From positions 40,226 to 104,225 of the forward strand of contig DATFEP010000064.1 of NCBI GenBank assembly GCA_035250975.1: a DNA stretch of 64,000 bases, read 5' to 3'. This stretch comes from Nitrososphaeraceae archaeon. GTDB taxonomy: Archaea; Thermoproteota; Nitrososphaeria; Nitrososphaerales; Nitrososphaeraceae. The notes beneath the pieces were generated by a model. It was not told the origin of the DNA, made no database searches, and was given only the letters and a program-made list of their open reading frames with translations. Position numbers and translations under genes: made by a program. Positions 1 to 64,000 of this stretch are shown here, piece after piece (positions within the stretch are counted from its first letter, which is position 1; every line of letters starts with the position of its first letter).

Positions 1-120
1 GTAACACTGGTATTAGGTTTAGATATTGCAAGCTCAGCGTTGATTAACAGACCCGAGGCTTTTATTCTCTCGCTGATACCAATCATAATGGTTCTAATAT
101 TATATATTAAAAGAAAATGA
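1..120 (+). CDS. 3' end of a membrane protein (truncated by window start)
   Basis: Frame 1 open from base 1: VTLVLGLDIASSALINRPEAFILSLIPIIMVLILYIKRK-stop, a hydrophobic helix with a basic tail. Confidence 0.5.
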   Translation, partial: VTLVLGLDIASSALINRPEAFILSLIPIIMVLILYIKRK

Positions 121-320
121 TATATTAATAACAAACATATAGAAAAAATATTTTTTTTAACGTCGTCGATTCCAAATATGATTTATGTAGGTAGGATTTG
201 CAAGAGTGATATTATAATAATTACTAATATGAATAATAAAAAACCTTTACATAATAAAGATTTTATAATAAGAAAAATATGATACTATAAATACACTATA
301 TAATATAACAATTTAAAGAA

Positions 321-2105
321 ATGAAAACAAATATTGAATTATCTAAATTATTTCGTAAAATAGCTTATTTAATGCAAGTAGATCATGATACCGGAAAAGA
401 TCCAAATGCAAAGTTTAAAATCAGAGCATATCTCAGAGCGGCAGAAACAATTGAAAATTTATCTATAGATTTGGAAGAAATATACCAAAAAAATGCTATT
501 AAGGGATTAGTAAGCATCCCTTCTATAGGAAAGGCAATCGCTTTAAAAATAGAAGAATACATTAAAAATGGAAAAATTCAGTTTTTTGAAGAATTAACAA
601 CAAGAATTCCCATAAATATAGATGAATTCTATGATCTAGAAGGAATTGGCATAGGTCCAAAAACCGTGAAAACGCTTTACGAGAATTTGAATGTCAGAAC
701 ATTAGAAGATTTGGAGCATTATGCCAAATATGGAGAATTGAGAAAAGTAAAGGGCTTTTCTATTAAAAAGGAAGAATCAATTTTGAAAAAAATTAAATCA
801 CTAAAAAACGTTAACAAAAAGAGATACCTTCTTGGAGATATTTATCCCATTGCAAAAACTATAGAGAATCTCCTGAAGAAATGTAAAGATGTAAAAAAAG
901 TAGCAATTACAGGTTCATTTAGAAGAATGAAAGAAACTATAGGTGATATCGATTTTCTAGTAGAATCTGATAATCCTGATCATGTTATTGAATATTTTAT
1001 CTCTCTGCCACAAATGGAGCAAATAATCGCAAAAGGTGAAACGAAGGTATTTGGAAGACTGGTTAACGGGATCGATACCGACCTATTGGTGGTGCAAAAG
1101 AACAGTTTTGGATCTGCATTGCAATATTTTACTGGAAATAAAGAACATAACATAGAGTTAAGAAAAATTGCACTAACAAAAAAAAATAGACTTAATGAAT
1201 GGGGTCTTTTTAAAAGTAATGGAGAAAAAATAGCAGGTACAAATGAAGAAGAAATTTACAATAATCTGGGACTTACTTGGATTCCCCCAGAATTGAGAGA
1301 AAACCATGGAGAGATCGAAATTTCCTCTGAATATTTCTCCAGAAATGAATTCATCTCGAATCTGGTAGAATACGGATCTCTAAAAGGCGATTTACAAGTT
1401 CATACAAAATCATCTGATGGTACAAAATCTATAGAAGAGATGAGCGCTTCAGCCAGAGATGAATTTGGATTAAACTACATAGCAATTACAGACCACACTA
1501 AGAGCTTAAAGATAGCGAATGGATTAGATGAAAATAGATTAATAAATCAAATAGAAGAGATAAATGAAATTAATGATAATTTAAAAGAAAAAAATTCAAA
1601 CAATAGTTTTAAAATTCTTTCATCTACTGAAGTAGAAATATTAAAGGATGGATCATTAGACATGAAAAACAGCATCCTAGAAAACTTAGATATAGTAGGT
1701 GCATCGATTCATTCTAATTTTCGCCTTCCCTCCGAAGATCAAACAAAGAGAGTAATTGCTGCATTAAAAAATCCTCATGTAGACATATTATTCCATCCAA
1801 CTGGTCGTATAATCAATAAGAGAGAGGGGTATGATATTGACATAGATAAAGTGATAGAAGTTGCTAAAGATACAAAAACTGTTCTTGAGATTAACGCCCA
1901 CTATAATAGACTTGATTTAAAGGATGAATACGTTAGAAAGGCTATCAATAATAATGTTAAACTTGCCATTAATTCAGATGCACATCATCCACTTCATTTT
2001 TCTTTTTTAGTCTTCGGAATCGGTCAGGCAAGGAGAGGATGGGCAAAGCAATCTGACATAATTAATACATTACCAGTAAATGAAATGCTTCGAAATTTAA
2101 AATGA
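321..2105 (+). CDS. polX: DNA polymerase X family / PHP exonuclease fusion
   Basis: HhH motifs (SIGKAIA, GIGPKT), GSFRR..GDID catalytic motif, YFTG, C-terminal PHP motifs (HTKSSDG, TDH, FHP, SDAH). Confidence 0.93.
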   Translation: MKTNIELSKLFRKIAYLMQVDHDTGKDPNAKFKIRAYLRAAETIENLSIDLEEIYQKNAIKGLVSIPSIGKAIALKIEEYIKNGKIQFFEELTTRIPINIDEFYDLEGIGIGPKTVKTLYENLNVRTLEDLEHYAKYGELRKVKGFSIKKEESILKKIKSLKNVNKKRYLLGDIYPIAKTIENLLKKCKDVKKVAITGSFRRMKETIGDIDFLVESDNPDHVIEYFISLPQMEQIIAKGETKVFGRLVNGIDTDLLVVQKNSFGSALQYFTGNKEHNIELRKIALTKKNRLNEWGLFKSNGEKIAGTNEEEIYNNLGLTWIPPELRENHGEIEISSEYFSRNEFISNLVEYGSLKGDLQVHTKSSDGTKSIEEMSASARDEFGLNYIAITDHTKSLKIANGLDENRLINQIEEINEINDNLKEKNSNNSFKILSSTEVEILKDGSLDMKNSILENLDIVGASIHSNFRLPSEDQTKRVIAALKNPHVDILFHPTGRIINKREGYDIDIDKVIEVAKDTKTVLEINAHYNRLDLKDEYVRKAINNNVKLAINSDAHHPLHFSFLVFGIGQARRGWAKQSDIINTLPVNEMLRNLK

Positions 2106-2345
2106 AAAATATGGATTTTTATTTTAAAATTTCTTATTAATAAAAATTAGATAGATATAGAATTTTAAAAAATATAAATACATATCTTGTGCGAGTATTC
2201 TCAATTTTGTATCAAAGAATAATTCATTAAGAAAAAAAATTCTTGAAAATATTGATTTTATTGACTATTAAAAAGAAAGAAAGAAAGAAATAAAAACAAT
2301 CTTAAAGTATTTAAATACAAATTACAATATTAACGAATATAATAA

Positions 2346-2822
2346 ATGACAGAGGATAAAGAGACTATAGGAACCATTTTAGTTCCGCATGATGGAACAG
2401 AGATGTCTGATAAGGCCCTCAAGAAAGCAGAATTACTCTCAAGAGCTTCAGGTTCTCAAATTATCGTTATACATGTTATTGATGACAGATTTATAGCTTC
2501 TAGCGATGCAGTGAGATTTATCAAGGATAAGACGTCATTAGAAAATGCAAAGGTACAATTAATAAAAAGTTTAAGAGAAGGCGCTGAATACATGTTGAAA
2601 AATAAAATTGACTATTTCAAGGAAAGAAATACAACGATAACATCTGTTTTGACCGTTGGCTCACCAGCTGATCAAATTCTACAGACGGCAAAGGAAAAAA
2701 ATGTAGGTCTAATTATCATTGGTAGTAGAAGATTTGAAGGAAATGAGAAGGTAAAATTGTTAGGTAGTGTTGCACGAAAAGTATCCGAGTTATCTTCATG
2801 TCCTGTATTAATAGTTCATTAA
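2346..2822 (+). CDS. Universal stress protein (UspA family)
   Basis: ILVPHDG...A N-terminus; IIIGSR...LLGSVARKV...CPVLIV C-terminal USP motif. Confidence 0.92.
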   Translation: MTEDKETIGTILVPHDGTEMSDKALKKAELLSRASGSQIIVIHVIDDRFIASSDAVRFIKDKTSLENAKVQLIKSLREGAEYMLKNKIDYFKERNTTITSVLTVGSPADQILQTAKEKNVGLIIIGSRRFEGNEKVKLLGSVARKVSELSSCPVLIVH

Positions 2823-2922
2823 AAATTTTGAGGCTAGGAACATAAATATTATCTATTTTATTGACCTAAATTTGTTTTTTTAACCAATTAAAAAGAACAT
2901 TATGTTGACTATTCGAAATTCA

Positions 2923-4323
2923 TTATACAGATTTTGAAAGATTAGATGCTACAATATTCATTGGCTCCCACACTGGTGAAATTGGTGGCACATAACAGGC
3001 ATCATAACTCGAAAGATCGTTAATAGTGGCTTTTTTTAATAAAGCTAATGCAACGACATCTATCCTTCCCTTTACTCCTTCGCCGCCTATAATTTGAGCT
3101 CCTAAAATTTGTTCAGTCTTTTTATCGGCTACAATTTTAATCGAAATTGATTTACTATCAGGATAATATCCAGCTTTAGTAATACTGTTTATAGATGTTT
3201 CAACTGGATCAAAACCATTATTTCTAGCTTCTTCTGTACTAAGACCTGTTTTTCCTATAAATAAACCAAATGTCTTTGTGATAGCACTGCCTGCAATTCC
3301 CCGAAAAATTGCCTTACCGCCTGCAGAGTTCTCTCCAGCTACTCGTCCCTGTTTGTTAGCAGTAGTCCCCAAGGGAAGATAAGTATCCTTACCAGTAACA
3401 TAATTTTCTGCTGTAGCACAGTCCCCCGCTGCAAAAATATTTGAAATGTTGGTTTGCATGTATCTATCAACCTTTATAGCTTTATTAATTCCGAGTTTTA
3501 TTCCAGCATCTGAAGCTATCTCACTATTTGGTTTAACACCGGTCCCAAAAACCAAAAAATCAGATAAGATGGTTTTGCCTTTATTTGTTACAACCCCGTG
3601 AAAATTTTGATTGCCTAAAATTTTTTCCACTCTTTCTCCTAGTATTAATTTTATTCCATTATTTTCCAATTCCTGTTTAACAATATATGACATGTCTGTG
3701 TCTATTATTTTAGGCAATATTGAATTACCCGATCCAACAAGTGTTACTTCCAAACCTTGTTTTTTAAATGATTCAACTATTTCAACACCTATTAGACCAG
3801 CTCCGACTACTAAACATGAATCTGGACGGTTATTTTCTAAAAATCTTTTTATCGCTATCCCATCATTCAAAGTTCGTAACGTAAAGATTCCGCTATTGAT
3901 GTTTTGTATCCCTTGCAATGATGGTATAGTAGCACTGGCCCCTGTTGCGATAACGAGAGAATCATAAGCTATTATTTTATTATCTTCTATATTTTTAGAT
4001 ACATAATCTCTAACAATTATTTGCTTTTTAGACGGTAATATTTTCAATGCTGACGTGTTTAGCAAAATATTGATACCATATTTACTTTGGAATTCTTGAG
4101 CTGGTCTAGCAATCAGTTCTGAAAAATCATCGATTATTCCTTCCAGAACGTAAGGAAGTCCACAGGAACCATAAGACACAATTGGTTCTTGTTGTATTAT
4201 TGTAATATTGGCATCAGGATTAATCCTTTTTGCTTTTGATGCTGCACTAGTTCCTGCGGCAACACCACCTATAATGACTATATCTTTTGGTTTCTTATTT
4301 CCAATACCAGAAAATTTGGTCAT
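2923..4323 (-). CDS. CoA-disulfide reductase / NADH oxidase family flavoprotein
   Basis: IIGGVAAG FAD motif, SYGSCGLPY single redox Cys, VGAGLIG NAD motif, AAGDC, YVPP dimerisation motif. Confidence 0.88.
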   Translation of the reverse strand: MTKFSGIGNKKPKDIVIIGGVAAGTSAASKAKRINPDANITIIQQEPIVSYGSCGLPYVLEGIIDDFSELIARPAQEFQSKYGINILLNTSALKILPSKKQIIVRDYVSKNIEDNKIIAYDSLVIATGASATIPSLQGIQNINSGIFTLRTLNDGIAIKRFLENNRPDSCLVVGAGLIGVEIVESFKKQGLEVTLVGSGNSILPKIIDTDMSYIVKQELENNGIKLILGERVEKILGNQNFHGVVTNKGKTILSDFLVFGTGVKPNSEIASDAGIKLGINKAIKVDRYMQTNISNIFAAGDCATAENYVTGKDTYLPLGTTANKQGRVAGENSAGGKAIFRGIAGSAITKTFGLFIGKTGLSTEEARNNGFDPVETSINSITKAGYYPDSKSISIKIVADKKTEQILGAQIIGGEGVKGRIDVVALALLKKATINDLSSYDACYVPPISPVWEPMNIVASNLSKSV

Positions 4324-4812
4324 AAGGGCATTAATATTTTAACATATTAAAGAATAGATCTATCGCATAATTCAAAGGTAATCAAAATATCAAAAGAATT
4401 AAACTATTAATGAAAGTTTTATAAATTTAATAGTATTATTTTCTTGAACCAAGTTCCTGTATCTAAAACTTTACACAGTTACTAATATGCCTTAGCTCTT
4501 ATGCATTAGTTCTAACATATGGTTTTGAATAACTTGAGTATTTTTTTAAAAAGGGGATATAGTATTTGATATCAAATAGGGACCATAGGTACATCAATTA
4601 ACTAAATTAATTTAGTTAGATATGTAAATGATCAATCTAAAAAATTGTTTGAAACACTTATAGAGTAAAGATTCTTTATATCTTAAAAGATACCTAGATG
4701 TCAACACATTAAATGATAAAATATCTAATTATTAAGTGATATCAAATAAATGATTTGTATTTTCAAATAAATCAGAATCATCCTATTGACAAAAAGGAAA
4801 AACGTTACGTTA

Positions 4813-5373
4813 CTACAGATTTTCTAGTAACATATATCTTGACATGGCCATTAAGACAGGATCCTTTGGTTCTTTTTCGCACATTTTTCTTCCAATGTCT
4901 CCAGAGGTAACTATACCATATAATGTATTATCCCTTACTACAGGAAGTCTTCTAATGCGATATTTTGTCATTATCCTTGCAATTTGATCCATGTACGTCT
5001 CGGGAGCTATCGTAATTAATGGTTGTGACATTACTTCCTGTGCGCTCGTAGTTTTAGGATCTTTATTTTTACTCACTACCCTTCTGACTATATCTCTTTC
5101 TGTGATTATTCCTACAGGACGATCTTTTTCTGTTATTATTATACAACCAACGTTCTTTAGAGTCATTTTTTGAGTGATATCATAAATATTGTTTGTTACC
5201 TCTGCAGTTTCTAGTGGAATTGATGTCATTACCGACTCGATAGCAACTTTGTTATAGTTATTGCTCATATGTCGTTTAAAAAAAATTATCGCTTTTATGT
5301 AATTGGTGTGCAATGCATTACAGAGTACTATGGTAAAAATAGTAAAGAGGATAGACATTTTAGCATAATACAA
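4813..5373 (-). CDS. Stand-alone CBS-pair protein (true start probably at MSNNYN, ~5268)
   Basis: GIITERDIVRRV and IRRLPVV..LYGIVT CBS signatures. Confidence 0.88.
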   Translation of the reverse strand: MYYAKMSILFTIFTIVLCNALHTNYIKAIIFFKRHMSNNYNKVAIESVMTSIPLETAEVTNNIYDITQKMTLKNVGCIIITEKDRPVGIITERDIVRRVVSKNKDPKTTSAQEVMSQPLITIAPETYMDQIARIMTKYRIRRLPVVRDNTLYGIVTSGDIGRKMCEKEPKDPVLMAMSRYMLLENL

Positions 5374-5476
5374 TATTCCTAGACATCCTCAAAGCTGAAT
5401 AATATTATCTTCTGTTATCCTATACATATTACTAGTTCTAAAAAAGTTAAATCCTGGAACTGACATTTTACGATAG

Positions 5477-6751
5477 TTGTTTTCACGCAGATTCCGTAAT
5501 CTGGGACCTGGGATTATTACAGGTGCTGCAGATGATGATCCATCTGGAATAGCAACTTATTCCCAAGCAGGAGCTCAATTTGGACTTGGTTTAGCTTGGA
5601 CTCCTATTTTCTTCCTTCCATTGTTATTTGCCATCCAGGAAATATGTGCTAGGATAGGTTTGGTTTCCGGTACTGGTATTATTTCATTAATGAAAAAAAA
5701 GTATCCTAAAAAACTGATTTATCCATTAATATCTTTGCTAGCTATCGCAAATACCATTAATCTAGGTGCAGATTTAAATGCTATAGGAGCTTCGGCAAAT
5801 CTCATCATACCCGGGATTCCCATATTTTTCTATACTTTATTTTTTACGTTGTTTATTTTGATTACTGAAATTTTTGTTTCCTATATACGGTATGTTAGAA
5901 TTCTAAAGTATCTTACATTATCTTTACTATGTTATTTTATAACAGCTATTATTGTTGGAGGTAATTGGAATCAAATCTTTCTGTCTACCATTACTCCCAA
6001 TATCGAATTTAATAAAGAATTCATAATGATGTTTGTGGCATTATGCGGGACAACTTTATCTCCATATCTTTTCTTTTGGCAAACCTCTGAAGAAGCAGAA
6101 GAAGATGTAGTCCATAAAAAAATAAAAGAAATAGGCAAAGGAAAACCAAAAATTTCCAAGCAAGATATCAAAGCAATGAGAAAGGATATCTTTGTGGGAA
6201 TGGCATTTTCAGTTTTTATTATGTGGTCAATTATAGTTACTGCTGCAGGTAGTCTTAACCTTCATGGGATAACAAATATTCAAACTGCGGATCAAGCAGC
6301 ACAGGCGTTAGAACCCCTAGTCCAAACGTTTCCTAATTCCGGGTTTATTGCGAAAATCATATTTGCAATAGGAATAATCGGGACTGGATTATTAGCTATA
6401 CCTGTTTTAGCAAGTTCCACGGCGTATGCTTTTTCGGATACATTTGGGTGGACAGAAGGATTAAGTAAGAAGTTTAAGCAAGCAAAATCATTCTATCTTA
6501 CCATTGTAATTTCTACAATTATTGGCTTGTTTTTTAATTTCAGTGGAATTGAGCCAATAAAAGCATTAATATATGCTGCTATAATAAATGGAGTAATTTC
6601 TATTCCTATACTAGTCATCATAATGAAAATTTCAAATGATAAAAAATTACTTGGTCAAAATGTAAATGGAAAAATTTCTAATACTATTGGTGTCTTAACA
6701 ATGGTTATAATGACAATTCCAGTTATTTTTATGATATTAACATCAATTTAA
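5477..6751 (+). CDS. NRAMP/MntH-like divalent metal transporter
   Basis: GPGIITGAADDDPSGIATYSQAGA and GTTLSPYLFFWQ motifs; about 11 TM segments. Confidence 0.88.
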   Translation: MFSRRFRNLGPGIITGAADDDPSGIATYSQAGAQFGLGLAWTPIFFLPLLFAIQEICARIGLVSGTGIISLMKKKYPKKLIYPLISLLAIANTINLGADLNAIGASANLIIPGIPIFFYTLFFTLFILITEIFVSYIRYVRILKYLTLSLLCYFITAIIVGGNWNQIFLSTITPNIEFNKEFIMMFVALCGTTLSPYLFFWQTSEEAEEDVVHKKIKEIGKGKPKISKQDIKAMRKDIFVGMAFSVFIMWSIIVTAAGSLNLHGITNIQTADQAAQALEPLVQTFPNSGFIAKIIFAIGIIGTGLLAIPVLASSTAYAFSDTFGWTEGLSKKFKQAKSFYLTIVISTIIGLFFNFSGIEPIKALIYAAIINGVISIPILVIIMKISNDKKLLGQNVNGKISNTIGVLTMVIMTIPVIFMILTSI

Positions 6752-6914
6752 TTTTCTTCTGAAATTTCTTTCATTGTCTTCAAATCATCTAGTTATATGG
6801 ATTGGATTATTTGTTTATAACAAGAATAACGGTAGTGATTCGAATTTCATATTAACAGTAAATTATCAAATATATCTATTTTTGTAATAGTAAACAAATT
6901 ATTTATAAAAAAAA

Positions 6915-7769
6915 TTAGGAAATGACTTTTACTGTAAATTCATCGAATATTTCTTGTTCTGGAACTTTGCTACCTATAGCATTTATTTCCGCCCTTAATG
7001 TGTAATCACCATCAGGTAGCGGAGTAATGATGTGGTACGCTCCAGTTATAGGGTCAGTAAAGTCGGGCCCATATAAACTGGTCTGGTTGCCTTCAGAAGA
7101 TACTAGTTCTATTTGAAAAACACTACCAAGCGAGAAGAATGATTTCGAAAATACTGGTGTGTCATCTTTGAATATAGAAATTTCATAAGTTAATGGAGTA
7201 GTGTCATCTACCTTCACTGTAGTGGGTTCAAAGTTAATCAATACACGATCATTTTTGGATTTATCAAATTCCCATGTAAACTGCGTATCATTTGATTTCA
7301 AACCCATGCCTGCACTAACCTTAAAGTCAAATCCAAGTTCGGATGCAGGACTCACATACACAGTCCCCTTGAGTGAAGGATTAACGGTGTCATGATATTC
7401 ATAGAGACCCGCCTTATCAAAGGTATGTAAGAAGAAAGAAGTATAAGGGATTATTCCAGAATTGAACTCTTTCCCTGAATCTGGGGACTTTGGAGAACCG
7501 CTTGTCACTGTATGTGGTTGTCCAGGATCGTCATTAAACCAAGCGATAGTTGTTCCGATTGGAATCGCTATATTTTTTGGATAATAGTTTATCGTACTAT
7601 TCTTTTGTGCTGCTCCGGCAACTATGTCTACGATGTATGTCGCCTGAACTCCTTTAGGAGATGAAATTGGCGACTCACCGAATTGACCAAGAGCTGTATT
7701 TGTTGGAATGGTAAGCAATCCGATAAATATAGGTACCACAATAAATAAGGTGCGTGTATTTTTATTCAT
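6915..7769 (-). CDS. Secreted cupredoxin-fold protein with degenerate type-1 Cu site
   Basis: Signal peptide; WFNDD..HTVTSG..FNSG..F...G.Y plastocyanin pattern, but YHDTVNPSL in place of YYCxxHPxM. Confidence 0.7.
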   Translation of the reverse strand: MNKNTRTLFIVVPIFIGLLTIPTNTALGQFGESPISSPKGVQATYIVDIVAGAAQKNSTINYYPKNIAIPIGTTIAWFNDDPGQPHTVTSGSPKSPDSGKEFNSGIIPYTSFFLHTFDKAGLYEYHDTVNPSLKGTVYVSPASELGFDFKVSAGMGLKSNDTQFTWEFDKSKNDRVLINFEPTTVKVDDTTPLTYEISIFKDDTPVFSKSFFSLGSVFQIELVSSEGNQTSLYGPDFTDPITGAYHIITPLPDGDYTLRAEINAIGSKVPEQEIFDEFTVKVIS

Positions 7770-7838
7770 TAATATAGAACAATTGCTATTATTTATTAAT
7801 GTAGATCTACGCTTTGAAATGAATTTAAATGAAATTTA

Positions 7839-8195
7839 GAGCCTATCACAAAAATTATCCTCATTCAAACAATTATACTACTTTCCAACTGTACAAGACG
7901 AAATAGTTCTCCCTTCCTTTCAGACCTCGTAAATAATTTCCTGAATTCGTTATGCTATGAATGTTCTCAATTACCCATTTTCTTGCTTCATGGTATCGCC
8001 TGCAGATTTTCTTATCTTCTGTTATACAATGCATATGTGGGACGTATCCCTTGCTGATAATTGCTTGTTCTACTTCTTTAGAATGATGTTCTTTATTAAG
8101 ATGTAGATTTTGATTTTTACTTTCTGTCTTTTGTTATTGATGATAACTGTTGTTTTAAAACAATATTACCAATTGTATCCTTTGCAACTGCTTTG
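7839..8195 (-). mobile_element. Degraded IS5-family transposase 3' fragment with probable terminal repeat
   Basis: Minus-strand translation across frameshifts: KDTIGNIVLK..QNLHLNKEHHSKEVEQAIISKGYVPH..ARKWVIE..HNEFRKLFTR..LVQLESSIIV, matching the IS5 DKGY/RWVVER/RFRKL..RYE pattern; ends at TAGAGCCTATC (7837-7847). Confidence 0.65.
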
Positions 8196-8284
8196 TTGTA
8201 CAATTATGAAAATCGATAATATGATACAAAATTGTAACAGGAATAAATTATCAAAATAATTTCATTGTATGATAGTAAATTCAA

Positions 8285-8480
8285 TTTGGAATTCACATAT
8301 CTGAGGCAATAAGCATCTTTAGCACAAAATTTTGCCTTTTTGCTAGTCGCAAAATGTGGAAAATCTATAGTTTTATATAGACAATTGGATGAGGTTGTTT
8401 AATCACCTCTACAATACATCGATTAAAGCAAAATTCCATTTAAAATAAGAGGTGAAATAGTCTGAAGTTGGCAGGTTTTA
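8285..8480 (+). pseudogene. Highly decayed IS6 transposase fragment
   Basis: FGIHISEA..AQNFAFLLVAKCGKSIV aligns by eye to LGIYISEE..AEKFIRSLVQMYGRHPV of the intact IS6 transposase at 51257-51922. Confidence 0.35.
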
Positions 8481-8540
8481 TTCTAATCAAAAATATTCAG
8501 ATCGACATTTGACGTGGTCGTTAAAAATAGAAATCTAATA

Positions 8541-11069
8541 TTACATTTTTACCCATTTATAAAAGAGCCACTTTGTTACTTCAGCCATAAGTACATACGC
8601 TAATACAATTATTCCTATACTAAGATAGAAAGTTAAAGGGATAACAACAAATCCAAATATTGAACCAACAGGAGTAAGAGGAATAGCAAGAACAAAAATA
8701 TTAACTATTAAAGTTGTAATTAACAAAAATTTTCCAGGAGTACTTTTCATTAATGGTTTTTTACTTCTGATAATTAAAACTACAAGTGAAGCCGAAATAA
8801 CGGATTCCATAAACCATGTAGTTCTAAATTGTTCTATGTTTGCGTGTAAAATATTTAGTAGTACAATAAAGGTCAGAAAATCAAAAAGAGTACTTAAAAA
8901 ACCAAATACCAGCATGAATTTACGAATAAATTTAAGATCCCAATGCCTGGGAACTTCTAATATTTCCTTGTCTACATTATCTGTCGATATTGTCATTTCT
9001 GGAAAGTCTGTCATCAAGTTGGTAAGAAGTATCTGTTTTGGCAAAAGTGGAAGGAATGTCAGAAATAACGATACACCAGCCATACTAAACATATTTCCAA
9101 AATTAGCACTTGTTGCCATGAAAACATACTTCATTGTATTTGCAAAGGTTCTACGTCCTTCCATTATCCCATCTATGAGAACGCTAATATCTTTTTCAAG
9201 CAAAACAATATCTGCTGTCTCTTTAAGAACGTCTGTGGATTTATCAACAGAGATTCCTACGTCTGCTGAATGAATCGCTGCTGCATCATTTACTCCATCG
9301 CCTAGATAACCTACTATATTTCCAGATTTCCTTAATGCCAAGATTATTTGTTCCTTTTGAGCAGGTTCAATTTCTGCGAAGATGTTCACTTTTCTCACTT
9401 TTCTTGTTAGTGACTCGGGCGTCATATGAGAGATCTCTGAGCCTGTCAAGATTTCAGATTTGGATATTAGACCGATCTGTTTACCTAAGTGAGATGTGAC
9501 ATAAAGATTGTCTCCACTAATTATTTTGAGTGAAACTTTTAATTTTTTAAGTTTTTTTATAGATTCTACTATCCCTGGTTTTATTGGATCAAAAAATACT
9601 AGAAATCCCAAAAAAATCATGTCTCTTTCATAATCTTTGTTGATTATTGAAATATCCACATCATTACGATATGCTAGACCAAGTATTCGAAGACCTTGTA
9701 AACTTAACTCCTCAAATTGTTTTTGCAATGAGTCTTTAAGAACAGCTAATTCTATTATTTTTTCACCAGTCACTTCTGCTTTAGAACATATATCGAGAAT
9801 ATTTTTTACAGCACCTTTTGTTATCATTATATTCTCGTTATTTTTGTAAGATACCAAAACACTTATTCGCTTACGAACAAAGTCATAAGGAATCTCATCT
9901 AACTTCTTATATGCGGATAAATCGAATTGTTTGGAACTTCTTATTGCATCATCAATTGGATTAATAAAACCACTTTCAAACGTCGAATTGAGATAGGCAT
10001 AAAAAAGAACTTTGTTATTTACTCTTCCTTCTGTATCTAGAGCAAATTTAAGTTTAATATTTCCTTCGGTCAAAGTACCTGTCTTATCAGAACATAATAT
10101 GTTCATGCTTCCAAGATTTTCTATAGATGCTAATTTTTTTACAATTACCTTTTTTAAACCCATTCGTTTTGCACCATGAGACAGATTAATACTAATGATT
10201 GCAGGAAGAAGTTGTGGAGTCAGACCTATAGACAAGGCAAGGGCAAAAAGAAAAGAATCCAATACAGGACGTTCAAAGTACACATTAATCAAGAAAATGA
10301 ATGAAACCAAAATGATCGTAACTTCAACCAGAAGAAAACTAAATTTTCTTACCCCTTGTTCGAATTCGGTTTCAGGAGGCTTTGTTTTGATGTGTTGAGA
10401 AAGTTTACCTATTTCAGATCTTTTGCCAGTATTTACAACTACTGCTTTTACAATCCCGCTAACAATATGTGTATCCATAAAAATACAATTTGTTCTTTCA
10501 TGTAATGGTGTTTCTAGAGGTAATATTTCTTGTGACTTTTCAACTGGATAACTTTCCCCCGTAAGTGTTGACTCGTTAACAAAAAGATCTTTAGATTCAA
10601 CGATAATGCAATCTGCGGGTATCCCACTCCCTGCGTTAAGAACAACCAAATCTCCAGGTACAATTTGTCTAGTAGAGATACTTAGTTCTTTTCCATCTCG
10701 TATTACACTCGTCTTTAATTGTACCATTTCTAATAATTTTTTTATTATATTTGATGCTCTTCTTTCTTGTAAAAATGCAAGAATAGTACTTATGAATAAA
10801 ATAATGAAAATTATTATCGCATCGTTAAAATTTCCAAGAAATAATGATAAACCTGTAGCAAATATTAGTAATAAGATGATAGAATTTTTAAATTGACACA
10901 ATAACAAACGAAATGTCCCCGTCTTATTATTAGAATCAATGATATTTGGACCGTATATTTCTAGTCTAGACTGGGCCTCTCCTGAACTCAATCCATTACT
11001 ACCAGTTTGAAGGTTGTCAAAAATCTCGTTTGTTGCTAAAGACCAGAATTTGTCTTCTATTTTATGCAT
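8541..11069 (-). CDS. mgtA: Mg2+-translocating P-type ATPase (type IIIB)
   Basis: TGES, GLTPQLLP, DKTGTLT phosphorylation site, GDGVND, SANFGNMFS. Confidence 0.88.
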   Translation of the reverse strand: MHKIEDKFWSLATNEIFDNLQTGSNGLSSGEAQSRLEIYGPNIIDSNNKTGTFRLLLCQFKNSIILLLIFATGLSLFLGNFNDAIIIFIILFISTILAFLQERRASNIIKKLLEMVQLKTSVIRDGKELSISTRQIVPGDLVVLNAGSGIPADCIIVESKDLFVNESTLTGESYPVEKSQEILPLETPLHERTNCIFMDTHIVSGIVKAVVVNTGKRSEIGKLSQHIKTKPPETEFEQGVRKFSFLLVEVTIILVSFIFLINVYFERPVLDSFLFALALSIGLTPQLLPAIISINLSHGAKRMGLKKVIVKKLASIENLGSMNILCSDKTGTLTEGNIKLKFALDTEGRVNNKVLFYAYLNSTFESGFINPIDDAIRSSKQFDLSAYKKLDEIPYDFVRKRISVLVSYKNNENIMITKGAVKNILDICSKAEVTGEKIIELAVLKDSLQKQFEELSLQGLRILGLAYRNDVDISIINKDYERDMIFLGFLVFFDPIKPGIVESIKKLKKLKVSLKIISGDNLYVTSHLGKQIGLISKSEILTGSEISHMTPESLTRKVRKVNIFAEIEPAQKEQIILALRKSGNIVGYLGDGVNDAAAIHSADVGISVDKSTDVLKETADIVLLEKDISVLIDGIMEGRRTFANTMKYVFMATSANFGNMFSMAGVSLFLTFLPLLPKQILLTNLMTDFPEMTISTDNVDKEILEVPRHWDLKFIRKFMLVFGFLSTLFDFLTFIVLLNILHANIEQFRTTWFMESVISASLVVLIIRSKKPLMKSTPGKFLLITTLIVNIFVLAIPLTPVGSIFGFVVIPLTFYLSIGIIVLAYVLMAEVTKWLFYKWVKM

Positions 11070-11352
11070 TAGGTAAAGTTATGTTATAATTGATCTCTTT
11101 TAAGATAATCGATAGAGTATAACGCATCTTATAATACTTAAATCTCATAGTAGATTTCTCATAAATTATAGATGCCAATATTTTTCCATCTTATTTTGAT
11201 TTTTCAAATAACAAATATCATAAATGACATAAACATGTTATTTCTAGAATTATAAGCGATTCGAAGTAATAGCGAACTCATTATTGTTTTGAATTTATGA
11301 TTTTGATTTTATCTTTACAAAATATATATTATTATTAATTCTATTACTTGTA

Positions 11353-11817
11353 TTGTCTCGTGAAAATAATGGATTTAAGAGGATACTTGTTCTAGTAGAT
11401 GGATCAAAATATTCGATAAATGCATTGGAATATGCTAGTATCCTATCTAAAGAATATGATTCTGAATTAATAGCATTATACGTTGTACCATCCATAATGA
11501 GATATGATGATCTGTTTTTAAGTAAGAGAAAATACGAGGAGATCCCTGGATTCAAAGACATAATTGAACTGTCATACTTAGAATCTCATAATTGGTTAAA
11601 TGAATTAAAGGAAAAAATTGGTGGAAAACTAACAACCGACGTCATTATTGCTAAGAAATCTGTTGTTTCTGAAATATTAGAATATTCAGAACGCAATGAT
11701 ATAGATTTAATAATTATGGGTACAAGAGGAAAAACAGGTTTGAAAAAATTACTGTTGGGAAGTACAGCAGAAGGGGTTATAACTTATGCACATTGTCCTG
11801 TATTAGTAGTTAGATAA
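11353..11817 (+). CDS. Universal stress protein (UspA family)
   Basis: ILVLVDGS, IIMGTRGKTGLKKLLLGSTAE..AHCPVLVVR. Confidence 0.92.
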   Translation: MSRENNGFKRILVLVDGSKYSINALEYASILSKEYDSELIALYVVPSIMRYDDLFLSKRKYEEIPGFKDIIELSYLESHNWLNELKEKIGGKLTTDVIIAKKSVVSEILEYSERNDIDLIIMGTRGKTGLKKLLLGSTAEGVITYAHCPVLVVR

Positions 11818-11991
11818 ATTTATCATGAAATTGAATTCATAGATTCTATCAGTTGAGAGTACGCATATCTCAAAGCCAAAATCATTACACTCCTAACTGG
11901 AAAATTATCTATATATTTAATGCAGAAAATATTATAACTCAGTTTATGTTTCTAAGTTATCCATTTAGTTAAGTTCAGGTTATCAAGTGGG

Positions 11992-12996
11992 TTAAAAATG
12001 TTGTATGTAATTCCTAGCAAGATTAAAATGCAACATGGCTTCTTTCTCGTGAATGGTTTTTTCGTTATTTAAAACTTCATTAGCACGGAAAAGAGAGACC
12101 TTGGCTCTAACACAAGCCTTATAGCACATCATAAAAAAAATCATTTTCTTTATGACATCGTCCTCACTTTTTTTCATATAATAAGAGATAAAATGGTCAC
12201 GCAAATCTATACGTTGATGAAAATCAAAATCCATCGCAAGGTGTGAAATATCCTCTATTACATCAGCATATCGCAGAGAATCATTAAATTCTATTCTATC
12301 ATAAAGATAAATTTTATCACGTATAATAAAAATATTTTTTAAATATAGATCACCATGAATATCACGAATTCTGTTTTCTTTTATACGTTGATGGAATAAA
12401 TCAATATTATTTTCAACAAATGAGTCCAATTTATCATGAAATATTGGATCTAATTTTATAAGTTGAGAAAGGGTTTTGAAATTTTCATTAATTTTCTTTT
12501 TTATAAAGATAGGTCTACCAAATCTAGAAATATTTTTACTTGTAGTGGCACCATGATGGAATTTTATAAGTATTTTCGTTAAAGACTGTACTGTTTTCAT
12601 ATCTATTTTTCCATCCCGAAGTAAATTATCCATTCTAAATTTTTGTGGAATTTCTATCATTTTAACAGCATATTCTATAGCTCTTCCGTCGTCTCTAAGA
12701 TCTACTATTTTAAAAATATCATTGTCATTAACAATTTTTACTACTTTCTGATACATGTTACCACAAAGGGTTTTATTTAAAGAAATTTCCTTGTTACAAA
12801 ATTTTTTTCTAAGATATAATTTTGAAAAGTCGAGAACTTGACCAAATTTTACATTTTTCTTTATCTTGTAGGCATAAGAACCTGTGAGAATAACCCAAGA
12901 AATATGAGTTTCTAGGATTTTTATCCTTGATACTTTATGGGGATATGATTTTTTATTTCGTAATCGCAAAATAATATTCTGTTGGTCAATCTGCAT
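11992..12996 (-). CDS. COG2187 aminoglycoside-phosphotransferase-like kinase (no C-terminal AAA/kinase domain)
   Basis: ETHISWV..YAYKIKK..LDFS, HGDLYLKNI, DRIEFN..D..ED. Confidence 0.8.
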   Translation of the reverse strand: MQIDQQNIILRLRNKKSYPHKVSRIKILETHISWVILTGSYAYKIKKNVKFGQVLDFSKLYLRKKFCNKEISLNKTLCGNMYQKVVKIVNDNDIFKIVDLRDDGRAIEYAVKMIEIPQKFRMDNLLRDGKIDMKTVQSLTKILIKFHHGATTSKNISRFGRPIFIKKKINENFKTLSQLIKLDPIFHDKLDSFVENNIDLFHQRIKENRIRDIHGDLYLKNIFIIRDKIYLYDRIEFNDSLRYADVIEDISHLAMDFDFHQRIDLRDHFISYYMKKSEDDVIKKMIFFMMCYKACVRAKVSLFRANEVLNNEKTIHEKEAMLHFNLARNYIQHF

Positions 12997-13189
12997 ACTT
13001 TAGCATCGCCTATAAAATCGCTTCATTCTACTTGTTAGATTTATTTATTTTAATAGTTATATGAATTCCCTTTACTGATTCATAAATTAATGTAGTGATA
13101 TTTTCGAGTAATGAAATAATATTAGAAGATGGAATACTACAATAAAATATTCCAAAATAATAAAGCTCATTTATTACAAAGAAGATACA

Positions 13190-13756
13190 TTGAGCATGGC
13201 ACGACAATTTTTATTATTTATTTCTATTGGAATTTTGATTACTGTAATTTTGTTTATCGATAAACAATATGTTTTTGGTCATCTCAATGGAACAAGAATA
13301 CAAGAATTGATCGATAAGAAAAACGATATTAAACTTCTTTTTACATACGAACCGGAAAAGCCAATAATTGATACTTTCACAAAACTTTCCTTTAGTGCTC
13401 AAGATTTAGAAGGCAATCATATTGAGAATTATAAGGCATCAGTTATCGTAACAAATGGACAACGACTTTTCAAATTTCAAAATATATCTGTTCCTGACGG
13501 AGATTTTGATGTAGAATATATTTTCCCAGATGATGGAACACATCAAGTAATAACCAGAATTGATACGAAATCTAGCATCACACCGGCATCATTTAGTGTA
13601 TTTGTTCCACATCAGGCACCGCCAAGTATATTAAATCCATTTCCGCTTCCACCCGACGGAAAATATAGTTTAGAAATAATAGTAAGCATAGTACTTGCAA
13701 TAGTAATTCCAATAATAGCAGTAATATCATTGATTTTTATGATTAAGAAACGTTGA
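13190..13756 (+). CDS. Membrane-anchored secreted hypothetical protein (Ig/YtkA-like)
   Basis: N-terminal signal helix, beta-rich core (YIFPDDGTHQV), Pro-rich linker, C-terminal TM followed by KKR. Confidence 0.65.
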   Translation: MSMARQFLLFISIGILITVILFIDKQYVFGHLNGTRIQELIDKKNDIKLLFTYEPEKPIIDTFTKLSFSAQDLEGNHIENYKASVIVTNGQRLFKFQNISVPDGDFDVEYIFPDDGTHQVITRIDTKSSITPASFSVFVPHQAPPSILNPFPLPPDGKYSLEIIVSIVLAIVIPIIAVISLIFMIKKR

Positions 13757-14171
13757 TAAAAAAATTGAATTAATTAATTATAAAATATTCAAGTGGTGCA
13801 TTTTAATTCCAACTAATTAATATTTTGCAAATCGGTTTTATAAAAGTATTAGAGAGCTATTGCCACTTATCGGAAAAGATAGAACTTCTTCATGAAACAT
13901 ATTGAAATTTTCAATAACGCTAAATAATACACCTGCTACTACTAGCGTCTTAGTTAGATAATAAATTTTGTTCTTTATGACCTTGTATCATTCTTTTACT
14001 TATTTTGGCAACATATTGCATGTATTTGGGGATGACTTTTTGGGAAAATCTTCATTAAAAAATATTGAACCATAACATACTATGAGCCGATCATTTAGAG
14101 TGGATCTGTTGTATTTGGTTACAAAGAAAACGATATTTAGTTAGTATCTATTATTAATTTTGAATTAAAGA

Positions 14172-15818
14172 ATGAAAAAAAAGATTGTCGATGCTACTGT
14201 TTCTCTTTCAGAAATTAATGACAATAGTGTAGTAGCAATTTCTGGTTTCAATATGGCTATTACGCCAGAATACTTAATTCTGGAATTGTACAGAAAATAT
14301 GTTGAGGAAGGACATCCTAAGAATATATTTATTATCTCAGATGCACTGCCGGCTATCCCCGGCAGAGCGATAGATAAAATTGCTGAGCCCCTATATAATG
14401 ATCTCAACCAAAAGTTTCTGCGGGGAATATTGATGCCTTTTTTGGGTTTTTCTCCATGGCTTCAAAAGATGGTACACGAAGACAGGATTGAATACTATGG
14501 CTGGCCAATAGGGATTACTGCGTATTGGTTTAGAGAGATCGCATCTGGAAGACCAGGACTTTTAACAAAAATCGGTATAGACACATTTTTGGATCCAAGA
14601 AGAGAGGGAGCTGCATTAAATGAACTTGGTAAGAAAAATGCATCCTGCAAAGTTAGTGTTTTAGATATTGATGGAGCAGAATGGCTGTTATATCAGGCTC
14701 CAAAACCTAATTGTTCCTTTATAAGAGCATCAACGTCTGACGAAGCAGGTAATTTGTCGATGGAAGATGAAGGTATAAGAGGAACCATCCTCAGTATTGC
14801 ACAAGCTACTAAAGCAAGCCCACATCAAGGGACTGTTATTGCACAAGTAAAATGGATCACACGATCGGGCTCGATTAATCCAAGGGATGTTGATGTGCCT
14901 GGTCCATTGGTTGATTATGTTATAGTATCTCCAAAAAAATATCACTGGCAGAGCGGAAATATTGAATTTGATCCCAGAATATCATATAAAATACTTCCCT
15001 CATTAACAGATACATTGTTTTATGGTCTTCCCAAAGTATCTATGAAAGCACACGAAAAAGTGATAGCAAGAAGAGTCATCTTAGAATTAGTAAGATTACT
15101 AGAAGAAAAAAATGCACCAGTATTGGTTAACTTGGGAATAGGCATACCGGCTTTTGTTTCTTCTATAGCAGCTGAAGAGGAGGTATCGGAATTTATTATA
15201 TCTGTACTTGAATCTGGTCAATGGGGGGGACTTGCTCTTTCGGGAAATGACTTTGGATTGGCAATCAGTCCATTTGCACTTTCAACAATTCCAGATGTAT
15301 TTTCCAACTTTGAGGGGGGGATAATAGATGCTGCATCTCTTGGTTTTCTACAGATAGATAAGGAAGGTAATGTTAACCCATCCATTCTTCCTAATAAGAT
15401 ATATGGACCTGGAGGATTTCCTGTTATTGCAGGTGGGGCACCTAGGACTTTCTTTGCGGGGTCTTTCACAGCAGGAAAAAGTGATATTATACTTTCAAAC
15501 AAGACTATAAAAATCCAAAACGATGGACTAACATTGAAGTTCGTTGAAAAAGTCTACAAGATAGTATTTAGTGGAAAGCAAGCGGCTAAATACGGTCATA
15601 CAATTCGCTATATTACTGAAAGAGCCGTCTTCAGGTTAACAGATCGTGGGATAGTTCTTGATGAGATTGCTCCTAAAATAGACATAGATAAAGAGATATT
15701 GGCAAAAATGGATTTTTTACCTATAATAGGTTCTAATCTCAGGACAATGGATGACAGAATTTTTGACGAATCAAAGATGAATATAAAAGAAGAAGTATTT
15801 CGTATTTTTAAAAAGTGA
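14172..15818 (+). CDS. Acyl-CoA:carboxylate CoA-transferase (YdiF/propionate CoA-transferase type, fused alpha/beta)
   Basis: GRPGLLTKIGIDTFLDPR, VNLGIGIP, catalytic ESG, GNVN..GPGGF, YITERAVF. Confidence 0.88.
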   Translation: MKKKIVDATVSLSEINDNSVVAISGFNMAITPEYLILELYRKYVEEGHPKNIFIISDALPAIPGRAIDKIAEPLYNDLNQKFLRGILMPFLGFSPWLQKMVHEDRIEYYGWPIGITAYWFREIASGRPGLLTKIGIDTFLDPRREGAALNELGKKNASCKVSVLDIDGAEWLLYQAPKPNCSFIRASTSDEAGNLSMEDEGIRGTILSIAQATKASPHQGTVIAQVKWITRSGSINPRDVDVPGPLVDYVIVSPKKYHWQSGNIEFDPRISYKILPSLTDTLFYGLPKVSMKAHEKVIARRVILELVRLLEEKNAPVLVNLGIGIPAFVSSIAAEEEVSEFIISVLESGQWGGLALSGNDFGLAISPFALSTIPDVFSNFEGGIIDAASLGFLQIDKEGNVNPSILPNKIYGPGGFPVIAGGAPRTFFAGSFTAGKSDIILSNKTIKIQNDGLTLKFVEKVYKIVFSGKQAAKYGHTIRYITERAVFRLTDRGIVLDEIAPKIDIDKEILAKMDFLPIIGSNLRTMDDRIFDESKMNIKEEVFRIFKK

Positions 15819-15919
15819 CAGATGAGAATTCAAATTTGATACTCATTTACATCTTTTTATTATTTTGATCCTCATGATTAACAAACCAGATTTAATTTTG
15901 TTTAACATAACTGCATTTT

Positions 15920-16582
15920 TTATACATACAAGAATTTTGAGAACCATTGTAAAGCCAACTTAGAAACTTCCTCTAGCGTTCCAGGTTCTTCAAAAAGATG
16001 TGTCGCCTTAGGAACAATTATCAATTTTTTATCTTTCACTTCTTTAAGATTTTCGAATGCATCTTTATTTAATTTTATAACTTCAATATCTTTTTCTCCA
16101 ACTAGTAAGAGTGTTGGTGCTTTTACCTTGAAAAGTGCGTCATTTGCCAGATCCGGTCGCCCGCCTCTTGAAACAATAGCTTTAATATTCTTATTATCTG
16201 CTGCAGCCACCAGAGCTGCAGCAGCACCAGTACTTGCACCAAAATATCCGATTTTTAAATCTTTTGTACTGGGATTTTCTTGAATCCACTTCGTCGCATC
16301 ATTCAATCTATCAGCCAAAAGTTTGATATCAAATCTGAAATGACCACTCCACATCTCTTCATGCTCTTCTTCTTTTGTAAGGAGATCAAACAAAAGTGTT
16401 GAAATATTACCATCTTGCAATGTTTGTGCTACATATTTATTTCTTGGACTAAATCGACTGCTTCCACTACCATGAACAAAGAGAACTATTCCACTTGCCT
16501 TATCCGGAATTGAAAGATTACCTTCCAGTACTTTTGAACCAGAAGTAATAGACACACTATTAATAGCAGATTTTTTGGTCAT
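15920..16582 (-). CDS. Dienelactone hydrolase-like alpha/beta hydrolase
   Basis: HGSGSSRFSPRN, GYFGASTG nucleophile motif, SRGGRPDLA, ATHLFEEPG. Confidence 0.85.
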   Translation of the reverse strand: MTKKSAINSVSITSGSKVLEGNLSIPDKASGIVLFVHGSGSSRFSPRNKYVAQTLQDGNISTLLFDLLTKEEEHEEMWSGHFRFDIKLLADRLNDATKWIQENPSTKDLKIGYFGASTGAAAALVAAADNKNIKAIVSRGGRPDLANDALFKVKAPTLLLVGEKDIEVIKLNKDAFENLKEVKDKKLIIVPKATHLFEEPGTLEEVSKLALQWFSKFLYV

Positions 16583-16698
16583 CTTCCTTCTCCCAAACTA
16601 AGTCCTATTTTATTAGAAAGTTCTGGATTTGTAGGAAATGAGATTACTTCAATGTTATTTTTTCCACCTAGGTTCAATAATATAAACAAGGTGTTCAT
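16579..16698 (-). CDS. Possible 39-aa ORF translationally coupled to the hydrolase
   Basis: MNTLFILLNLGGKNNIEVISFPTNPELSNKIGLSLGEGR-stop; its TGA overlaps the hydrolase ATG (ATGA). Confidence 0.3.
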   Translation of the reverse strand: MNTLFILLNLGGKNNIEVISFPTNPELSNKIGLSLGEGR

Positions 16699-16704
16699 GC
16701 CAAA

Positions 16705-16721
16705 TATAACATATTGTTATA
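16705..16721. promoter_or_regulatory. 7-3-7 inverted repeat in the divergent hydrolase/hypF intergenic region
   Basis: TATAACA-TAT-TGTTATA. Confidence 0.3.
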
Positions 16722-16861
16722 ATATTAACACTATGCAATCAATTGTACACTAGTAATAAATTCAATTTAATTAGTTTATTTTATTTTCCTTTATTGAATT
16801 ATTTTGTTCATAAATAATGCAGACAAAGGCAAAAATAATAAATAACTAAAATTTCTAATAC

Positions 16862-19150
16862 GTGATAATAAATTTAAATAACTTGAGAATATCTATTTCT
16901 GGAACAATACAAGGTGTAGGTTTTAGACCTTTTATCTATAGAATTGCAAATGAATCTCATCTTTACGGGTATATACAGAATAAAGGAGATGGGATCGTAG
17001 AGATCTGCGTTCAAGGAAGCCAGAAAAATATTGAACTTTTCATAAGAAAAATGAAAAATGAGAAACCCGTCCTTGCACATTATGATCATATTGATATCAT
17101 GGATCTTGATGAGAAAAAAAAATACAATGATTTTACCATAATTGATAGTTCCAAAACAAGATCAAAAACAGGTTCTTCAATCCACCCGGATATTTCAATA
17201 TGTAAAAAGTGTACGATAGATTTTTATCAAAATAAAAGGAGATATCAGTATCCATTCATCTCATGTACCGAATGTGGGCCAAAATTTACGACATTAAAAA
17301 TGTATCCTTACGACAGAACAAATACAACAATGTCAGATTTTGCAATGTGTAAAGAATGCGAATCTGAATATAATGAACCAAAGAATAGATTATTTCATTA
17401 TGAACTAATATCCTGTACGGAATGTGGACCAAAATTTTCTATTGTAGATAACAAAGGTCATATTATCAATACCAATGATCCCGTATCACTTTCAGCGAAA
17501 TTGCTTATGGAAGGAAATATAATGGCTGTAAAGGGTCTTGGAGGTTTTCACGTCATAACATCATCCACAAAGTCCGAACCGATAATGAAATTGCGAAATA
17601 AAAAAGACAGAAAAAATAAACCTTTTGCGATCATGGGCAAAGATGTTCAATCCATAAAATCGTTTGCCTGCGTAAACGATTTAGAAGAAAAAATATTAAC
17701 TTCCATGACAAAACCTATTGTTCTATTAGACAAGAGTAACAATTATTTTCTTTCTCCTTTCATTTCACCGAATCTCCACAATGTTGGAGTTATGCTTCCT
17801 TATATGGGGTTACATATAATGTTATTCGAATCCATCGAAGAACCTGCTTTGGTTATGACCAGTGGAAACGAAAGTGGTAATCCGATAATAAAAGATAACA
17901 AAGAAGCTATAAAATCTCTAGGACATTATGTAGATTATTTTTTGATTCACAATAGAGAAATATTTTCGCGATGTGATGACTCGATAATTAAAGTCATAGA
18001 AGATAACCCTATACTATTAAGAAGATCCAGAGGATTCGTTCCATCAAAGATCTCTTTTACAAAAAGTATTCCAGATTGTATTCTAGCACTTGGTGGAGAA
18101 ATGAACGTAGTATTCTGTATATTATATAATGAAGACTGTTTCATTTCACAACATATTGGAGACCTTTATAATCCAGATTCTTATTTATTTTTTAAGAGTA
18201 CAATTGAACAAATGATGAAATTTCTAGATTTGAAACCGTCTTTTTTAGCATGTGATTTACATCCTTCTATGTTAACGACGAACTTGGCTTATAATATTGC
18301 TCAGAATGAATCTAACGTCTTTCAAGTACAACACCATCACTCCCATATAGCCTCTCTAATGTCAGAACACAACATACAAGATATTATAGGAGTGGTGTGT
18401 GATGGAATTGGATATGGTTTAGATGGAAATCTATGGGGTGGGGAAATATTCAAATGCGAAAATGTAACAAACATTCAACGAATTGGACATTTAATTGAGC
18501 AACCCATGATAGGAGGAGATTTGGCGACACTAAACCCCTTAAGAATGGTCGCCGGAATACTATATGGCAAGGTTGATGGTTTTGAAGATTTCCTATATTC
18601 AAATTTAACACGGTTCCGGTATGGACATAAAGAAATAGAATCCATCATTGGCAATCTGCAATCTGATTCATATTCCAAAACTACCAGTACGGGCAGGATA
18701 CTTGATGCAATATCATCTCTACTTGGGATTTGTTATGATAGAACTTATGAAGGAGAGCCTGCAATATCACTAGAATCAAGTTCAATAAATGGCAAAGATA
18801 TTTTCATTGATCCAAAAATATCAGGAAATATTTTGGATACTACATATTTACTAAAATTTATATACGAAAACAGAGGTAGGCTTTCTCCAAGGGATCTCGG
18901 TTATTCTGCCCATTCCTATCTCGCAAATGGTTTAGGAGAAATTGCTGCAGAAAATGCACTGTCTACGGGTATCAAAGTTGTTGGGTTTTCAGGAGGAGTT
19001 GCACATAATAGAATTTTTACAAAAATCCTAAAAGAAGAGATTGAGAAGAGGGGGTTGAGGTTTCTACTACACCAAAAAATTCCACCTGGAGATGGAGGAA
19101 TTTCTGTAGGTCAAGCTTATTATACTATGAATAAAATTCTAAATAGCTGA
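16862..19150 (+). CDS. hypF: Hydrogenase maturation carbamoyltransferase HypF
   Basis: Acylphosphatase domain (QGVGFRPF), two CxxC-x18-24-CxxCGP Zn fingers, KGLGGFH, QHHHSH, DGIGYG, PPGDGGISVGQ. Confidence 0.96.
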   Translation: MIINLNNLRISISGTIQGVGFRPFIYRIANESHLYGYIQNKGDGIVEICVQGSQKNIELFIRKMKNEKPVLAHYDHIDIMDLDEKKKYNDFTIIDSSKTRSKTGSSIHPDISICKKCTIDFYQNKRRYQYPFISCTECGPKFTTLKMYPYDRTNTTMSDFAMCKECESEYNEPKNRLFHYELISCTECGPKFSIVDNKGHIINTNDPVSLSAKLLMEGNIMAVKGLGGFHVITSSTKSEPIMKLRNKKDRKNKPFAIMGKDVQSIKSFACVNDLEEKILTSMTKPIVLLDKSNNYFLSPFISPNLHNVGVMLPYMGLHIMLFESIEEPALVMTSGNESGNPIIKDNKEAIKSLGHYVDYFLIHNREIFSRCDDSIIKVIEDNPILLRRSRGFVPSKISFTKSIPDCILALGGEMNVVFCILYNEDCFISQHIGDLYNPDSYLFFKSTIEQMMKFLDLKPSFLACDLHPSMLTTNLAYNIAQNESNVFQVQHHHSHIASLMSEHNIQDIIGVVCDGIGYGLDGNLWGGEIFKCENVTNIQRIGHLIEQPMIGGDLATLNPLRMVAGILYGKVDGFEDFLYSNLTRFRYGHKEIESIIGNLQSDSYSKTTSTGRILDAISSLLGICYDRTYEGEPAISLESSSINGKDIFIDPKISGNILDTTYLLKFIYENRGRLSPRDLGYSAHSYLANGLGEIAAENALSTGIKVVGFSGGVAHNRIFTKILKEEIEKRGLRFLLHQKIPPGDGGISVGQAYYTMNKILNS

Positions 19151-19204
19151 TTTTTTATTATCTATAATCTTTATAGGCTAGATTTTCCTATCAATTCCAG
19201 GCTT

Positions 19205-19519
19205 ATGTGTTTGGCTTTTCCAGGCAAGATAACTGAAATAATAGGAGATTTTGCCAAGATAGATTTTGGTGGAGGTACTATGAGAAATAATATTAATATT
19301 TCCTACGTTGATGGTCAAGTGGGAGATTATGTTCTTATTCATGCAGGGTATGCAATCCAAGTATTGGACCTGGTTGAGGCCGAAAATATATTGAAATACT
19401 GGGTCGACAATACATCTTGGAAGTGTAACCAGTGTGAAATAATAAATGAATGTTACACCGGAAATTTGGTTAAAGAAGTAAAACAGATTAAACATAATAA
19501 CTTGGGTTCGGAATCATGA
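19205..19519 (+). CDS. hypC: HypC chaperone with Cys-containing C-terminal extension
   Basis: MCLAFPG start, GDYVLIHAGYAI; extra KCNQCEIINEC tail. Confidence 0.92.
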   Translation: MCLAFPGKITEIIGDFAKIDFGGGTMRNNINISYVDGQVGDYVLIHAGYAIQVLDLVEAENILKYWVDNTSWKCNQCEIINECYTGNLVKEVKQIKHNNLGSES

Positions 19520-20625
19520 TTCTAGAAAAGTACAAAGATCCCGAATTAGCAAAGAATATTACTGAAAAGATCCGTGAATATGCCGATTCGATAGAAGAGA
19601 ACCTGCTTTTTATGCATGTTTGTGGATCTCATGAATGGACGATATCTCACTATGGCATAAGGTCGCTGATCCCTAAAAATATAGAGATAAGACCTGGACC
19701 TGGCTGTCCTGTTTGTATTACTCCAGCTGAGGATATAGACAATGCCATAAAGCTCGGTTTAGAAGGAAAAACCATTTTAGTATATGGAGATATGTCAAGG
19801 TCGAAGGGATCAAAAGGAAAAAGCCTTTTAGATATAAGGGTACTTGGTGCTAAAATCAAGATAGTATACAGCATACAGGAAGCCATATTATTAGCAAGAA
19901 ATGACCCAACAGAAGACTTCGTCTTTTTCGGAGTAGGATTTGATACCACTGCCCCTCCTACTGCATTTGAGATATTGAAAGGTTTACCACCGAATCTTGC
20001 TATCATTAATTCATATAGATATATGCCTCCAATAGTGGGTGCAGTTATAAAATCGTCTGTACTGGGTGTGGATGCCGTATTAAATCCGGGACATTCATCT
20101 ACAATAACTGGAATGAAACCTTATTACAGATATTTTCTAGAAACTAGAAAACCTCAAGTCTTTTGTGGATTTGAACCTATTGACATTTTATTGGGAATTC
20201 TAATTCTGTTAAAACAGATAAAAGATGGAAAGGCGAAACTAGAAAATGAATATCAAAGGTCAGTCACATGGGAAGGAAATAAACATGCTCAGAAAAAACT
20301 TGAAGATGTATTTGACCTAGACACAGGTTACATAAGAGGAGTAGCAAGTATTCCAGAATGCGGTTTTACGTTTAAGGAAAAATATAAGGATGTTGATGCA
20401 TATGTCAAATATGGTTTATCAAGGCAAACAAATAATGAACATTTTGTAGCAGGAGCTCGATGTGGTGAAGTGATTTTAGGTCTTTGTGAACCTACTGAAT
20501 GTCCGCTATATATGAAAGAATGTACTAAACAGACACCTAAAGGGCCTACGATGATTTCTCTTGAAGGCACATGTAGAATATGGGCTGAACATAATCTGAT
20601 TAAATCTATAAAAAAACTTTCTTAA
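19516..20625 (+). CDS. hypD: Hydrogenase maturation protein HypD
   Basis: CGSHE, GPGCPVC, GFDTT, PGH, C-terminal Cys cluster ending EGTC. Confidence 0.94.
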   Translation: MILEKYKDPELAKNITEKIREYADSIEENLLFMHVCGSHEWTISHYGIRSLIPKNIEIRPGPGCPVCITPAEDIDNAIKLGLEGKTILVYGDMSRSKGSKGKSLLDIRVLGAKIKIVYSIQEAILLARNDPTEDFVFFGVGFDTTAPPTAFEILKGLPPNLAIINSYRYMPPIVGAVIKSSVLGVDAVLNPGHSSTITGMKPYYRYFLETRKPQVFCGFEPIDILLGILILLKQIKDGKAKLENEYQRSVTWEGNKHAQKKLEDVFDLDTGYIRGVASIPECGFTFKEKYKDVDAYVKYGLSRQTNNEHFVAGARCGEVILGLCEPTECPLYMKECTKQTPKGPTMISLEGTCRIWAEHNLIKSIKKLS

Positions 20626-20644
20626 TATTCAATATTGATCTTTT

Positions 20645-21427
20645 ATGGCTTTTTTTATAGGAAATAGTTTTTGTAAACTTTGTCAAAAGGATGAAGAACA
20701 ACTTGTAAGTGAATTATTTTACTGTACAAAGGGACTAATTAATAAGGGTTATTCGATAATTAAAAATACACTAAATAGTGCACGACTCCCAAGTTGTGAC
20801 GACTTTTATGTAACATATTTTAAAAATAATATATGGAATTCAGATATCAAAGTACTAAAAATAAATATAAAAGATTGTTGTAATAATCATGAACAACCCA
20901 CAAACGGTGTTGAAGTTGATAAAGGCGAAATTTTGCTACATACGAAAATATATCAAGCTCGTCCGGATGTCAATGCTATTTGTCATACAAGAAATCCATA
21001 TTCGATAATTTTAGACAATGATACTTTTAAAAGAGTACATGGAGAAGCTACATTGATCTTAGGCGACATTCCTATCATGGATATTGAAAATTTTTCTGAT
21101 GAAAATAGAACGGTGAGCTTCATAGAAAAAATAGTTCAATCAACTATAGGCGAACCCCTAAGGCCTATAAGAACCGTAATATTATCAAACAATAGTGTTT
21201 TGGCTCTTGGTTCCTGCATACATGAAGCAAGAGCATTTACAGAAATACTGGAAGAATGTGCCAGATTTTACATGATATCTAAAATTTTTGGCGGACCGCT
21301 AAATCTGCTTACACTTGATCAATTGAGAGGTTTGGGATCGAGATATGCAAGAGCCATAAAATTTGGAGGAAGGAAAATAATGTCTAATGCGAATCGTCCA
21401 GATGTTCGGATTAATAAAAATTTTTGA
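20645..21427 (+). CDS. Class II aldolase/adducin family protein, metal site degenerate
   Basis: GEILLHTKIYQARPDVNAICHTRNPY and LSNNSVLALG; N-terminal FCKLC. Confidence 0.75.
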   Translation: MAFFIGNSFCKLCQKDEEQLVSELFYCTKGLINKGYSIIKNTLNSARLPSCDDFYVTYFKNNIWNSDIKVLKINIKDCCNNHEQPTNGVEVDKGEILLHTKIYQARPDVNAICHTRNPYSIILDNDTFKRVHGEATLILGDIPIMDIENFSDENRTVSFIEKIVQSTIGEPLRPIRTVILSNNSVLALGSCIHEARAFTEILEECARFYMISKIFGGPLNLLTLDQLRGLGSRYARAIKFGGRKIMSNANRPDVRINKNF

Positions 21428-21831
21428 AAATGATGCTAAAAAAAATTCTAGTTTTTGGTAATCCTTTGGTTAGAAGGGACAGCCTGCCTCTAAAATTATT
21501 AGATGATCTTAGAAATGAATTTCCTAACATAGAATTCAAAGAATTTGATTCAATTGAAGAGATACAAAATGAAGGGGATACTCTTTACATTTTGGATTCG
21601 GTAGAAAAAATAAAAAAAGTGATGGTAATAACCGATTTAGATCAATTGGCTACAGACAAAATATATTCGGTCCATGATTTTGATTTAGCTATCAACCTCA
21701 AGATACTAAAGAAAATAGGTGTGATAAAAAAGATAATTATTCTTGGAGTGCCTATGAATATTACGCATAGTCAGGCATTACAAGAGATTAGAGAAAAAAT
21801 TATATCCATTTCAATCTCAAAAAATGACTAG
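21424..21831 (+). CDS. Short hydrogenase maturation endopeptidase-like protein
   Basis: ILVFGNPL...D, YILDS, SVHDFDL motifs of the HyaD/HycI fold; adjacent to the large subunit. Confidence 0.75.
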   Translation: MKMMLKKILVFGNPLVRRDSLPLKLLDDLRNEFPNIEFKEFDSIEEIQNEGDTLYILDSVEKIKKVMVITDLDQLATDKIYSVHDFDLAINLKILKKIGVIKKIIILGVPMNITHSQALQEIREKIISISISKND

Positions 21832-23077
21832 CACAACTCATACACGGATCGTATGCCCTTATTATTTTTTCAAGCTCATGATAAATAAAGTGTTTATCTT
21901 TGTCTAAAATGCTAGGTAAATGATTTTTTATATCATTTTCCATCTTAATTTGATTTTGTGCTGTTGGTATTACAAAGTTGGCAAATTGTACTTTTCCTTC
22001 TCTGTTAAGTTCAACCATATGATACAATGTACCACGAGGAGCCTCTATTACTCCAACTCCTTTACCTTCTCTTGTTTTAATTTCGGGAGGAGATTCGCGA
22101 GTAAATTCATTTTCTTCAAGAATTTGAATAGTATGATCTATACAATGTAGAATTTCAATAGATTGTGCAAGATTGTTATGATAAATATTATTTGATGGAA
22201 AGACTTTAAGGATTTCAGATATATCCTTTTTTGAATTTTTATGGATAGATTCTCTATTCAAATTTAACCTAGCCAAAGCTCCTACCATGTATTCTTTGTC
22301 CCTGAATCTAAATCCAGTAGCCTGAGAATACGGGATAATAATTCTTTCTAGGTGATTCCAATATTCATCTTCTTTTATTTTCATTCCGTCTGAAGAAGCG
22401 ATCTCACCCTCCAAAAAACTAAAATCGTCTGTAACTAGAGATACGAAAGTGGATTCTCTGCTAAGGTCAAAATTGCATTCATAAAATATTTTTATGAGTT
22501 CAAGAACCGTATCTCTAGTTGCTTTAAATTCTGACAATAATTCTTTTAAATTTTCTTTTGAAGGTAAATGAGAAAACTGTCCAACCTTTTCAAATGTTGG
22601 ATGAACAGCCCTGCCAGCAACTATTTTCGAAAGATTGTTTCCAAGACTTTTTACATTGAAACCCTGTTTGATTAGATAATTTTTTGTTTCATCAAAATCA
22701 AATACAGAATCTGTATTAAAAACATCAGGAAGACAGAAGAAGTACAAATGTAAAGCATGATCCCGTATCATCATTCCATATACAGATAACTTTCTTAATA
22801 ATTCAGTTTGTTTTGTTGGTGTGATCTCGAGACATTTTTCGATTGATTCAATGCTACAGGTTAAGTGTGCTATGCTACATGTACCGCATATCCTAGAAAC
22901 AAATTGTGGAACACTAGAAAAATGTCTATTTCTTACTGCTTGTGTATAAAATCTTTTATTTTCATTTATCTTTAATTTGACATCTTCTACTTTTCCCTTC
23001 CTAATTTTTACTTCAATGTCTGCATGACCTTCTGTTTTACTTATTTGTTCTATATTGATATCGAAACTATCATGCAT
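21800..23077 (-). CDS. [NiFe]-hydrogenase large subunit, group 3b-like
   Basis: EGH, L1 motif RICGTCSIAH, GRAVHP, EAPRGTLYH, L2 motif RAYDPCMSCASH followed by a short cleavable tail FLRLKWI. Confidence 0.92.
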   Translation of the reverse strand: MHDSFDINIEQISKTEGHADIEVKIRKGKVEDVKLKINENKRFYTQAVRNRHFSSVPQFVSRICGTCSIAHLTCSIESIEKCLEITPTKQTELLRKLSVYGMMIRDHALHLYFFCLPDVFNTDSVFDFDETKNYLIKQGFNVKSLGNNLSKIVAGRAVHPTFEKVGQFSHLPSKENLKELLSEFKATRDTVLELIKIFYECNFDLSRESTFVSLVTDDFSFLEGEIASSDGMKIKEDEYWNHLERIIIPYSQATGFRFRDKEYMVGALARLNLNRESIHKNSKKDISEILKVFPSNNIYHNNLAQSIEILHCIDHTIQILEENEFTRESPPEIKTREGKGVGVIEAPRGTLYHMVELNREGKVQFANFVIPTAQNQIKMENDIKNHLPSILDKDKHFIYHELEKIIRAYDPCMSCASHFLRLKWI

Positions 23078-23549
23078 TTACAAGACCAAATTCCTTCATA
23101 TAACCATCTAATTTTGATAGAAATAATTTTTCATCCATTGGACATCCCGAAATGAAATCATCAACATTTACAAATTCCGAAATAGGAGATACCTTGTTTC
23201 TTTGTCCAAACTGCTCTAAAATATGGAAAATCTCATTTTTTGTCGAATCATCAAAGTAATTTCTTTGATTCGCTGGGCTTCCTGTACATGCACAACTTCC
23301 TATTGCAATTAATTTTTTTGAATTCTTCCTTATTTCTTTAAGAAATTCAAGCTCTTTGTCAGTTGAAATTGCTCCTTCTACAAAAGCCAAATCTAAATTA
23401 GTAAAATCGTTTTTTCCTTTGAAAGTTCTAAAATATTTAAAATCCAGTAGATCTTTCCACTTTAAAAAATTATCATTCATTAATTCTATGAACACTATAG
23501 TACTGTCTTCGCAACATGTAAATGAAAACCAGCCAGTTTTGAGTTTCAT
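23070..23549 (-). CDS. [NiFe]-hydrogenase small subunit, proximal-cluster domain only (start probably ATG 23549)
   Basis: FSFTCCEDS, FVEGAI, IAIGSCACTG, ISGCP; no medial/distal cluster domain; 8-bp overlap with the large subunit. Confidence 0.85.
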   Translation of the reverse strand: MKLKTGWFSFTCCEDSTIVFIELMNDNFLKWKDLLDFKYFRTFKGKNDFTNLDLAFVEGAISTDKELEFLKEIRKNSKKLIAIGSCACTGSPANQRNYFDDSTKNEIFHILEQFGQRNKVSPISEFVNVDDFISGCPMDEKLFLSKLDGYMKEFGLVNA

Positions 23550-23710
23550 TAACACATTAGCAATAAAGCTATCGTATTTAAAATAGTTCACCTTTTTGAT
23601 TCCCAATTTTCATTTTAACATATTTGTTTTAGAAAATTGTGTTGCGACATTTTATTATTTAATTTACGTTAGTTATCTTATTAAATTCTAAAAATCGATC
23701 ATCTTAAATC

Positions 23711-24829
23711 TTGTTAACAAAAAATTATCTTTTTACAAAGAAATTTGAAAGAGTTCTAAATACTATAACTATAATGGAAAAAAAGAGAATAAGTCTAGCA
23801 CACGGAGCAGGTGGTGTGCTTATGAATAACCTGATTAAAAACCAAATCTTGAAATACTTTAGTTTAAACCATCATGAAGTTTCCTTAAATGCTCTAGACG
23901 ATGCGGGTATAACTGAAGGCATTGTTTTTACTACAGATTCTTATACAGTAAAACCGCTTTTTTTTCCTGGAGGTAATATAGGTGTAATGTCTGTTGCGGG
24001 AACCGTAAACGATATTGCAGTAATGGGTGGAAAACCCTTAGTGCTATCATGTAGTATGATAATTGAAGAAGGCTTCTCAATTGAGGAGTTAGACCTAATT
24101 ATAAAAAGCATTCAAGAAACATGCATTCAAGCTGACGTGGATATAATTACAGGAGACACCAAAGTTCTAGAAAGAAATGCGTTGGACAAACTAATTATTA
24201 ATACTTCTGCTGTTGGTAAAAAAAGTCAATACTTAGAAAAAAATCTAAAGATTGTAAAAAGATACAACCCCAACTTTAATTCTGATTGGTTACTTGATTC
24301 AAATATTGAGAAGGGGCACAAAATAATAATTTCAGGAACACTAGGTGATCATGGGGTTGCGATAATGTCTGCAAGAAATGAATATGGTTTGGAGAGTCAA
24401 GTAGAATCAGATGTTGCACCATTAAATAATTTGATTCAAAAAGGGCTTGATGTCGGAGGCGTAGTAAGCATAAAGGATCCCACGCGTGGAGGACTTGCAA
24501 ATCTTCTAAATGAATGGTCTGAGAAATCAAAAACTGGTTTTATAATTCTTGAAAAAGATATTCCCGTTAAAGAAAGCGTGAGAAGTGCATTAGGATTTCT
24601 TGGACTTGATGTATTAGAAATAGGAAATGAAGGAAAAATTTGCCTAGCGGTAATACCGGAAAAAGCAGAAGAAATACTAGGTATCTTGAGAGAAACACCA
24701 GAAGGTAAGGATGCGATGATAATTGGAGAGGCAACAGACGAATTTGATTTACCTATCCTGGAAACTCAGATAGGCGGTAGAAGAATCCTTGCAAAACCTG
24801 CAGCAGATCCTATTCCCAGAATATGCTAG
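23711..24829 (+). CDS. hypE: Hydrogenase maturation carbamoyl dehydratase HypE
   Basis: HGAGG, TTDSY, GTVNDIA, GDTKV, DPTRGG, C-terminal PRIC; true start probably MEKKR. Confidence 0.96.
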   Translation: MLTKNYLFTKKFERVLNTITIMEKKRISLAHGAGGVLMNNLIKNQILKYFSLNHHEVSLNALDDAGITEGIVFTTDSYTVKPLFFPGGNIGVMSVAGTVNDIAVMGGKPLVLSCSMIIEEGFSIEELDLIIKSIQETCIQADVDIITGDTKVLERNALDKLIINTSAVGKKSQYLEKNLKIVKRYNPNFNSDWLLDSNIEKGHKIIISGTLGDHGVAIMSARNEYGLESQVESDVAPLNNLIQKGLDVGGVVSIKDPTRGGLANLLNEWSEKSKTGFIILEKDIPVKESVRSALGFLGLDVLEIGNEGKICLAVIPEKAEEILGILRETPEGKDAMIIGEATDEFDLPILETQIGGRRILAKPAADPIPRIC

Positions 24830-25108
24830 GTGATATCGTTGTTTAGAGGAGTAGAAGATCGTGTCAACAAAAAATTAATTTGTAAAGTTTGCGGATATAT
24901 TGAATATAATTTTCCAAAACATCACGAAATGCCTATGAGATGGATTACAACCGGTAGTTTTAATAAAGAAGAACTTTTGAAATGTCAAAAATGTGACTAT
25001 ACAATACCGATCTTAATACATTGTAATGTGTCAATGTTTTATTCTGAAGGGGATTATCTTGATTTACCTGAATTTACAAAAAAAGATTATCAGGATATAG
25101 ACAAATAA
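24830..25108 (+). CDS. Small tandem CxxC...H(H/C)xxxM metal-binding protein
   Basis: CKVCG..PKHHEMPM and CQKCD..IHCNVSM; directly abuts hypE. Confidence 0.65.
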   Translation: MISLFRGVEDRVNKKLICKVCGYIEYNFPKHHEMPMRWITTGSFNKEELLKCQKCDYTIPILIHCNVSMFYSEGDYLDLPEFTKKDYQDIDK

Positions 25109-25109
25109 A

Positions 25110-25484
25110 GTGATTATGTTGTCATTTTTCTGGCATTTAAAATTTGCTATTTTTATGTTTGAGATCGCTAAATCTGAATTGAATAAAAATAATTATGTAG
25201 TAGCTAATGCTGTCATTAAAACTTTTACAGAGATAATAGATGCCTATTTATCGAAGGCGAATAATCTTATTGATGAAGCAAGTTTAGAGGGATGGAAAGA
25301 AAGAATCCATTGGATGAGTGAAAATAATCATGAATTATTAAATGAATGGAAAATGGTGAATTCTCTTTGTTTTGAGATGATGAATCAGGGAAAATACTAC
25401 AACAACGTTGCAATAAAATTAATAGAAATAGTTCAAAATAGACTAAATAAGATTGGATCAGATGATTACGGGGATTACTTTTAA
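25110..25484 (+). CDS. Helical hypothetical protein, possibly HEPN-like
   Basis: Abuts the previous ORF; EIAKSELNKNNYVVA..IIDAYL resembles HEPN/PaREP1 N-terminal helices (weak). Confidence 0.45.
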   Translation: MIMLSFFWHLKFAIFMFEIAKSELNKNNYVVANAVIKTFTEIIDAYLSKANNLIDEASLEGWKERIHWMSENNHELLNEWKMVNSLCFEMMNQGKYYNNVAIKLIEIVQNRLNKIGSDDYGDYF

Positions 25485-25494
25485 TTTGATTGAT

Positions 25495-26148
25495 CTAATT
25501 CGTCAACTTTTTAACCACTAGGCATTTTGCCCACTCTTCGCATAAATCAACTACAAATTTTGCTTCATGAATGCATCTGCCCACACCTATAACTCCATGG
25601 TTCAATAATATTATTAATCCAAACGGAACTACACAATCAAATTTACTTGCCTTACCCACGAGATTTCCTAATCCCTTAGACCCGAGTTGTTTGTACTCAA
25701 CTATCAAGGGTTTATCATGTAATACTTTTGGAAAAGCGATGGATGGTGTTCCTGCTAATGTCCATATACCTTCATTGTCTATATTTACTAGTTTAGAAGA
25801 CAGAAAATATCCTGAGGTATAGGGATTATGAACGTGACATACTGCATTAATATCTGATCTGTTTTTATATATTTCAGTGTGAAAAGGAACTTCGATAGTT
25901 GGTTTAAGGTTTCCCTTCAAAACATTTCCATCCAAGTCGATTAACAATAGATCGTCTGAAGTTATATGTGATCTTGGATATCCAGATGGAGTGATCCAAA
26001 TTTGATTATCTAATTTTGAACGAAAACTATGGTTTCCACCACCAACCGAAACCAACCCATGGGAAAAAAAATACTTTATAGCAGATATTAATTCATTTTT
26101 AAACATATGTTCGTCATATACTTTACAAATATCACAAAACATCTTCAT
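25495..26148 (-). CDS. Class II aldolase/adducin family protein (FucA/MtnB-like), intact metal site
   Basis: GGNHSFR, ITPSG, PTIEVPFH, CHVHNPY, LLNHGVIG; N-terminal FCDIC. Confidence 0.85.
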   Translation of the reverse strand: MKMFCDICKVYDEHMFKNELISAIKYFFSHGLVSVGGGNHSFRSKLDNQIWITPSGYPRSHITSDDLLLIDLDGNVLKGNLKPTIEVPFHTEIYKNRSDINAVCHVHNPYTSGYFLSSKLVNIDNEGIWTLAGTPSIAFPKVLHDKPLIVEYKQLGSKGLGNLVGKASKFDCVVPFGLIILLNHGVIGVGRCIHEAKFVVDLCEEWAKCLVVKKLTN

Positions 26149-26692
26149 TTGTGTGTACCATTCATTTAATTTTAACTTAATTGTTAGGAAAGATAGCTGT
26201 TTCCCAAAATTAAATGATAATATCTTTTGAAATGCCGTTATCTTATAAATATTAGAGTAGTATATGAAAAATTAGAGGGACTGATAATTTTTACATTATC
26301 TAACTATGTAGAGGTGAACATCATAATTATTGGATACACGAAGTATGTTTGATTATGTGATTTGTTTTATCCTGATTAAATAATATGATCTTAATGATCG
26401 GTTTGCTGAAACCAACCGTATAGAATCTTTTTTGTTTTTTTGAAATTGTTTTGCATCTCCTTAACTGTTTTTATTTAACTCGTCAAGTTGGTATAATAGT
26501 TTTCTATGTTATATATCAAGTATTTTTTTCATCATAGGTCTGTACTCCTGCATTACGATATAGAAATCATGAAATTAACATTAGATGAAAATAACAAGAT
26601 AATTATTACCAAACTAGAAGTTTAGAAAAATATTTAAAAATAAAGAAAAAAATTTAGGATGAGCTAGATGAAAATATACTTTGTTTATTTAG

Positions 26693-27121
26693 TTAGGGGA
26701 ATAGATGTAAATGTATACCTTCTAGATTGAAAAGTGATCCGCTGCCTTGTAACTTAAGATTTACTTCACTATTTTCTTTCCATCCTGCTTTTACTAATGC
26801 AGAACCAGCTAAATCTCCTCCACCTCCTACTAATGTAAGATTTTGGTTAACTGTGTTAGATGAATTACTTTTAATTTTAACCAATAATTCTTTATCATTT
26901 ACTATATCAATTCCTGAAATTTGTATTCCCTTAACTGAACTCATCAGATGATAAGTGGATTTAGAATAATGTGGAGGCATCGTCTTCATCATTTTTCCCA
27001 TGTCCATTGCTTTCATTTGGTGACCAGTTTGCATTGCTTTGGAATCATTCTTAATCATATCTTTCCCAGTCATTTCCATCATCATTACATTCTTTTTTAC
27101 CATAAACATCCGGATATGCAA
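26693..27121 (-). CDS. Met-rich hypothetical protein
   Basis: Met-rich N-terminal half followed by a beta-rich domain (LVGGGGDLAGS..HLHLFP). Confidence 0.6.
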   Translation of the reverse strand: MHIRMFMVKKNVMMMEMTGKDMIKNDSKAMQTGHQMKAMDMGKMMKTMPPHYSKSTYHLMSSVKGIQISGIDIVNDKELLVKIKSNSSNTVNQNLTLVGGGGDLAGSALVKAGWKENSEVNLKLQGSGSLFNLEGIHLHLFP

Positions 27122-27260
27122 AGATGGTTTATACCATCGATAGAAACCAATATCTCTCTAGACTTATATTTAAAATGAATTCATCTTATTGTACTTTCTC
27201 AGTGTAATTGAATACCGTAATTAGTACATTTACTCTTAATTAGTTATTTTAACCTATAGC

Positions 27261-28331
27261 TTGTGTAATTCAAAACTACGAGGCATTGAAATGATTAATA
27301 ATAAAAATAAAATAAATCAAATTTTTATTTCATCTATCGTTGTTTTGATTGTGTTGATATCGACATTTTATATTTTTACTATCTTGCTTTCGTGGAATAG
27401 TTATAATATAGACGTTTTTGGTATCGAAAACAAATCTGATAAAAATAAGGAAAATAAAACATTAGAACAGCATGCAACTATTGCTTTTGGAGAATACAAC
27501 TTTATTGCGGTAGGTGACTATTACTGTAACAAAGAAACAGAAAAAACTATACAAAAAATACTATCAATAAATCCAGAAGTGGTTATCACAACAGGAGACC
27601 ATGTAAAAAAAGTAAAATCTGCAGATTGTTGGAAAAAAATGTCTCAGCCACTTAAAGATAAAATGAGAATAGCAATTGGTAATCATGATGCAGAATATTC
27701 TAACATCTATAAAGAGATTATAGATTATCATAATATAAAAAGTCCTTTTTATTCACATGACTTTGAAAATATCCATTTCATAAGCATGTCCACAGAGCAT
27801 GCTTTTGAAGAAGGAAGCAAACAATATGAATTTGTTAAGAGTGATCTAGAGAAAACATCAAAGAATCCAAATATCGACTGGCTAATAATCCATCAACATA
27901 AATCACTGTATTCTACAAAACAGGACAAAGATTTGGCGAAAGAGCTAAGGCAAACGTATCATAAACTCTTTCAAGAATATGGTGTAGACATGGTAATTTC
28001 AGGTCATAATCAGTATTATGAAAGAACATATCCAATTCTATATAATGCCAATGAAGAATTAATAAATAATAAATCAGGTAGTCCAAAACCGATAGTCGCA
28101 GTAAATGACAAAGCTGAATATCCACCAACTAATGGCATAATATTTTTAACTGTAGGAACAGGTGGAGATAAACTAGATAAAGTCAAGGAAAATCATGGTT
28201 ATTACGTAATTCAGGAAAGTGAGTATGGTTTCTTAAATGTTAAAATAGAAAATAACGGTAAGAAACTTGTAGGAGAATTTTACACAAATAAAGGAGATGT
28301 TATAGACAGTTTTATATTAAATAAAATATAA
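27261..28331 (+). CDS. Secreted metallophosphoesterase (purple acid phosphatase-like)
   Basis: VGD, TGD, GNHD, HQH, GHNQYYER, VGTGG motifs; N-terminal TM. Confidence 0.85.
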   Translation: MCNSKLRGIEMINNKNKINQIFISSIVVLIVLISTFYIFTILLSWNSYNIDVFGIENKSDKNKENKTLEQHATIAFGEYNFIAVGDYYCNKETEKTIQKILSINPEVVITTGDHVKKVKSADCWKKMSQPLKDKMRIAIGNHDAEYSNIYKEIIDYHNIKSPFYSHDFENIHFISMSTEHAFEEGSKQYEFVKSDLEKTSKNPNIDWLIIHQHKSLYSTKQDKDLAKELRQTYHKLFQEYGVDMVISGHNQYYERTYPILYNANEELINNKSGSPKPIVAVNDKAEYPPTNGIIFLTVGTGGDKLDKVKENHGYYVIQESEYGFLNVKIENNGKKLVGEFYTNKGDVIDSFILNKI

Positions 28332-28557
28332 ATAGATTTATTAGATGACGATGATTTTTGGAAGAACTATAAAACTATGTCTTAAAATCAATCTAATTCT
28401 ATACATTTTATTGGAACATATAATGAAAATACTAAAGATGAAAATTTTTTTATATTAATTCCTAATCTATGGTAAACCCTTTTGCACTTTGATTTTATAA
28501 TATTTTAGATTACCGATCTTAATTTCAATACAAAAAAGATCAGATGAAAATTTTTGA

Positions 28558-29481
28558 TTATCTTGCCGCTAATGAATTGACTTTATCCAGATCTTTTATT
28601 ATTCTCTTTTCACATTCTGTCCCCTCTGGCGGTTTTAATCCTTCTCCTGATACACATGCATGAAATCTTTCTCCAGGTTGTATTTTTCCTATATCTGTGT
28701 CTCTGTCAAAAGCAAATACTCTTTCTATTGTATAACCCCCAATTTTATCAAATTCTTTTTGAACGTCAACCACTTCAGATTGAATCTGACCTTTTAGCAT
28801 TGCCATCACCTTGATTTTTTTCGTGTCTTTTTTATCTTCTAACGGTACAATTACCTTTACTTTTACCTTCTGTTGATTAGCTAGATTGATATCCGCATTA
28901 GGACTAGCAGTAGCATTTGATCCTATAATACCATTACTTAATGAAGAAAACGCCGTTATCTTGTTTTTTCCATATAAATTATAGTAGTCTATACTTTTTT
29001 GGTATACTTGCGATAATGGTTTGAACAGACTAGCCTTGGTAGGTCCAGTAGTAGATTTTATATCTCCTTCATTGCAATCAAAATGATGTATTGAATCCTC
29101 TTTATTTTTAATATGATATGCACAAACAAAAAATTCATCTGGTGATTTAGCATTAACTATCTCATTCTCTCTATCAGCTATAAATTTAACTGACAATTTC
29201 TGGGTTGAGTTACTTATATTTGATAAAGGAATATCCTTGGAAAATTCTTGTGCGTTTATAAAACCAACCACTCTAAGAAATCCTGTTTTTTCTATATTCT
29301 GTAAATTAATATTTGATATTACAATCAAATCATCATCATTAGTAGATTTTTTATCTTTACTTTGAATATCAATTGTATTTACTGCTGCTAACGCTGATAC
29401 AATTACGACAGTTGTTATAAAAAAGCTTGTTAAGAGCAGTGTAATGGATATAATAATAAGTGATGTAACATGAAAGCACAA
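28558..29481 (-). CDS. Secreted hypothetical protein with two related Cys-pair domains
   Basis: Signal peptide; ADRE..PDEFFVCA..DCNE and FDRD..GERFHACV..ECEK look like a diverged duplication. Confidence 0.6.
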   Translation of the reverse strand: MCFHVTSLIIISITLLLTSFFITTVVIVSALAAVNTIDIQSKDKKSTNDDDLIVISNINLQNIEKTGFLRVVGFINAQEFSKDIPLSNISNSTQKLSVKFIADRENEIVNAKSPDEFFVCAYHIKNKEDSIHHFDCNEGDIKSTTGPTKASLFKPLSQVYQKSIDYYNLYGKNKITAFSSLSNGIIGSNATASPNADINLANQQKVKVKVIVPLEDKKDTKKIKVMAMLKGQIQSEVVDVQKEFDKIGGYTIERVFAFDRDTDIGKIQPGERFHACVSGEGLKPPEGTECEKRIIKDLDKVNSLAAR

Positions 29482-29846
29482 TGCATATCAAGTTAATATA
29501 AGATTGTAAAAAAGAATCTATTAAAATATAATTGATGAATGGTCCTATTTCCTTTTTGCAGACATAACAAGCTTTAGCCATTATTAAAAATAAATCATGT
29601 TGATAATTAACAATATTGACTCAAATGAAATACTTACGATTTCAAATTCTACCTTAACATCATTTTCTATTCTTCTAATAGTGAATAATTCAGAATGATA
29701 GAATATTAGAACATTAGATAATGTTCCTTTTAACCTTAGATATATTAAAATCTAAAGATCATTTTTTACTAATTATCTTACTATAGTAGATTCAGAATGT
29801 TAAAGGATCAAGAGAGATGAGATACGAACAACCCGAAAGAGAATTA

Positions 29847-30242
29847 TTAATTTATAAATTTCTCTCTTTCCTTTTGAATTAAAGGAATAATTTTTTTCAT
29901 TATTATTTCATCATAATTACTTTCCTCAAAATCTATAGTCAAAAATAGATAATAATTTTCATTGATTGGGATTATAGATCTACCAAACTTTTCATATTTT
30001 CCAAACGCATATGTTAATTTTCCTATTTTTGGTTCAAATTTTAACCTTGATTTATGTCTAATTATGGCATTAGCTGCAGATTCATGCATCTCTTCTTTAG
30101 CGAGGAATGGTTTTAATCCTTCTCTATATCGTTCATTTATAATATCACCGTTTTCATTGATTATACTAACCCATCTTATAGACTGATTACAAGTGATTAT
30201 ATTTTCAATAAAAATAGAATGAAATTCATTATTTAATACCAT
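29847..30242 (-). CDS. Thaumarchaeal roadblock-like protein
   Basis: IRWVSIINENG...REGLKPFL...IGKLTYA...YEK pattern. Confidence 0.7.
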   Translation of the reverse strand: MVLNNEFHSIFIENIITCNQSIRWVSIINENGDIINERYREGLKPFLAKEEMHESAANAIIRHKSRLKFEPKIGKLTYAFGKYEKFGRSIIPINENYYLFLTIDFEESNYDEIIMKKIIPLIQKEREKFIN

Positions 30243-31444
30243 TTATTCATTAGGTAATTTTTTTATTCGTAATAAAAAAGTTATGTATGAGTATTATCAT
30301 GAATAAAAAATTCTTTCACGATTAATTAACCTATTACTCTAGCGATATTACTAATACCAGCAATAACATGAGTCGCAGAAGATTTTTGTCTTGCTTGTTT
30401 GATTGGTTAGTGTATTGAATTTGCTTCTTTTTTTAGATGTCCAAGAACAAGGATTATTCTGCATTAAGTAAATAAATAAATGAATTACATGAAATGTTCT
30501 GGATATTTTTTCTTTTCTTCGTCTATCTTTTTATTTATTTACTACGGTTAAAACACTTATCGTTATTTTGTTAGTAAAAGTAATCCACCAAATGGGCGTG
30601 AAGATTCTCTATAAGTTAAGTTATATACTTCTTTTTTTCTCTCTGCATTAGATTTATTAAGGTTAGTGCCGCAAAAATACATTATAGAGATTTTAGTGGT
30701 ACCTGTAATATAGCATTACAGGTATTTAAGTGTTAGTATTAAGTGTTTAACAATAGAGAACTTTTTAGGATTTTATTCGAATTTTGACTATAAAAAAATA
30801 AAAAATACTTATACTATAAAACGAGAATTGCAACTATTATAGTTGTATTGTTTAATTTCTTTTATTTAGTTAATTAATTATTTATTGATTATTAGTATAT
30901 TATTTTTCCTTCATTATTTTGTTCATAGAGATCTACATCTGATTATAATCTTATGATAAGTACTGCTATAATTTCTACGAATCTACAAGTACAACTTTCA
31001 CTAATCATCTTATCGATTTTATTTGTGAAAAATTACCTATCACGAGAGTACCTTTAATATATAGCAAATAATGAATAGTTCTTCAAATATGTAGATTCTT
31101 ATATAACAATGAAATACAAAAATAGGACACGGGATAAGGCTGAAAAACTTGTATACGAACGTTAGAAATTTTCAAACAATGTGGAAAAAATGGTTTCCAA
31201 GATTTAACATGGTATGTTAAGTCTTGTGTGTACTCCACTTATGAATGATAAAAATATTTAACATAAATTTATGTCAGCAATTTTATTGATTCTTTCCCTG
31301 TTTTAACTTACTCTACTTCAGATTAATGGCCCGATTGTTTTTTTATTCTCCTTCGAATTCCGATTTATAAAGATTTGAGAATGATATTCATCTTACACTC
31401 TGGAAAATAATCCGATTAAATAATAAAGAGGCCTTTCTTTCTAT

Positions 31445-32620
31445 TTGGTTATATCCAAAATGGACTTAATGAGTAACTTAAAGAATACAGCTGTGAATGA
31501 ATTGTTAGAAAAGCCGATTCTTGCAGATGAAAAAGATTCTATTTCCACGATAATAAACACACTTATCGAAAATAATGCGTACGATGTATTTGTAGGTTTT
31601 TCAGGAAAAATAGTTGGATACAATGTTCGTGATATAATAGGAGTTAGAGATATCGCTTCTTCAAAACTTTCTGCCATTGGAAAGACGATCCCTATTTTAT
31701 CTCCAACTAGTAAAATTTCCGAAGCAGCCAGAATATTGAGTTTGTATAGACGCAGGGCACTCCCAATAGTAGATAAACAAAATATCATAGGTCAAATATC
31801 TGCAAGAAAAATTGTGCAGAAGATAGATGAATATATGAAAAATGAGAAAAATATGAAATTTCCGGCATCATCGATAATGTCAGGAAATCCAATTGTAATA
31901 AGCAGTAAGGATACAGTATCTTCTGCAAGGACAATTATGAGAAGGAGACGGATAGATCATTTGCCAGTAATCAATAATGAAAAGCTCTCTGGGATTATAA
32001 CTTCAACGGATATCATGCAAACAATGTTGCCCTCAGAAAGGATAGGTAGAAAAACAATAGGAGTCGATGCGGGTAAGTCAAGATATGATATGTCCATATC
32101 TGGAATAATTAATAAAGATGTAATAACAGCAGATATCACTGATAAACTTAGAACTGTGACAGATCTAATGACGAACATGAATTCTACTTATTGCATTATG
32201 AAAGTCTCTGATGAAGTTCAAGGCATCATTACTTACAGCGACGTTATTTCCTTACTTCAAGAAGAAGAAAAGTTTGAAACTATTCCTATTTTTCTTATGG
32301 GACTGCCAGATGATCCTTTTGAGGCAGAGCTAGCAAAGTCAAAATTCAAAAATATAGTTCAATACATGAAAAAGATTTATCCAGATATAGAACAAGCAAA
32401 ATGTCGTATCAAAATGAGGGAGACTCCTTCTCCGAGAAAACGATATGAAGTTACGATAAACATTATGTCAACACATTCTACTTACCACTACTCTGACATT
32501 GGTTGGGATCTTAAAAATATTTTTGATCAAATAAGTAATGCTATGAAGAAAAAAGTTGGGCAGAGAAGTAAACGGACACAAAGGAATACTATGAGAAGAG
32601 TGGAGATTCCACAAGAGTAG
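31445..32620 (+). CDS. Four CBS domains fused to a C-terminal HPF/RaiA-like domain
   Basis: RRALPIV, IDHLPVI, GIIT motifs; C-terminal beta-alpha-beta3-alpha pattern (RKRYEVTINI..GWDLKNIFDQI) with a basic tail. Confidence 0.75.
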   Translation: MVISKMDLMSNLKNTAVNELLEKPILADEKDSISTIINTLIENNAYDVFVGFSGKIVGYNVRDIIGVRDIASSKLSAIGKTIPILSPTSKISEAARILSLYRRRALPIVDKQNIIGQISARKIVQKIDEYMKNEKNMKFPASSIMSGNPIVISSKDTVSSARTIMRRRRIDHLPVINNEKLSGIITSTDIMQTMLPSERIGRKTIGVDAGKSRYDMSISGIINKDVITADITDKLRTVTDLMTNMNSTYCIMKVSDEVQGIITYSDVISLLQEEEKFETIPIFLMGLPDDPFEAELAKSKFKNIVQYMKKIYPDIEQAKCRIKMRETPSPRKRYEVTINIMSTHSTYHYSDIGWDLKNIFDQISNAMKKKVGQRSKRTQRNTMRRVEIPQE

Positions 32621-33127
32621 GTACACGCAGACTAGCAAGTTCTACATGAAAATTATGGAATGAGATTGATAGCAGAAAGAACACAGATTTGTACATGATG
32701 AAGCGTAAAATTATAAAATCGTCGTGGAGAATATTTTACTGACTACATGAGGATAGAAGTTGGGATTTTAAGAGCCTAAAACATATCATTCCCTTGATAG
32801 TAAACGCATCAGAATGCAGGCTGTTTTGAGTGTACCAATACACCTTCCTAGGTATTTTCGAAATTCTTGGTCAAGTACAGGATTGAGCTTTAGATCTCAT
32901 TAATTAAAGAGAATTTTCAAGATAAATATATTATACAATGACTATTGATGGCATTTTTGATCATTCTTATCAATTTCATGTCGTAATCCCTGAATTTCTG
33001 TTTTGTTAAATTGTTATGGGTATCTCCATGCATTCGTTTATCAATATTCTTTACGCACTACATTTCTAAATCAAGTCGGAAGAATGTTGAGTTTTTCGTC
33101 AACTGTTTGCATGAATGCCTTGACATT

Positions 33128-33277
33128 TCAAGTACCTAACACAATTCCCATGCCTGTTGCAAATCCAGTGATAATTGTTGTCAGAAAGAATTTTTCAAAG
33201 GTGTTAGCTTTAGCAGGTGAAAATAAACTTTTATCCCTTCTTATCCTTCTTATAGTTGAACTTTTTTTTCTTTTCAC
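33128..33277 (-). CDS. Possible small basic single-TM protein
   Basis: GTG-KRKKSSTIRRIRRDKSLFSPAKANTFEKFFLTTIITGFATGMGIVLGT-stop; the frame stays open for 18 more codons after the TGA. Confidence 0.3.
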   Translation of the reverse strand: MKRKKSSTIRRIRRDKSLFSPAKANTFEKFFLTTIITGFATGMGIVLGT

Positions 33278-33959
33278 TACACTTTTTATATTGTTTTTCA
33301 GAATATTTAATAGCTTTTTTTATTGTTTTTTTAAATTTTAAAAAGTACATGGATCACGGAATGTATCAAATTTATTTATTTAATGAATAAACATGACGAC
33401 GTACAAAAATGTAAATATTAAATAATTTCGTCAATTTCTTACAGGTTTAAATGGAAAATACTGTAAATATTTAATAAACAGCAATATATAAAATTATTGT
33501 TGTCAGAAAATATTAAGACATTGGGTATAAGGTTAACTATAAGACATATGAAAATTTTCCAAGTTATAGACTAGAATCAGGGAATAAAACAAATACAATA
33601 TTAACATAACAAGAAAAAAAGAATAATAAAAATAACCAGGTCCTATATAAACTAATAATGGAACAAAACATTCGCTGGATAGAAAAATTTTGCATATTGC
33701 CTATTAAACACAGAAATAACTAAAAGGGTACATCAGAATATCCCACATTCCAGCATTACTTGTGAATCAAGACATAACAAGCAGATACAGCTGTAACATT
33801 TAATAAAGAATGAAGGTTTATCAGATCGAATTTTACAAAATATCTATTATATTGAAAATATGGTCTATTCTTTTATTTTTGTTTAGGAGTTTGAAAGGAA
33901 AAAGATCTACATTATTAACCTCATTGTCAGATAGAATCTGAACAAGTAGAGAAGAGTAG

Positions 33960-35498
33960 ATGAAATTTAAGGCTAAAATACTCGGTATAGAATCTGGGGG
34001 AAGACCTGTGATCACTTTGAGTAAGGATGATGCCTATGAGCTCGGAATAAGGAGCGGAGAACGGGTTAAACTTTTGTACGAAAATAAAGAAATGATTGTA
34101 ATAGTTAATATTGTTACTAAATCCGTTCCAAAAGGAATTGCAGGGATTTATGATGAGTTGAGAACAATCGGAAACATTAAGGAAAGCAGCGTTCTAGAGA
34201 TAGAGGTAATTGATTTTCCTCAGTCCATTTATTTTATACAAAACAAATTGAAAAAAAGCAAGTTAAATTACAAGGAGATTTTTGAGATAATAAAAGATGT
34301 TGTAAATGGAAATCTAAATGAATTCGAAATTGCAGCTTTCTTGACTGCACTTGATCATCAGGGATTGGATATTGATGAAGCAACTAGCCTCACACTGGCA
34401 ATGGTAGAGACAGGAAAAAAGTTGGAAATAGCAAATAAGCCAATATGTGATAAGCATTCCATCGGCGGAGTCCCTGGAGATAAAACCACGCTTCTGGTAG
34501 TTCCTATAATTGCTGCGGCAGGATTAACTATTCCAAAGACTTCCTCTCGTGCTATAACTTCCGCTAGCGGAACTGCAGATAGGGCTGAAATCCTCATGCC
34601 AGTTAATCTTACGACTGAGCACATGAAAATGGTAATAGAAAAAACTAATGGGTGTATTGTATGGGGAGGATCTCTAGAATTAGCACCTGCAGATGATAAA
34701 TTTATTCAAGTTGAATATCCTCTTTCCATCGATCCTCTGCTACTACCTTCAATCATGGCGAAGAAAAAGGCTGTCGGAGCAAATTATTTGGTATTAGATA
34801 TACCTTCTGGACGTGGAACAAAAGTAAAAACAACTGGTGATGCAGATCTAATGGCTAAAGAGTTCATGGAGCTTGGAAAAAGATTGGAAATAAAAACTCA
34901 ATCAATAATATCATTTGGTGAACAACCCATAGGTAATACCATTGGACCTGCCTTAGAGGCTCGAGAAGCACTAGAAGTACTCCAGGGAAGTAAAGTTCCT
35001 GACCTTATAGACAAAGCAATAAACATTTGTGGTTTGATATTCAGTATGGCTGGTATAGGAGGAAAGAACCTCGCGCTAGATATTTTGAAAAGCGGGAAGG
35101 CGGAGAAAAAAATGAAGGAGATAATATATAGACAAGGCGGTGATTCAGAGGTCCATATTGAGGATATAAAAATTGGAGACCATAAGCTAGAAATTCAAGC
35201 AGTAAATTCAGGAAATGTTCTGTGGTTGGATAACAATATTATTGTTACGATTGCTCGTTTGGCTGGTGCCCCAAAGGACAAGGGAGCTGGAATAATTATT
35301 CATAAAAAGATAGGACAAAAAGTGAAGAAAGATGATAAACTACTTACAATTTATTCGGAAAAGAAAAATAGGATTCATAGCGTAGAAAAAATGCTAACCG
35401 AAATAAAACCAATTCAGGTGGGTAATAGACACGAAATGATAATTCATACGTTTTTAGATATTCCCGAACCTAAAAAAACTTTCATTTTGGAACGTTAG
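33960..35498 (+). CDS. AMP phosphorylase (thymidine phosphorylase family, archaeal long form)
   Basis: N-terminal double-psi barrel extension, DKHSIGGVPGDKT, PKTSSRAITSASGTAD, IGPALEA, AGAPKDKGAG. Confidence 0.92.
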   Translation: MKFKAKILGIESGGRPVITLSKDDAYELGIRSGERVKLLYENKEMIVIVNIVTKSVPKGIAGIYDELRTIGNIKESSVLEIEVIDFPQSIYFIQNKLKKSKLNYKEIFEIIKDVVNGNLNEFEIAAFLTALDHQGLDIDEATSLTLAMVETGKKLEIANKPICDKHSIGGVPGDKTTLLVVPIIAAAGLTIPKTSSRAITSASGTADRAEILMPVNLTTEHMKMVIEKTNGCIVWGGSLELAPADDKFIQVEYPLSIDPLLLPSIMAKKKAVGANYLVLDIPSGRGTKVKTTGDADLMAKEFMELGKRLEIKTQSIISFGEQPIGNTIGPALEAREALEVLQGSKVPDLIDKAINICGLIFSMAGIGGKNLALDILKSGKAEKKMKEIIYRQGGDSEVHIEDIKIGDHKLEIQAVNSGNVLWLDNNIIVTIARLAGAPKDKGAGIIIHKKIGQKVKKDDKLLTIYSEKKNRIHSVEKMLTEIKPIQVGNRHEMIIHTFLDIPEPKKTFILER

Positions 35499-36243
35499 AA
35501 ATCAATTGGGCAGGTATATATTATTTATAGTATTTAAAAGCATTGTTACTTCCAACATTCATGTTTCAAAGTAACCAATCCGAGAGATCCATAAACTCAA
35601 CTCTCATGAATAGGTTTTTGGAGTAAGCTAATAGCATGGTCGAAATAATTCCCGGTATTAATAACAAAGATAATAAAGATAATAAAGAATCGTTATGACG
35701 ATATTTAATGTACATATATCTAGATTGTGTATTCAAACATTGTTCGGCTTGCGACTTCTCATTATCCTCATTATTTTATAAATTGGTTAGATGCCTGGTC
35801 CCACTATTTTTAGTATGATACCTGTAATACACAAGAAGAGATACTAGCTAATAGAAAATGATTAATCTTTTAATTCCTACTCTGTTGCATATTTTTGATA
35901 ATGAAGATAAGAGCTTTACATGAGCAGAATTAGTTACCTTTAGACCCTATCTTTTTTTTTACGTACCTTAAATTAGAAACCGAATAATCTATTATTTTTT
36001 TATAAATGTTAAGATATAACAACTCTACACCAAAAAATATTAGGTTTAAAAAAATTTAAAAGGATGAAAAACATCATGAATATGATACCAAAATAATCCT
36101 TTCCATCTTGTATTTAAAATAGATACTTGGAAACGCCATTAAAGTACATTTAACAAGAATTGACATTGTGCAGTGCAGAGCGTATAGCCTCGATATCAGA
36201 GTAGGATACAAGTAAATAATTAAAATATGATTATTTTTTATAA

Positions 36244-36930
36244 CTATAGATATAAACCTAAAATATATCCAACTGTATATGCAACCATAGCAGCCATTCC
36301 TCCTATCAACAATGTATAAAACCCCGAACTAATAACTGATTTATTCACGATCCTTCCCTTAATTGAGCCTATTATAAAAAAAGATATTCCAGTAAAAATA
36401 ATAGAATAAATCAACGCGGAATTTGTTGATAAGATGGTAACATTCAGAATATATGATATAACGAAAGGAGCTAAAGGAACAAAGCCAAGTAAATTAAATG
36501 CAACAAAAGTTGTAATGGCAGCATCGAGAGGTTTCTTTGTATCATCTATCAATTCCAGTTCTTCTTTCATCATTGTATCTAGCCAAATTTTCCTTCTTGA
36601 AGTAATTATTTTGACAATGTCTTCTAATAGTGCATCTTTGAACCCTTTCTTTTCATAAATTTCTCTTATCTCTTGTTTTTCCTGTTCTGCTAAATTATCT
36701 ATTTCCCACTCTTCTTTTTTTCTTTCTTTTTCAATGTACTCTCTCCTTGTTTTTACAGACAAATAATTACCAATCGACATTGAAAATCCATCAGCGAACA
36801 GATTTGCAAATCCTAAAATGATAATAACGGCAACTGGCAAAGACGCCCCGAAAGCGCCGGTAACTATAGCAAAAGTAGTAACTGCCCCATCAGTAGCACC
36901 GTAAACAAAATCTTCTATAGACCACTTCAC
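36244..36930 (-). CDS. VIT1/CCC1 Fe/Mn transporter
   Basis: VYGATDG, ANLFADGFSMSIGNYLS, Glu-rich loop, MMKEEL. Confidence 0.9.
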   Translation of the reverse strand: MKWSIEDFVYGATDGAVTTFAIVTGAFGASLPVAVIIILGFANLFADGFSMSIGNYLSVKTRREYIEKERKKEEWEIDNLAEQEKQEIREIYEKKGFKDALLEDIVKIITSRRKIWLDTMMKEELELIDDTKKPLDAAITTFVAFNLLGFVPLAPFVISYILNVTILSTNSALIYSIIFTGISFFIIGSIKGRIVNKSVISSGFYTLLIGGMAAMVAYTVGYILGLYL

Positions 36931-37053
36931 ATCTGATAATACATTGAGACATTTAAAAATATTATAATCCCTTTTTGTAAAAATAATGCCTTAAATTTCA
37001 AAATCTATACTAAACATACAAATACCTTTTTCAATTAAATACAAAAAGATTAC

Positions 37054-38526
37054 ATGTCAACTACAAGTCATCAAGGTCTTAATGTAACATCAGAACAATT
37101 AAAGAAAAAAATGGAAACAGAAGAACCATTAATAATTTTTGATATAGGAGATTTTCAAAGATATCAGTCAAAACACATCCCTGGATCTAGTTTTGCTTCC
37201 TGTGATGAAGAGTCTAAGAGAAATATAATGCCACGGTTGCCAAAAGATATCGAGATTGTTTTGGTAGGTGACACGGATGAATATCCAAAAGAAATGGCCA
37301 AAACCATGAATTCGATGGGATTAAAAGCAAAATATCTTGAAGGAGGTTTGCAATCTTGGAAATGGGAAATGTCAAAATCGGAAGAAAAGAACTTGACACC
37401 ACAAGACCTAAAAAAAATCCTCGATGAGAATACTACTGATACTACAAGAGGTAAGGAAATAATACTTTTAGATGTAAGGCAACCCCATGAATTTGAAAGT
37501 TGGCATATTGAAAACAGTCATAATATACCCCTGGAGAAAATTACATCATCTCTAAATTCTTTTGATAAAAAAAGAGAGATAGTTACAATTTGTCCAAGGG
37601 GAAATAAAGCGATGGTAGCAAAAGCGATTCTACAAAGATATGGATTTACAGCAAGGGCATTGGCTGGCGGTTTAAGTGCATGGACATCTGCGATTGAAAA
37701 TCCTTCTACTGAATTTGAAATTATAGATAAAAATGGAAACAAAAAAATGGTAAAAGTTGTTCAAATAAGAAGAATAGGAAAGGGATGTTTATCTTATTTT
37801 TTATCATTTAAAGACGAGTCCATTGTTATAGATCCTGCATTCCCAGTAGAAAATTATACAGAACTTGCTAAGACAAGTGAATCGAAAATTATCAAGATTT
37901 TTGACACCCATCAACACGCAGATCACATATCTGCAGGAAAATCATTGGCTGATAAAACAGGAGCAGAGTATTATGTCAGCGATCTAGAGGAATATTCTCA
38001 AGAAAGCATGGGATCAAATATTAAGAAGATAAAGCAAGGTGATATTGAAAAGATAGACGAGATAGAAATTAAAATATTAAACACCCCTGGACACACAAAT
38101 GGTAGTCTCTGTTTTCTAGTAGGTTCAAAACTTTTGTTTACAGGAGATACTCTCTTTGTTGATGGAATAGGTAGACCCGATCTTAGAGATAAAGCAGTTG
38201 AATATTCAAAATTGCTCTATAACACTCTGCATAACAAGGTCTTGACTTTGGATGAAAATATAGTTGTACTTCCGGCTCATACACAAAAAAGTATTACTTC
38301 AAAAATTTTATTATCAGGATTTTTGAAAGATATAAAAAATAATAATAAAGACTTATTTTTGTTAGGTGAAAAAGAATTTGTAGATACTATTGCGTCACTA
38401 ACAATACCTACTCCCCCCTCGTACAAAGATATAATAGCTATAAATAAATATTTCAAGGCAAAAGATATGGATATTAGCAAGATTAATGAATTAGAATTTG
38501 GTCCTAACAGATGCATTATTAAATGA
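37054..38526 (+). CDS. Rhodanese-rhodanese-MBL (persulfide dioxygenase-like) fusion
   Basis: Two rhodanese domains (second has active-site CPRGNK); THQHADHISA, TPGHT, TGD, PAH; C-terminal GPNRC. Confidence 0.88.
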   Translation: MSTTSHQGLNVTSEQLKKKMETEEPLIIFDIGDFQRYQSKHIPGSSFASCDEESKRNIMPRLPKDIEIVLVGDTDEYPKEMAKTMNSMGLKAKYLEGGLQSWKWEMSKSEEKNLTPQDLKKILDENTTDTTRGKEIILLDVRQPHEFESWHIENSHNIPLEKITSSLNSFDKKREIVTICPRGNKAMVAKAILQRYGFTARALAGGLSAWTSAIENPSTEFEIIDKNGNKKMVKVVQIRRIGKGCLSYFLSFKDESIVIDPAFPVENYTELAKTSESKIIKIFDTHQHADHISAGKSLADKTGAEYYVSDLEEYSQESMGSNIKKIKQGDIEKIDEIEIKILNTPGHTNGSLCFLVGSKLLFTGDTLFVDGIGRPDLRDKAVEYSKLLYNTLHNKVLTLDENIVVLPAHTQKSITSKILLSGFLKDIKNNNKDLFLLGEKEFVDTIASLTIPTPPSYKDIIAINKYFKAKDMDISKINELEFGPNRCIIK

Positions 38527-38544
38527 GGATGTGATAATATACAT

Positions 38545-38943
38545 ATGAAAAATTTTGTTGTTATGTCACTTTGGATGATATTCTTATCGTCATCATTAAC
38601 ATCATTATCATTGATAAATGTAAGTGCTCAGACAGAACCTAAAGTAAATGTCATGTATGAATGCGGAACAATGGACATTAACACTCAATTAAATGTGAAC
38701 GGGTTCGAACCGAATAGTAGTGTGTCTTGGAAAGTTATTACTCCTACCGATGAAACAGGTGCGATATTTGGATACTTTGATACGAATAGCACTGGAGGAT
38801 TCAAAGAATTTACTCATCTATCGGAATTAAAGGACGCAGATTATTCAGTTCAATTCTTTGATGATGCTGATAAGGATGGCCTTCCAGATAAAGGAAAGAA
38901 AATATTTACTGCTAAAATGTCTCCTCCAGTTCCATGTAAATAA
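38545..38943 (+). CDS. Secreted hypothetical protein
   Basis: Signal peptide ending SAQ; beta-rich; DADKDG Ca-loop-like motif. Confidence 0.6.
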   Translation: MKNFVVMSLWMIFLSSSLTSLSLINVSAQTEPKVNVMYECGTMDINTQLNVNGFEPNSSVSWKVITPTDETGAIFGYFDTNSTGGFKEFTHLSELKDADYSVQFFDDADKDGLPDKGKKIFTAKMSPPVPCK

Positions 38944-39374
38944 TCTAGATTAAATGGCTAGAAATTTTTTATTAATTCATCTAGATTTTGTCAAAATTTG
39001 TTTTTTAAAAAGAGATATCAATTATTTCAAAGTTTTTAGAATGAATTAACATAAAAATCTTTATCATAAAATAAATAAATAAATTAAAACAATTGAAAGC
39101 ATCTGAACTGTATAATCGCCAATAAATAAAAAGTGACTGCCGCCAGAAAGGCAACACCTTTGATTAGATTCATTGCTAAAGACATACATCAAATTTGAAG
39201 AATTATCAAAAGAAACTGACACATAGGAAGCATCTAAATTCAAAGGATATAGAAGATACAAAGAAACTATTGACCTTATTTGCTTGAATACCTTACATCA
39301 GCAGCACTTGATTTTTTTCCCCAACAAATTGAAGCCTAGAAGAGATGACAACAAGAGATTTTATTTAGCACATT

Positions 39375-39557
39375 TTATTTTTTCAGATTAGTTGCCGAAA
39401 AGTGATTTGAATGAGTATTAATATGCTCATCACAATAATAATTATTACATTCGGGGCATTGTGATGAAGGTACTTTCGTACATCCTCTCATTGCACATTT
39501 TAATCCATGTAGGGGTCGTCCTCTGGTCTCGTCCCATAAATCAGCTATGGCGCCCAT
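39375..39557 (-). CDS. Small AN1/B-box-like zinc-finger protein
   Basis: C-x4-C-x8-CxxC-x4-CxxH-x3-H; TATA-like box upstream. Confidence 0.6.
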   Translation of the reverse strand: MGAIADLWDETRGRPLHGLKCAMRGCTKVPSSQCPECNNYYCDEHINTHSNHFSATNLKK

Positions 39558-39676
39558 ATAATTAATTAGATACGATGCTATTTAAACAAATTTGAATAAT
39601 AAAGTTAAAACAATTTACGGATCACATATTTTAAAATTTATTAAATTAATTATTTTTTAGGTAAACAATTCTCTTT

Positions 39677-40171
39677 TTATGTAGACAGTTTATTGTTTGA
39701 ATTTATTTCGACATTTATTGTCCAGATCATAAATGGATGGATAGCACATATATAACTATAAACTCCTTCACGTTCGAAGGTATATTCAAATTTGTCTCCC
39801 GGAAATAACATGTTTGAATCAAATAGCGAACTAGGTACTGAAATATTTTTCGAGTAATTTGAATTTATATTAGGATCGTTATCTGAAACCTCGACAGTGT
39901 TAACAGTATGAATTGTGCTATCCTCATTTATCCATTCAACAGTGTCATCAATATGAATATTGGTTGGGTCTGGTATAAAATGTGGAACAGTATCGGTGCC
40001 TGCACCTTGAGGAATAGTTATAATAACTTTTTGATTCATTGCATAAGAACTAGTAAACAAACTGCAAAAAAAGAATAATAATACTAATAAAAGAATAATA
40101 TTATATGTCATAAGGGAGCATTGAGTACTTATTGTATTATTAACATTTCTCCTAATAAGGACCATGAGCAA
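39677..40171 (-). CDS. Plastocyanin-like blue copper protein
   Basis: HTV...CAIHPFM type-1 Cu ligands; signal peptide (true start probably MTYNII). Confidence 0.85.
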   Translation of the reverse strand: MLMVLIRRNVNNTISTQCSLMTYNIILLLVLLFFFCSLFTSSYAMNQKVIITIPQGAGTDTVPHFIPDPTNIHIDDTVEWINEDSTIHTVNTVEVSDNDPNINSNYSKNISVPSSLFDSNMLFPGDKFEYTFEREGVYSYICAIHPFMIWTINVEINSNNKLST

Positions 40172-40453
40172 GAATACACCTCATTAAAAACATCAATTTT
40201 AAAGATAATGACAATTTTATCTCGTAATTTCATTTGACAAATTTTAATTTAAAAAGATAAATAGAATAGTCATAATATCCCATAACAATTAATCAATTCA
40301 TTAATTATTTAATACTCTAACGATATTTGCTGTGAACCCCTGTCAGTGATGTGAGTACACATCCACAACGTCACCATCTTTCTTTTTTCTATTAAAGCAA
40401 CTTCATTTGCAAAATTCATAAAAAAATAGTTATTACAGTCATCCGAAAATAAT

Positions 40454-40921
40454 ATGATAATGGAAGATAGCAAACATATTCCTGCCGTAGAAGATATAAT
40501 GACTCCAATGCCACTAGAAGTAATTAACCTTTCTGACGACGTATATATCGCATCAAAATTAATGAAGGAAAAGCAAATCAGTTCGATCATTGTTACAGAC
40601 GAAGAAAAGCATCCAATTGGCATAATAACTGAACGTGACATAGTAAGACGGGTTGTATGCAATAAGAAAATTGCATCAAATACATCTGTAGACTCAATTA
40701 TGTCAAAACCATTGGTAACCGTTGAATCTAAAGCTAATATTGACGAAGCAGTAGCTATCATGATAAAAAACAAAATTAGGAGACTGCCTATTGTTAAGGA
40801 TGGTCATTTATATGGTATTATAACTACAACCGATTTGATTAGATATATGTTTCAGAAATATGTTACCGATAAGGAAATTTTGAAATCCCTATTAAGGTAT
40901 AAGAAATACTGGGAAGAATAA
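40454..40921 (+). CDS. Stand-alone CBS-pair protein
   Basis: GIITERDIVRRV, IRRLPIV..LYGIIT; paralogue of 4813-5373. Confidence 0.9.
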   Translation: MIMEDSKHIPAVEDIMTPMPLEVINLSDDVYIASKLMKEKQISSIIVTDEEKHPIGIITERDIVRRVVCNKKIASNTSVDSIMSKPLVTVESKANIDEAVAIMIKNKIRRLPIVKDGHLYGIITTTDLIRYMFQKYVTDKEILKSLLRYKKYWEE

Positions 40922-41372
40922 TGAGAATTTAGTAAATTTTAAAACCTTTTTTTGGTGGTGTAGAAATCGATATTGCTATGAATTTCCATGTTACCATAAT
41001 TATTTGCCTAACTCTCAAATTTTGCCCGTCGAAATTGAGAATTTTGTGCAAAATAATATATTAAGAAATAAACCAATAAAATGAATTCCTAATATTCTGT
41101 AATAATTAACAAATAGTATAGTTGTTTTTATGCATATATTTTAGTGGATCTTTTGTAATATCTTAATTGCTTTTTCATTTATTTAAATCAGGTCTTTTAC
41201 CATAAGTTTCTAAATCGAGAAAATAAGTAATAGTGTTTAATATGTAGGCAAACTTTAAATTTAAATTTTCATAATCATAATTTTCTAAAATGAAGAAAAT
41301 GTATTAGAATAATATTAAAAATTGGAGATATTTAATAAGCTTTTTTTATCAAACAAAAAATCCTAAAATAGA

Positions 41373-42419
41373 ATGAGGATCAATACTTGTTTAATGCACG
41401 ATGGATCTTTTTTAATAAAACATTGCAGAATAGTTTCAGTGTTTCTTATATTATTTTCGATGCTTTTGAGTCAGATAATAATTGAAGAGTCATCCGCTGT
41501 TTCAAACCAAGTAGGTATTAAACAGATAACTTTAATTGCATATGAAAAGGTTCTACAAATAGCTCCAGATAATCAGTTCCATCCCGGTGGTATACTATAT
41601 GAGGCGATGACATACAATGGCACTATTCCAGGTCCGACAATTGAATTAAACCAAGGCGACATTTTAAATCTAACTCTAAAGAACGCAGGTGATATAGTTC
41701 ATAGCATTGATTTACACGGTATAAGCGGACCCAGCCAAGCAATATCTGGATCCTTAAAACCTGGTGAGAGTAAAACTTGGCAAATTACGGCTGAAAACCC
41801 AGGAGTTTTTCTTTACCACTGTGATGGTGACAATCTAAATGGCATATGGGAACATATTTCAGGTGGTATGTATGGTGGTTTGGTAATACATCCTCCACAA
41901 GAAAAACCAGCAAAAGAATTTTTTATCGCATTTAACGAAATCTACAATAATAAAGATCTAGGTTTGTTTGTTGGAAATAATAATATAGTCGGATCATTTG
42001 ATTTGACTAAATTCCTAAATAATCAGCCTGATTTGATCCTAACTAATGGGATGGCATTTAAATATTTTTCACTAATGGGAACAATTGTTAAAATACAGTT
42101 AAATGAAAATGCAGATATGTTTAAAGTAAAAACAGGAGAATTAACTAGATGGCATATTATTAACGCAGGCCCCAGAAACGAAATTACTTTTAATTTTGCC
42201 GGCGGAATGATAGATAAAATTAATAATAATTTTAACGGATCAGTTATTAAAAATACAGTTCCTCGAAATTACGAGGTTTCTATTCCACCCGGAGGAGGAA
42301 AAATGATAGAGACAACGTTTCCAGAAGATGGCATCTATTTTGGAAACGATCATGACATGGGAAATTTGTTAAAAGGTGTAGGGTTTATAGTTTCTGCAGA
42401 AAAAAATGAGATGAAGTAA
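41373..42419 (+). CDS. nirK: Two-domain copper nitrite reductase-like multicopper protein
   Basis: TYNGTIPGP, HSIDLH, YHC...EHISGGMYG (T1/T2 Cu ligands), NDHD C-terminal His. Confidence 0.72.
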   Translation: MRINTCLMHDGSFLIKHCRIVSVFLILFSMLLSQIIIEESSAVSNQVGIKQITLIAYEKVLQIAPDNQFHPGGILYEAMTYNGTIPGPTIELNQGDILNLTLKNAGDIVHSIDLHGISGPSQAISGSLKPGESKTWQITAENPGVFLYHCDGDNLNGIWEHISGGMYGGLVIHPPQEKPAKEFFIAFNEIYNNKDLGLFVGNNNIVGSFDLTKFLNNQPDLILTNGMAFKYFSLMGTIVKIQLNENADMFKVKTGELTRWHIINAGPRNEITFNFAGGMIDKINNNFNGSVIKNTVPRNYEVSIPPGGGKMIETTFPEDGIYFGNDHDMGNLLKGVGFIVSAEKNEMK

Positions 42420-42671
42420 ACGCTGAAAATCACTACAATTCGTTTAAAGATAGAAAAAGACCATGTTGATTAGCTAGTTCTGTTGACTATTAGATCGATT
42501 TCCAATGATGTGTTCTAAAACGATCAAAAAGAAGTTTTTAGAAAATTTTTCTGTTACTAGATTTCACAACATAAATAGATCCCATATTAAAATTTGATAA
42601 TAAAAATCAATTCACTTTTATCATAAATTAGCAAACAATAACTTAAATATCTATTCATAAGATCGTTATAA

Positions 42672-43274
42672 ATGCAAAATGAAAATAACAAAAATGAAAA
42701 AATAAACGTTGTAGGAATAAAGGTTTTGGAACAAAATGGAATTAATATAGATGAAATAACGAAATTATTGGTATATAACGCCTCAGTAGAATTTGCGGCT
42801 TATTACTATTTTACTAATTTAAGGATGCATTGTACAGGACAAGACGGAGAAAGTATTAAAGGAGTTATAGAGGATGCAAGATTAGAAGATTTAAGTCATT
42901 TTGAATCATCTTTGTCGAGAATATATGAATTGGGGGCAATACTACCTATTGATGCCCAAGATTTCATAAGGATGTCGGGTTGTGAATTCCTTCAACTCCC
43001 TTCGCCTAACAAAACAGATTTAAAAGAAATACTACAAAAATGTTTAAAAGCGGAGCAAGGAGCTATAGTAAATTGGAATAAGTTATGTAACCTAACTAAT
43101 GGTAAAGATCCTGCAACTTACGACATAGCCAAGGATATTCTACGAGAAGAGATTGAACATGAATCTTGGTTTTTAGAGTTACTGTATGCAAGACCATCAG
43201 GACATATGAGAAGGAAGTTTCCTGGAGAACGTCCTCACACGCATAAACACTCTAGATCATTAAATCTAGTATAA
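42672..43274 (+). CDS. DPS-like (DpsL) ferritin-family protein
   Basis: EFAAYYY, EDARLED..HFE, AEQGAI, EEIEHE..F..L, PSGH motifs. Confidence 0.88.
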   Translation: MQNENNKNEKINVVGIKVLEQNGINIDEITKLLVYNASVEFAAYYYFTNLRMHCTGQDGESIKGVIEDARLEDLSHFESSLSRIYELGAILPIDAQDFIRMSGCEFLQLPSPNKTDLKEILQKCLKAEQGAIVNWNKLCNLTNGKDPATYDIAKDILREEIEHESWFLELLYARPSGHMRRKFPGERPHTHKHSRSLNLV

Positions 43275-43569
43275 TGAGATAGCCGTAACACATCACAAGA
43301 TAATTATTACTTTTTTTATTAATTGTCATTTTTATCTACGTTGCTTGAGACAATAACTATTAACTTTTTATATTAAAGACACATATATTGAAATGAGTTC
43401 ACAAAAATTAAAAATATATTTTAGTATACACAATAATGAAAATATGTAAGACAGATTCAGTTTCAAGCCCTCCGAGCCTGTATACTAGTAGGGTTCAATA
43501 ACATTTTTTTAACTTGGAATTTAGCATGCTTATAGCAACATTAACAGTTTCTTTAATATAGATGCGAAT

Positions 43570-43749
43570 CTATGCTAATGAAGTATCTACTCTCAATCCA
43601 TCCAAAGAAAATTCTGAACCAATAAGTTCTAACCTAAAAAGAGATTGAATATTATTTTCACCAATTTTTTGAATACCCTTTTCTAAATCAAAATATACTT
43701 CATTTATTTGCGATAACCTGTTTTCTGTTTTTAGATTGAAAAGTATCAT
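43570..43749 (-). pseudogene. Truncated NucS-like/PD-(D/E)XK endonuclease N-terminus
   Basis: MILFNLK..FDLEKGIQKIGENNIQSLFRLELIGSEFSLDGLRVDTSLA-stop (59 aa); stops before the ExK motif. Confidence 0.5.
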
Positions 43750-44052
43750 ATACTAAAGAATTATTTGTGTATTTTTTAACCATTTCTACAGGATGAGGTT
43801 TGTTATATTTCAATTACAAACAAACAAGAATCAAAATATTTATTTCAAATTATAGATTGATTTACTTCAAAGAATCTCAACTTGCCAGGATAAGGAACAT
43901 ATAAATAACTGAATACAATTGTTTATTTTTATTTTTGTGGCTTCTTTGATATTCTTATTGAAATGTTCTTGTGATCTTATAATATGATTATCGATTTCCT
44001 GGAAGTATTGAATCATGTTTATTGACAGAATAATGAAGGAGAATTATCATCT

Positions 44053-45189
44053 CTATTTTATGGCAAGTACGTCTGTTTCTGGATAAAATGCAGCCCATTC
44101 AAACCAGAAACCTTGGTCCATAGGAAGTCTTTTTAATTGTCTATCTTGCAATTGTCCATTGATAAATTTACCATCAAAATTTAATTCACTGTCTGTTGTT
44201 CTATCTTTTAAAGTATTATTTGTTTCATTGTAAAATAAATCAACAACAATCTTCTTATTTCCTTCATTATAATCATAAATAACTCGATCAAAAACTCTAA
44301 CCATGAATGGTTCTAATGATACTAAAGCAATTTTTTTATCTTGTCCTATAACATCATTTATTACTTTTTTATTTTCTATATCTTGCAATTTGTAAGCTTT
44401 AAACTGATTTTTATTTCCTAATCCTATTATTATCTCTTTTAATCCTAATCTTTTATCATCATTAGTTACAGGAAACAAAATTAAATCATTAGTATAATAA
44501 TCTCCATATGGATCTGCTCCATATGGTCTAACTGATCCTGTATCTCTAGATAAAACTTTACTTTCAGGATATAATTTCTTCCACTCTTTCCAGTATGCAA
44601 TATCAAACGGAATTTTTTCTAATTTTATACCAGAATAAACTCCAACTATTCCTTCACCTATTGCTTGGCTCCATAATGAATTACTCTTTCTATCATACAT
44701 TACTAAATTACTATTATATAACTTGCCTGAGGTTCCAAATTCTACTGTGTTGCCATCAGATAAAGTACGATTGAATACTTGATTTGTAAAGCATAGGGGA
44801 CAATATGTAACTGCTACTGGTTTATCTCCTACTACATCATTTACAATTTCATGCCATACAAGAATCTGTAATGGATATGCTCTAATATCTCCATTTATAT
44901 TCAAACCAAGGACAAATTCTGAATCTTCTAAAATTTCATCTGCTTCTTGAACTGATCGAAATTTTGGATTATCTATTGATGGTATTCCATCTTGAGGTGG
45001 TCCACCACTAACAATTTTATCTAAGGGAACGGTATGCTTTATTTCTTGACCTAAAGATATTTTAAATATATTTTTTTCTTCGATTAAAAAGAAGATAGTA
45101 CTGTATAAAAACATAGAAAATGCTAATGAAATTATTAAGATTGAATTTAATTTTATTTTCTTCTTCTTATTATCATTCATGACATACAT
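44053..45189 (-). CDS. DUF3179 family protein (CxxC)
   Basis: GGPPQDGIPSID, AYP..IL.WHEIVND, TYCPLC, GTSGKLYNSNLVMYD, FWFEW. Confidence 0.88.
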   Translation of the reverse strand: MYVMNDNKKKKIKLNSILIISLAFSMFLYSTIFFLIEEKNIFKISLGQEIKHTVPLDKIVSGGPPQDGIPSIDNPKFRSVQEADEILEDSEFVLGLNINGDIRAYPLQILVWHEIVNDVVGDKPVAVTYCPLCFTNQVFNRTLSDGNTVEFGTSGKLYNSNLVMYDRKSNSLWSQAIGEGIVGVYSGIKLEKIPFDIAYWKEWKKLYPESKVLSRDTGSVRPYGADPYGDYYTNDLILFPVTNDDKRLGLKEIIIGLGNKNQFKAYKLQDIENKKVINDVIGQDKKIALVSLEPFMVRVFDRVIYDYNEGNKKIVVDLFYNETNNTLKDRTTDSELNFDGKFINGQLQDRQLKRLPMDQGFWFEWAAFYPETDVLAIK

Positions 45190-45203
45190 TTACCTCAAAA
45201 TAA

Positions 45204-45797
45204 TTATCTAGAATTTCCTTGTTGTTTATTTTCTAGTAGTATATTTTTATTTTTTAGAACCTCGAGATCTTTATATAACTTTAAAATAGACACTAGAGTT
45301 ATTAAAGATATTATTATTAGTCCAATATAAGATAAAATACTTGAATAGTTGATCATAAATACTGATACTCCATTTCCGAAAACTAATGGCAAATAAGAAA
45401 GTATAAAAAGCCAACTGCCACAGCATCCTAGTGGTACCAAAGAGAAAAATGAAAAAAAGGAACTTAATGCCGCTCCTAATCCATTTCCAGTACTTGAAGA
45501 ATGTAAGAAATCTTTTTTATTAACCTCACAATTACCACTACTGCTCTTGATCTTTTTTCTATATGATATTACAAATGTTTGAACTCCTGTGCCAACAGCC
45601 ATTCCAATAATTATAAAATAGTTTACTTGAAGTGCAGCTGATATTGATGCCGTAGCAGGCAGGTTAGGAGTTGTAAATACTACTATTAATAGATATGAAA
45701 TAATAGTTATAGAACTGACTATTACTCCCTTTAATATTGATTTTTTTATATTATTATTTAACTGTCTTAATTTATGTATCTGGTTTAAGCGAATCAT
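45204..45797 (-). CDS. 4-TM membrane protein with vicinal Cys pair
   Basis: Hydrophobic segments; VPLGCCGSW; 14 bp upstream of the DUF3179 gene. Confidence 0.7.
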   Translation of the reverse strand: MIRLNQIHKLRQLNNNIKKSILKGVIVSSITIISYLLIVVFTTPNLPATASISAALQVNYFIIIGMAVGTGVQTFVISYRKKIKSSSGNCEVNKKDFLHSSSTGNGLGAALSSFFSFFSLVPLGCCGSWLFILSYLPLVFGNGVSVFMINYSSILSYIGLIIISLITLVSILKLYKDLEVLKNKNILLENKQQGNSR

Positions 45798-45845
45798 AAT
45801 ATATATACAAATGTAAATAAAAAGATCTATTATTTAATGAGATAT

Positions 45846-45878
45846 TTCAATAGTTCAAAAATTACTTTAACAGTTTAA
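45846..45878 (-). promoter_or_regulatory. Tandem operator pair upstream of the TATA box
   Basis: Minus strand TTAAACTGTTAAA-N7-TTGAACTATTGAA-N7-ATTAAATA. Confidence 0.65.
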
Positions 45879-45949
45879 CTTTTAGATTTTGATAAAATAA
45901 AAAAAGTTGGGATTATAGGATACAACACCTTGTTTTGTTATTAATTTAT

Positions 45950-47056
45950 TTATTGTTTGCTCATGTGTTTTAGTACTGTTTGTTGATCAAAGAATGGACA
46001 ATTCACTACATGCTTTCCTTCCATAGCTGGAGCAATAGTCAATAATCCTTTTTCTCTTGCATCATTGAGATCAGATAGTGTCTGTAGTAATTTCGCTTCT
46101 GCAGGATTATTCCATTCTGCAAAATTTATTCTCCACATTGGACTATAGTTTTCATCAGTTGGACCAGCATGTCCAATACCCGGCTGAAATCCCATTGGTC
46201 CAGTACCGTTTATTCCATTTGTAAATTGCGTCAAATCTACGGCAGCAGATGTAGCCGCAAGTTTTTCATCAGAAGGAGAATAAACTACACCCATCATATT
46301 TGCAGGCATTTCTGGAGCAGCATCAGTTACTATGTAGTATATTGTATTACCATCTGGACCCCATCCCCTATGAGCAATGAAAGTCACTATCATATTTTCT
46401 GTATCAATCTTTGTAACTTGGCCTCCACCATATTCCGTTTCGTCATTTATTTCTCCCTGTTTAATTACTAGTTCTCCTCCATCCCATTTTACTGCTGGTT
46501 TGTTAACGATGATGGTTGATTTTTCTATTGTTATTTGGCCATCTTTTTCTGCTGTTATTATATCCTCGACCGATTTCAACTCTTGAGCATCTGCTTCATT
46601 TTTCCACTGAACCGTGTTAATCTGATATAATGGACTATATCCTTCGTCTCCTGGCTTTGCATTCAATACTGGCAATTGGAACCCAAATGATCCATCGCCT
46701 TTAATTCCATTTTTAAAAGCATAAGCTTGACCCAAGCTTTCGGCAGGAGTGTTTGCTACTGCTGATGCTACATTTGCCTTAAATCCAGTAATATTGGTTA
46801 TCAACTCAGCAGTTTTTTTATCCGACGCATCAGTTGCTATTACAAAAATATCATTTCCATTTACATATCCTTTCATAAGAGGAATATCAATTTGTACATT
46901 TGCTGAAGCTAATTTTAATACTGAACCTGGATCAGTTTGAGCGTATGCATGTTTTGTTGTTAACGGACCTGCAATCACTAGCGTTGAACCAAGAATTGCA
47001 AATGTTGTTATGATTGAAAAAATTTTTAGATTCTTTTTTTCTAGTATGTTATTCAT
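45950..47056 (-). CDS. Secreted protein with two internal repeats (YSP-W/Y motif)
   Basis: Signal peptide; repeats IATDAS..F.NG..G.G..GFQ..YSPLY..VN.P and IVTDAA..F.NG..G.GP.GFQ..YSPMW..VNCP. Confidence 0.75.
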   Translation of the reverse strand: MNNILEKKNLKIFSIITTFAILGSTLVIAGPLTTKHAYAQTDPGSVLKLASANVQIDIPLMKGYVNGNDIFVIATDASDKKTAELITNITGFKANVASAVANTPAESLGQAYAFKNGIKGDGSFGFQLPVLNAKPGDEGYSPLYQINTVQWKNEADAQELKSVEDIITAEKDGQITIEKSTIIVNKPAVKWDGGELVIKQGEINDETEYGGGQVTKIDTENMIVTFIAHRGWGPDGNTIYYIVTDAAPEMPANMMGVVYSPSDEKLAATSAAVDLTQFTNGINGTGPMGFQPGIGHAGPTDENYSPMWRINFAEWNNPAEAKLLQTLSDLNDAREKGLLTIAPAMEGKHVVNCPFFDQQTVLKHMSKQ

Positions 47057-47094
47057 TGATTAAAAAAATAAAAATGATCTATAAAAATGGATAC

Positions 47095-47127
47095 TTGAAC
47101 CATTAAATTAAAAGTTGAACATTTGAA
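47095..47127 (-). promoter_or_regulatory. Tandem operator pair upstream of the TATA box
   Basis: Minus strand TTCAAATGTTCAA-N7-TTTAATGGTTCAA-N7-TTTTTATA. Confidence 0.7.
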
Positions 47128-47471
47128 TTTTTCTTTACTGTCTAACGACAGGTCCTAAACAAAATTGAGAATATATAAAAGCAGATCGAATTAGTTAATG
47201 CAATATGTATTTTCGTGGTGAATGTATCGTAAATTGATTCTTATAATCAATATAAAATAGTAAAAGTTGGTTTTAAAATAATCTCTACCCTGATTTTTGA
47301 TAAATTGGTATTAATTTATTCTCCTGTGTGAGAAAAATACTATATTTTTCAATTTATAAAATTATCTATTTCAAAAATTTCCAAAATTGGGAAATTTATC
47401 AAGAAATTATTATTGGAAAAAGAATAAGAATCCAAACATCTGTAATTTCTTAACTATTAACATATCATTTT

Positions 47472-49430
47472 TTATTTTTCTCCATGTTCTGTTCGAGTTT
47501 TTAGTCTCGTTATGTCTCTTTTGAAGAATAGATCTATAAACCAGTCCAACATTACTCTCAATTTTCTTTCAGTAGTTGGAAGATTTCCCCAGTAATATAG
47601 TCGCCAGAATATCCATCCAATAAAACCATGAATTTTGTGTCCAAATACTAAACCTACACCATTTCTTTTTCCTACAAGAGCCATCATACCTTTAGTTTTG
47701 TAGTTAAAAACTAATTCTTCTTTCTTCTTGTTTTTCTTTGAGTATATTTCATTAATTATGTTGTTAGATACTATTTTAGCTGCCCTTAATGCATGCTGAG
47801 CTGTAGGTGGATATGGTTTTCCAGTATTAGGGTCGATTATAAAAGCACAATCTCCTAGTGCAAAAATATTTGTATATCCATTTACTTTTAGGTGTTCGTT
47901 AGTAATTATTTTTCCTGATTTATCATGTTCGCAATTTAAATTGCTTATAATGTTATTCGGTTTAACTCCTCCCGCCCAAATTACTGTATCACTGCATATT
48001 CTCTCTTCATCGTTTAATAATACATAATTCTCATCTATCTCTTTAACTCTTTTATTTAAGATAATTTGAACTCCATTTTTTTCGAGTTTGTTTAGAGTAA
48101 ATTCTGATAAATCATCTGAGACTTCTGGTAAAATTCGTGAACCAGAATTTATCAATATTATTTTAATATATTTGATATCAATGTTGTGATAATACTGTTT
48201 AACAGAATCACGAACAAAATCATTTAATTCTCCAACAGTTTCTATACCAGAAAAGCCGCCTCCCACCACTACAAATGTCATTAATCTTTTTTGTAATTCT
48301 ATATTTTCATATTCCATATCAGCTTGCTCAAGCATATTTATAACATGATCTCGCAATAACAACGCATCACCAATAGTCTTTATGGTGAATGCATTTTTAG
48401 ATGCACTTTCTATGTCAAAAAAATTGGTTTCTCCTCCAAGCGCTAAAACTAGATAATGATATTTTAGAACTTTGATTTTACTGTTTGATAAATTGGAATA
48501 CTTACCTATGTTATATCTAATGCTTACTTCCTTTTCTTCAAGATTTATAGAATCAATATTTGCCTCATAAAATCTAGCTCTTTTACAAAATGACCTAATA
48601 GGTGTAATTATATGTCTTGTCTCTATTGCACTTGCAGCTACTTCTGGGAGCATAGGCGTGAAGAGAAAAAAATTATCTCTACTTACAATTGTTATATCTA
48701 TATCAATTTGATCTTGAAATTCCTTTTGTAACTGTTGTAATATTTTTATTCCAGCAAATCCACCACCCAAAATCACTATCCTTTTTAGTTCTATTGGTTT
48801 GGTGCCATGTATTAGTTCAGCATGTTTTTGATATGAATCAATTCTACCTAAAGATATATCGCACTTTGCACACCTATATCGAGTACCAAATTTTATAGAA
48901 AGGCTAGAAGAAACAAGACCTACAGTAATACCAAAAATGAGGTGGGTAACTAGAGAACCTATCAAAACAGTTGTCAATTGTGATGAAAGTTCTGATTCAA
49001 TCAGTTCTTTTTCATAATTAGTGGATTCCTGGAGCATACTTATTGTTTCAGGAGATAGAACAAATTGATATACTGGTATAAAGAAAACTATGAATACTAC
49101 AGTACCAGCAAAAATTCCATATATTATTCCATTGGATGGCTTACTAATATTTAATATGCCAGTTTTATACAAAAAGATGCCTACCACAACTCCTATTGAA
49201 ATAGCAGTTAACATATGTATCCCTATACCAGCTAATATTGCATCTGATGAATATACTCCAATTACATGTCCAAAAACTATCCATGATAAGTAATAAGGCA
49301 TTCCCATTACTACTTCAAAAATTGTTTTAGGAATAACAAAAACGACTGCACCTGCAATAGCGCCAACTACTACAAAAAATATTTCTCTCTTTAGAGAAAA
49401 ATCTATTTTTACTTTAGTATAATTGCTCAT
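47472..49430 (-). CDS. Type II NADH dehydrogenase-like flavoprotein with N-terminal membrane domain and C2H2 finger
   Basis: ILGGGFAG, FTPMLPEV, VVGGGFSGIE, WAGG, ALGDCA, PPTAQHA; about 4 N-terminal TMs; CAKC-x12-H-x4-H. Confidence 0.85.
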   Translation of the reverse strand: MSNYTKVKIDFSLKREIFFVVVGAIAGAVVFVIPKTIFEVVMGMPYYLSWIVFGHVIGVYSSDAILAGIGIHMLTAISIGVVVGIFLYKTGILNISKPSNGIIYGIFAGTVVFIVFFIPVYQFVLSPETISMLQESTNYEKELIESELSSQLTTVLIGSLVTHLIFGITVGLVSSSLSIKFGTRYRCAKCDISLGRIDSYQKHAELIHGTKPIELKRIVILGGGFAGIKILQQLQKEFQDQIDIDITIVSRDNFFLFTPMLPEVAASAIETRHIITPIRSFCKRARFYEANIDSINLEEKEVSIRYNIGKYSNLSNSKIKVLKYHYLVLALGGETNFFDIESASKNAFTIKTIGDALLLRDHVINMLEQADMEYENIELQKRLMTFVVVGGGFSGIETVGELNDFVRDSVKQYYHNIDIKYIKIILINSGSRILPEVSDDLSEFTLNKLEKNGVQIILNKRVKEIDENYVLLNDEERICSDTVIWAGGVKPNNIISNLNCEHDKSGKIITNEHLKVNGYTNIFALGDCAFIIDPNTGKPYPPTAQHALRAAKIVSNNIINEIYSKKNKKKEELVFNYKTKGMMALVGKRNGVGLVFGHKIHGFIGWIFWRLYYWGNLPTTERKLRVMLDWFIDLFFKRDITRLKTRTEHGEK

Positions 49431-49908
49431 TATAAAATATCAGCCTCCTTACAAATTGTTTATTAATTTTCATGAACTTGTATTTATATTTGGATACAAA
49501 CATTGCGAAAAACCAACCAATTCAATGAGCCGAACTTTAATTTGATACCCGTATCATATTTTTTTATATTAGTGTGATTAATTATCAATAATTTTATCCT
49601 GAATAAGTAGAATATATGTATCTGCTTTAATTATTAAAGAAAAAATTAAAAGATTAAAGAAAAATTACTGTATGAATATGCTGGGGATAATTTCATCCAT
49701 TAAAGTCTATTTTCTACAAAATTTTATGTTTGATGATGAAATGACTAATTACTCCAATAAGAATAAAACAAATAAATATCAACGACAGGAAAACAAATCC
49801 ATATTCAATTACAAATAATTTTGGTATAGTGAATCTTTTCATATTCATTTTTTTTATTGTTATAAGATTCTATTATTTTAAAGATCCATAGAATATTATT
49901 AGATTACC

Positions 49909-49941
49909 TAAAACGGTTCAATTTATTCATTAACGGTTAAT
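49909..49941. promoter_or_regulatory. Tandem operator-like pair (a weaker second pair lies at 49973-50005)
   Basis: TAAAACGGTTCAA-N7-ATTAACGGTTAAT. Confidence 0.45.
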
Positions 49942-50076
49942 CAAAGATAATCAAAAATTGAGATGATAGCAACTTAACGAGTTCTCTTTGTTTTTAAATG
50001 TTAAGAGAATATGAAATAGTCACATCTAGGTATTAATTCTCATCTTATTTTCATAACAAATGAATTAATTAAAGAA

Positions 50077-50745
50077 TTATTGTTTATCCAAAGTGCTGTT
50101 TATTAAAAGTTTTCCCAGTGTGGTTATCGTAACTGAGATTTTATTGCGATCTCCTTTTTCTACATCCGCTAGACCTAATTCAGCAAGTCCCTTTGCTTCT
50201 CTTGAGCCTTGTATATGATAACTTAAAAGCGGTTTTCCAAATCCAGAAATTTTTTCTAACTGGTCAAAACTTTCAACATTACCGCCTGCACTATCTAAAG
50301 CTACAAGAATTTTTTTCTTTGCATCTGATATAATCTCATTATAGCTAAGTTTCAAAACAGGCATCATAAGCGGATTTGTATGAGTGTAATCCATTCCAAA
50401 TGCTTTTACACCGTGTATAAAAGCTGTAGAAAGCGCAGCACAACCTAGTAATTTATCTCCACAGCTGACATTCATCAATATATCATCAAATTCTTTACCA
50501 TGTATTTGCAATACCTCGTTTATTTGATCCATCGTGTCCCTTATTACATTCTCTTTGGCAACTAAGGTAATCGTTATGGGAAGACCTAGTATACTTTTAA
50601 TCCTTCTTGAAAAGTCTTCTGCTTTACTTTTATCCTCATGAAAGCACAGTAATACAAGCTTGTGAATTGGAAATGTTTTGATCCCAAATGCTATTGCATC
50701 TTGGCCATCTGTACCAAATGTCGCGATCTGCAGAGTTTTCATCAT
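50077..50745 (-). CDS. CARF-like + winged-HTH transcriptional regulator (Csa3/DUF6293-like); start probably MMKTLQ at 50745
   Basis: Rossmann-like N-terminus (IATFG, NVSCGDK), wHTH C-terminus (KKKIL..L..LSYHI..L.ELGL....T.LG). Confidence 0.8.
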   Translation of the reverse strand: MMKTLQIATFGTDGQDAIAFGIKTFPIHKLVLLCFHEDKSKAEDFSRRIKSILGLPITITLVAKENVIRDTMDQINEVLQIHGKEFDDILMNVSCGDKLLGCAALSTAFIHGVKAFGMDYTHTNPLMMPVLKLSYNEIISDAKKKILVALDSAGGNVESFDQLEKISGFGKPLLSYHIQGSREAKGLAELGLADVEKGDRNKISVTITTLGKLLINSTLDKQ

Positions 50746-50785
50746 TATAATTTTTAGTAGATTTATCATGCTTATAAGACATATC

Positions 50786-50817
50786 TTTAATGATTCTATT
50801 TTGTCTTAAACGTTAAA
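50786..50817 (-). promoter_or_regulatory. Autoregulatory operator pair of the CARF-wHTH gene
   Basis: Minus strand TTTAACGTTTAAG-N6-TAGAATCATTAAA-N7-CTTATAAG. Confidence 0.55.
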
Positions 50818-50924
50818 ATATTGATATAACTTTTTGTTTTTATTTAATCGTAGAATATTTTATGAAATATCTAATCATGCCATAAACCTTTAAAATAATG
50901 GTGTTTATGATCTGTTTTTGATTT

Positions 50925-51101
50925 CTAGAAATTCTGACTCTTAACGTTCTCACTACTATCATTTTTTCTTTTCTTTAGAACCTCTTTTAGTATTTTTTTT
51001 ACTTTTATTCTTTGTCTAAGGTTCTGTATTGCTTTCATCATTATAGGACTAAGAATAATCCCTAAAATCATACCTAAAGTCATATCAATTATTGATACCA
51101 C
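50925..51101 (-). CDS. Small single-TM protein (58 aa, below ORF cutoff)
   Basis: GTG-VSIIDMTLGMILGIILSPIMMKAIQNLRQRIKVKKILKEVLKKRKNDSSENVKSQNF; TM followed by a basic helix. Confidence 0.5.
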   Translation of the reverse strand: MVSIIDMTLGMILGIILSPIMMKAIQNLRQRIKVKKILKEVLKKRKNDSSENVKSQNF

Positions 51102-51249
51102 GTTAAAATATAGAAACTACCTGATATACATAAGTAATTCTCTTTTATTGTAAATCACATCAGCTATCTCAAGTTTACTTTCATTCCTAAAGAGTCTCAA
51201 AAATTGACAGATAATTCTTACTGAAATATTAAAAATCAAATAATAAAAA

Positions 51250-51981
51250 GGCTCTGTTAACTTAAGATAACTTCACCTCCATTAAACTCAAAATTAAAAT
51301 CATTACATGTTGTTCTAACACTATTATACATAGAAACAAAGAATTGTATCCAATTATATACATGAAATAGATTACATTCATTTTCTTTTTGAATACAAGG
51401 ATAATAGTCATCAAATCCTTCAGTTCTATCCTTAAAATACTGATTGACTCTTTCCATCAAATGTTTCTCAAATGGTGAATGTAGATGATGTTTTAATCCA
51501 ATTACATTGCATGCTTGTGGATACCATGTACCACCATCAGTATAAACTGGATGTCTTCCATACATTTGAACCAGGGATCTAATGAATTTTTCAGCAACAA
51601 ACATGTTTCTCTCTTCTGAAATGTATATTCCAAGCACGAGACTGTGTATTGGTTCTATACAAAACCATAACCAAAAGTGTTGATTACCAATCTGAATAAT
51701 GGTTTCATCTATTATAAAGGCAGATACTCTTCTGCGTCGGTATGTCTCATATGAGGCAAATCTCTGAATCCAATTCCATACAGAAACATGACTTCTTTTT
51801 TCGTCCTTGAAAATTATTAATGCCATAGAAGCATTACGTAGACTCAAACCAAGAAAATAAAGATAAAGAGAGTACATTACAATAATAGTAGATGTTTTAT
51901 TTCTTTCAAATTTAATTTTCATATAATAGATAAGATGTTCTTATCTATAGCTTTTACTGCTTAACTTAACTTAACACAGCC
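51250..51981 (-). mobile_element. IS6-family insertion sequence (732 bp)
   Basis: Terminal inverted repeats GGCTCTGTTAACTTAAG / GGCTGTGTTAAGTTAAG (15 of 17 match) flank a DDE transposase; no target duplication seen. Confidence 0.88.
51257..51922 (-). CDS. IS6 DDE transposase
   Basis: GLSLR..SHVSVWNW, IIDET, YTDGG..Y, ER.NQYFKDRT. Confidence 0.9.
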   Translation of the reverse strand: MKIKFERNKTSTIIVMYSLYLYFLGLSLRNASMALIIFKDEKRSHVSVWNWIQRFASYETYRRRRVSAFIIDETIIQIGNQHFWLWFCIEPIHSLVLGIYISEERNMFVAEKFIRSLVQMYGRHPVYTDGGTWYPQACNVIGLKHHLHSPFEKHLMERVNQYFKDRTEGFDDYYPCIQKENECNLFHVYNWIQFFVSMYNSVRTTCNDFNFEFNGGEVILS

Positions 51982-52067
51982 TCTTTGTCAATGAACTAAA
52001 TTAATACGTAAAAAGAAATTTTCCTTGCATCCGAACCATTTGAATAACAACTCGTTTATGGAATAAA

Positions 52068-52100
52068 TTTAACAATCAAAGAAGATCTTTAATGATTTTA
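52068..52100 (+). promoter_or_regulatory. Tandem operator pair upstream of the TATA box
   Basis: TTTAACAATCAAA-N7-TTTAATGATTTTA-N7-CTTTTATC. Confidence 0.6.
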
Positions 52101-52135
52101 GGAAATTCTTTTATCTATTTTTTTAAAAGGACTAA

Positions 52136-53521
52136 TTGATGAAAAATTTTAGAAATACAAATGCTGAAAAGAAAAGGAAAAGAAAAGAAAACACAATAGT
52201 TGTCCCTACGCTAAGTCTAGCGATATTTTTCATACTGGGAACTTTATTGCCATCTATAAACATTGTACCTAATGCGTTTGGAGTAGATGAATCAGAAACA
52301 GAGTCGATAGAAATCAAATTTAACGAACCAACTATTACGGAAATAGATGATGTTGCTGTCGAAATAAATCCAGTCCAAGATAAAGAAACAGGATTGACTT
52401 CGCTCAACATGAAAGTTACGGACAAAGATACTAAATTACCATTAACTCATGTAGACTGGTTAATCTCAATAAAGGACCAGAATAACAAATTATATGAAAG
52501 TTCTACCCAACATTCACATGTAGGACTATATAATTTTGAATATGCATTAGACAAAGGTACATATAACATTTTAACTCAAGTAGCGTCTCTTGGTCCAAAA
52601 ATGATGGGAATGGAAGTACCTGGAATGGCTCAGACAAGAATATTAGAATCAGGTGATCCAATGGAAGGCTGGAAAACAGATCCAAACAAATTCTTTGGAT
52701 TTAAAAACGTCAATTTCATACTAGCTGTTGATAATGGTGTTGCAACAAATACTAGTGGTCAATTAGCACCAGAAACAGACACCAATTCACAAGACCCAAA
52801 CAAAAATTCCCAGATAACAGTTAGTTCTGAAACAGGAAAGAAAGTAAATGTAAAAGTAGTCACAGTTCCTGAAAAAATAGTTGCAGGTCAACCAGCAACT
52901 GTAGCATTAGATATAATGACTGAAAATGGTACGAGTATAACTCATCCTGACGGCTTGCTTACTGTATCCAAAGATGGATTCACTTTGTTAAAGTCCGCCG
53001 AAAAAGGAAATCCAATGATGCCAGTCAATGGTGCATTCCATGGACATACTGGACAATTAGCATTTAATGTAATATTTCCACAGGCTGGAGTTTACACTTT
53101 GGATGCTAAATTGAATTCACTTCCAGTTTCAAACGTAATGTTTGGCAATGTAGATACAAAGTTTGACCTAGGAGTCGTAGATGCTGCATCGTCATCAACA
53201 GAGCAAGTAGCTGGAACATCAAGCACAAATCCAAACCAAGTATCAATAATAGGTCAAGAACAACCATTTTACTCTCCAACGAATTTTGAAGTTAAAAAAG
53301 GTACTACATTAACTTTCAAAAATGACGATGCAATAGTACACGTAATAGCTAGTACAAATGACAAAATTGGAGCCACATCTCCGAATGCTGACGGAAAGTT
53401 TGATACAGGTATTCTAATGATGGGTCAAGAGAGTACGGGCATTACACTTGATGAACCTGGGACAATTAACTATTTCTGCACAGTACACCCGTTCATGCAG
53501 GGATCAATAACTGTCACATAA
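52136..53521 (+). CDS. Secreted copper protein: two His/Met-rich Ig-like domains plus C-terminal cupredoxin
   Basis: THVDW..QHSHVG, KMMGMEVPGM, THPDG..FHGHTG; HVI...YFCTVHPFM. Confidence 0.8.
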   Translation: MMKNFRNTNAEKKRKRKENTIVVPTLSLAIFFILGTLLPSINIVPNAFGVDESETESIEIKFNEPTITEIDDVAVEINPVQDKETGLTSLNMKVTDKDTKLPLTHVDWLISIKDQNNKLYESSTQHSHVGLYNFEYALDKGTYNILTQVASLGPKMMGMEVPGMAQTRILESGDPMEGWKTDPNKFFGFKNVNFILAVDNGVATNTSGQLAPETDTNSQDPNKNSQITVSSETGKKVNVKVVTVPEKIVAGQPATVALDIMTENGTSITHPDGLLTVSKDGFTLLKSAEKGNPMMPVNGAFHGHTGQLAFNVIFPQAGVYTLDAKLNSLPVSNVMFGNVDTKFDLGVVDAASSSTEQVAGTSSTNPNQVSIIGQEQPFYSPTNFEVKKGTTLTFKNDDAIVHVIASTNDKIGATSPNADGKFDTGILMMGQESTGITLDEPGTINYFCTVHPFMQGSITVT

Positions 53522-53522
53522 C

Positions 53523-53545
53523 AACTTCCCTTCTTTTTTTTATTT
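53523..53545 (+). terminator. Oligo-T terminator
   Basis: AACTTCCCTTCTTTTTTTTATT immediately after the stop; a similar tract follows the 59183 stop. Confidence 0.45.
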
Positions 53546-53560
53546 TAGAGATTAATTAAA

Positions 53561-54954
53561 ATGGTCAATAACATAATACAAACAATCAATCCTCCTATTA
53601 ATAAAGTTCTTGCCGAATATGAAGTTGAAGATGAACAAGATGTATCAGATATTATTGATAAATCTAAAAAAACATTTGATGGATGGAAAGATGACGTTCA
53701 TACTAGACGAGATGTATTATATACTGTTTCAAAGGAACTAAAAAAACACAGAGAAGAACTTGCTAAAATTGCCACAAACGAAATGAGTAAGCCAATAAAA
53801 GAGGCAAGGGCAGAAGTAGAAAAATGTGCTACTGCAAGGGAATTTTATGCATATAATGGAGAAATATACCTACATGAAGAATCTATCAATACAGATGCTA
53901 ATAAAAGCATAATAAAATTTGAACCTCTTGGTGTAATCGGAAGCATAATGCCTTGGAATTTTCCTTACTGGCAAGCATTGAGATTTGCTGCACCATGTTT
54001 AATGGCTGGAAATACAATTGTTCTCAAACCAGCTAGCAATACTATACAATGTGGTATCGAAATAGAAAAACTATTTCAGAAAGTAGGATTAGATAATGTT
54101 TTTCAGACACTGATAGGAAATTATCATGTTGCAGAATATCTTATAGATTCTAATGTTAACGGTATAACATTTACTGGAAGTGTAGATGTTGGTGCCAAAG
54201 TTGCAAAGAGAGCGACCGCTCAATTAAAAAAATGTGTTTTGGAGCTAGGTGGAAGCGACCCTTTTATAGTATGCAAAGACGCAGATGTGGAAAAAGCCTC
54301 AACAGGAGCTGTAAAGGGGCGATTTATAAATTGCGGCCAAAGTTGTATTGCATCAAAACGATTTTTTATTGTAAGAGAAATAGCTGATGAATTTATCGAA
54401 AAATTTGTCCAAAAAACAGAGAAATTAAGAATAGGAACCCAATGTCTGGAGAGACCGATATTGGTCCTCGGGTAAACTCAAAAAGTCTTGAGAATATAGA
54501 CGAACTTGTTAAAGATGCCTTAAATAATGGTGCAGAACTTGTTATTGGAGGTGAAAAAATAGAAAGTAAAGGATTTTTTTATAAACCGACAATATTAAAG
54601 AATATTTCTGATGGTTCTAGGATCGCAAAGGAAGAAACATTTGGACCTGTTGCCCCAATAACTATTGTAAATGATGAAATAGAAGCTATAGGACTGGCAA
54701 ATGACTCGCAATTCGGATTAGGCGCGAGCATATGGACTTATGACCTAGAAAAAGCGGAGAAACTAGCAAATTGGATGCAATCAGGCATAGTAACAGTGAA
54801 CAATGTCGTTATTTCCGATCCGAGAATCCCTTTCGGAGGAATCAAAAAGAGTGGTTTTGGAAGGGAACTTTCAAGATACGGTATGTTAGAATTTATAAAT
54901 GTTAAATCCATTAGGTTTTATGATGAGCTTGTAGTAAATCATTATGTGGAGTGA
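53561..54954 (+). pseudogene. NAD-dependent (succinate-semi)aldehyde dehydrogenase, split by a 1-nt deletion at ~54437
   Basis: PWNFP, FTGS, ELGG, GQSC in ORF1; EETFGP, PFGG.K.SG.GRE in ORF2; junction ATAGGAACCCAATG restores IGxPMSG with one added base. Confidence 0.8.
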
Positions 54955-54959
54955 TATAG

Positions 54960-56127
54960 ATGGCAAATCAAGGTTTGGAAAATGTCTTACTCCTACAAGG
55001 AGGAGGTTCATTGGGTGCTTTTGGTTGTGGAGTTTACAAAGCACTTGCAAAAAATAAAATTAATATAGATATTCTTGCTGGAACTTCAATCGGTGGAGTA
55101 AATGCAGCAATAATTGCTGGAAGCAAGAGTGACAGACCAGAAAAAACATTGGAAGAATTTTGGTTAGAACTTGGAGAAAATTCAATAAATTTAGACACTT
55201 ACTTTTCCCCATTGTCATCACTTATGGATTACGATTCCTTATCTAGTTACCTAAATTCAAAAGAAAACTGTTCAAATTATAGATCATTGTTATCGTTTTA
55301 TAGCTCGTCCTTTTATGGAAACAATGCAATGTTTCTACCTCATGGAGATCGGATTTGACACCTAATTCATCAGATTCTATTGATCCTATACATTGGACAT
55401 ATGTGTACGACAATTCACCTTTAGAAAGGACTCTAGAAAAATACGTTGACTATGAGAAGCTGAATCCTACAGGAAAACCAAATGGGCGTCTAATAATCAC
55501 TGCTGTAAATGTATTAACAGCTGAACCATTAACATTTGATAGTTCTAAACAAAAAATCACATCCAAACATATACTCGCTACGTCTGGATATCCTTTCTAT
55601 TTTTTACCCTGGACCGAAGTAGAAAAAGATGTGTATGCCTGGGATGGCGGTCTTTTAAGTAACACACCTTTGAGAGAAGTAATAGATGCATCTCCTGTTA
55701 ATAATAAACAAGTATTCCTAGTTGAGAATTACCCGAAAAATATAGAAAAGCTGCCCGAAAATATACCAGATGTTTTACACAGGGCACGGGATATAGTATT
55801 TAGCGATAAAACTATTCATAACATAAAGATGTCAAAAGTGATAACAAGATACCTTGAATTTATAGATGAACTCTATAATATAATAGACAAAAATATAGAC
55901 AAAGAAAAACTAGATAAAGACAAAATGAGACAAATAGACTTAAAGTACAATAAGTTTTGTTGTGAACACGGGGCTGAGATTAAAAAAATATATTATATAA
56001 CTAGAAATGAAGATTTCCTCATATCTATGAAAATGCTGATTTTTCAATAGAAACTATAAAAGATTCTATTAAAGAAGGTGAAGTAAAAACAAATGAAGTG
56101 ATCCATAACATGAAGAAATCACAATAG
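54960..56127 (+). pseudogene. Patatin-like phospholipase, two 1-nt frameshifts (~55340, ~56015)
   Basis: LQGGGSLG, GTSIG, DGG motifs; adding one base at each junction gives FLPxWRSD and DFPHIYENADFS...KKSQ-stop at 56127. Confidence 0.8.
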
Positions 56128-56324
56128 ACAGATTTTTTTGCTATATTATTCAAATTGTAAAAACCTAATAGATTATTAAAAATAGAGTTGTTCAAACTTA
56201 ACATTCATGAACTAAATCATTCTCATATAAATACTGCATAATAAGGTCTAAATTTAAAAGATTAGTGTATTTTATAACTTTGTGTTCTTTAAATTTTTAT
56301 TTTTGAATGTGATTATTAATAAAT

Positions 56325-56444
56325 ATGAAATGTGCAGATTGTAATTGTTATCCAGAAGAATGCATTAAAAGCAAATCACCTACGGAGTGTCCAAATTGCA
56401 GTTTAGAAATCTGTTGTTGTTGGAGTACAATCAAAGAAATTTGA
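56325..56444 (+). CDS. Metallothionein-like Cys-rich peptide (39 aa, 9 Cys)
   Basis: MKCADCNCYPEECIKSKSPTECPNCSLEICCCWSTIKEI; AT-rich TATA-like tract upstream, T-rich tract downstream. Confidence 0.65.
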   Translation: MKCADCNCYPEECIKSKSPTECPNCSLEICCCWSTIKEI

Positions 56445-56541
56445 AGAAATTTTTCTTTTTCTCTTTGTACTTCATAAATAAATATTTTTTCTAAAATAAA
56501 AACGATTTACTTGCAAATTAATAGATCACCAAAATATTAAA

Positions 56542-56574
56542 TTTAAACATTCAAATAAAACTTTAATGGTTAAA
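56542..56574 (+). promoter_or_regulatory. Tandem operator pair upstream of the TATA box
   Basis: TTTAAACATTCAA-N7-TTTAATGGTTAAA-N7-TTTAAATA. Confidence 0.7.
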
Positions 56575-56611
56575 AATGAGGTTTAAATAGCATCTTTATT
56601 CTTCCAGTTTT

Positions 56612-57346
56612 ATGAATACGCTTCGAAAAAAGAAGGATATAAAGAAAAGCAATTATTTTTCCAATTCAAATTTAAAAATTTTTCTTTTATTTTTATTTGG
56701 AATTGGTATTAGTACGATTTTTTTCCAATTTAATTACCCTATTTTTGTATCTGCTCAGGAACTTAATAACAACGAACTTTCTCGGGAAAATCTTTTAAAA
56801 AACATATCTCCAGTATTAGGAAACCCTGATGCACCTATAACTATATTGGATTTTAGTGATTTTCAATGTCCAAATTGTGGTAGATATGTAAAGAATACAG
56901 AACCACTAATAAATGAAACATATATACAGACTGGTAAAGTAAGTCTAGTATACAAGTACTTCCCGGTTGTCGGTTTTGATTCAATCAATGCCGCTCTTGG
57001 AGGTCAATGTGCGCAGGAACAAGGTAAATTCTGGGAGTTTCATGAATTGTTGTTTGCAAATCAGAAATCAATTGATTCTGGTTGGGTAAGTAAGGATAAT
57101 TTAAAGAATTTTGCAGCACAAATTTCAGGCTTAGATATACAGAAATTCGCAGAGTGTTTAGATGATGAACTCTATATCGATCACATTAACTTGGATTTGG
57201 AAATGGCTAAAAAATTCCAATTTAGGGGAACTCCCTCTTTTATAATTGTAAAAAGTGATGGTACAGATATCGATGTTCTAACAGGCGCTCATCCGTTTCC
57301 TTCATTTGTAGCTATAATAGAGGATAAATTAAAGGATAAACAATAA
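56612..57346 (+). CDS. DsbA/BdbD-like thiol-disulfide oxidoreductase
   Basis: GNPDAPITI..FSDFQCPNC, QGKFWEFH, GTPSF; N-terminal TM. Confidence 0.9.
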   Translation: MNTLRKKKDIKKSNYFSNSNLKIFLLFLFGIGISTIFFQFNYPIFVSAQELNNNELSRENLLKNISPVLGNPDAPITILDFSDFQCPNCGRYVKNTEPLINETYIQTGKVSLVYKYFPVVGFDSINAALGGQCAQEQGKFWEFHELLFANQKSIDSGWVSKDNLKNFAAQISGLDIQKFAECLDDELYIDHINLDLEMAKKFQFRGTPSFIIVKSDGTDIDVLTGAHPFPSFVAIIEDKLKDKQ

Positions 57347-57363
57347 TATGCATTATTACAGGA

Positions 57364-57879
57364 TTGAATATGAAAATGAATACTAATATCTTTTTTCTCT
57401 CTTCTTTCAGAATCGTTTTCTGTAATCCATTCTATATTATCATATCTATATTGGCCACAACTTTTTTCTGGATTATACTAAATGTTACTGGAGAATTACT
57501 CTTTTTTTCTCCTGTTTGGACTTTCTATCTTCCTGAAGATGCAATATTCAGTTTTATTCTTACAAATGTTATAGCAGTGCTTGTTGGAATAGTTGTAAGT
57601 ATGAATATTTACATAATAAGAAATTCCAAATTAAAACTAAGTAGATCTTTATTCTCTGGCACATCAATAGGATTGATATCCAGTGCTTGTGCTAGTTGTT
57701 CATCAATAGGGTTTGCTTTGGTTTCCACCCTTGGCGGAGTTGGAATTTTAATTTCAAACTTTTTCTCTATTTATGAAATTCCAATACGAATAATTTCTAT
57801 TTTCATTTTGATATATGCATTATATTCATTACATAATAAAATAACCAAAAATTGTCTGCTAGACTTCAAAGTGAAATAA
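57364..57879 (+). CDS. 4-TM membrane protein with CxxC
   Basis: Hydrophobic; SSACASC plus a C-terminal Cys; co-oriented 17 bp after the DsbA-like gene. Confidence 0.75.
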   Translation: MNMKMNTNIFFLSSFRIVFCNPFYIIISILATTFFWIILNVTGELLFFSPVWTFYLPEDAIFSFILTNVIAVLVGIVVSMNIYIIRNSKLKLSRSLFSGTSIGLISSACASCSSIGFALVSTLGGVGILISNFFSIYEIPIRIISIFILIYALYSLHNKITKNCLLDFKVK

Positions 57880-57881
57880 AC

Positions 57882-58319
57882 TAATTCTTTTTGATACCAA
57901 TATTAAACTTACTAACAACAATACCGTGAATGGTCATATCTGCTTGGCTCCATTAATGAAAAGCCTTCACAATCTATATGATGGAATTTATCGATACTCT
58001 ACCTTCAATAATACTATAGCCCATCTGAATAGTTCGAATAATTTCTGCATCAGTAAGTGATTTACTACTAAATTTACAAATATACATTTTTTCTAAAACA
58101 AATTCTCTCAAATTTTTTATAGATTTCGAAGAGATCAAAAAATTCGTTGTCGATTATAAAATCACAAGAATCGAAATAACCCAGAGTACACCAAACTGTT
58201 TTGAATTTAGGCTGAAGCGCTTCATCAAATATTTGATCCAGTTTCTCTTTAAGATATTTGGCAAGACAAAAGTACTCTATCATTCTGAATTATTGACCAC
58301 AAGAAAAACAGAAAATCAT
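57882..58319 (-). pseudogene. Disrupted hypothetical gene with N-terminal zinc-ribbon remnant
   Basis: MIFCFSCGQ-stop-FRMIEYFC is in frame with the 58074-58283 ORF; further broken frames follow downstream. Confidence 0.3.
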
Positions 58320-58383
58320 GTTAAGGTATAAAGTGAAATCTTGGTACTGCAACAAACAATTAGTCAAATCTAATATGTATTAG

Positions 58384-58545
58384 ATGAATGATAAAAAATC
58401 TATAGTAACTCACGATTCAAAAAATACCGATGTTTTCGCCCAACAGCAAGAACAAGAACAACATCAAGACCAAATTAAAAATTCAGAACATCAAAAAGAA
58501 AAAGATTGCGACAATAAAAATGGTAACAATAAACAAAAGGGTTAA
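58384..58545 (+). CDS. Possible small hydrophilic Q/K/N-rich ORF (53 aa)
   Basis: MNDKKSIVTHDSKNTDVFAQQQEQEQHQDQ...KQKG-stop. Confidence 0.3.
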   Translation: MNDKKSIVTHDSKNTDVFAQQQEQEQHQDQIKNSEHQKEKDCDNKNGNNKQKG

Positions 58546-58805
58546 ACAAAGTTCCTCGAACAATTTTTTTGAAAATAAATATATATGATAGTAAGTACAT
58601 TTTTAAGATTTATTTTTACACTGTTTCCCGTAATAGGTACAGACACGTATCGTCTTTTTTCTCCTTGATGGGTAATGCTTTAAATTTATTGCTTAGATCT
58701 TATGCTAAAAAAATAAACAATATATTGTTAACTAATCGAAATTAGAAAGATTTATAGATCACAAACTTTTATAAGGTATGCCCTCTTTAATTTATCGAAA
58801 ATCAC

Positions 58806-59183
58806 ATGACAAACATATTATTATTTGTAACGGTCGCGGCCTTATTTACTACAATTTTGGGATCCAATCTTGGAATTCATTATGCATCTGCACAAGAAGC
58901 AGTATCCATTGCTCCAGGATCTTCTAACCCAAGCGCAAGTCAATTTTATGTTCCACCTGAAATCACCGTATCTTCAGGCACTACTGTAACATGGACAAAT
59001 GATGATGCTACTATTCATACAGTAACAGAAGGAACCCCTGGTGGCGCAGGTGCAACACCCTCATTTGATTCCAGTATAATTTCTCCAGGTGCTACATGGG
59101 AACATACATTTGATACAGCAGGAGAATTTGACTACTACTGTACTTTACATCCATTCATGACGGGTAAAGTAATAGTAAAGTAA
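58806..59183 (+). CDS. Plastocyanin-like blue copper protein
   Basis: Signal peptide; WTNDD..HTVT..FDSS..YYCTLHPFMTG. Confidence 0.92.
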   Translation: MTNILLFVTVAALFTTILGSNLGIHYASAQEAVSIAPGSSNPSASQFYVPPEITVSSGTTVTWTNDDATIHTVTEGTPGGAGATPSFDSSIISPGATWEHTFDTAGEFDYYCTLHPFMTGKVIVK

Positions 59184-59321
59184 ACTTTCCTTTTTTTATT
59201 CTAAATTAAGGTTTAAGGATAATTTTAGTAATATATCCCTTAAAATAATTATTAAATTTGTTTGTTTAGTCGTTATTACAGTAACATAATTATTACCTAT
59301 TTTATGACAGTATAAAAAAAT

Positions 59322-60839
59322 TTAGGAAATAATATTTTTTCCTATTATTTCTATTTTTTTATCTCCTTTTGGAATAAATACAGAGATTTCTCTTGAGGTA
59401 TCCTGTACTTCTTGTCCTCCTTCGCCAATTATTACTTTTCTTAATGTTTCTTTGAATTCTGTTTTTACCCCATCTATCAGAACAGTGAATTTAATGTCTG
59501 TTACATTTCCTAATGCTACCTGTCCGGGTTCAGCAATAGAATCTAAAACTGTTTTTGGTATTTTTATTTGCAAATTTCCTCCATCTGGTGATGTTACTTG
59601 CATTGTTAGGCTCTTATTTCCAGTATTTAGAAAAGCAAATTTTGTTAAATTATAGATATTATCTGCAATGTTCATCAATATTGGATTTACAGGTTTAACA
59701 TCTTGACCATGTACTACAATGTTATCCACAAATAAGATTGGAGGTTCCTGTGTTACAACTGGTATGCTAAGAGCATATGATTCTGGCCCCATAACCAAAA
59801 TATTATCAGAAAATTTTATGGAAGAATATAACTTATGAGAACTAGAATCGGCAACTATATCACTTGGTATTTTACCATCTAGTTCTATTACTCTCTCGAT
59901 TTCATTATTATTTCCATTAATCTTTAGTATTTTATCATCATCATCAAATGTTACATATATTTTGTGTTCATTAGTATCTATTGCTATTGATTGACCTTCA
60001 AGACCAATAGATATTTTCTCTACTAATTTCTGATTTTGATTATCTACAACAGCAACATATACACTACCATGATTAGCAATGTATGCAAGACTTTTAGCAC
60101 TATCTATACCAATACCCCAAGGAGAAATACCTGTATCTACTGTTCCTGTTATCTCATTTGTATCTCCTGAAATAAACGTCAACTTTTTGGAAGCAAAACT
60201 TGTAACTAAAACCTTATTGCTAAGGGAATCTACCTTTACATCTATAGGATGTGCAGAAACATTTATTGTTTCTACTATTGCATCATTATTTTTAGTATCT
60301 ATTACTATTACCTCATCAGTATTATAATTTGCTACATATAACATCTCATTATTAGGATTATATTCAAGAGACGATCCTCCAGTAATCACTGTTGAAGTAA
60401 CCAATGCAGTATCTGCCAATCTCTTTGGAAATTCTATAGTAGAACCGGGAATAGGAATTTTCTTTATCAACTCTTTAGTTGTAAGATCATATACTTCTAT
60501 TTCGCCAGTTTGAAACGTAGCAACATAAACTTTATTTTTATCAAGAACACCTTCAACATCAATTACCCCAGATGATGTATCAATAGTTCCCACTACATTA
60601 TCCGAAACACTACTAATAATAGAGATTAGTGGTTTGCCTAAATTCGATACGAACAATAACGGTTCATCTAAAGAAATTTTCATTGGCCTTTCAGTTACTG
60701 CAATTTCTTTTAATATGTGATGAGCATATGTGTTTTGAAATGGAAGAAGGAAAAAAGTATTTACTGCAAAAATTCCTATGATGATTGAAGATGTTAACAG
60801 AATTGTATTTGTATTTGTATTAGTCACTTTTAGTATCAA
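59322..60839 (-). CDS. Secreted YVTN/YncE beta-propeller protein with C-terminal thaumarchaeal surface domain
   Basis: Repeats LYVAN/AYIAN/IYVT; C-terminal IPKTVLD..F.VLIDG..IEIIG. Confidence 0.8.
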   Translation of the reverse strand: MILKVTNTNTNTILLTSSIIIGIFAVNTFFLLPFQNTYAHHILKEIAVTERPMKISLDEPLLFVSNLGKPLISIISSVSDNVVGTIDTSSGVIDVEGVLDKNKVYVATFQTGEIEVYDLTTKELIKKIPIPGSTIEFPKRLADTALVTSTVITGGSSLEYNPNNEMLYVANYNTDEVIVIDTKNNDAIVETINVSAHPIDVKVDSLSNKVLVTSFASKKLTFISGDTNEITGTVDTGISPWGIGIDSAKSLAYIANHGSVYVAVVDNQNQKLVEKISIGLEGQSIAIDTNEHKIYVTFDDDDKILKINGNNNEIERVIELDGKIPSDIVADSSSHKLYSSIKFSDNILVMGPESYALSIPVVTQEPPILFVDNIVVHGQDVKPVNPILMNIADNIYNLTKFAFLNTGNKSLTMQVTSPDGGNLQIKIPKTVLDSIAEPGQVALGNVTDIKFTVLIDGVKTEFKETLRKVIIGEGGQEVQDTSREISVFIPKGDKKIEIIGKNIIS

Positions 60840-61319
60840 TAAATAAAATAAATATTTGAAGTATTTGAGTATGATCTTTTAGACTATACATTTGTATTAT
60901 TTGTAATTCAATTGATCTAGAAATCTAATATCTATTTTGAATAAAAAAGGAAGACTTAATAATTATAATTTTCATGTTACATTAATGGATGCGCCTTCCC
61001 ATACAAAAAATAGTAGTTCTTGCGCTGCCATGATGAACAACATAAAAAAAATGTAAATCATAGACATATTGGAGATGAGTGTGTTCACGAAGACGGTACA
61101 AGACACAAATTGCATCAGCATTAGTTAGTCTATTTAACGAATTTTTATTTTAAAGTAAAAATTATAGTTGGGAGATGAAAATAATAGATCAAAAAGAAGG
61201 TGAAAAAATATATTTGATTAACAGTTATATTATAAGATTACCAATATTTATACGTATAATATCATTTATTACCTACTTTTTTAAAAAAAAAGTTGTTTTA
61301 GGTTATCATTATTTTCTCG

Positions 61320-62030
61320 TTAGTAATCCAGACTCTGATTAAAACTTCCCATATGAGTCTCAGGAGTTGCAGATTTATTGACCATATCCGGATGTTGGAC
61401 TATTGGGACTTGTGGTGGGAAAGCGGGCAGTTTATCATTTGGATCCCATGTCAGTATCACCTTGCCATATGAATCCTCTATCATTTTTAACACTTTTTTC
61501 TCATCCTCTGCAGATAGCATAGGAAAGTGTGGATCGGCTCTATTTGGAGCAAATTCAGTAACATGATAGTGCCAATATGGTTTTTCTCTTTCTGGAAGTT
61601 TTTTATAATCTTCTGGTGTTATCATGTATTCTATTCCTATTAAAGTAGCATTCTTTTGATTAGTATCAAATAATGTACAAACAGCCATTATACTGTGATG
61701 AGGAGTACAATAATGCCAAACTCTCAAAGTAGGATCATCAAATACGTGTCTGACGGCGGTTAATGGACCTGCTTTGACTACTGGGTTTGTTGCATTAGCA
61801 GATGTTTCTGGTGGTTGTGGCTGTGCAAATACTTTTGTATCAAATTCTATTTCTCCTGCTATCAAGGCTAATGAAACCCCTAAAACGCTCAAAATGAATG
61901 CAGTATATACGTAATACCTTATCATTAAATTGGTTTTTAATTTCTCGTATTTATACAATTGTATTAGCTTGTGTTCTTTAGTACACACAATACCACAATA
62001 TTTATTTGAAAAAAATAAATCATGGTGCAT
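61320..62030 (-). CDS. DUF1264/OBAP family protein (true start probably MIRYY)
   Basis: HYC...CTLFD..A.LIGIEYMI...LP..E..YWHYH..E...YGK...W. Confidence 0.78.
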   Translation of the reverse strand: MHHDLFFSNKYCGIVCTKEHKLIQLYKYEKLKTNLMIRYYVYTAFILSVLGVSLALIAGEIEFDTKVFAQPQPPETSANATNPVVKAGPLTAVRHVFDDPTLRVWHYCTPHHSIMAVCTLFDTNQKNATLIGIEYMITPEDYKKLPEREKPYWHYHVTEFAPNRADPHFPMLSAEDEKKVLKMIEDSYGKVILTWDPNDKLPAFPPQVPIVQHPDMVNKSATPETHMGSFNQSLDY

Positions 62031-62360
62031 CTATCTTTGACTTGGACTACCATCACATTTAGAATCAATAAAAAAATATGATGATTATCATTTCTAAAAT
62101 ATATTTTTAATGTGGTAAACTAATAAGAATTAGTTTTATAAAAGAATAAGTTCAAATTATTATTATAGAATCACCTACTTCGAAGAATAATTTTCATAAT
62201 TTCAATCTAGTACAACAAAATAAAATTTCCATTTTCATTCTTTAAAGATAATGATAAATAAGTATGTCTAATTCTTGAAATTTTTATTAAAAATATCACT
62301 GGTGGAAAAATGAGAAATCTAATAATTTAAGACTGATAAAAAATGAAAAAAATGAGAAAT

Positions 62361-62705
62361 TTATTTATCAGTCGGTCCTGTCATCATACCAGTTTTATTC
62401 ATCTGTTTCATCATTTTCTGCATCTGCATCGGTTTTTGATCCATCATACCAGTTTTATTCATCTGTTTCATCATTTTCTGCATCTGCATCGGTTTTTGAT
62501 CCGTCATCATATTCTGATTCTGTGTTTCCATCGTGTTATTCATTTGGTCTTTCATAACTTGAGGATTTGCAAATACTGATTGTATGTCTTTATAACTACC
62601 AAGAAAAACTATTGCACTAAATACAGATATGATAAAAAAAAGAATAAAGTATTTGCCATTCTTGTTATTAAAATTGATATTCATTAAATTGACAAAAGCA
62701 AGCAT
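62361..62705 (-). CDS. Secreted Met/Gln-rich repeat protein
   Basis: Signal peptide, then two copies of DQKPMQMQKMMKQMNKTGMM. Confidence 0.65.
   Translation of the reverse strand: MLAFVNLMNINFNNKNGKYFILFFIISVFSAIVFLGSYKDIQSVFANPQVMKDQMNNTMETQNQNMMTDQKPMQMQKMMKQMNKTGMMDQKPMQMQKMMKQMNKTGMMTGPTDK
62382..62501. repeat. Perfect tandem direct repeat, 2 x 60 bp
   Basis: catcataccagttttattcatctgtttcatcattttctgcatctgcatcggtttttgatc twice. Confidence 0.95.
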
Positions 62706-62946
62706 AATATAAAAAGATGTATATTATCGTATAACAAAGACAGATTCAACATAAATAACAGGCTATGACAGATTTGTAATAGATTGCCTTGTAGTTTGTG
62801 TAAATTTTAGCCAGCAGAATATATCATTTTATTAACATTGTGAATTACCAACAAATTAAGCAAATAAGATAAGAAATGCAATTGTGTTTCTATATATATA
62901 CACTAATCTTTGTATTATTTAGATAAGAATATCAGCTGATTTATAA

Positions 62947-64000
62947 TTAATGTCCAAGATGTTCAGTACCTTGAAATGCAATAAATTGATGTATTGCATC
63001 AAGTAATTGTTTATCTTTAGTTTCAAGTATTAATGTTGAGCCATTATCTATTTCATTTATAGTATATTTTATAAAGTTCTTTTTTTCGGTCATTAATTTA
63101 GTACCTGGAACATCTTGCGCATGTATATAAAAAGGCTTAGTAAAGTTTCCTGCTGAGAATTCCTTTTGAATGACAGAAATATGATTTTTGATTTGTTTTA
63201 TTGTCTCTAAATCGCTGTTATTTAATGCAGTTATCAAGATTTCACCTCCTGTAGCAGTTGACTTGAACTGATGTAATATTTTGCTTTGATTAAAACCCAT
63301 CGCTACAGCCCCTCTTTCTAGCATTGATATTGATGCTGCTGATTGGTTATTGGTATCGTATGCAGTAACGGTTGTTGAGTTTGTTACTACGATCACTTGA
63401 CCTACCATCCAGGGATGAATAGTACAATAGTAATCGTAAGTTCCCTCTTTACCAAATATGTACGAAAAAGATTGACCTCTTGAAAGCATACCGGAATCAA
63501 ATCTTGAGGCAGTATCTATACCTAAAGATAAAGGACTTTGCGTTACGGTATGTAGATTACGATCATTGTTGGTCCATACTACCATCTGATCTTTCTTAAG
63601 ATATATAGGATTTGGTTGAAAAGCATCAGTTGTACGTGAGGCTGCTCCTAAAACTATTGATGCATATATTATGTTATCATCATCAGCAGTTATTTGAGTA
63701 CTTCTCGGCATAGAAAAATTACTCTTAGAACTTTCTTGCTGTTGTCCACCCTCCATCATCATACGATGTTGTTTGCGATCCATCATAGGTGGTTGTTGTC
63801 CTCCCATCATCATTCCTGGATTTATCATACAGGGCATCATACCCATCATAGTCTGATTTCCCATCATCATCGGTGCCATCATCATACAAGGCATTGTCAT
63901 ACCTTGTCCCATTCCCATCATCGGTCCCATCATAGGCGGTTGTTGTCCTGCCATCATCGGTCCCATCATCGGTCCCATCATAGGCGGTTGTTGTCCTGCC
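62947..64000 (-). CDS. Met-rich + cupredoxin + His-containing C-terminal domain fusion (5' end beyond the window)
   Basis: GQQPPMMGPMM repeats; HTVT..YYCTIHPWM; RG..AMGF..HQF..GG..H..F..GNF..P..IH..VPG..FQ..EH..H. Confidence 0.8.
   Translation of the reverse strand, partial: AGQQPPMMGPMMGPMMAGQQPPMMGPMMGMGQGMTMPCMMMAPMMMGNQTMMGMMPCMINPGMMMGGQQPPMMDRKQHRMMMEGGQQQESSKSNFSMPRSTQITADDDNIIYASIVLGAASRTTDAFQPNPIYLKKDQMVVWTNNDRNLHTVTQSPLSLGIDTASRFDSGMLSRGQSFSYIFGKEGTYDYYCTIHPWMVGQVIVVTNSTTVTAYDTNNQSAASISMLERGAVAMGFNQSKILHQFKSTATGGEILITALNNSDLETIKQIKNHISVIQKEFSAGNFTKPFYIHAQDVPGTKLMTEKKNFIKYTINEIDNGSTLILETKDKQLLDAIHQFIAFQGTEHLGH
63914..64000. repeat. 39-bp direct repeat, period 48 bp (Met/Pro/Gly/Gln coding repeat)
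   Basis: cccatcatcggtcccatcataggcggttgttgtcctgcc at 63914-63952 and 63962-64000. Confidence 0.9.

Follow-up and report, generated by a model that had tools for sequence, protein, structure and literature searches.

The window, by which we mean the whole 64,000-nucleotide stretch that was analysed, comes from the 2.5-Mb genome of a Nitrososphaeraceae archaeon that encodes AmoA and a single [NiFe]-hydrogenase large subunit. The assembly is 94.6% complete in 91 contigs, with an estimated contamination of 2.6%, and absence calls within it rest on that completeness and contig number and are not proof alone. Positions 16862 to 26148 hold the following genes and features:

16862-19150, plus strand: hypF, carbamoyltransferase, 762 aa (TIGR00143, 793 bits against a cut-off of 466)
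19205-19519, plus strand: hypC, 104 aa (PF01455 and TIGR00074 over cut-off; N-terminal MCLAFPG)
19516-20625, plus strand: hypD, 369 aa (TIGR00075, 370 bits against a cut-off of 193; motifs CGSH and GPGCPVC)
20645-21427, plus strand: ald1, degenerate class-II-aldolase-like protein, 260 aa (PF00596, 58 bits)
21424-21831, plus strand: divergent hydrogenase maturation endopeptidase, 135 aa (from predicted fold and invariant residues)
21800-23077, minus strand: [NiFe]-hydrogenase large subunit, 425 aa, hyd2/3b-related (PF00374)
23070-23549, minus strand: small subunit, 159 aa, whose only cluster ligands are those of the proximal cluster (PF01058)
23550-23773, unstranded: intergenic region from which the small-subunit gene and hypE diverge; TTTTAAAT occupies 23576-23583 (minus strand)
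23711-24829, plus strand: hypE, ending PRIC (TIGR02124, 359 bits against a cut-off of 252)
24839-25108, plus strand: o92, conserved small Cys/His-rich protein (CxxC..PxHH..CxxC..HC..MxYS)
25110-25484, plus strand: o124, helical protein conserved in 9 Nitrososphaeraceae loci
25495-26148, minus strand: ald2, class-II-aldolase family protein, 217 aa (PF00596, 118 bits)

Every gene named in a preliminary description of this region is present and intact, and the second aldolase-like gene (ald2) and the small reading frames o92 and o124 are cluster members beyond those it listed. The large subunit carries the motifs RICGTC and DPCMSCASH followed by a seven-residue, cleavable tail, as had been described, and the CxxC pairs are kept by all 20 large subunits compared. 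Its best NCBIfam match is ShyA at 269 bits, far below the canonical 3b equivalog cut-off of 700, with HydA at 210; its best solved relatives are HyhL of Thermococcus kodakarensis (5yxy, 194 bits) and the alpha subunit of sulfhydrogenase-1. Outside Nitrososphaeraceae, the nearest large subunits are those of Aenigmatarchaeota (54–65% identity), Nanoarchaeota (50%) and Patescibacteria (44–48%), against 32–35% identity to the canonical four-subunit 3b enzymes of sister families.

The small subunit shows the cysteine pattern tandem CC, GSC, GCP and, in alignment, stops directly after the fourth proximal-cluster cysteine, whereas canonical subunits of 254–288 aa add a further eight cysteines. Its best solved match is to residues 2–148 of the sulfhydrogenase-1 delta subunit, and the HydD and ShyD profiles score about 60 bits. 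In the list of open reading frames this frame begins further upstream, at a TTG, 23606 (178 aa); homologues starting MKLxxGWFSF support the ATG start, and with it the originally reported length of 159 aa, the median over 41 loci being 162 aa. A TATA-like element had also been noted upstream. TTTTAAAT does lie 26 nt before this ATG and is unchanged in both closest relatives (L007 and L008), AT-rich boxes occupy similar places in other relatives, and it may be a putative promoter element; with 27 copies of the octamer in the window where chance alone predicts 31, however, its presence is not evidence by itself. On the far side of the intergenic region, homologue lengths of 350–353 aa suggest that the true start of hypE is the ATG at 23774.

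Profile searches with the 135-aa protease gave no Pfam or NCBIfam match, and PF01750 misses it. Its AlphaFold (AF2) model (pLDDT 81.5) finds HybD/HycI as the best Foldseek matches, with HybD (5ija, E 2.6e-6; 1cfz, TMq 0.65) ahead of HycI. D19, D58 and H84, whose positions match the metal ligands of HybD/HycI endopeptidases, do not vary across 18 homologues, nor do G12, N13 and D87. With the HybD/HycI endopeptidases (1cfz, 5ija, 2e85) it shares the predicted fold and a dedicated gene beside its own large subunit, but the window type is shorter (about 130 against 150–165 aa), its profile match to a PDB sequence is marginal (5ttx, E 0.53), and its gene is convergent with that of the large subunit, whose 3' end it overlaps by 32 nt.

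Amongst the maturation and accessory genes, hypF contains all five Pfam domains (Acylphosphatase, zf-HYPF, Sua5, HypF_C and HypF_C_2), and the Cys-rich C-terminal tail of hypC, WKCxxCEIxxEC, is found in all 8 Nitrososphaeraceae copies compared and in none of 3 CPR copies. Alignments show that ald1 retains one of three metal histidines and has conserved motifs of its own (GNSFCxLC, GEPLRP and RYARxIKFGGR), and that ald2 has an intact HxH...H metal triad with an additional N-terminal CxxC, its nearest solved structure being fuculose-phosphate aldolase 6btd. The o92 protein has 31 columns invariant in 8 of 8 sequences; it carries a pair of CxxC motifs spaced by about 30 residues, along with conserved histidines, and falls in only 18 clusters among 1.84 billion representatives, whose named members are from Nitrosocaldaceae and Sulfolobales. 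Its weak structure model (pLDDT 66) returned no significant structural match, and desulforedoxin- and rubredoxin-like clusters lie among its Atlas neighbours at 0.80–0.83, the level of leads. For o124 no Pfam or NCBIfam family exceeded its cut-off, and its Atlas leads (HEPN/PaREP1) lie below 0.9.

The large subunit is present in 17 of 238 Nitrososphaeraceae genomes, spread over 4 of 18 genera, and HypD in 15 of the 238, all of them within those 17. In a sample of 401 genomes from across the order, large-subunit matches of at least 70% identity are confined to Nitrososphaeraceae, other families reaching at most 36%. Copies inside the family are 68–96% identical to each other, and the frames are open in every match except that of one genome (G228), which has two in-frame stops and is without HypD. 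Within the genus of the source genome, orthologues of o92 and of ald2 (the latter at ≥63% identity) were each detected in 9 of 25 genomes; all nine carry the large subunit, and neither gene was detected in any of 15 genomes negative for it. At least part of the stretch is present in 13 studies, and contigs from soil RNA libraries (two studies), which are short and possibly derived from carried-over DNA, match parts of hypF, hypC/D, hypE and ald2, as well as the 5' part of the large-subunit gene, at 90–99% identity.

Profile searches of the window found no beta, gamma, hypA, hypB or hypX gene, as the preliminary description had stated, and the same holds for hydB/hydG and hypA/B across the genome. 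A ShyB-like beta subunit found no match in the source genome and in 0 of 111 sampled Nitrososphaeraceae genomes; no gamma subunit was found in the source genome, where two ShyC-like matches were rejected as PyrK and a generic FNR-like reductase. Together with the small subunit that ends at the proximal cluster, these absences bear out the two-subunit composition originally proposed. HypA reached cut-off in none of five hyd2-bearing ammonia-oxidiser genomes (the source and four others, 93–99% complete), and HypB was not found in the source genome, a hypB-like match there being UreG. HypA and HypB are the usual nickel-insertion pair, and on the point of nickel delivery their absence weighs against the explanation favoured below.

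The enzyme fits the 'hyd2' group-3b-related type of CPR bacteria (Jaffe 2020), and the type itself is not new. In the part of that paper concerned with hyd2 (BMC Biol 18:69, PMC7304191), the 3b-related large subunit lies on a long branch with its function called uncertain, the small subunit averages 164 aa (159 aa in the window) and, as in the window, there is no proximal beta or gamma. Trees place the large and small subunits of the window in one clade with Patescibacteria, apart from canonical 3b. The CPR hosts are ultra-small symbionts, whereas the host here is an aerobic ammonia-oxidising archaeon; ferredoxin, OFOR, DUF6390 and EamA, neighbours at CPR loci, are missing from the window, where complete hypCDEF and four accessory genes lie beside the hydrogenase. 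As to maturation of the hyd2 clade outside the ammonia oxidisers, HypD was found in 0 of 10 and HypE in 0 of 5 of the DPANN/CPR carriers tested. What is new is the host, in that a minimal hydrogenase otherwise typical of tiny symbiotic microbes occurs in Nitrososphaeraceae, here in an ammonia-oxidising archaeon of soil.

Canonical 3b sulfhydrogenases (SHI and SHII of Pyrococcus furiosus, Hyh of T. kodakarensis) supply the nearest curated families and solved structures (5yxy, 9nez, 9e15) and share active-site motifs and a cytoplasmic location with the window enzyme. They are, however, alpha-beta-gamma-delta enzymes; the window has neither beta nor gamma, and its small subunit lacks medial and distal clusters and has a tandem CC in place of CxxC. 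For want of these components, NAD(P) coupling cannot be assumed for the window enzyme.

A four-subunit 3b cluster is described in the relevant parts of reports on the thermophilic ammonia oxidisers Ca. Nitrosocaldus cavascurensis and islandicus (PMC5797428, PMC5817080). Such clusters were represented in the comparison by genomes of a sister family, f9, which the names attached to its HypD suggest to be Nitrosocaldaceae. The f9 clusters and the window share hypF, long hypC, hypD, ald1, ald2, hypE, o92 and o124 at about 30–69% identity: 46–47% for hypF, 52–57% for long hypC (111–137 aa in f9), 39–41% for ald1, 49–50% for ald2, 59% for hypE and 28–34% for o124. The structural genes are only 31–35% identical. 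The nearest HypD outside Nitrososphaeraceae is that of Nitrosocaldaceae (67–69%), followed by Sulfolobales (57–59%). Gene order is likewise shared, with hypC-hypD-ald1 the same in both and hypE-o92-o124 in all five f9 genomes. In three of these the order hypE-o92-o124-hypC-hypD-ald1-ald2 is whole, and in two of the three the same stretch carries beta-cNMP-gamma-delta-alpha-HycI-HypA-hypC'. The f9 clusters also encode beta, gamma and delta subunits (delta 266–272 aa, and 270 aa in a further f9 locus), a cNMP-binding regulator, a HycI that Pfam recognises, a short HypA and an additional, short hypC, none of which occurs in the window. All cluster genes beyond the trio of small subunit, large subunit and protease match the maturation operon beside canonical 3b, including both 'aldolases', o92 and o124; ald1 is part of the native maturation module, and o92 and o124 are components of the thaumarchaeal hyp operon.

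DPANN and CPR loci keep the same trio, its protease gene convergent there too, and all three of its genes group with Aenigmatarchaeota in separate phylogenies, each run with a 'quick' search. The 47-row large-subunit tree, with 5 canonical 3b sequences as its root, recovers Nitrososphaeraceae as monophyletic (99) within a DPANN clade (98), beside Aenigmatarchaeota L017-L019 (94); the small-subunit tree agrees (monophyly 97, sister group 89) and the protease tree is compatible, with a joint clade support of 83. The protease is part of the imported module and not of the hyp operon. Because the trio groups with DPANN whilst the other genes match a native 3b maturation operon, the data support a mosaic in which a foreign structural module stands in place of the native one, and the preliminary description was right both about the resemblance to CPR/DPANN enzymes and in its pairing of an imported structural module with TACK-type maturation genes. 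Its picture of a hydrogenase 'inserted backwards' needs refinement: a minus-strand unit does lie between hypFCD-aldolase-protease and hypE, but relative to other family members the arrangement reflects one inversion, from ald2 to the protease. Transfer into Nitrososphaeraceae is the favoured direction, not a proven one, as forcing 11 DPANN large subunits into one clade cost 24.8 log-likelihood units and was not rejected (AU test, p-AU 0.107).

Taken as a whole, a minimal hyd2 hydrogenase forming a replacement mosaic with a thaumarchaeal maturation operon is, in our judgement, the probable explanation. An ancestor of some Nitrososphaeraceae would have retained hypF, long hypC, hypD, ald1, ald2, hypE, o92 and o124, whilst its native four-subunit 3b genes, HycI protease and HypA would have been displaced by the three-gene module, whose relatives are found in Aenigmatarchaeota-like DPANN archaea. 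The product would be a cytoplasmic [NiFe]-hydrogenase with a catalytic large subunit and a small subunit bearing a single proximal [4Fe-4S] cluster. Its Fe(CN)2CO centre would be assembled by the adjoining HypC, HypD, HypE and HypF and its C-terminal tail cut off by the short dedicated endopeptidase, and the enzyme is expected to be active, either consuming or producing H2.

The unrejected AU test, by leaving the 11-sequence DPANN clade beside Nitrososphaeraceae, also accommodates a vertical origin, in which native four-subunit 3b was reduced within Thaumarchaeota and DPANN archaea acquired the result from ammonia oxidisers. The full hyp set accompanies only the ammonia-oxidiser version, and numerous gene transfers from TACK archaea into Aenigmarchaeota are inferred in the part of a study of that phylum that bears on this (PMC8407114). 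We nevertheless regard a vertical origin as unlikely: the large subunit is far closer to Aenigmatarchaeota than to sister-family canonical 3b, the 401 order genomes sampled contain no intermediates, CPR and Nanoarchaeota sequences branch deeper in the hyd2 clade, the distribution within Nitrososphaeraceae is patchy, and for each of the three genes the best tree nests the family in, or pairs it with, one Aenigmatarchaeota subgroup. That the DPANN-like genes were misjoined from a DPANN cell into an ammonia-oxidiser bin is very improbable. The assembly is fragmented and has some estimated contamination, but the genes sit inside a 104-kb contig, flanked by thaumarchaeal-type hyp genes of the same G+C (about 0.31), and other, independently assembled contigs show the same arrangement, among them two of 1.8 Mb and 579 kb with Nitrososphaerales/Nitrososphaeraceae labels, beyond the 13 studies that hold at least part of the stretch.

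Intact metal-ligand motifs, cleavable tail and protease ligands, invariant over deep divergence, together with four strictly co-occurring hyp genes over curated cut-offs and family large subunits with open frames in all but G228, make a decaying or non-catalytic relic, such as an H2 sensor or scaffold, a distinctly unlikely reading. Its attraction lies in the missing HypA and HypB, in the interrupted G228 copy without HypD, and in the hyd2-type enzyme being without a test in any organism in the parts of two papers that treat it (PMC7304191, PMC10432482). A little more credible, though still unlikely, is that one or more of ald1, ald2, o92 and o124 serves as the missing partner in electron transfer, docked at the proximal cluster, so that the enzyme is not truly two-subunit; candidates would be the Cys-rich, possibly rubredoxin-like o92, or the Cys-decorated aldolase-like pair. 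The strict co-occurrence of o92 and ald2 with the hydrogenase speaks for this, as do the CxxC pairs, histidines and rubredoxin-like leads of o92 and the conserved cysteines of both aldolase-like proteins, which ordinary family members lack. The o92 model is weak, however, all four genes are missing from the DPANN/CPR loci that share the minimal enzyme, and the same four accompany complete beta and gamma subunits in f9 clusters, and therefore they are no substitute specific to the minimal enzyme.

Under the replacement mosaic, a small subunit that ends at its proximal cluster must hand electrons directly to a separate protein. Precedents exist in the proximal-cluster-only small subunits of group 3d HoxY (5xf9_C, 189 aa) and 7t2r chain E (179 aa), which show low similarity to that of the window (31–33 bits). 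Their acceptor is a fixed diaphorase module from the same operon, whereas no diaphorase module is encoded at the window locus. No linked electron partner was found in the source genome, where the closest relatives of the fused flavoproteins described below (26–36% identity) resemble ordinary housekeeping genes. The partner is most likely a soluble flavoprotein (thioredoxin-reductase-like or FNR-like) or a small ferredoxin, the former suggested by fused relatives and the latter by CPR gene neighbours. In 32 of 34 longer proteins containing this small-subunit type (E ≤0.001), it is C-terminal behind a flavoprotein part, PF07992 in 23 and PF00970 with PF00175 in 9; one more is intein-interrupted. 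At 10 CPR loci, a ferredoxin, a 2-oxoacid:ferredoxin oxidoreductase and an ACD-FNR fusion form a block beside the trio.

Both an ORF listing and family scans bore out the gene inventory that the preliminary description had drawn up for the cluster.

Genes of the hydrogenase cluster at 16862-26148, in order
hypF, plus strand: maturation gene
hypC, 19205-19519, plus strand: maturation gene
hypD, plus strand: maturation gene
ald1, plus strand: class-II-aldolase-like gene
135-aa ORF, plus strand: putative maturation protease gene
Large-subunit gene, first codons at 23075-23077, minus strand: 425-aa [NiFe] large subunit
Small-subunit gene, start at 23549, minus strand: 159-aa small subunit
hypE, plus strand: maturation gene
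o92, plus strand: small conserved ORF
o124, plus strand: small conserved ORF
ald2, minus strand: second class-II-aldolase-like gene

The window flanks encode a P-type ATPase, Usp, a CoA-transferase, a hydrolase, a phosphoesterase and a CBS protein. All four maturation proteins exceed their NCBIfam cut-offs (HypF 793 against 466, HypD 370 against 193, HypE 359 against 252, HypC 57 against 48), and hallmark motifs are kept in HypC (MCLAFPG), HypD (GPGCPVC) and at the C-terminus of HypE (PRIC). HypC additionally has a conserved C-terminal extension with three cysteines (WKCxxCEIxxEC), also present at loci L008, L009, L010, L014, L016, L023 and L049; this feature of the ammonia-oxidiser protein is missing in the HypC copies of CPR bacteria. 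Clusters of the sister family f9 (L072-L078), which has canonical four-subunit (alpha-beta-gamma-delta) group 3b enzymes, encode a long HypC of 111-137 aa plus a second, short hypC. As for the TATA-like octamer reported upstream of the small-subunit gene, its position stands, but it is rejected as statistical evidence, being no commoner than chance (27 found against 31 expected in DNA of 30% G+C).

The large subunit matches PF00374 at 97.3 bits (cut-off 25.8) and is encoded by the only such gene in the genome. It contains RICGTC at 62-67 and DPCMSC at 410-415, instances of the RxCGxC and DPCxxC motifs that we take to be the Ni-Fe-ligating CxxC pairs, and closes with ASH and FLRLKWI, a seven-residue tail after the C-terminal His; the CxxC cysteines are invariant in 20 of 20 sequences. 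Against the NCBIfam equivalog cut-offs it falls below the level of canonical 3b enzymes (ShyA 269 against 700, HydA 210 against 880). The small-subunit start is shared with homologues, which begin at the same MKLxxGWFSF, and the protein has 159 aa and five cysteines, against 254-288 aa and 12-13 cysteines in canonical counterparts. Alignment of this protein and nine relatives with four canonical 3b subunits from the same archaeal order (254-270 aa) revealed common proximal-cluster ligands, namely a tandem CC where canonical subunits have CxxC, then GSC and GCP; all ten end at the point from which the canonical proteins go on with eight more cysteines, the ligands of a second and a third cluster. 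Among solved structures it matches sulfhydrogenase-1 delta best, over the N-terminal 148 residues of that chain, and one-cluster small subunits are represented in the PDB by HoxY and 7t2r chain E. One relative, P0241 (548 aa, 66% identical), contains an intein (LAGLIDADG and intein-splicing Pfam domains), with the break between residues matching 18 and 13 of the window's small subunit.

The 135-aa ORF reached no Pfam family (PF01750 included) or NCBIfam family at E <= 0.001, whereas the f9 protease does match PF01750 (52 bits), and a profile of 18 homologues gave marginal matches in the PDB (5ttx, E 0.53, level with an alcohol dehydrogenase). In Foldseek searches with its AlphaFold model (pLDDT 81.5), ranks 1, 2 and 4-11 were hydrogenase maturation proteases, among them T. 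kodakarensis HybD (E 2.6e-6), E. coli HybD (TMq 0.65) and then HycI. Because of these fold matches, marginal as the sequence profile is, we accept the ORF as a putative maturation endopeptidase, divergent and short; G12, N13, D19, D58, H84 and D87 are invariant, and D19, D58 and H84 would be the equivalents of the HybD/HycI metal ligands.

Two details of the large subunit may be recorded here. ORF-calling extensions aside, nearly all of the 42 hyd2-type large subunits compared start with Met-His (exceptions: L034, with MQ, and L029), as none of five canonical 3b large subunits does. The nickel site of HypA is likewise an N-terminal Met-His-Glu, and it is pure speculation that the Met-His start could be a built-in nickel-capture motif in systems without HypA. 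Many CPR large subunits (L047, L045, L030, L031, L033 and others) end in ...CATNFL, with Asn replacing the His before the cleavage site, a His that is kept by the window's protein and all archaeal large subunits.

Small subunit, large subunit and convergent protease together resemble hyd2, the minimal group-3b-related type of CPR bacteria (Jaffe 2020), the published outline of which gives a small subunit of mean 164 aa, no proximal beta or gamma genes and an uncertain function (PMC7304191); the likeness, drawn from that outline, lies in the truncated small subunit and in the lack of proximal beta and gamma genes. The window's large subunit groups with those of Patescibacteria having the same truncated partner, apart from five canonical 3b sequences (support 99, with an outgroup that is thaumarchaeal only). 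Its top protein matches are from Nitrososphaeraceae/Nitrososphaerales (70-97%), then from Aenigmatarchaeota and Micrarchaeota (58-66%). A genome-collection scan returned 46 loci: 14 from Nitrososphaeraceae/Nitrososphaerales, six from Aenigmatarchaeota, five labelled 'uncultured archaeon', one each from Nanoarchaeota and Chloroflexota, and the remaining 19 from Patescibacteria or other bacterial MAGs. The small subunit (median 162 aa) and the protease are each present in 41 of the 46, the protease gene being nearly always convergent with the large-subunit gene and often overlapping it, and beta or gamma genes were found neither in the window nor in any neighbour family that recurs across the 46 loci.

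Of 238 genomes of the family, 17 carry the large subunit, and these belong to four of 18 genera; HypD occurs in 15 of the 238, all of them among the 17 carriers, and the two carriers without it are G199, with its locus at a contig end, and G228, which is 78% complete. The large-subunit match of the latter (G228:C35:2116-3342) has two stops, TGA and TAA, and could be a decaying copy or reflect assembly errors. Across the order (401 genomes sampled), large-subunit matches form two identity groups with nothing between: those of at least 70% are confined to this family (12 of 112 genomes, the window's included), and those of at most 36% come from four other families, in which a ShyB-like beta was found in 7/11, 6/97, 1/2 and 1/4 genomes. 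A single MAG (73% complete, 4% contamination) has two full copies of the cluster core (L010 and L012, on contigs C83 and C115 of G203), with large subunits each about 71% identical to the window's; these may be paralogues or two co-binned strains.

The preliminary description had proposed a mosaic of an imported structural module and a maturation module of TACK type, and separate phylogenies bear on its first half. A quick IQ-TREE search on 47 large subunits (42 hyd2-type and five canonical 3b as outgroup, fragments shorter than 400 aa from L023, L028, L048, L050 and L052 being left out) recovered the Nitrososphaeraceae sequences as monophyletic (99) and nested them in a DPANN clade (98), where Aenigmatarchaeota L017-L019 are their sister group (94), with the bacterial sequences in a clade of their own (96). 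A small-subunit tree of 47 rows agrees with this (97 and 89), and an unrooted protease tree (38 of 41 rows, three short rows dropped) is compatible but weaker. Forcing the 11 DPANN large subunits together cost 24.8 log-likelihood units, at p 0.107 in an AU test; because of that p value, transfer of the structural module from a DPANN-like donor is favoured by the trees rather than demonstrated. Whilst the structural genes thus go with DPANN in the trees, HypD goes with thaumarchaeal relatives by identity, its nearest matches outside the family being Nitrosocaldaceae/Nitrosocaldus (67-69%), then Sulfolobales (57-59%). HypD was absent from all five DPANN (L017, L020, L022, L027, L039) and all five CPR carriers (L033, L036, L040, L042, L047) searched, and HypE from the five tested; the same ten small-genome carriers have HypC-like and DUF6390 genes beside the enzyme.

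Decisive for the mosaic is a comparison with f9 that starts from o92, a family of 18 clusters in 1.84 billion representatives whose named members are Nitrosocaldaceae, Saccharolobus and Metallosphaera. By profile search o92 was found in five of five f9 genomes, always directly after hypE. Two f9 genomes carry, on one continuous stretch, a divergent hypF, beta, a cNMP-binding protein, gamma, delta (266-272 aa) and alpha, followed by HycI, a short HypA, short hypC, hypE, o92, o124, long hypC, hypD, ald1 and ald2; a third has 118 kb between its structural genes and the hyp part (short hypC to ald2), and in a fourth HypA, short hypC, hypE, o92 and o124 were the only members of the set seen. Every non-structural gene of the window, both 'aldolases' included, therefore has a native thaumarchaeal counterpart. 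What the window is missing relative to the native operon is exactly the structural genes, their regulator, HycI, HypA and the short hypC, and the three DPANN-type genes occupy their place, so that the mosaic is upheld with a maturation module that is native and thaumarchaeal. From the names of the HypD relatives, we infer that f9 is Nitrosocaldaceae.

The cyclic-nucleotide-binding gene lies between beta and gamma in canonical thaumarchaeal 3b clusters (L063:8755-9219(-), L077:3303-3755(+), L078:16677-17141(-)) and is not in the window's cluster. Two gene orders exist in the window's family: that of the window itself (also L008, L009, L016 and L049), and a second (L010, L014, L023) running hypF-hypC-hypD-ald1, ald2, then o124, o92 and hypE on the other strand, small subunit, large subunit and protease. 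A single inversion, of the segment that runs from ald2 to the protease, converts one into the other, and the canonical f9 operon, with ald1 and ald2 adjacent, is in this respect like the second. The main texts of the Nitrosocaldus genome papers describe four subunits, maturation factors and a cAMP-type regulator, and the words 'aldolase' and 'hypA' do not occur in them (PMC5797428, PMC5817080).

The host genome (2.49 Mb in 91 contigs, 94.6% complete, with the window on a 104-kb contig) encodes an archaeal AmoA (394 bits), and the host is therefore an ammonia oxidiser. Family scans agreed with the preliminary description that beta and gamma genes are lacking in the window, and a search of the whole genome found none that is credible. 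A ShyB-like beta (NF040829) had no match there or in any of 111 family genomes sampled; the best gamma candidate (NF040830) is PyrK (NF000796, 218 bits), closely preceded by a 316-aa ORF, and the second ShyC-like match is a generic FNR-like protein. The HypB candidate proved to be UreG (219 against a cut-off of 204); archaeal HypB may be of Mrp/MinD type, and the search covered the UreG-like type. For HypA, the best match in the genome scored 23.8 bits, below the cut-off of 28.9, and had a stop inside; none above the cut-off was found in four other hydrogenase-bearing family genomes (93-99% complete), and one was found in a canonical-3b genome.

In the mechanism we favour, electrons would leave the proximal cluster directly for a flavoprotein or ferredoxin that is a protein in its own right. 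A flavoprotein is, in our estimation, the leading candidate at somewhat short of even chances, and there are 34 longer proteins that carry the window's small-subunit type (47-66% identical): 32 of them have it at the C-terminus, preceded by a flavoprotein part that is thioredoxin-reductase-like (FAD domain, PF07992) in 23 and FNR-like (PF00970 and PF00175) in nine, the other two comprising one with an intein and one with an N-terminal small subunit. The window's own genome offers no closer relatives of these fused flavoproteins than genes at 26-36% identity (C80, C12, C10, C81, C72), none of which has hydrogenase neighbours. A ferredoxin has perhaps three chances in ten, as has something else altogether; in ten CPR loci the three genes stand beside a small ferredoxin, a 2-oxoacid:ferredoxin oxidoreductase and an ADP-forming acyl-CoA synthetase with a C-terminal FNR-like FAD/NAD-binding module (L033:6712-9570(-) and relatives). 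No relative of DUF6390 or EamA was found in the own genome. Searched with the CPR-type single-cluster ferredoxin, that genome gave a single match, to the C-terminal portion of a 188-aa ORF (G000:C2:35071-35637(+)) that starts like a DnaJ J-domain; the reference list of PMC8407114 includes an entry on a thaumarchaeal DnaJ-ferredoxin protein.

The four accessory genes follow the enzyme closely. In the window's genus, nine of 25 genomes have o92, the same nine have ald2 orthologues (at least 63% identity) and all nine are large-subunit-positive; neither gene occurs in the 15 large-subunit-negative genomes of the genus, distant aldolase paralogues (26-35%) aside. Ald2 matches PF00596 at 118 bits and keeps HxH...H (HVH...NHG), the histidine ligand positions presumably being those of E. 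coli FucA. Ald1 matches the same family at 58 bits, has lost the second His and mostly the third in the sampled families f1 and f9 alike, and has conserved motifs of its own, with a C-terminal tail that is basic. In both there are cysteines that class II aldolases do not usually have, and neither reached an NCBIfam equivalog cut-off. One ammonia-oxidiser family has the four genes in four-subunit 3b clusters and another has them in two-subunit clusters, with o92 also in Sulfolobales; because they accompany both enzyme types, we read their products as probably serving maturation or protection, not as the partner of the minimal enzyme. Complex predictions of o92 as partner to the large and small subunits scored 0.26 and 0.00 against a mark of 0.32. 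That o92 might be HypA was rejected (hhalign probability against f9 HypA 0.06; the latter has MHE and no zinc ribbon), and its model (pLDDT 66) had no Foldseek match at E <= 0.001. Pfam offers weak generic zinc-ribbon matches for o92, with Atlas matches below 0.9, and the Atlas leads for o124, queried also without its first 15 residues, are HEPN/PaREP1-like and all below 0.9. An aldolase-like gene 8 kb from the canonical cluster of family f10 (31% identical, with many unrelated ORFs between) is probably unrelated.

A bolder joint proposal, which we consider rather unlikely, is that the four genes, encoding one competent and one degenerate aldolase-like protein, the Cys/His-rich o92 and the helical o124, form an unrecognised [NiFe]-hydrogenase maturation branch in aerobic Thermoproteota, which might for instance supply the CO ligand in air, in the manner of bacterial HypX, or deliver nickel without HypA and HypB, and that with these genes mesophilic soil ammonia oxidisers run a working minimal hydrogenase, passing H2 electrons to a flavoprotein or thiol system or venting excess reductant as H2.

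A literature search found no paper on this enzyme type in Nitrososphaeraceae. Hot-spring Nitrososphaerales are stated, in general terms, to encode 3b/3d enzymes (PMC11094006), and the entries for ammonia-oxidising archaea in a 2023 review consist of Nitrosocaldus 3b and non-catalytic Ehr complexes only (PMC10432482); among ammonia-oxidising archaea the thermophile Nitrosocaldus is the only one credited in reviews with true hydrogenases, which are four-subunit 3b enzymes, none tested (PMC10432482, PMC5797428, PMC5817080). The enzyme type itself is already published; not found in print were its presence in mesophilic ammonia oxidisers, the module-replacement history and the shared accessory genes. 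A [NiFe]-hydrogenase system that looks complete is present in some mesophilic Nitrososphaeraceae of soil as well, and H2 consumption versus emission by abundant nitrifiers therefore becomes a concrete, testable question. Elsewhere the minimal hyd2 enzyme is known solely from hard-to-grow organisms, and HypD and HypE were lacking in the carriers searched for them; the ammonia-oxidiser version has a standard maturation set, which makes co-expression and assay realistic and renders it the most tractable one. The cluster also illustrates cleanly how, in nature, one structural module can replace another while the maturation module is kept, and the comparison brings out a conserved set of uncharacterised hyp-operon genes in Thermoproteota.

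The window stretch or a near relative appears in runs of 13 studies, mostly soil. Signal in RNA libraries is a weak hint only, because DNA can be present in them: run X16 is probably DNA, and the uncovered parts in X18-X20 are uninformative. Three soil RNA libraries from two studies yielded contigs over parts of hypF, hypC/D, hypE, ald2/o124 and the 5' part of the large-subunit gene, at 90-99% identity.

Follow-up and report, generated by a model that had tools for sequence, protein, structure and literature searches.

CARF domains are known as receivers of CRISPR-made cyclic oligoadenylates, and several proteins that couple a CARF domain to a winged helix have been described in archaea. Csa3b of Sulfolobus islandicus, the best studied of those with a tandem-site layout, represses the type I-A cas promoter, where two tandem imperfect palindromes, RI and RII, sit immediately upstream of the BRE/TATA basal promoter (PMC5389559). 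Csa3a has a single palindrome, CAPPa, which also lies just upstream of BRE/TATA but goes with activation, and its ligand is cA4 made by type III CRISPR (PMC8699464). HFX_2341 of Haloferax mediterranei is a Csa3-like regulator with no genomic link to CRISPR, is present in CRISPR-less species, and acts mainly as a repressor (PMC11434293). MM_0565 of Methanosarcina mazei is a dimeric CARF and winged-helix DNA-binding protein with global transcriptional effects (PMC7465815). In the family Nitrososphaeraceae, promoter motifs of Cu-limitation genes have been reported for Nitrososphaera viennensis (PMC7785015).

To determine if a regulator of this type acts outside CRISPR in a soil ammonia-oxidizing archaeon of the Nitrososphaeraceae, we examined a 64,000-nt stretch of its genome (the window; contig DATFEP010000064.1 of GCA_035250975.1). 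A first-pass annotation had proposed that five promoters in the window share a 13-bp pseudo-palindrome (TTNAA-N3-TTNAA), 7 nt (6 in one case), a second copy, exactly 7 nt and a TATA box, and had inferred that a Csa3-like CARF regulator was repurposed to control an extracytoplasmic copper/thiol-disulfide system. The features, including a sixth site that was missed by that annotation, are as follows.

44053..45797 (-), operon of a 197-aa membrane protein with a GCCG motif (45204..45797) and DUF3179 with a CPLC motif (44053..45189)
45846..45878 (-), operator pair of the CC-membrane/DUF3179 operon; TATA-like box at 45831-45838, ATG at 45797
45950..47056 (-), secreted DUF7482 protein (368 aa)
47095..47127 (-), operator pair of the DUF7482 promoter; TATA-like box at 47080-47087, ATG at 47056
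47472..49430 (-), 652-aa protein with an N-terminal membrane domain fused to an NDH-2-type flavoprotein
49626..49658 (-), sixth operator pair, about 196 nt upstream of the NDH-2-like gene; TATA-like box at 49611-49618
50077..50745 (-), CARF and winged-helix regulator (predicted fold), 222 aa when started at Met-9 of the 230-aa ORF 50077..50769
50786..50817 (-), degenerate operator pair with a 6-nt gap at the regulator's own promoter; TATA-like box at 50771-50778
52068..52100 (+), weaker operator pair of the cupredoxin promoter; TATA-like box at 52108-52115, ATG at 52139
52139..53521 (+), 460-aa secreted protein with a C-terminal plastocyanin-like cupredoxin domain
56542..56574 (+), operator pair of the DsbA-like/CxxC-membrane operon; TATA-like box at 56582-56589, ATG at 56612
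56612..57879 (+), DsbA-like thioredoxin-fold protein (CPNC) and a 171-aa membrane protein (CASC)

The observation made in the first-pass annotation was confirmed. Read in the direction of the downstream gene, each of its five sites shows a 13-bp half-site, 7 nt (6 at 50786), a second half-site, 7 nt and an 8-nt TATA-like box. Sites 45846, 47095 and 56542 match TTNAA-N3-TTNAA perfectly in both halves, while 50786 and 52068 each have 2 mismatches in 16 defined positions. The distance from the proximal half-site to the ATG is 38, 37, 38 and 40 nt for 47095, 56542, 52068 and 50786, the last taking Met-9 as the start, and 48 nt for 45846. To test whether the spaced pair is commoner than expected by chance, we searched all 2,488,707 bases of the genome with the exact pattern at gaps of 5-9 nt. 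This gave 5 hits, all with a gap of 7: 45846, 47095, 49626 and 56542 of the window, plus a low-complexity hit at position 9426 of contig C47. Four of the five lie within 10.7 kb of this window, and twenty 60-bp block shuffles gave a mean of 0.05 for gap 7. When 1 or 2 mismatches were allowed, the gap-7 counts equalled background (7 against 5.5, and 56 against 61.7), and the two degenerate sites therefore need other support. Their geometry and their orthologous promoters support them. A matrix built from 23 half-sites of relatives only ranked 47095, 45846 and 56542 first, second and third genome-wide, with scores of 25.9, 25.3 and 23.7; in shuffles, 0.3 windows reached 20 and none reached 22 at gap 7. 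Site 49626 scored 19.7, within the null range. Site 50786 scored 15.1, with 6 windows genome-wide scoring as high at gap 6, and 52068 scored 14.2, with 17 windows scoring as high at gap 7.

The first-pass annotation had also claimed that the 47.1-kb and 56.5-kb promoters align without gaps over 52 nt, and this holds. They share 31 of 52 positions, against 16.2 +/- 3.5 for random pairs of 1100 upstream 52-mers in the same register, and 3.5e-5 of 200,000 pairs reach 31. Such similarity, and the nearly identical promoters of close relatives, might be explained by common descent of duplicated promoters or by a local repeat without regulatory function. We consider this very unlikely, since across genera with GC from 0.33 to 0.52 the palindromes and their 7-nt registers persist while the spacers and flanks change, the layout precedes non-homologous genes, and paralogs outside the module lack it. 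Between this genome and its relatives, the DUF7482 half-sites keep 22 of 26 positions while the two spacers keep 5 of 14, as read by eye. Across genomes, 39 distinct oriented sites all show the 13-7-13-7-TATA layout, and the site-to-ATG distance is 37 nt in 13 of them; the information content of the half-site columns is inflated here, because the sites were picked by matrix score.

We next examined the regulator. Orthologs begin at residue 10 of the 230-aa ORF and are 219 aa, and the TATA-like box lies 25 nt upstream of the Met-9 ATG. The protein scored below the curated cut-offs of both named families: 25.3 bits against 30 for Pfam HFX_2341_N (PF19810), which is nevertheless the best Pfam hit and whose precomputed label is carried by nearly all close homologs listed, and 18.6 bits against 60.2 for TIGR01884 (Csa3). 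A profile of 89 homologs hit the CARF proteins 8bao (2.1e-8), Csm6' (1e-5) and Can2 (4.9e-4) over residues 1-114, and residues 130-209 hit the HTH regulators YetL (MarR), PH1932 and HlyU/ArsR at E 0.004-0.35. The AF2 model has a pLDDT of 93.7 and shows the secondary structure of a winged helix at residues 135-219. Foldseek hit CARF proteins with probability 1.00; the top hits were the Crn1-type ring nucleases Sis0811/SSO1393 (PDB 7pq2, 3qyf; TM 0.60-0.65 over the whole chain, sequence identity 10-13%), with whole-chain alignments to Csa3 6wxq/2wte at E 5e-8 to 7e-8. Of the two pocket motifs of Csa3, only partial matches were seen by eye: the loop after strand 1 reads T-F-G-T-D-G and the loop after strand 4 reads V-S-C-G-D-K, and the family consensus keeps G-D after strand 4. 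A homodimer model gave an ipSAE of 0.78 against a best control of 0.00, a mark reached by 20 of 30 proteins solved as pairs and 1 of 23 solved as single chains; the three runs agreed in at least 98% of contacts and the partner pLDDT was at least 87, although the pass may reflect likeness to solved CARF dimers. These results suggest a dimeric CARF and winged-helix protein of the Csa3/Crn1 fold.

Searches of the genome, which is 94.6% complete, found no Cas1, Cas10 (Cmr2 or Csm1), SMODS or GGDEF. The first-pass annotation's statement that no CRISPR is seen is true of the window, but the genome does hold an orphan CRISPR-like array of 7 repeats on another contig (C51), among housekeeping genes.

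To examine if the operators travel with the regulator, we compared related genomes (G and L numbers below denote relatives' genomes and loci). In same-genus relatives the operators flank the regulator gene. Orthologous regulator promoters in relatives, other genera included, carry stronger copies in the same register, which supports site 50786. In the 8 regulator-positive genomes of the genus, 7 of 8 exact hits lie beside the regulator or its cluster genes. The 16 regulator-negative genus genomes gave 3 hits, the reversed-pattern control gave 3 in 41 genomes, and the 16 genomes of other families gave 0. In other genera, 17 of 18 loci with a regulator of 63-72% identity (GC 0.33-0.52) carry tandem gap-7 sites scoring at least 12, and 15 of those 18 have DUF7482, CC-membrane, DUF3179 or the NDH-2-like gene adjacent; one locus of 67% identity (L089) shows no such site. 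Across several genera of the family the regulator sits beside DUF7482, a CC-motif membrane protein and DUF3179, and the same layout precedes each unit. In contrast, 0 of 5 loci of the 59-62% paralog clade have either. Relatives are kin, and counts across them overstate independence.

The putative target genes gave a graded picture. DUF7482 (Pfam, 5.9e-112) is adjacent to the regulator in relatives, and 9 of 9 orthologs of at least 69% identity carry a site 36-43 nt from their start; four of these were not in the training set and three are unlinked to the regulator. The 64% ortholog in G015 has no site, a truncated hit in G017 (L133) gave none, and among homologs of 60% identity or less 14 of 14 have a best score of 9.4 or lower. 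The promoter of the CC-membrane/DUF3179 operon (Pfam DUF3179, 2.9e-104) is conserved in G001, G010, G012 and G021 and in other genera, and DUF3179 was found in 6 of 8 regulator-positive and 0 of 16 regulator-negative genus genomes. Site 49626 is orthologous to a perfect site in G017 that has the same downstream box and is followed by a remnant of the NDH-2-like N-terminus; homologs of the NDH-2-like protein (Pyr_redox_2 5.7e-46, NDH2_C 1.2e-6) lie directly next to the regulator in two other genomes, L089 and L092. The operator of the DsbA-like operon (Thioredoxin_4 1.2e-25, DSBA 1.5e-9) is partly conserved at orthologs in G010 (contig C217, 13.8) and G017 (contig C57, 18.6, gap 6), but was not found within 700 nt at the orthologs in the regulator-positive genomes G001 and G021. 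For the cupredoxin (Copper-bind, 9.5e-11), homologs at E <= 1e-20 were found in only 2 of 24 genus genomes, both regulator-positive; the 80%-identical ortholog in G021 has a site scoring 16.0 with the same 7-nt gap and TATA, while the 49% homolog in G017 has none. The conserved core comprises DUF7482, CC-membrane and DUF3179, the regulator and probably the NDH-2-like flavoprotein, whereas the DsbA and cupredoxin promoters are lineage-specific additions.

Since the tandem palindromes are AT-rich and simple, a different transcription factor encoded elsewhere might bind them, with the CARF protein as one more target. This appears unlikely: the regulator is the only DNA-binding candidate in the conserved four-gene cluster, sites accompany it across genera and are missing from its paralog clade, site-bearing DUF7482 orthologs and DUF3179 occur only in regulator-positive genomes of the genus, and a 13-bp palindrome fits a winged-helix dimer.

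Collectively, these results suggest, with a probability of about 0.8, that the predicted CARF and winged-helix homodimer controls this small regulon, including its own gene. A protein type known from CRISPR immunity seems to run an ordinary metabolic switch here. In this view it recognises a 13-bp palindrome whose consensus across the family is TTTAAC-N-GTTAAA, relaxed in this AT-rich genome to TTNAA-N3-TTNAA. The two palindromes lie 20 bp apart centre to centre, about two helical turns, so two dimers would sit on the same face of the DNA, and the proximal palindrome abuts the place where BRE lies. If the transcripts are leaderless, which the modal 22 nt between TATA and ATG suggests, the operators are centred near -44 and -64; these positions are inferred from that spacing. 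The interpretation in the first-pass annotation is partly supported. The sites with their statistics, layout and conservation, the gene linkage and the predicted fold rest on the analysis itself, whereas binding of the sites by this protein, the sign of regulation, the ligand and a physiological role in extracytoplasmic thiol/metal redox are inferred. The targets are rich in extracytoplasmic Cys-motif proteins, but the copper link rests on one cupredoxin with the weakest operator.

The dimer pair may help TBP/TFB onto promoters with poor BRE, and activation is slightly more likely than not. Archaeal factors bound upstream of BRE/TATA usually activate, the Csa3a palindrome, also just upstream of BRE, goes with activation, and the 7 nt between operator and TATA show no conserved BRE-like sequence, which fits factor-dependent promoters. 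It remains possible, though less likely, that the protein is a repressor or a ligand-dependent dual regulator, with two dimers next to BRE hindering TFB/TBP or needing a co-factor, as Csa3b does at the type I-A cas promoter, and the ligand relieving repression. The example of Csa3b argues against reading the upstream position as activation, HFX_2341 is mainly a repressor, the TATA boxes look strong by inspection, and the proximal operator ends only 7 nt from TATA. In either case the protein would respond to a small ligand bound in the CARF pocket at the dimer interface, which is not a CRISPR-made cyclic oligoadenylate because the genome has no detectable Cas10.

A broader reading, which we hold only tentatively, is that a whole clade of these regulators in soil ammonia oxidizers has left CRISPR signalling altogether, senses a cellular small molecule other than a Cas10-made cyclic oligoadenylate, and, through a tandem-palindrome operator next to BRE/TATA, switches on a dedicated envelope module of a CC-motif membrane protein, CxxC DUF3179, DUF7482, an NDH-2-like flavoprotein and, in some lineages, DsbA and cupredoxin, which would move reducing power or a thiophilic metal such as copper across the membrane. 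This would be the first CARF transcription factor with a defined operator and direct regulon outside immunity, and the first regulator-operator pair defined for Nitrososphaeraceae. The locus offers a clean, testable system, with a sharply defined 33-bp operator site and about five promoters of fixed geometry, for the open question of what the many CARF proteins outside CRISPR loci sense. It could name a new CARF ligand and assign a first function to DUF7482, DUF3179 and the CC-motif membrane protein. The module is conserved across genera of the most abundant soil ammonia oxidizers, in which almost no transcription factor has a known site, and its putative targets are copper- and thiol-related envelope proteins that matter for a copper-dependent metabolism.

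Compared with the described systems, the N. viennensis motifs likewise lie 35-70 nt upstream of start codons, are sometimes doubled, and precede genes for DsbD-family, plastocyanin-like and unknown exported proteins, but the published consensus sequences (an 18-mer for up-regulated and a 27-mer for down-regulated genes), to which no regulator was assigned, are not the palindrome found here. Sis0811/SSO1393 are the best structural matches but are enzymes that cleave cA4. MM_0565 shares the domain architecture but is encoded at a type I-B CRISPR locus and binds CRISPR leaders. HFX_2341 provides a precedent for a CARF regulator without CRISPR linkage that affects housekeeping genes; it is 308 aa, its targets are transport and metabolism genes, it also affects cas genes, and the abstract and Results of that study define no operator and no direct regulon. 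Csa3a shares the fold, a palindrome just upstream of BRE/TATA, near-exact co-occurrence of regulator and motif, and a CARF pocket at the dimer interface, but its site is a single 18-bp TCCC-N8-GGGA. Csa3b is the closest in layout, since its tandem palindromes are also conserved together with the regulator across a family. However, its site is an 18-bp TTTTC-N8-GAAAA, it lies next to CRISPR-cas, and it controls cas genes and needs Cascade for full repression, whereas the predicted targets here are envelope redox genes.

The window (C15:40226-104225; C numbers denote contigs of this genome unless a genome handle precedes them) is part of a 2.49-Mb genome of 91 contigs. Its GC content is about 31%, it encodes archaeal AmoA, and its closest protein relatives are labelled Nitrososphaeraceae. 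To determine if the five tandem sites proposed in the first-pass annotation are present, each was read in the direction of its downstream gene. The observation held: each of the five, at 45846, 47095, 50786, 52068 and 56542, shows a 13-bp half-site, 7 nt (6 nt at 50786), a second half-site, 7 nt and an 8-nt TATA-like box. The downstream genes are as follows.

45797 to 44053, minus strand: a 197-aa membrane protein with a GCCG motif (the CC-membrane protein), followed by DUF3179, which has a CPLC motif.
47056 to 45950, minus strand: a secreted DUF7482 protein.
50745 to 50077, minus strand: the regulator.
52139-53521: a 460-aa protein ending in a plastocyanin-like domain.
56612-57879: a DsbA-like protein (CPNC) with a 171-aa membrane protein (CASC).

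To examine if the sites exceed chance, the whole genome was searched for the pattern TTNAA-N3-TTNAA, gap, TTNAA-N3-TTNAA with gaps of 5 to 9 nt. There were five hits, all with a gap of exactly 7, and four of them lie between window positions 45846 and 56542. Twenty shuffles in 60-bp blocks, which keep local composition, gave a mean of 0.05 for gap 7, so the exact sites are more than chance. The fourth window hit, at 49626, was not among the sites listed in the first-pass annotation, and the fifth, C47:9426, is of low complexity and precedes a 67-aa secreted ORF. With one or two mismatches the counts equalled the shuffles (7 against 5.5, and 56 against 61.7, at gap 7). The relaxed pattern was therefore not used to enlarge the regulon, and the pattern alone says nothing for sites 50786 and 52068, which each have two mismatches.

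We next built a half-site matrix from 23 distinct half-sites taken only from the loci of relatives and scanned this genome with it. The three best tandem windows in 2.49 Mb were 47095 (25.9), 45846 (25.3) and 56542 (23.7), whereas in shuffles 0.3 windows reached 20 and none reached 22 at gap 7. Site 49626 scored 19.7, which is inside the null range. Site 50786 scored 15.1, with 6 windows genome-wide scoring as high at gap 6, and site 52068 scored 14.2, with 17 windows scoring as high at gap 7. Both weak sites nevertheless have the same geometry as the strong ones. Among the 47 positions (94 oriented windows) scoring at least 13, an ATG opening an ORF of at least 60 aa lies 37-40 nt after the proximal half-site at 47095 (38), 56542 (37), 52068 (38) and 50786 (40), and at only two other places in the genome. 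Weak extra candidates outside the window were C47:9426, C14:29765 (score 15.4, with an ATG 40 nt downstream that opens a 133-aa response-regulator receiver protein), C70:872 and C89:86782. For 50786 the geometry requires the regulator to start at Met-9. Its longest ORF starts at 50769, but the TATA-like box lies at 50771-50778, so the real start is most likely the ATG at 50745, which would leave out 50746-50769, as in its orthologs, whose matches begin at query residue 10 and whose open frames are 219 aa. The ungapped alignment claimed for the 47.1-kb and 56.5-kb promoters also held, at 31 of 52 positions against 16.2 +/- 3.5 for random promoter pairs.

To determine the nature of the regulator, sequence models, profiles and predicted structures were compared. 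Sequence models gave only sub-threshold hits, with HFX_2341_N at 25.3 bits against 30 and Csa3 TIGR01884 at 18.6 against 60.2, and a search of the PDB with the single sequence gave nothing meaningful. In contrast, a profile of 89 homologs hit CARF proteins in the PDB (8bao at 2.1e-8, Csm6' at 1e-5 and Can2 at 4.9e-4), and its C-terminal third hit MarR/ArsR-type HTH regulators. The AlphaFold model is confident (pLDDT 93.7, pTM 0.81), and its best structural matches are the CARF + wHTH ring nucleases Sis0811/SSO1393 (TM 0.60-0.65) and Csa3 with and without cA4 (E 5e-8 to 7e-8). A two-copy model scored ipSAE 0.78 against 0.00 for the best control, a mark reached by 20 of 30 proteins solved as pairs and by 1 of 23 solved as single chains. 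The three runs agree in at least 98% of contacts and partner pLDDT is at least 87, although the score may simply reflect likeness to solved CARF dimers. The CARF-wHTH architecture suggested in the first-pass annotation is therefore right, while membership of Csa3 proper is not shown. An IS transposase (window 51257-51922, minus strand; DDE_Tnp_IS240, 1.7e-8) sits between the promoters of the regulator and the cupredoxin, and a 94-aa fragment of a 69%-identical homolog lies next to the regulator in the relative G012 (L036:11822-12106; G numbers denote genomes and L numbers extracted loci).

Comparison within the genus ties sites, regulator and targets together. The regulator was found in 8 of 24 other genomes of the genus, where it lies in the order regulator, DUF7482, then CC-membrane/DUF3179, with a tandem site before each unit, although not every locus holds all of these (G012, for example, lacks the adjacent DUF7482). 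The 8 regulator-positive genomes gave 8 exact-pattern hits, seven of them beside the regulator or its cluster genes. The 16 regulator-negative genomes of the genus gave 3 hits, which is close to the reversed-pattern control (3 genomes of 41 with a hit), and the 16 genomes of other families gave none. DUF3179 was found in 6 of the 8 regulator-positive genomes and in 0 of the 16 negative ones. Since the relatives are kin, these counts and those below overstate independence. In a genome of another family of the order, a 36%-identical homolog of the regulator lies about 2.6 kb from a DUF3179 gene (G038:C1:223846-227992; L012, L143), and the link between the two may therefore be older than Nitrososphaeraceae. 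No tandem site of the pattern, with up to 2 mismatches, was seen in the 3.6-kb locus around that homolog (L012), which does not reach the DUF3179 gene.

For DUF7482, 25 homologs were examined. All 9 orthologs of at least 69% identity with a usable upstream region have a site scoring 18.0-25.9, placed 36-43 nt from the start. Four of these were outside the training set, and three sit on contigs without the regulator. A truncated hit (L133) and the 64% ortholog in the genome G015 have no site, and all 14 homologs of 60% identity or less have a best score of 9.4 or lower anywhere in 260 nt upstream.

Across the family, the regulator was found in 34 of 81 genomes and 11 of 18 genera, a tally that includes one genome flagged unpublished, G111, whose locus was not used. 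In these genomes the matrix was applied to 23 loci rather than to whole genomes. Of the 18 loci with a regulator of 63-72% identity, 17 carry gap-7 tandem sites scoring at least 12, with GC ranging from 0.33 to 0.52, and 15 of the 18 have DUF7482, CC-membrane, DUF3179 or the NDH-2-like gene adjacent. One locus, L089, has none of the sites, and none of the 5 loci of a 59-62% paralog clade has sites or these neighbours. When 39 distinct oriented sites were pooled, every one showed 13-7-13-7 followed by a TATA-like 8-mer, and the distance to the ATG was 37 nt in 13 of them. The position of the TATA box was not used to pick the sites, so it is independent support for the layout, whereas the high information content in the half-site columns is partly an effect of selection. 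In the other genera the half-site is close to a perfect palindrome, TTTAAC-N-GTTAAA.

The cupredoxin and DsbA promoters are lineage-specific additions. The cupredoxin has homologs in only 2 of 24 genus genomes, both regulator-positive: the 80% ortholog in G021 has a better site (16.0) with the same gap and box, and the 49% homolog in G017 has none. The DsbA promoter site is partly kept at G010:C217 (13.8) and G017:C57 (18.6 at gap 6), but was not found within 700 nt at the G001 and G021 orthologs, nor in the regulator-negative G022 and G016. In G022 (C326, L049) the DsbA ortholog is 73% identical and, read by eye, its promoter resembles the one here but has a degenerate proximal half-site. Site 49626 aligns with a perfect site in G017, together with the box that follows it, and both lie about 200 nt upstream of the start of the NDH-2-like gene, homologs of which sit directly beside the regulator in two other genomes. 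This gene (window 47472-49430, minus strand) encodes an unusual fusion of an N-terminal multi-helix membrane domain, a CxxC...HxxxxH stretch that looks like a zinc finger, and an NDH-2-type flavoprotein, and G017 keeps only an N-terminal remnant inside an 83-aa ORF (L037:11132-11383). Other genes lie among or around these units.

42672-43274, plus strand: a ferritin-like protein, with no operator seen before it.
53561-54954, plus strand: an aldehyde dehydrogenase split into two overlapping ORFs (Pfam Aldedh positions 9-301 and 305-461), probably by a frameshift; a relative, G017, has an intact 466-aa homolog (L037:16020-17420).
54960-56050, plus strand: a patatin-like phospholipase split into two ORFs (Pfam Patatin positions 1-100 and 85-190).
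58806-59183, plus strand: a second, small plastocyanin-like cupredoxin (125 aa), with no operator seen before it.

The first-pass interpretation, a CARF regulator repurposed to control an extracytoplasmic copper/thiol-disulfide system, is partly supported. The sites and their statistics, the layout and its conservation, the gene linkage and the predicted fold rest on the analysis itself, whereas binding of the sites by this protein, the sign of regulation, any ligand and the physiological role are inferred. A 13-bp palindrome fits a winged-helix dimer, and two palindromes 20 bp apart centre to centre would place two dimers on one face of the helix, with the proximal site ending 7 nt before TATA, where BRE lies. 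The 22 nt between box and ATG suggest leaderless mRNAs, which would centre the operators near -44 and -64, although this is inferred from spacing alone. We lean toward activation, with a probability of about 0.55, since the 7-nt BRE stretch is not conserved and archaeal factors bound upstream of BRE usually activate. The closest characterised case, Csa3b, argues the other way, as it represses (PMC5389559). The palindrome of Csa3a at a similar place goes with activation (PMC8699464).

To examine possible sources of a ligand, the genome, which is 94.6% complete, was searched for signalling and CRISPR proteins, and no Cas1, Cas10 (Cmr2, Csm1), SMODS or GGDEF was found. Its only CRISPR-like array is an orphan on contig C51 at about 33,950-34,400 (L149:5954-6398), with 7 copies of a roughly 30-nt repeat at a 66-67 nt period and one spacer occurring twice, flanked by housekeeping genes (RtcB, S11, ThiL, GlmM, Bax1, CorA). 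By eye, the Csa3 pocket motifs described in PMC8699464 are only partly present in the regulator.

The role of the module is likewise inferred. The targets share an extracytoplasmic or membrane location and Cys motifs, and DsbA-like and cupredoxin domains are present. DUF3179 is listed as a UxxC/T selenoprotein family, which points to a redox-active CxxC (PMC9312934). The two Cys-motif membrane proteins are not detectably homologous to each other (BLASTP E 0.085) and match no Pfam or NCBIfam family. In the ESM Atlas, relatives of the CC-membrane protein are unnamed clusters, the nearest named cluster carrying HMA at 0.75, which is a lead only, and DUF7482 gave no usable hit. The shared location, Cys motifs and domains fit the thiol-disulfide/copper idea of the first-pass annotation, but copper itself rests only on the cupredoxin and on the weak lead to HMA-fused relatives of the CC-membrane protein.

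In the library searched, no paper was found on DUF7482, and searches on DUF3179, on CARF in ammonia-oxidizing archaea and on Csa3 in Nitrososphaera found no description of this regulon. The published N. viennensis copper motifs (PMC7785015) were compared by eye with the palindrome and judged different. CARF + wHTH regulators, tandem palindromes next to BRE/TATA, and a Csa3-like regulator without CRISPR linkage (HFX_2341, PMC11434293) are all known. What is new here is a clade in soil ammonia oxidizers, a sharply defined putative operator, a conserved, non-immune regulon inferred to be direct, and a genome with no detectable source of cyclic oligoadenylate.
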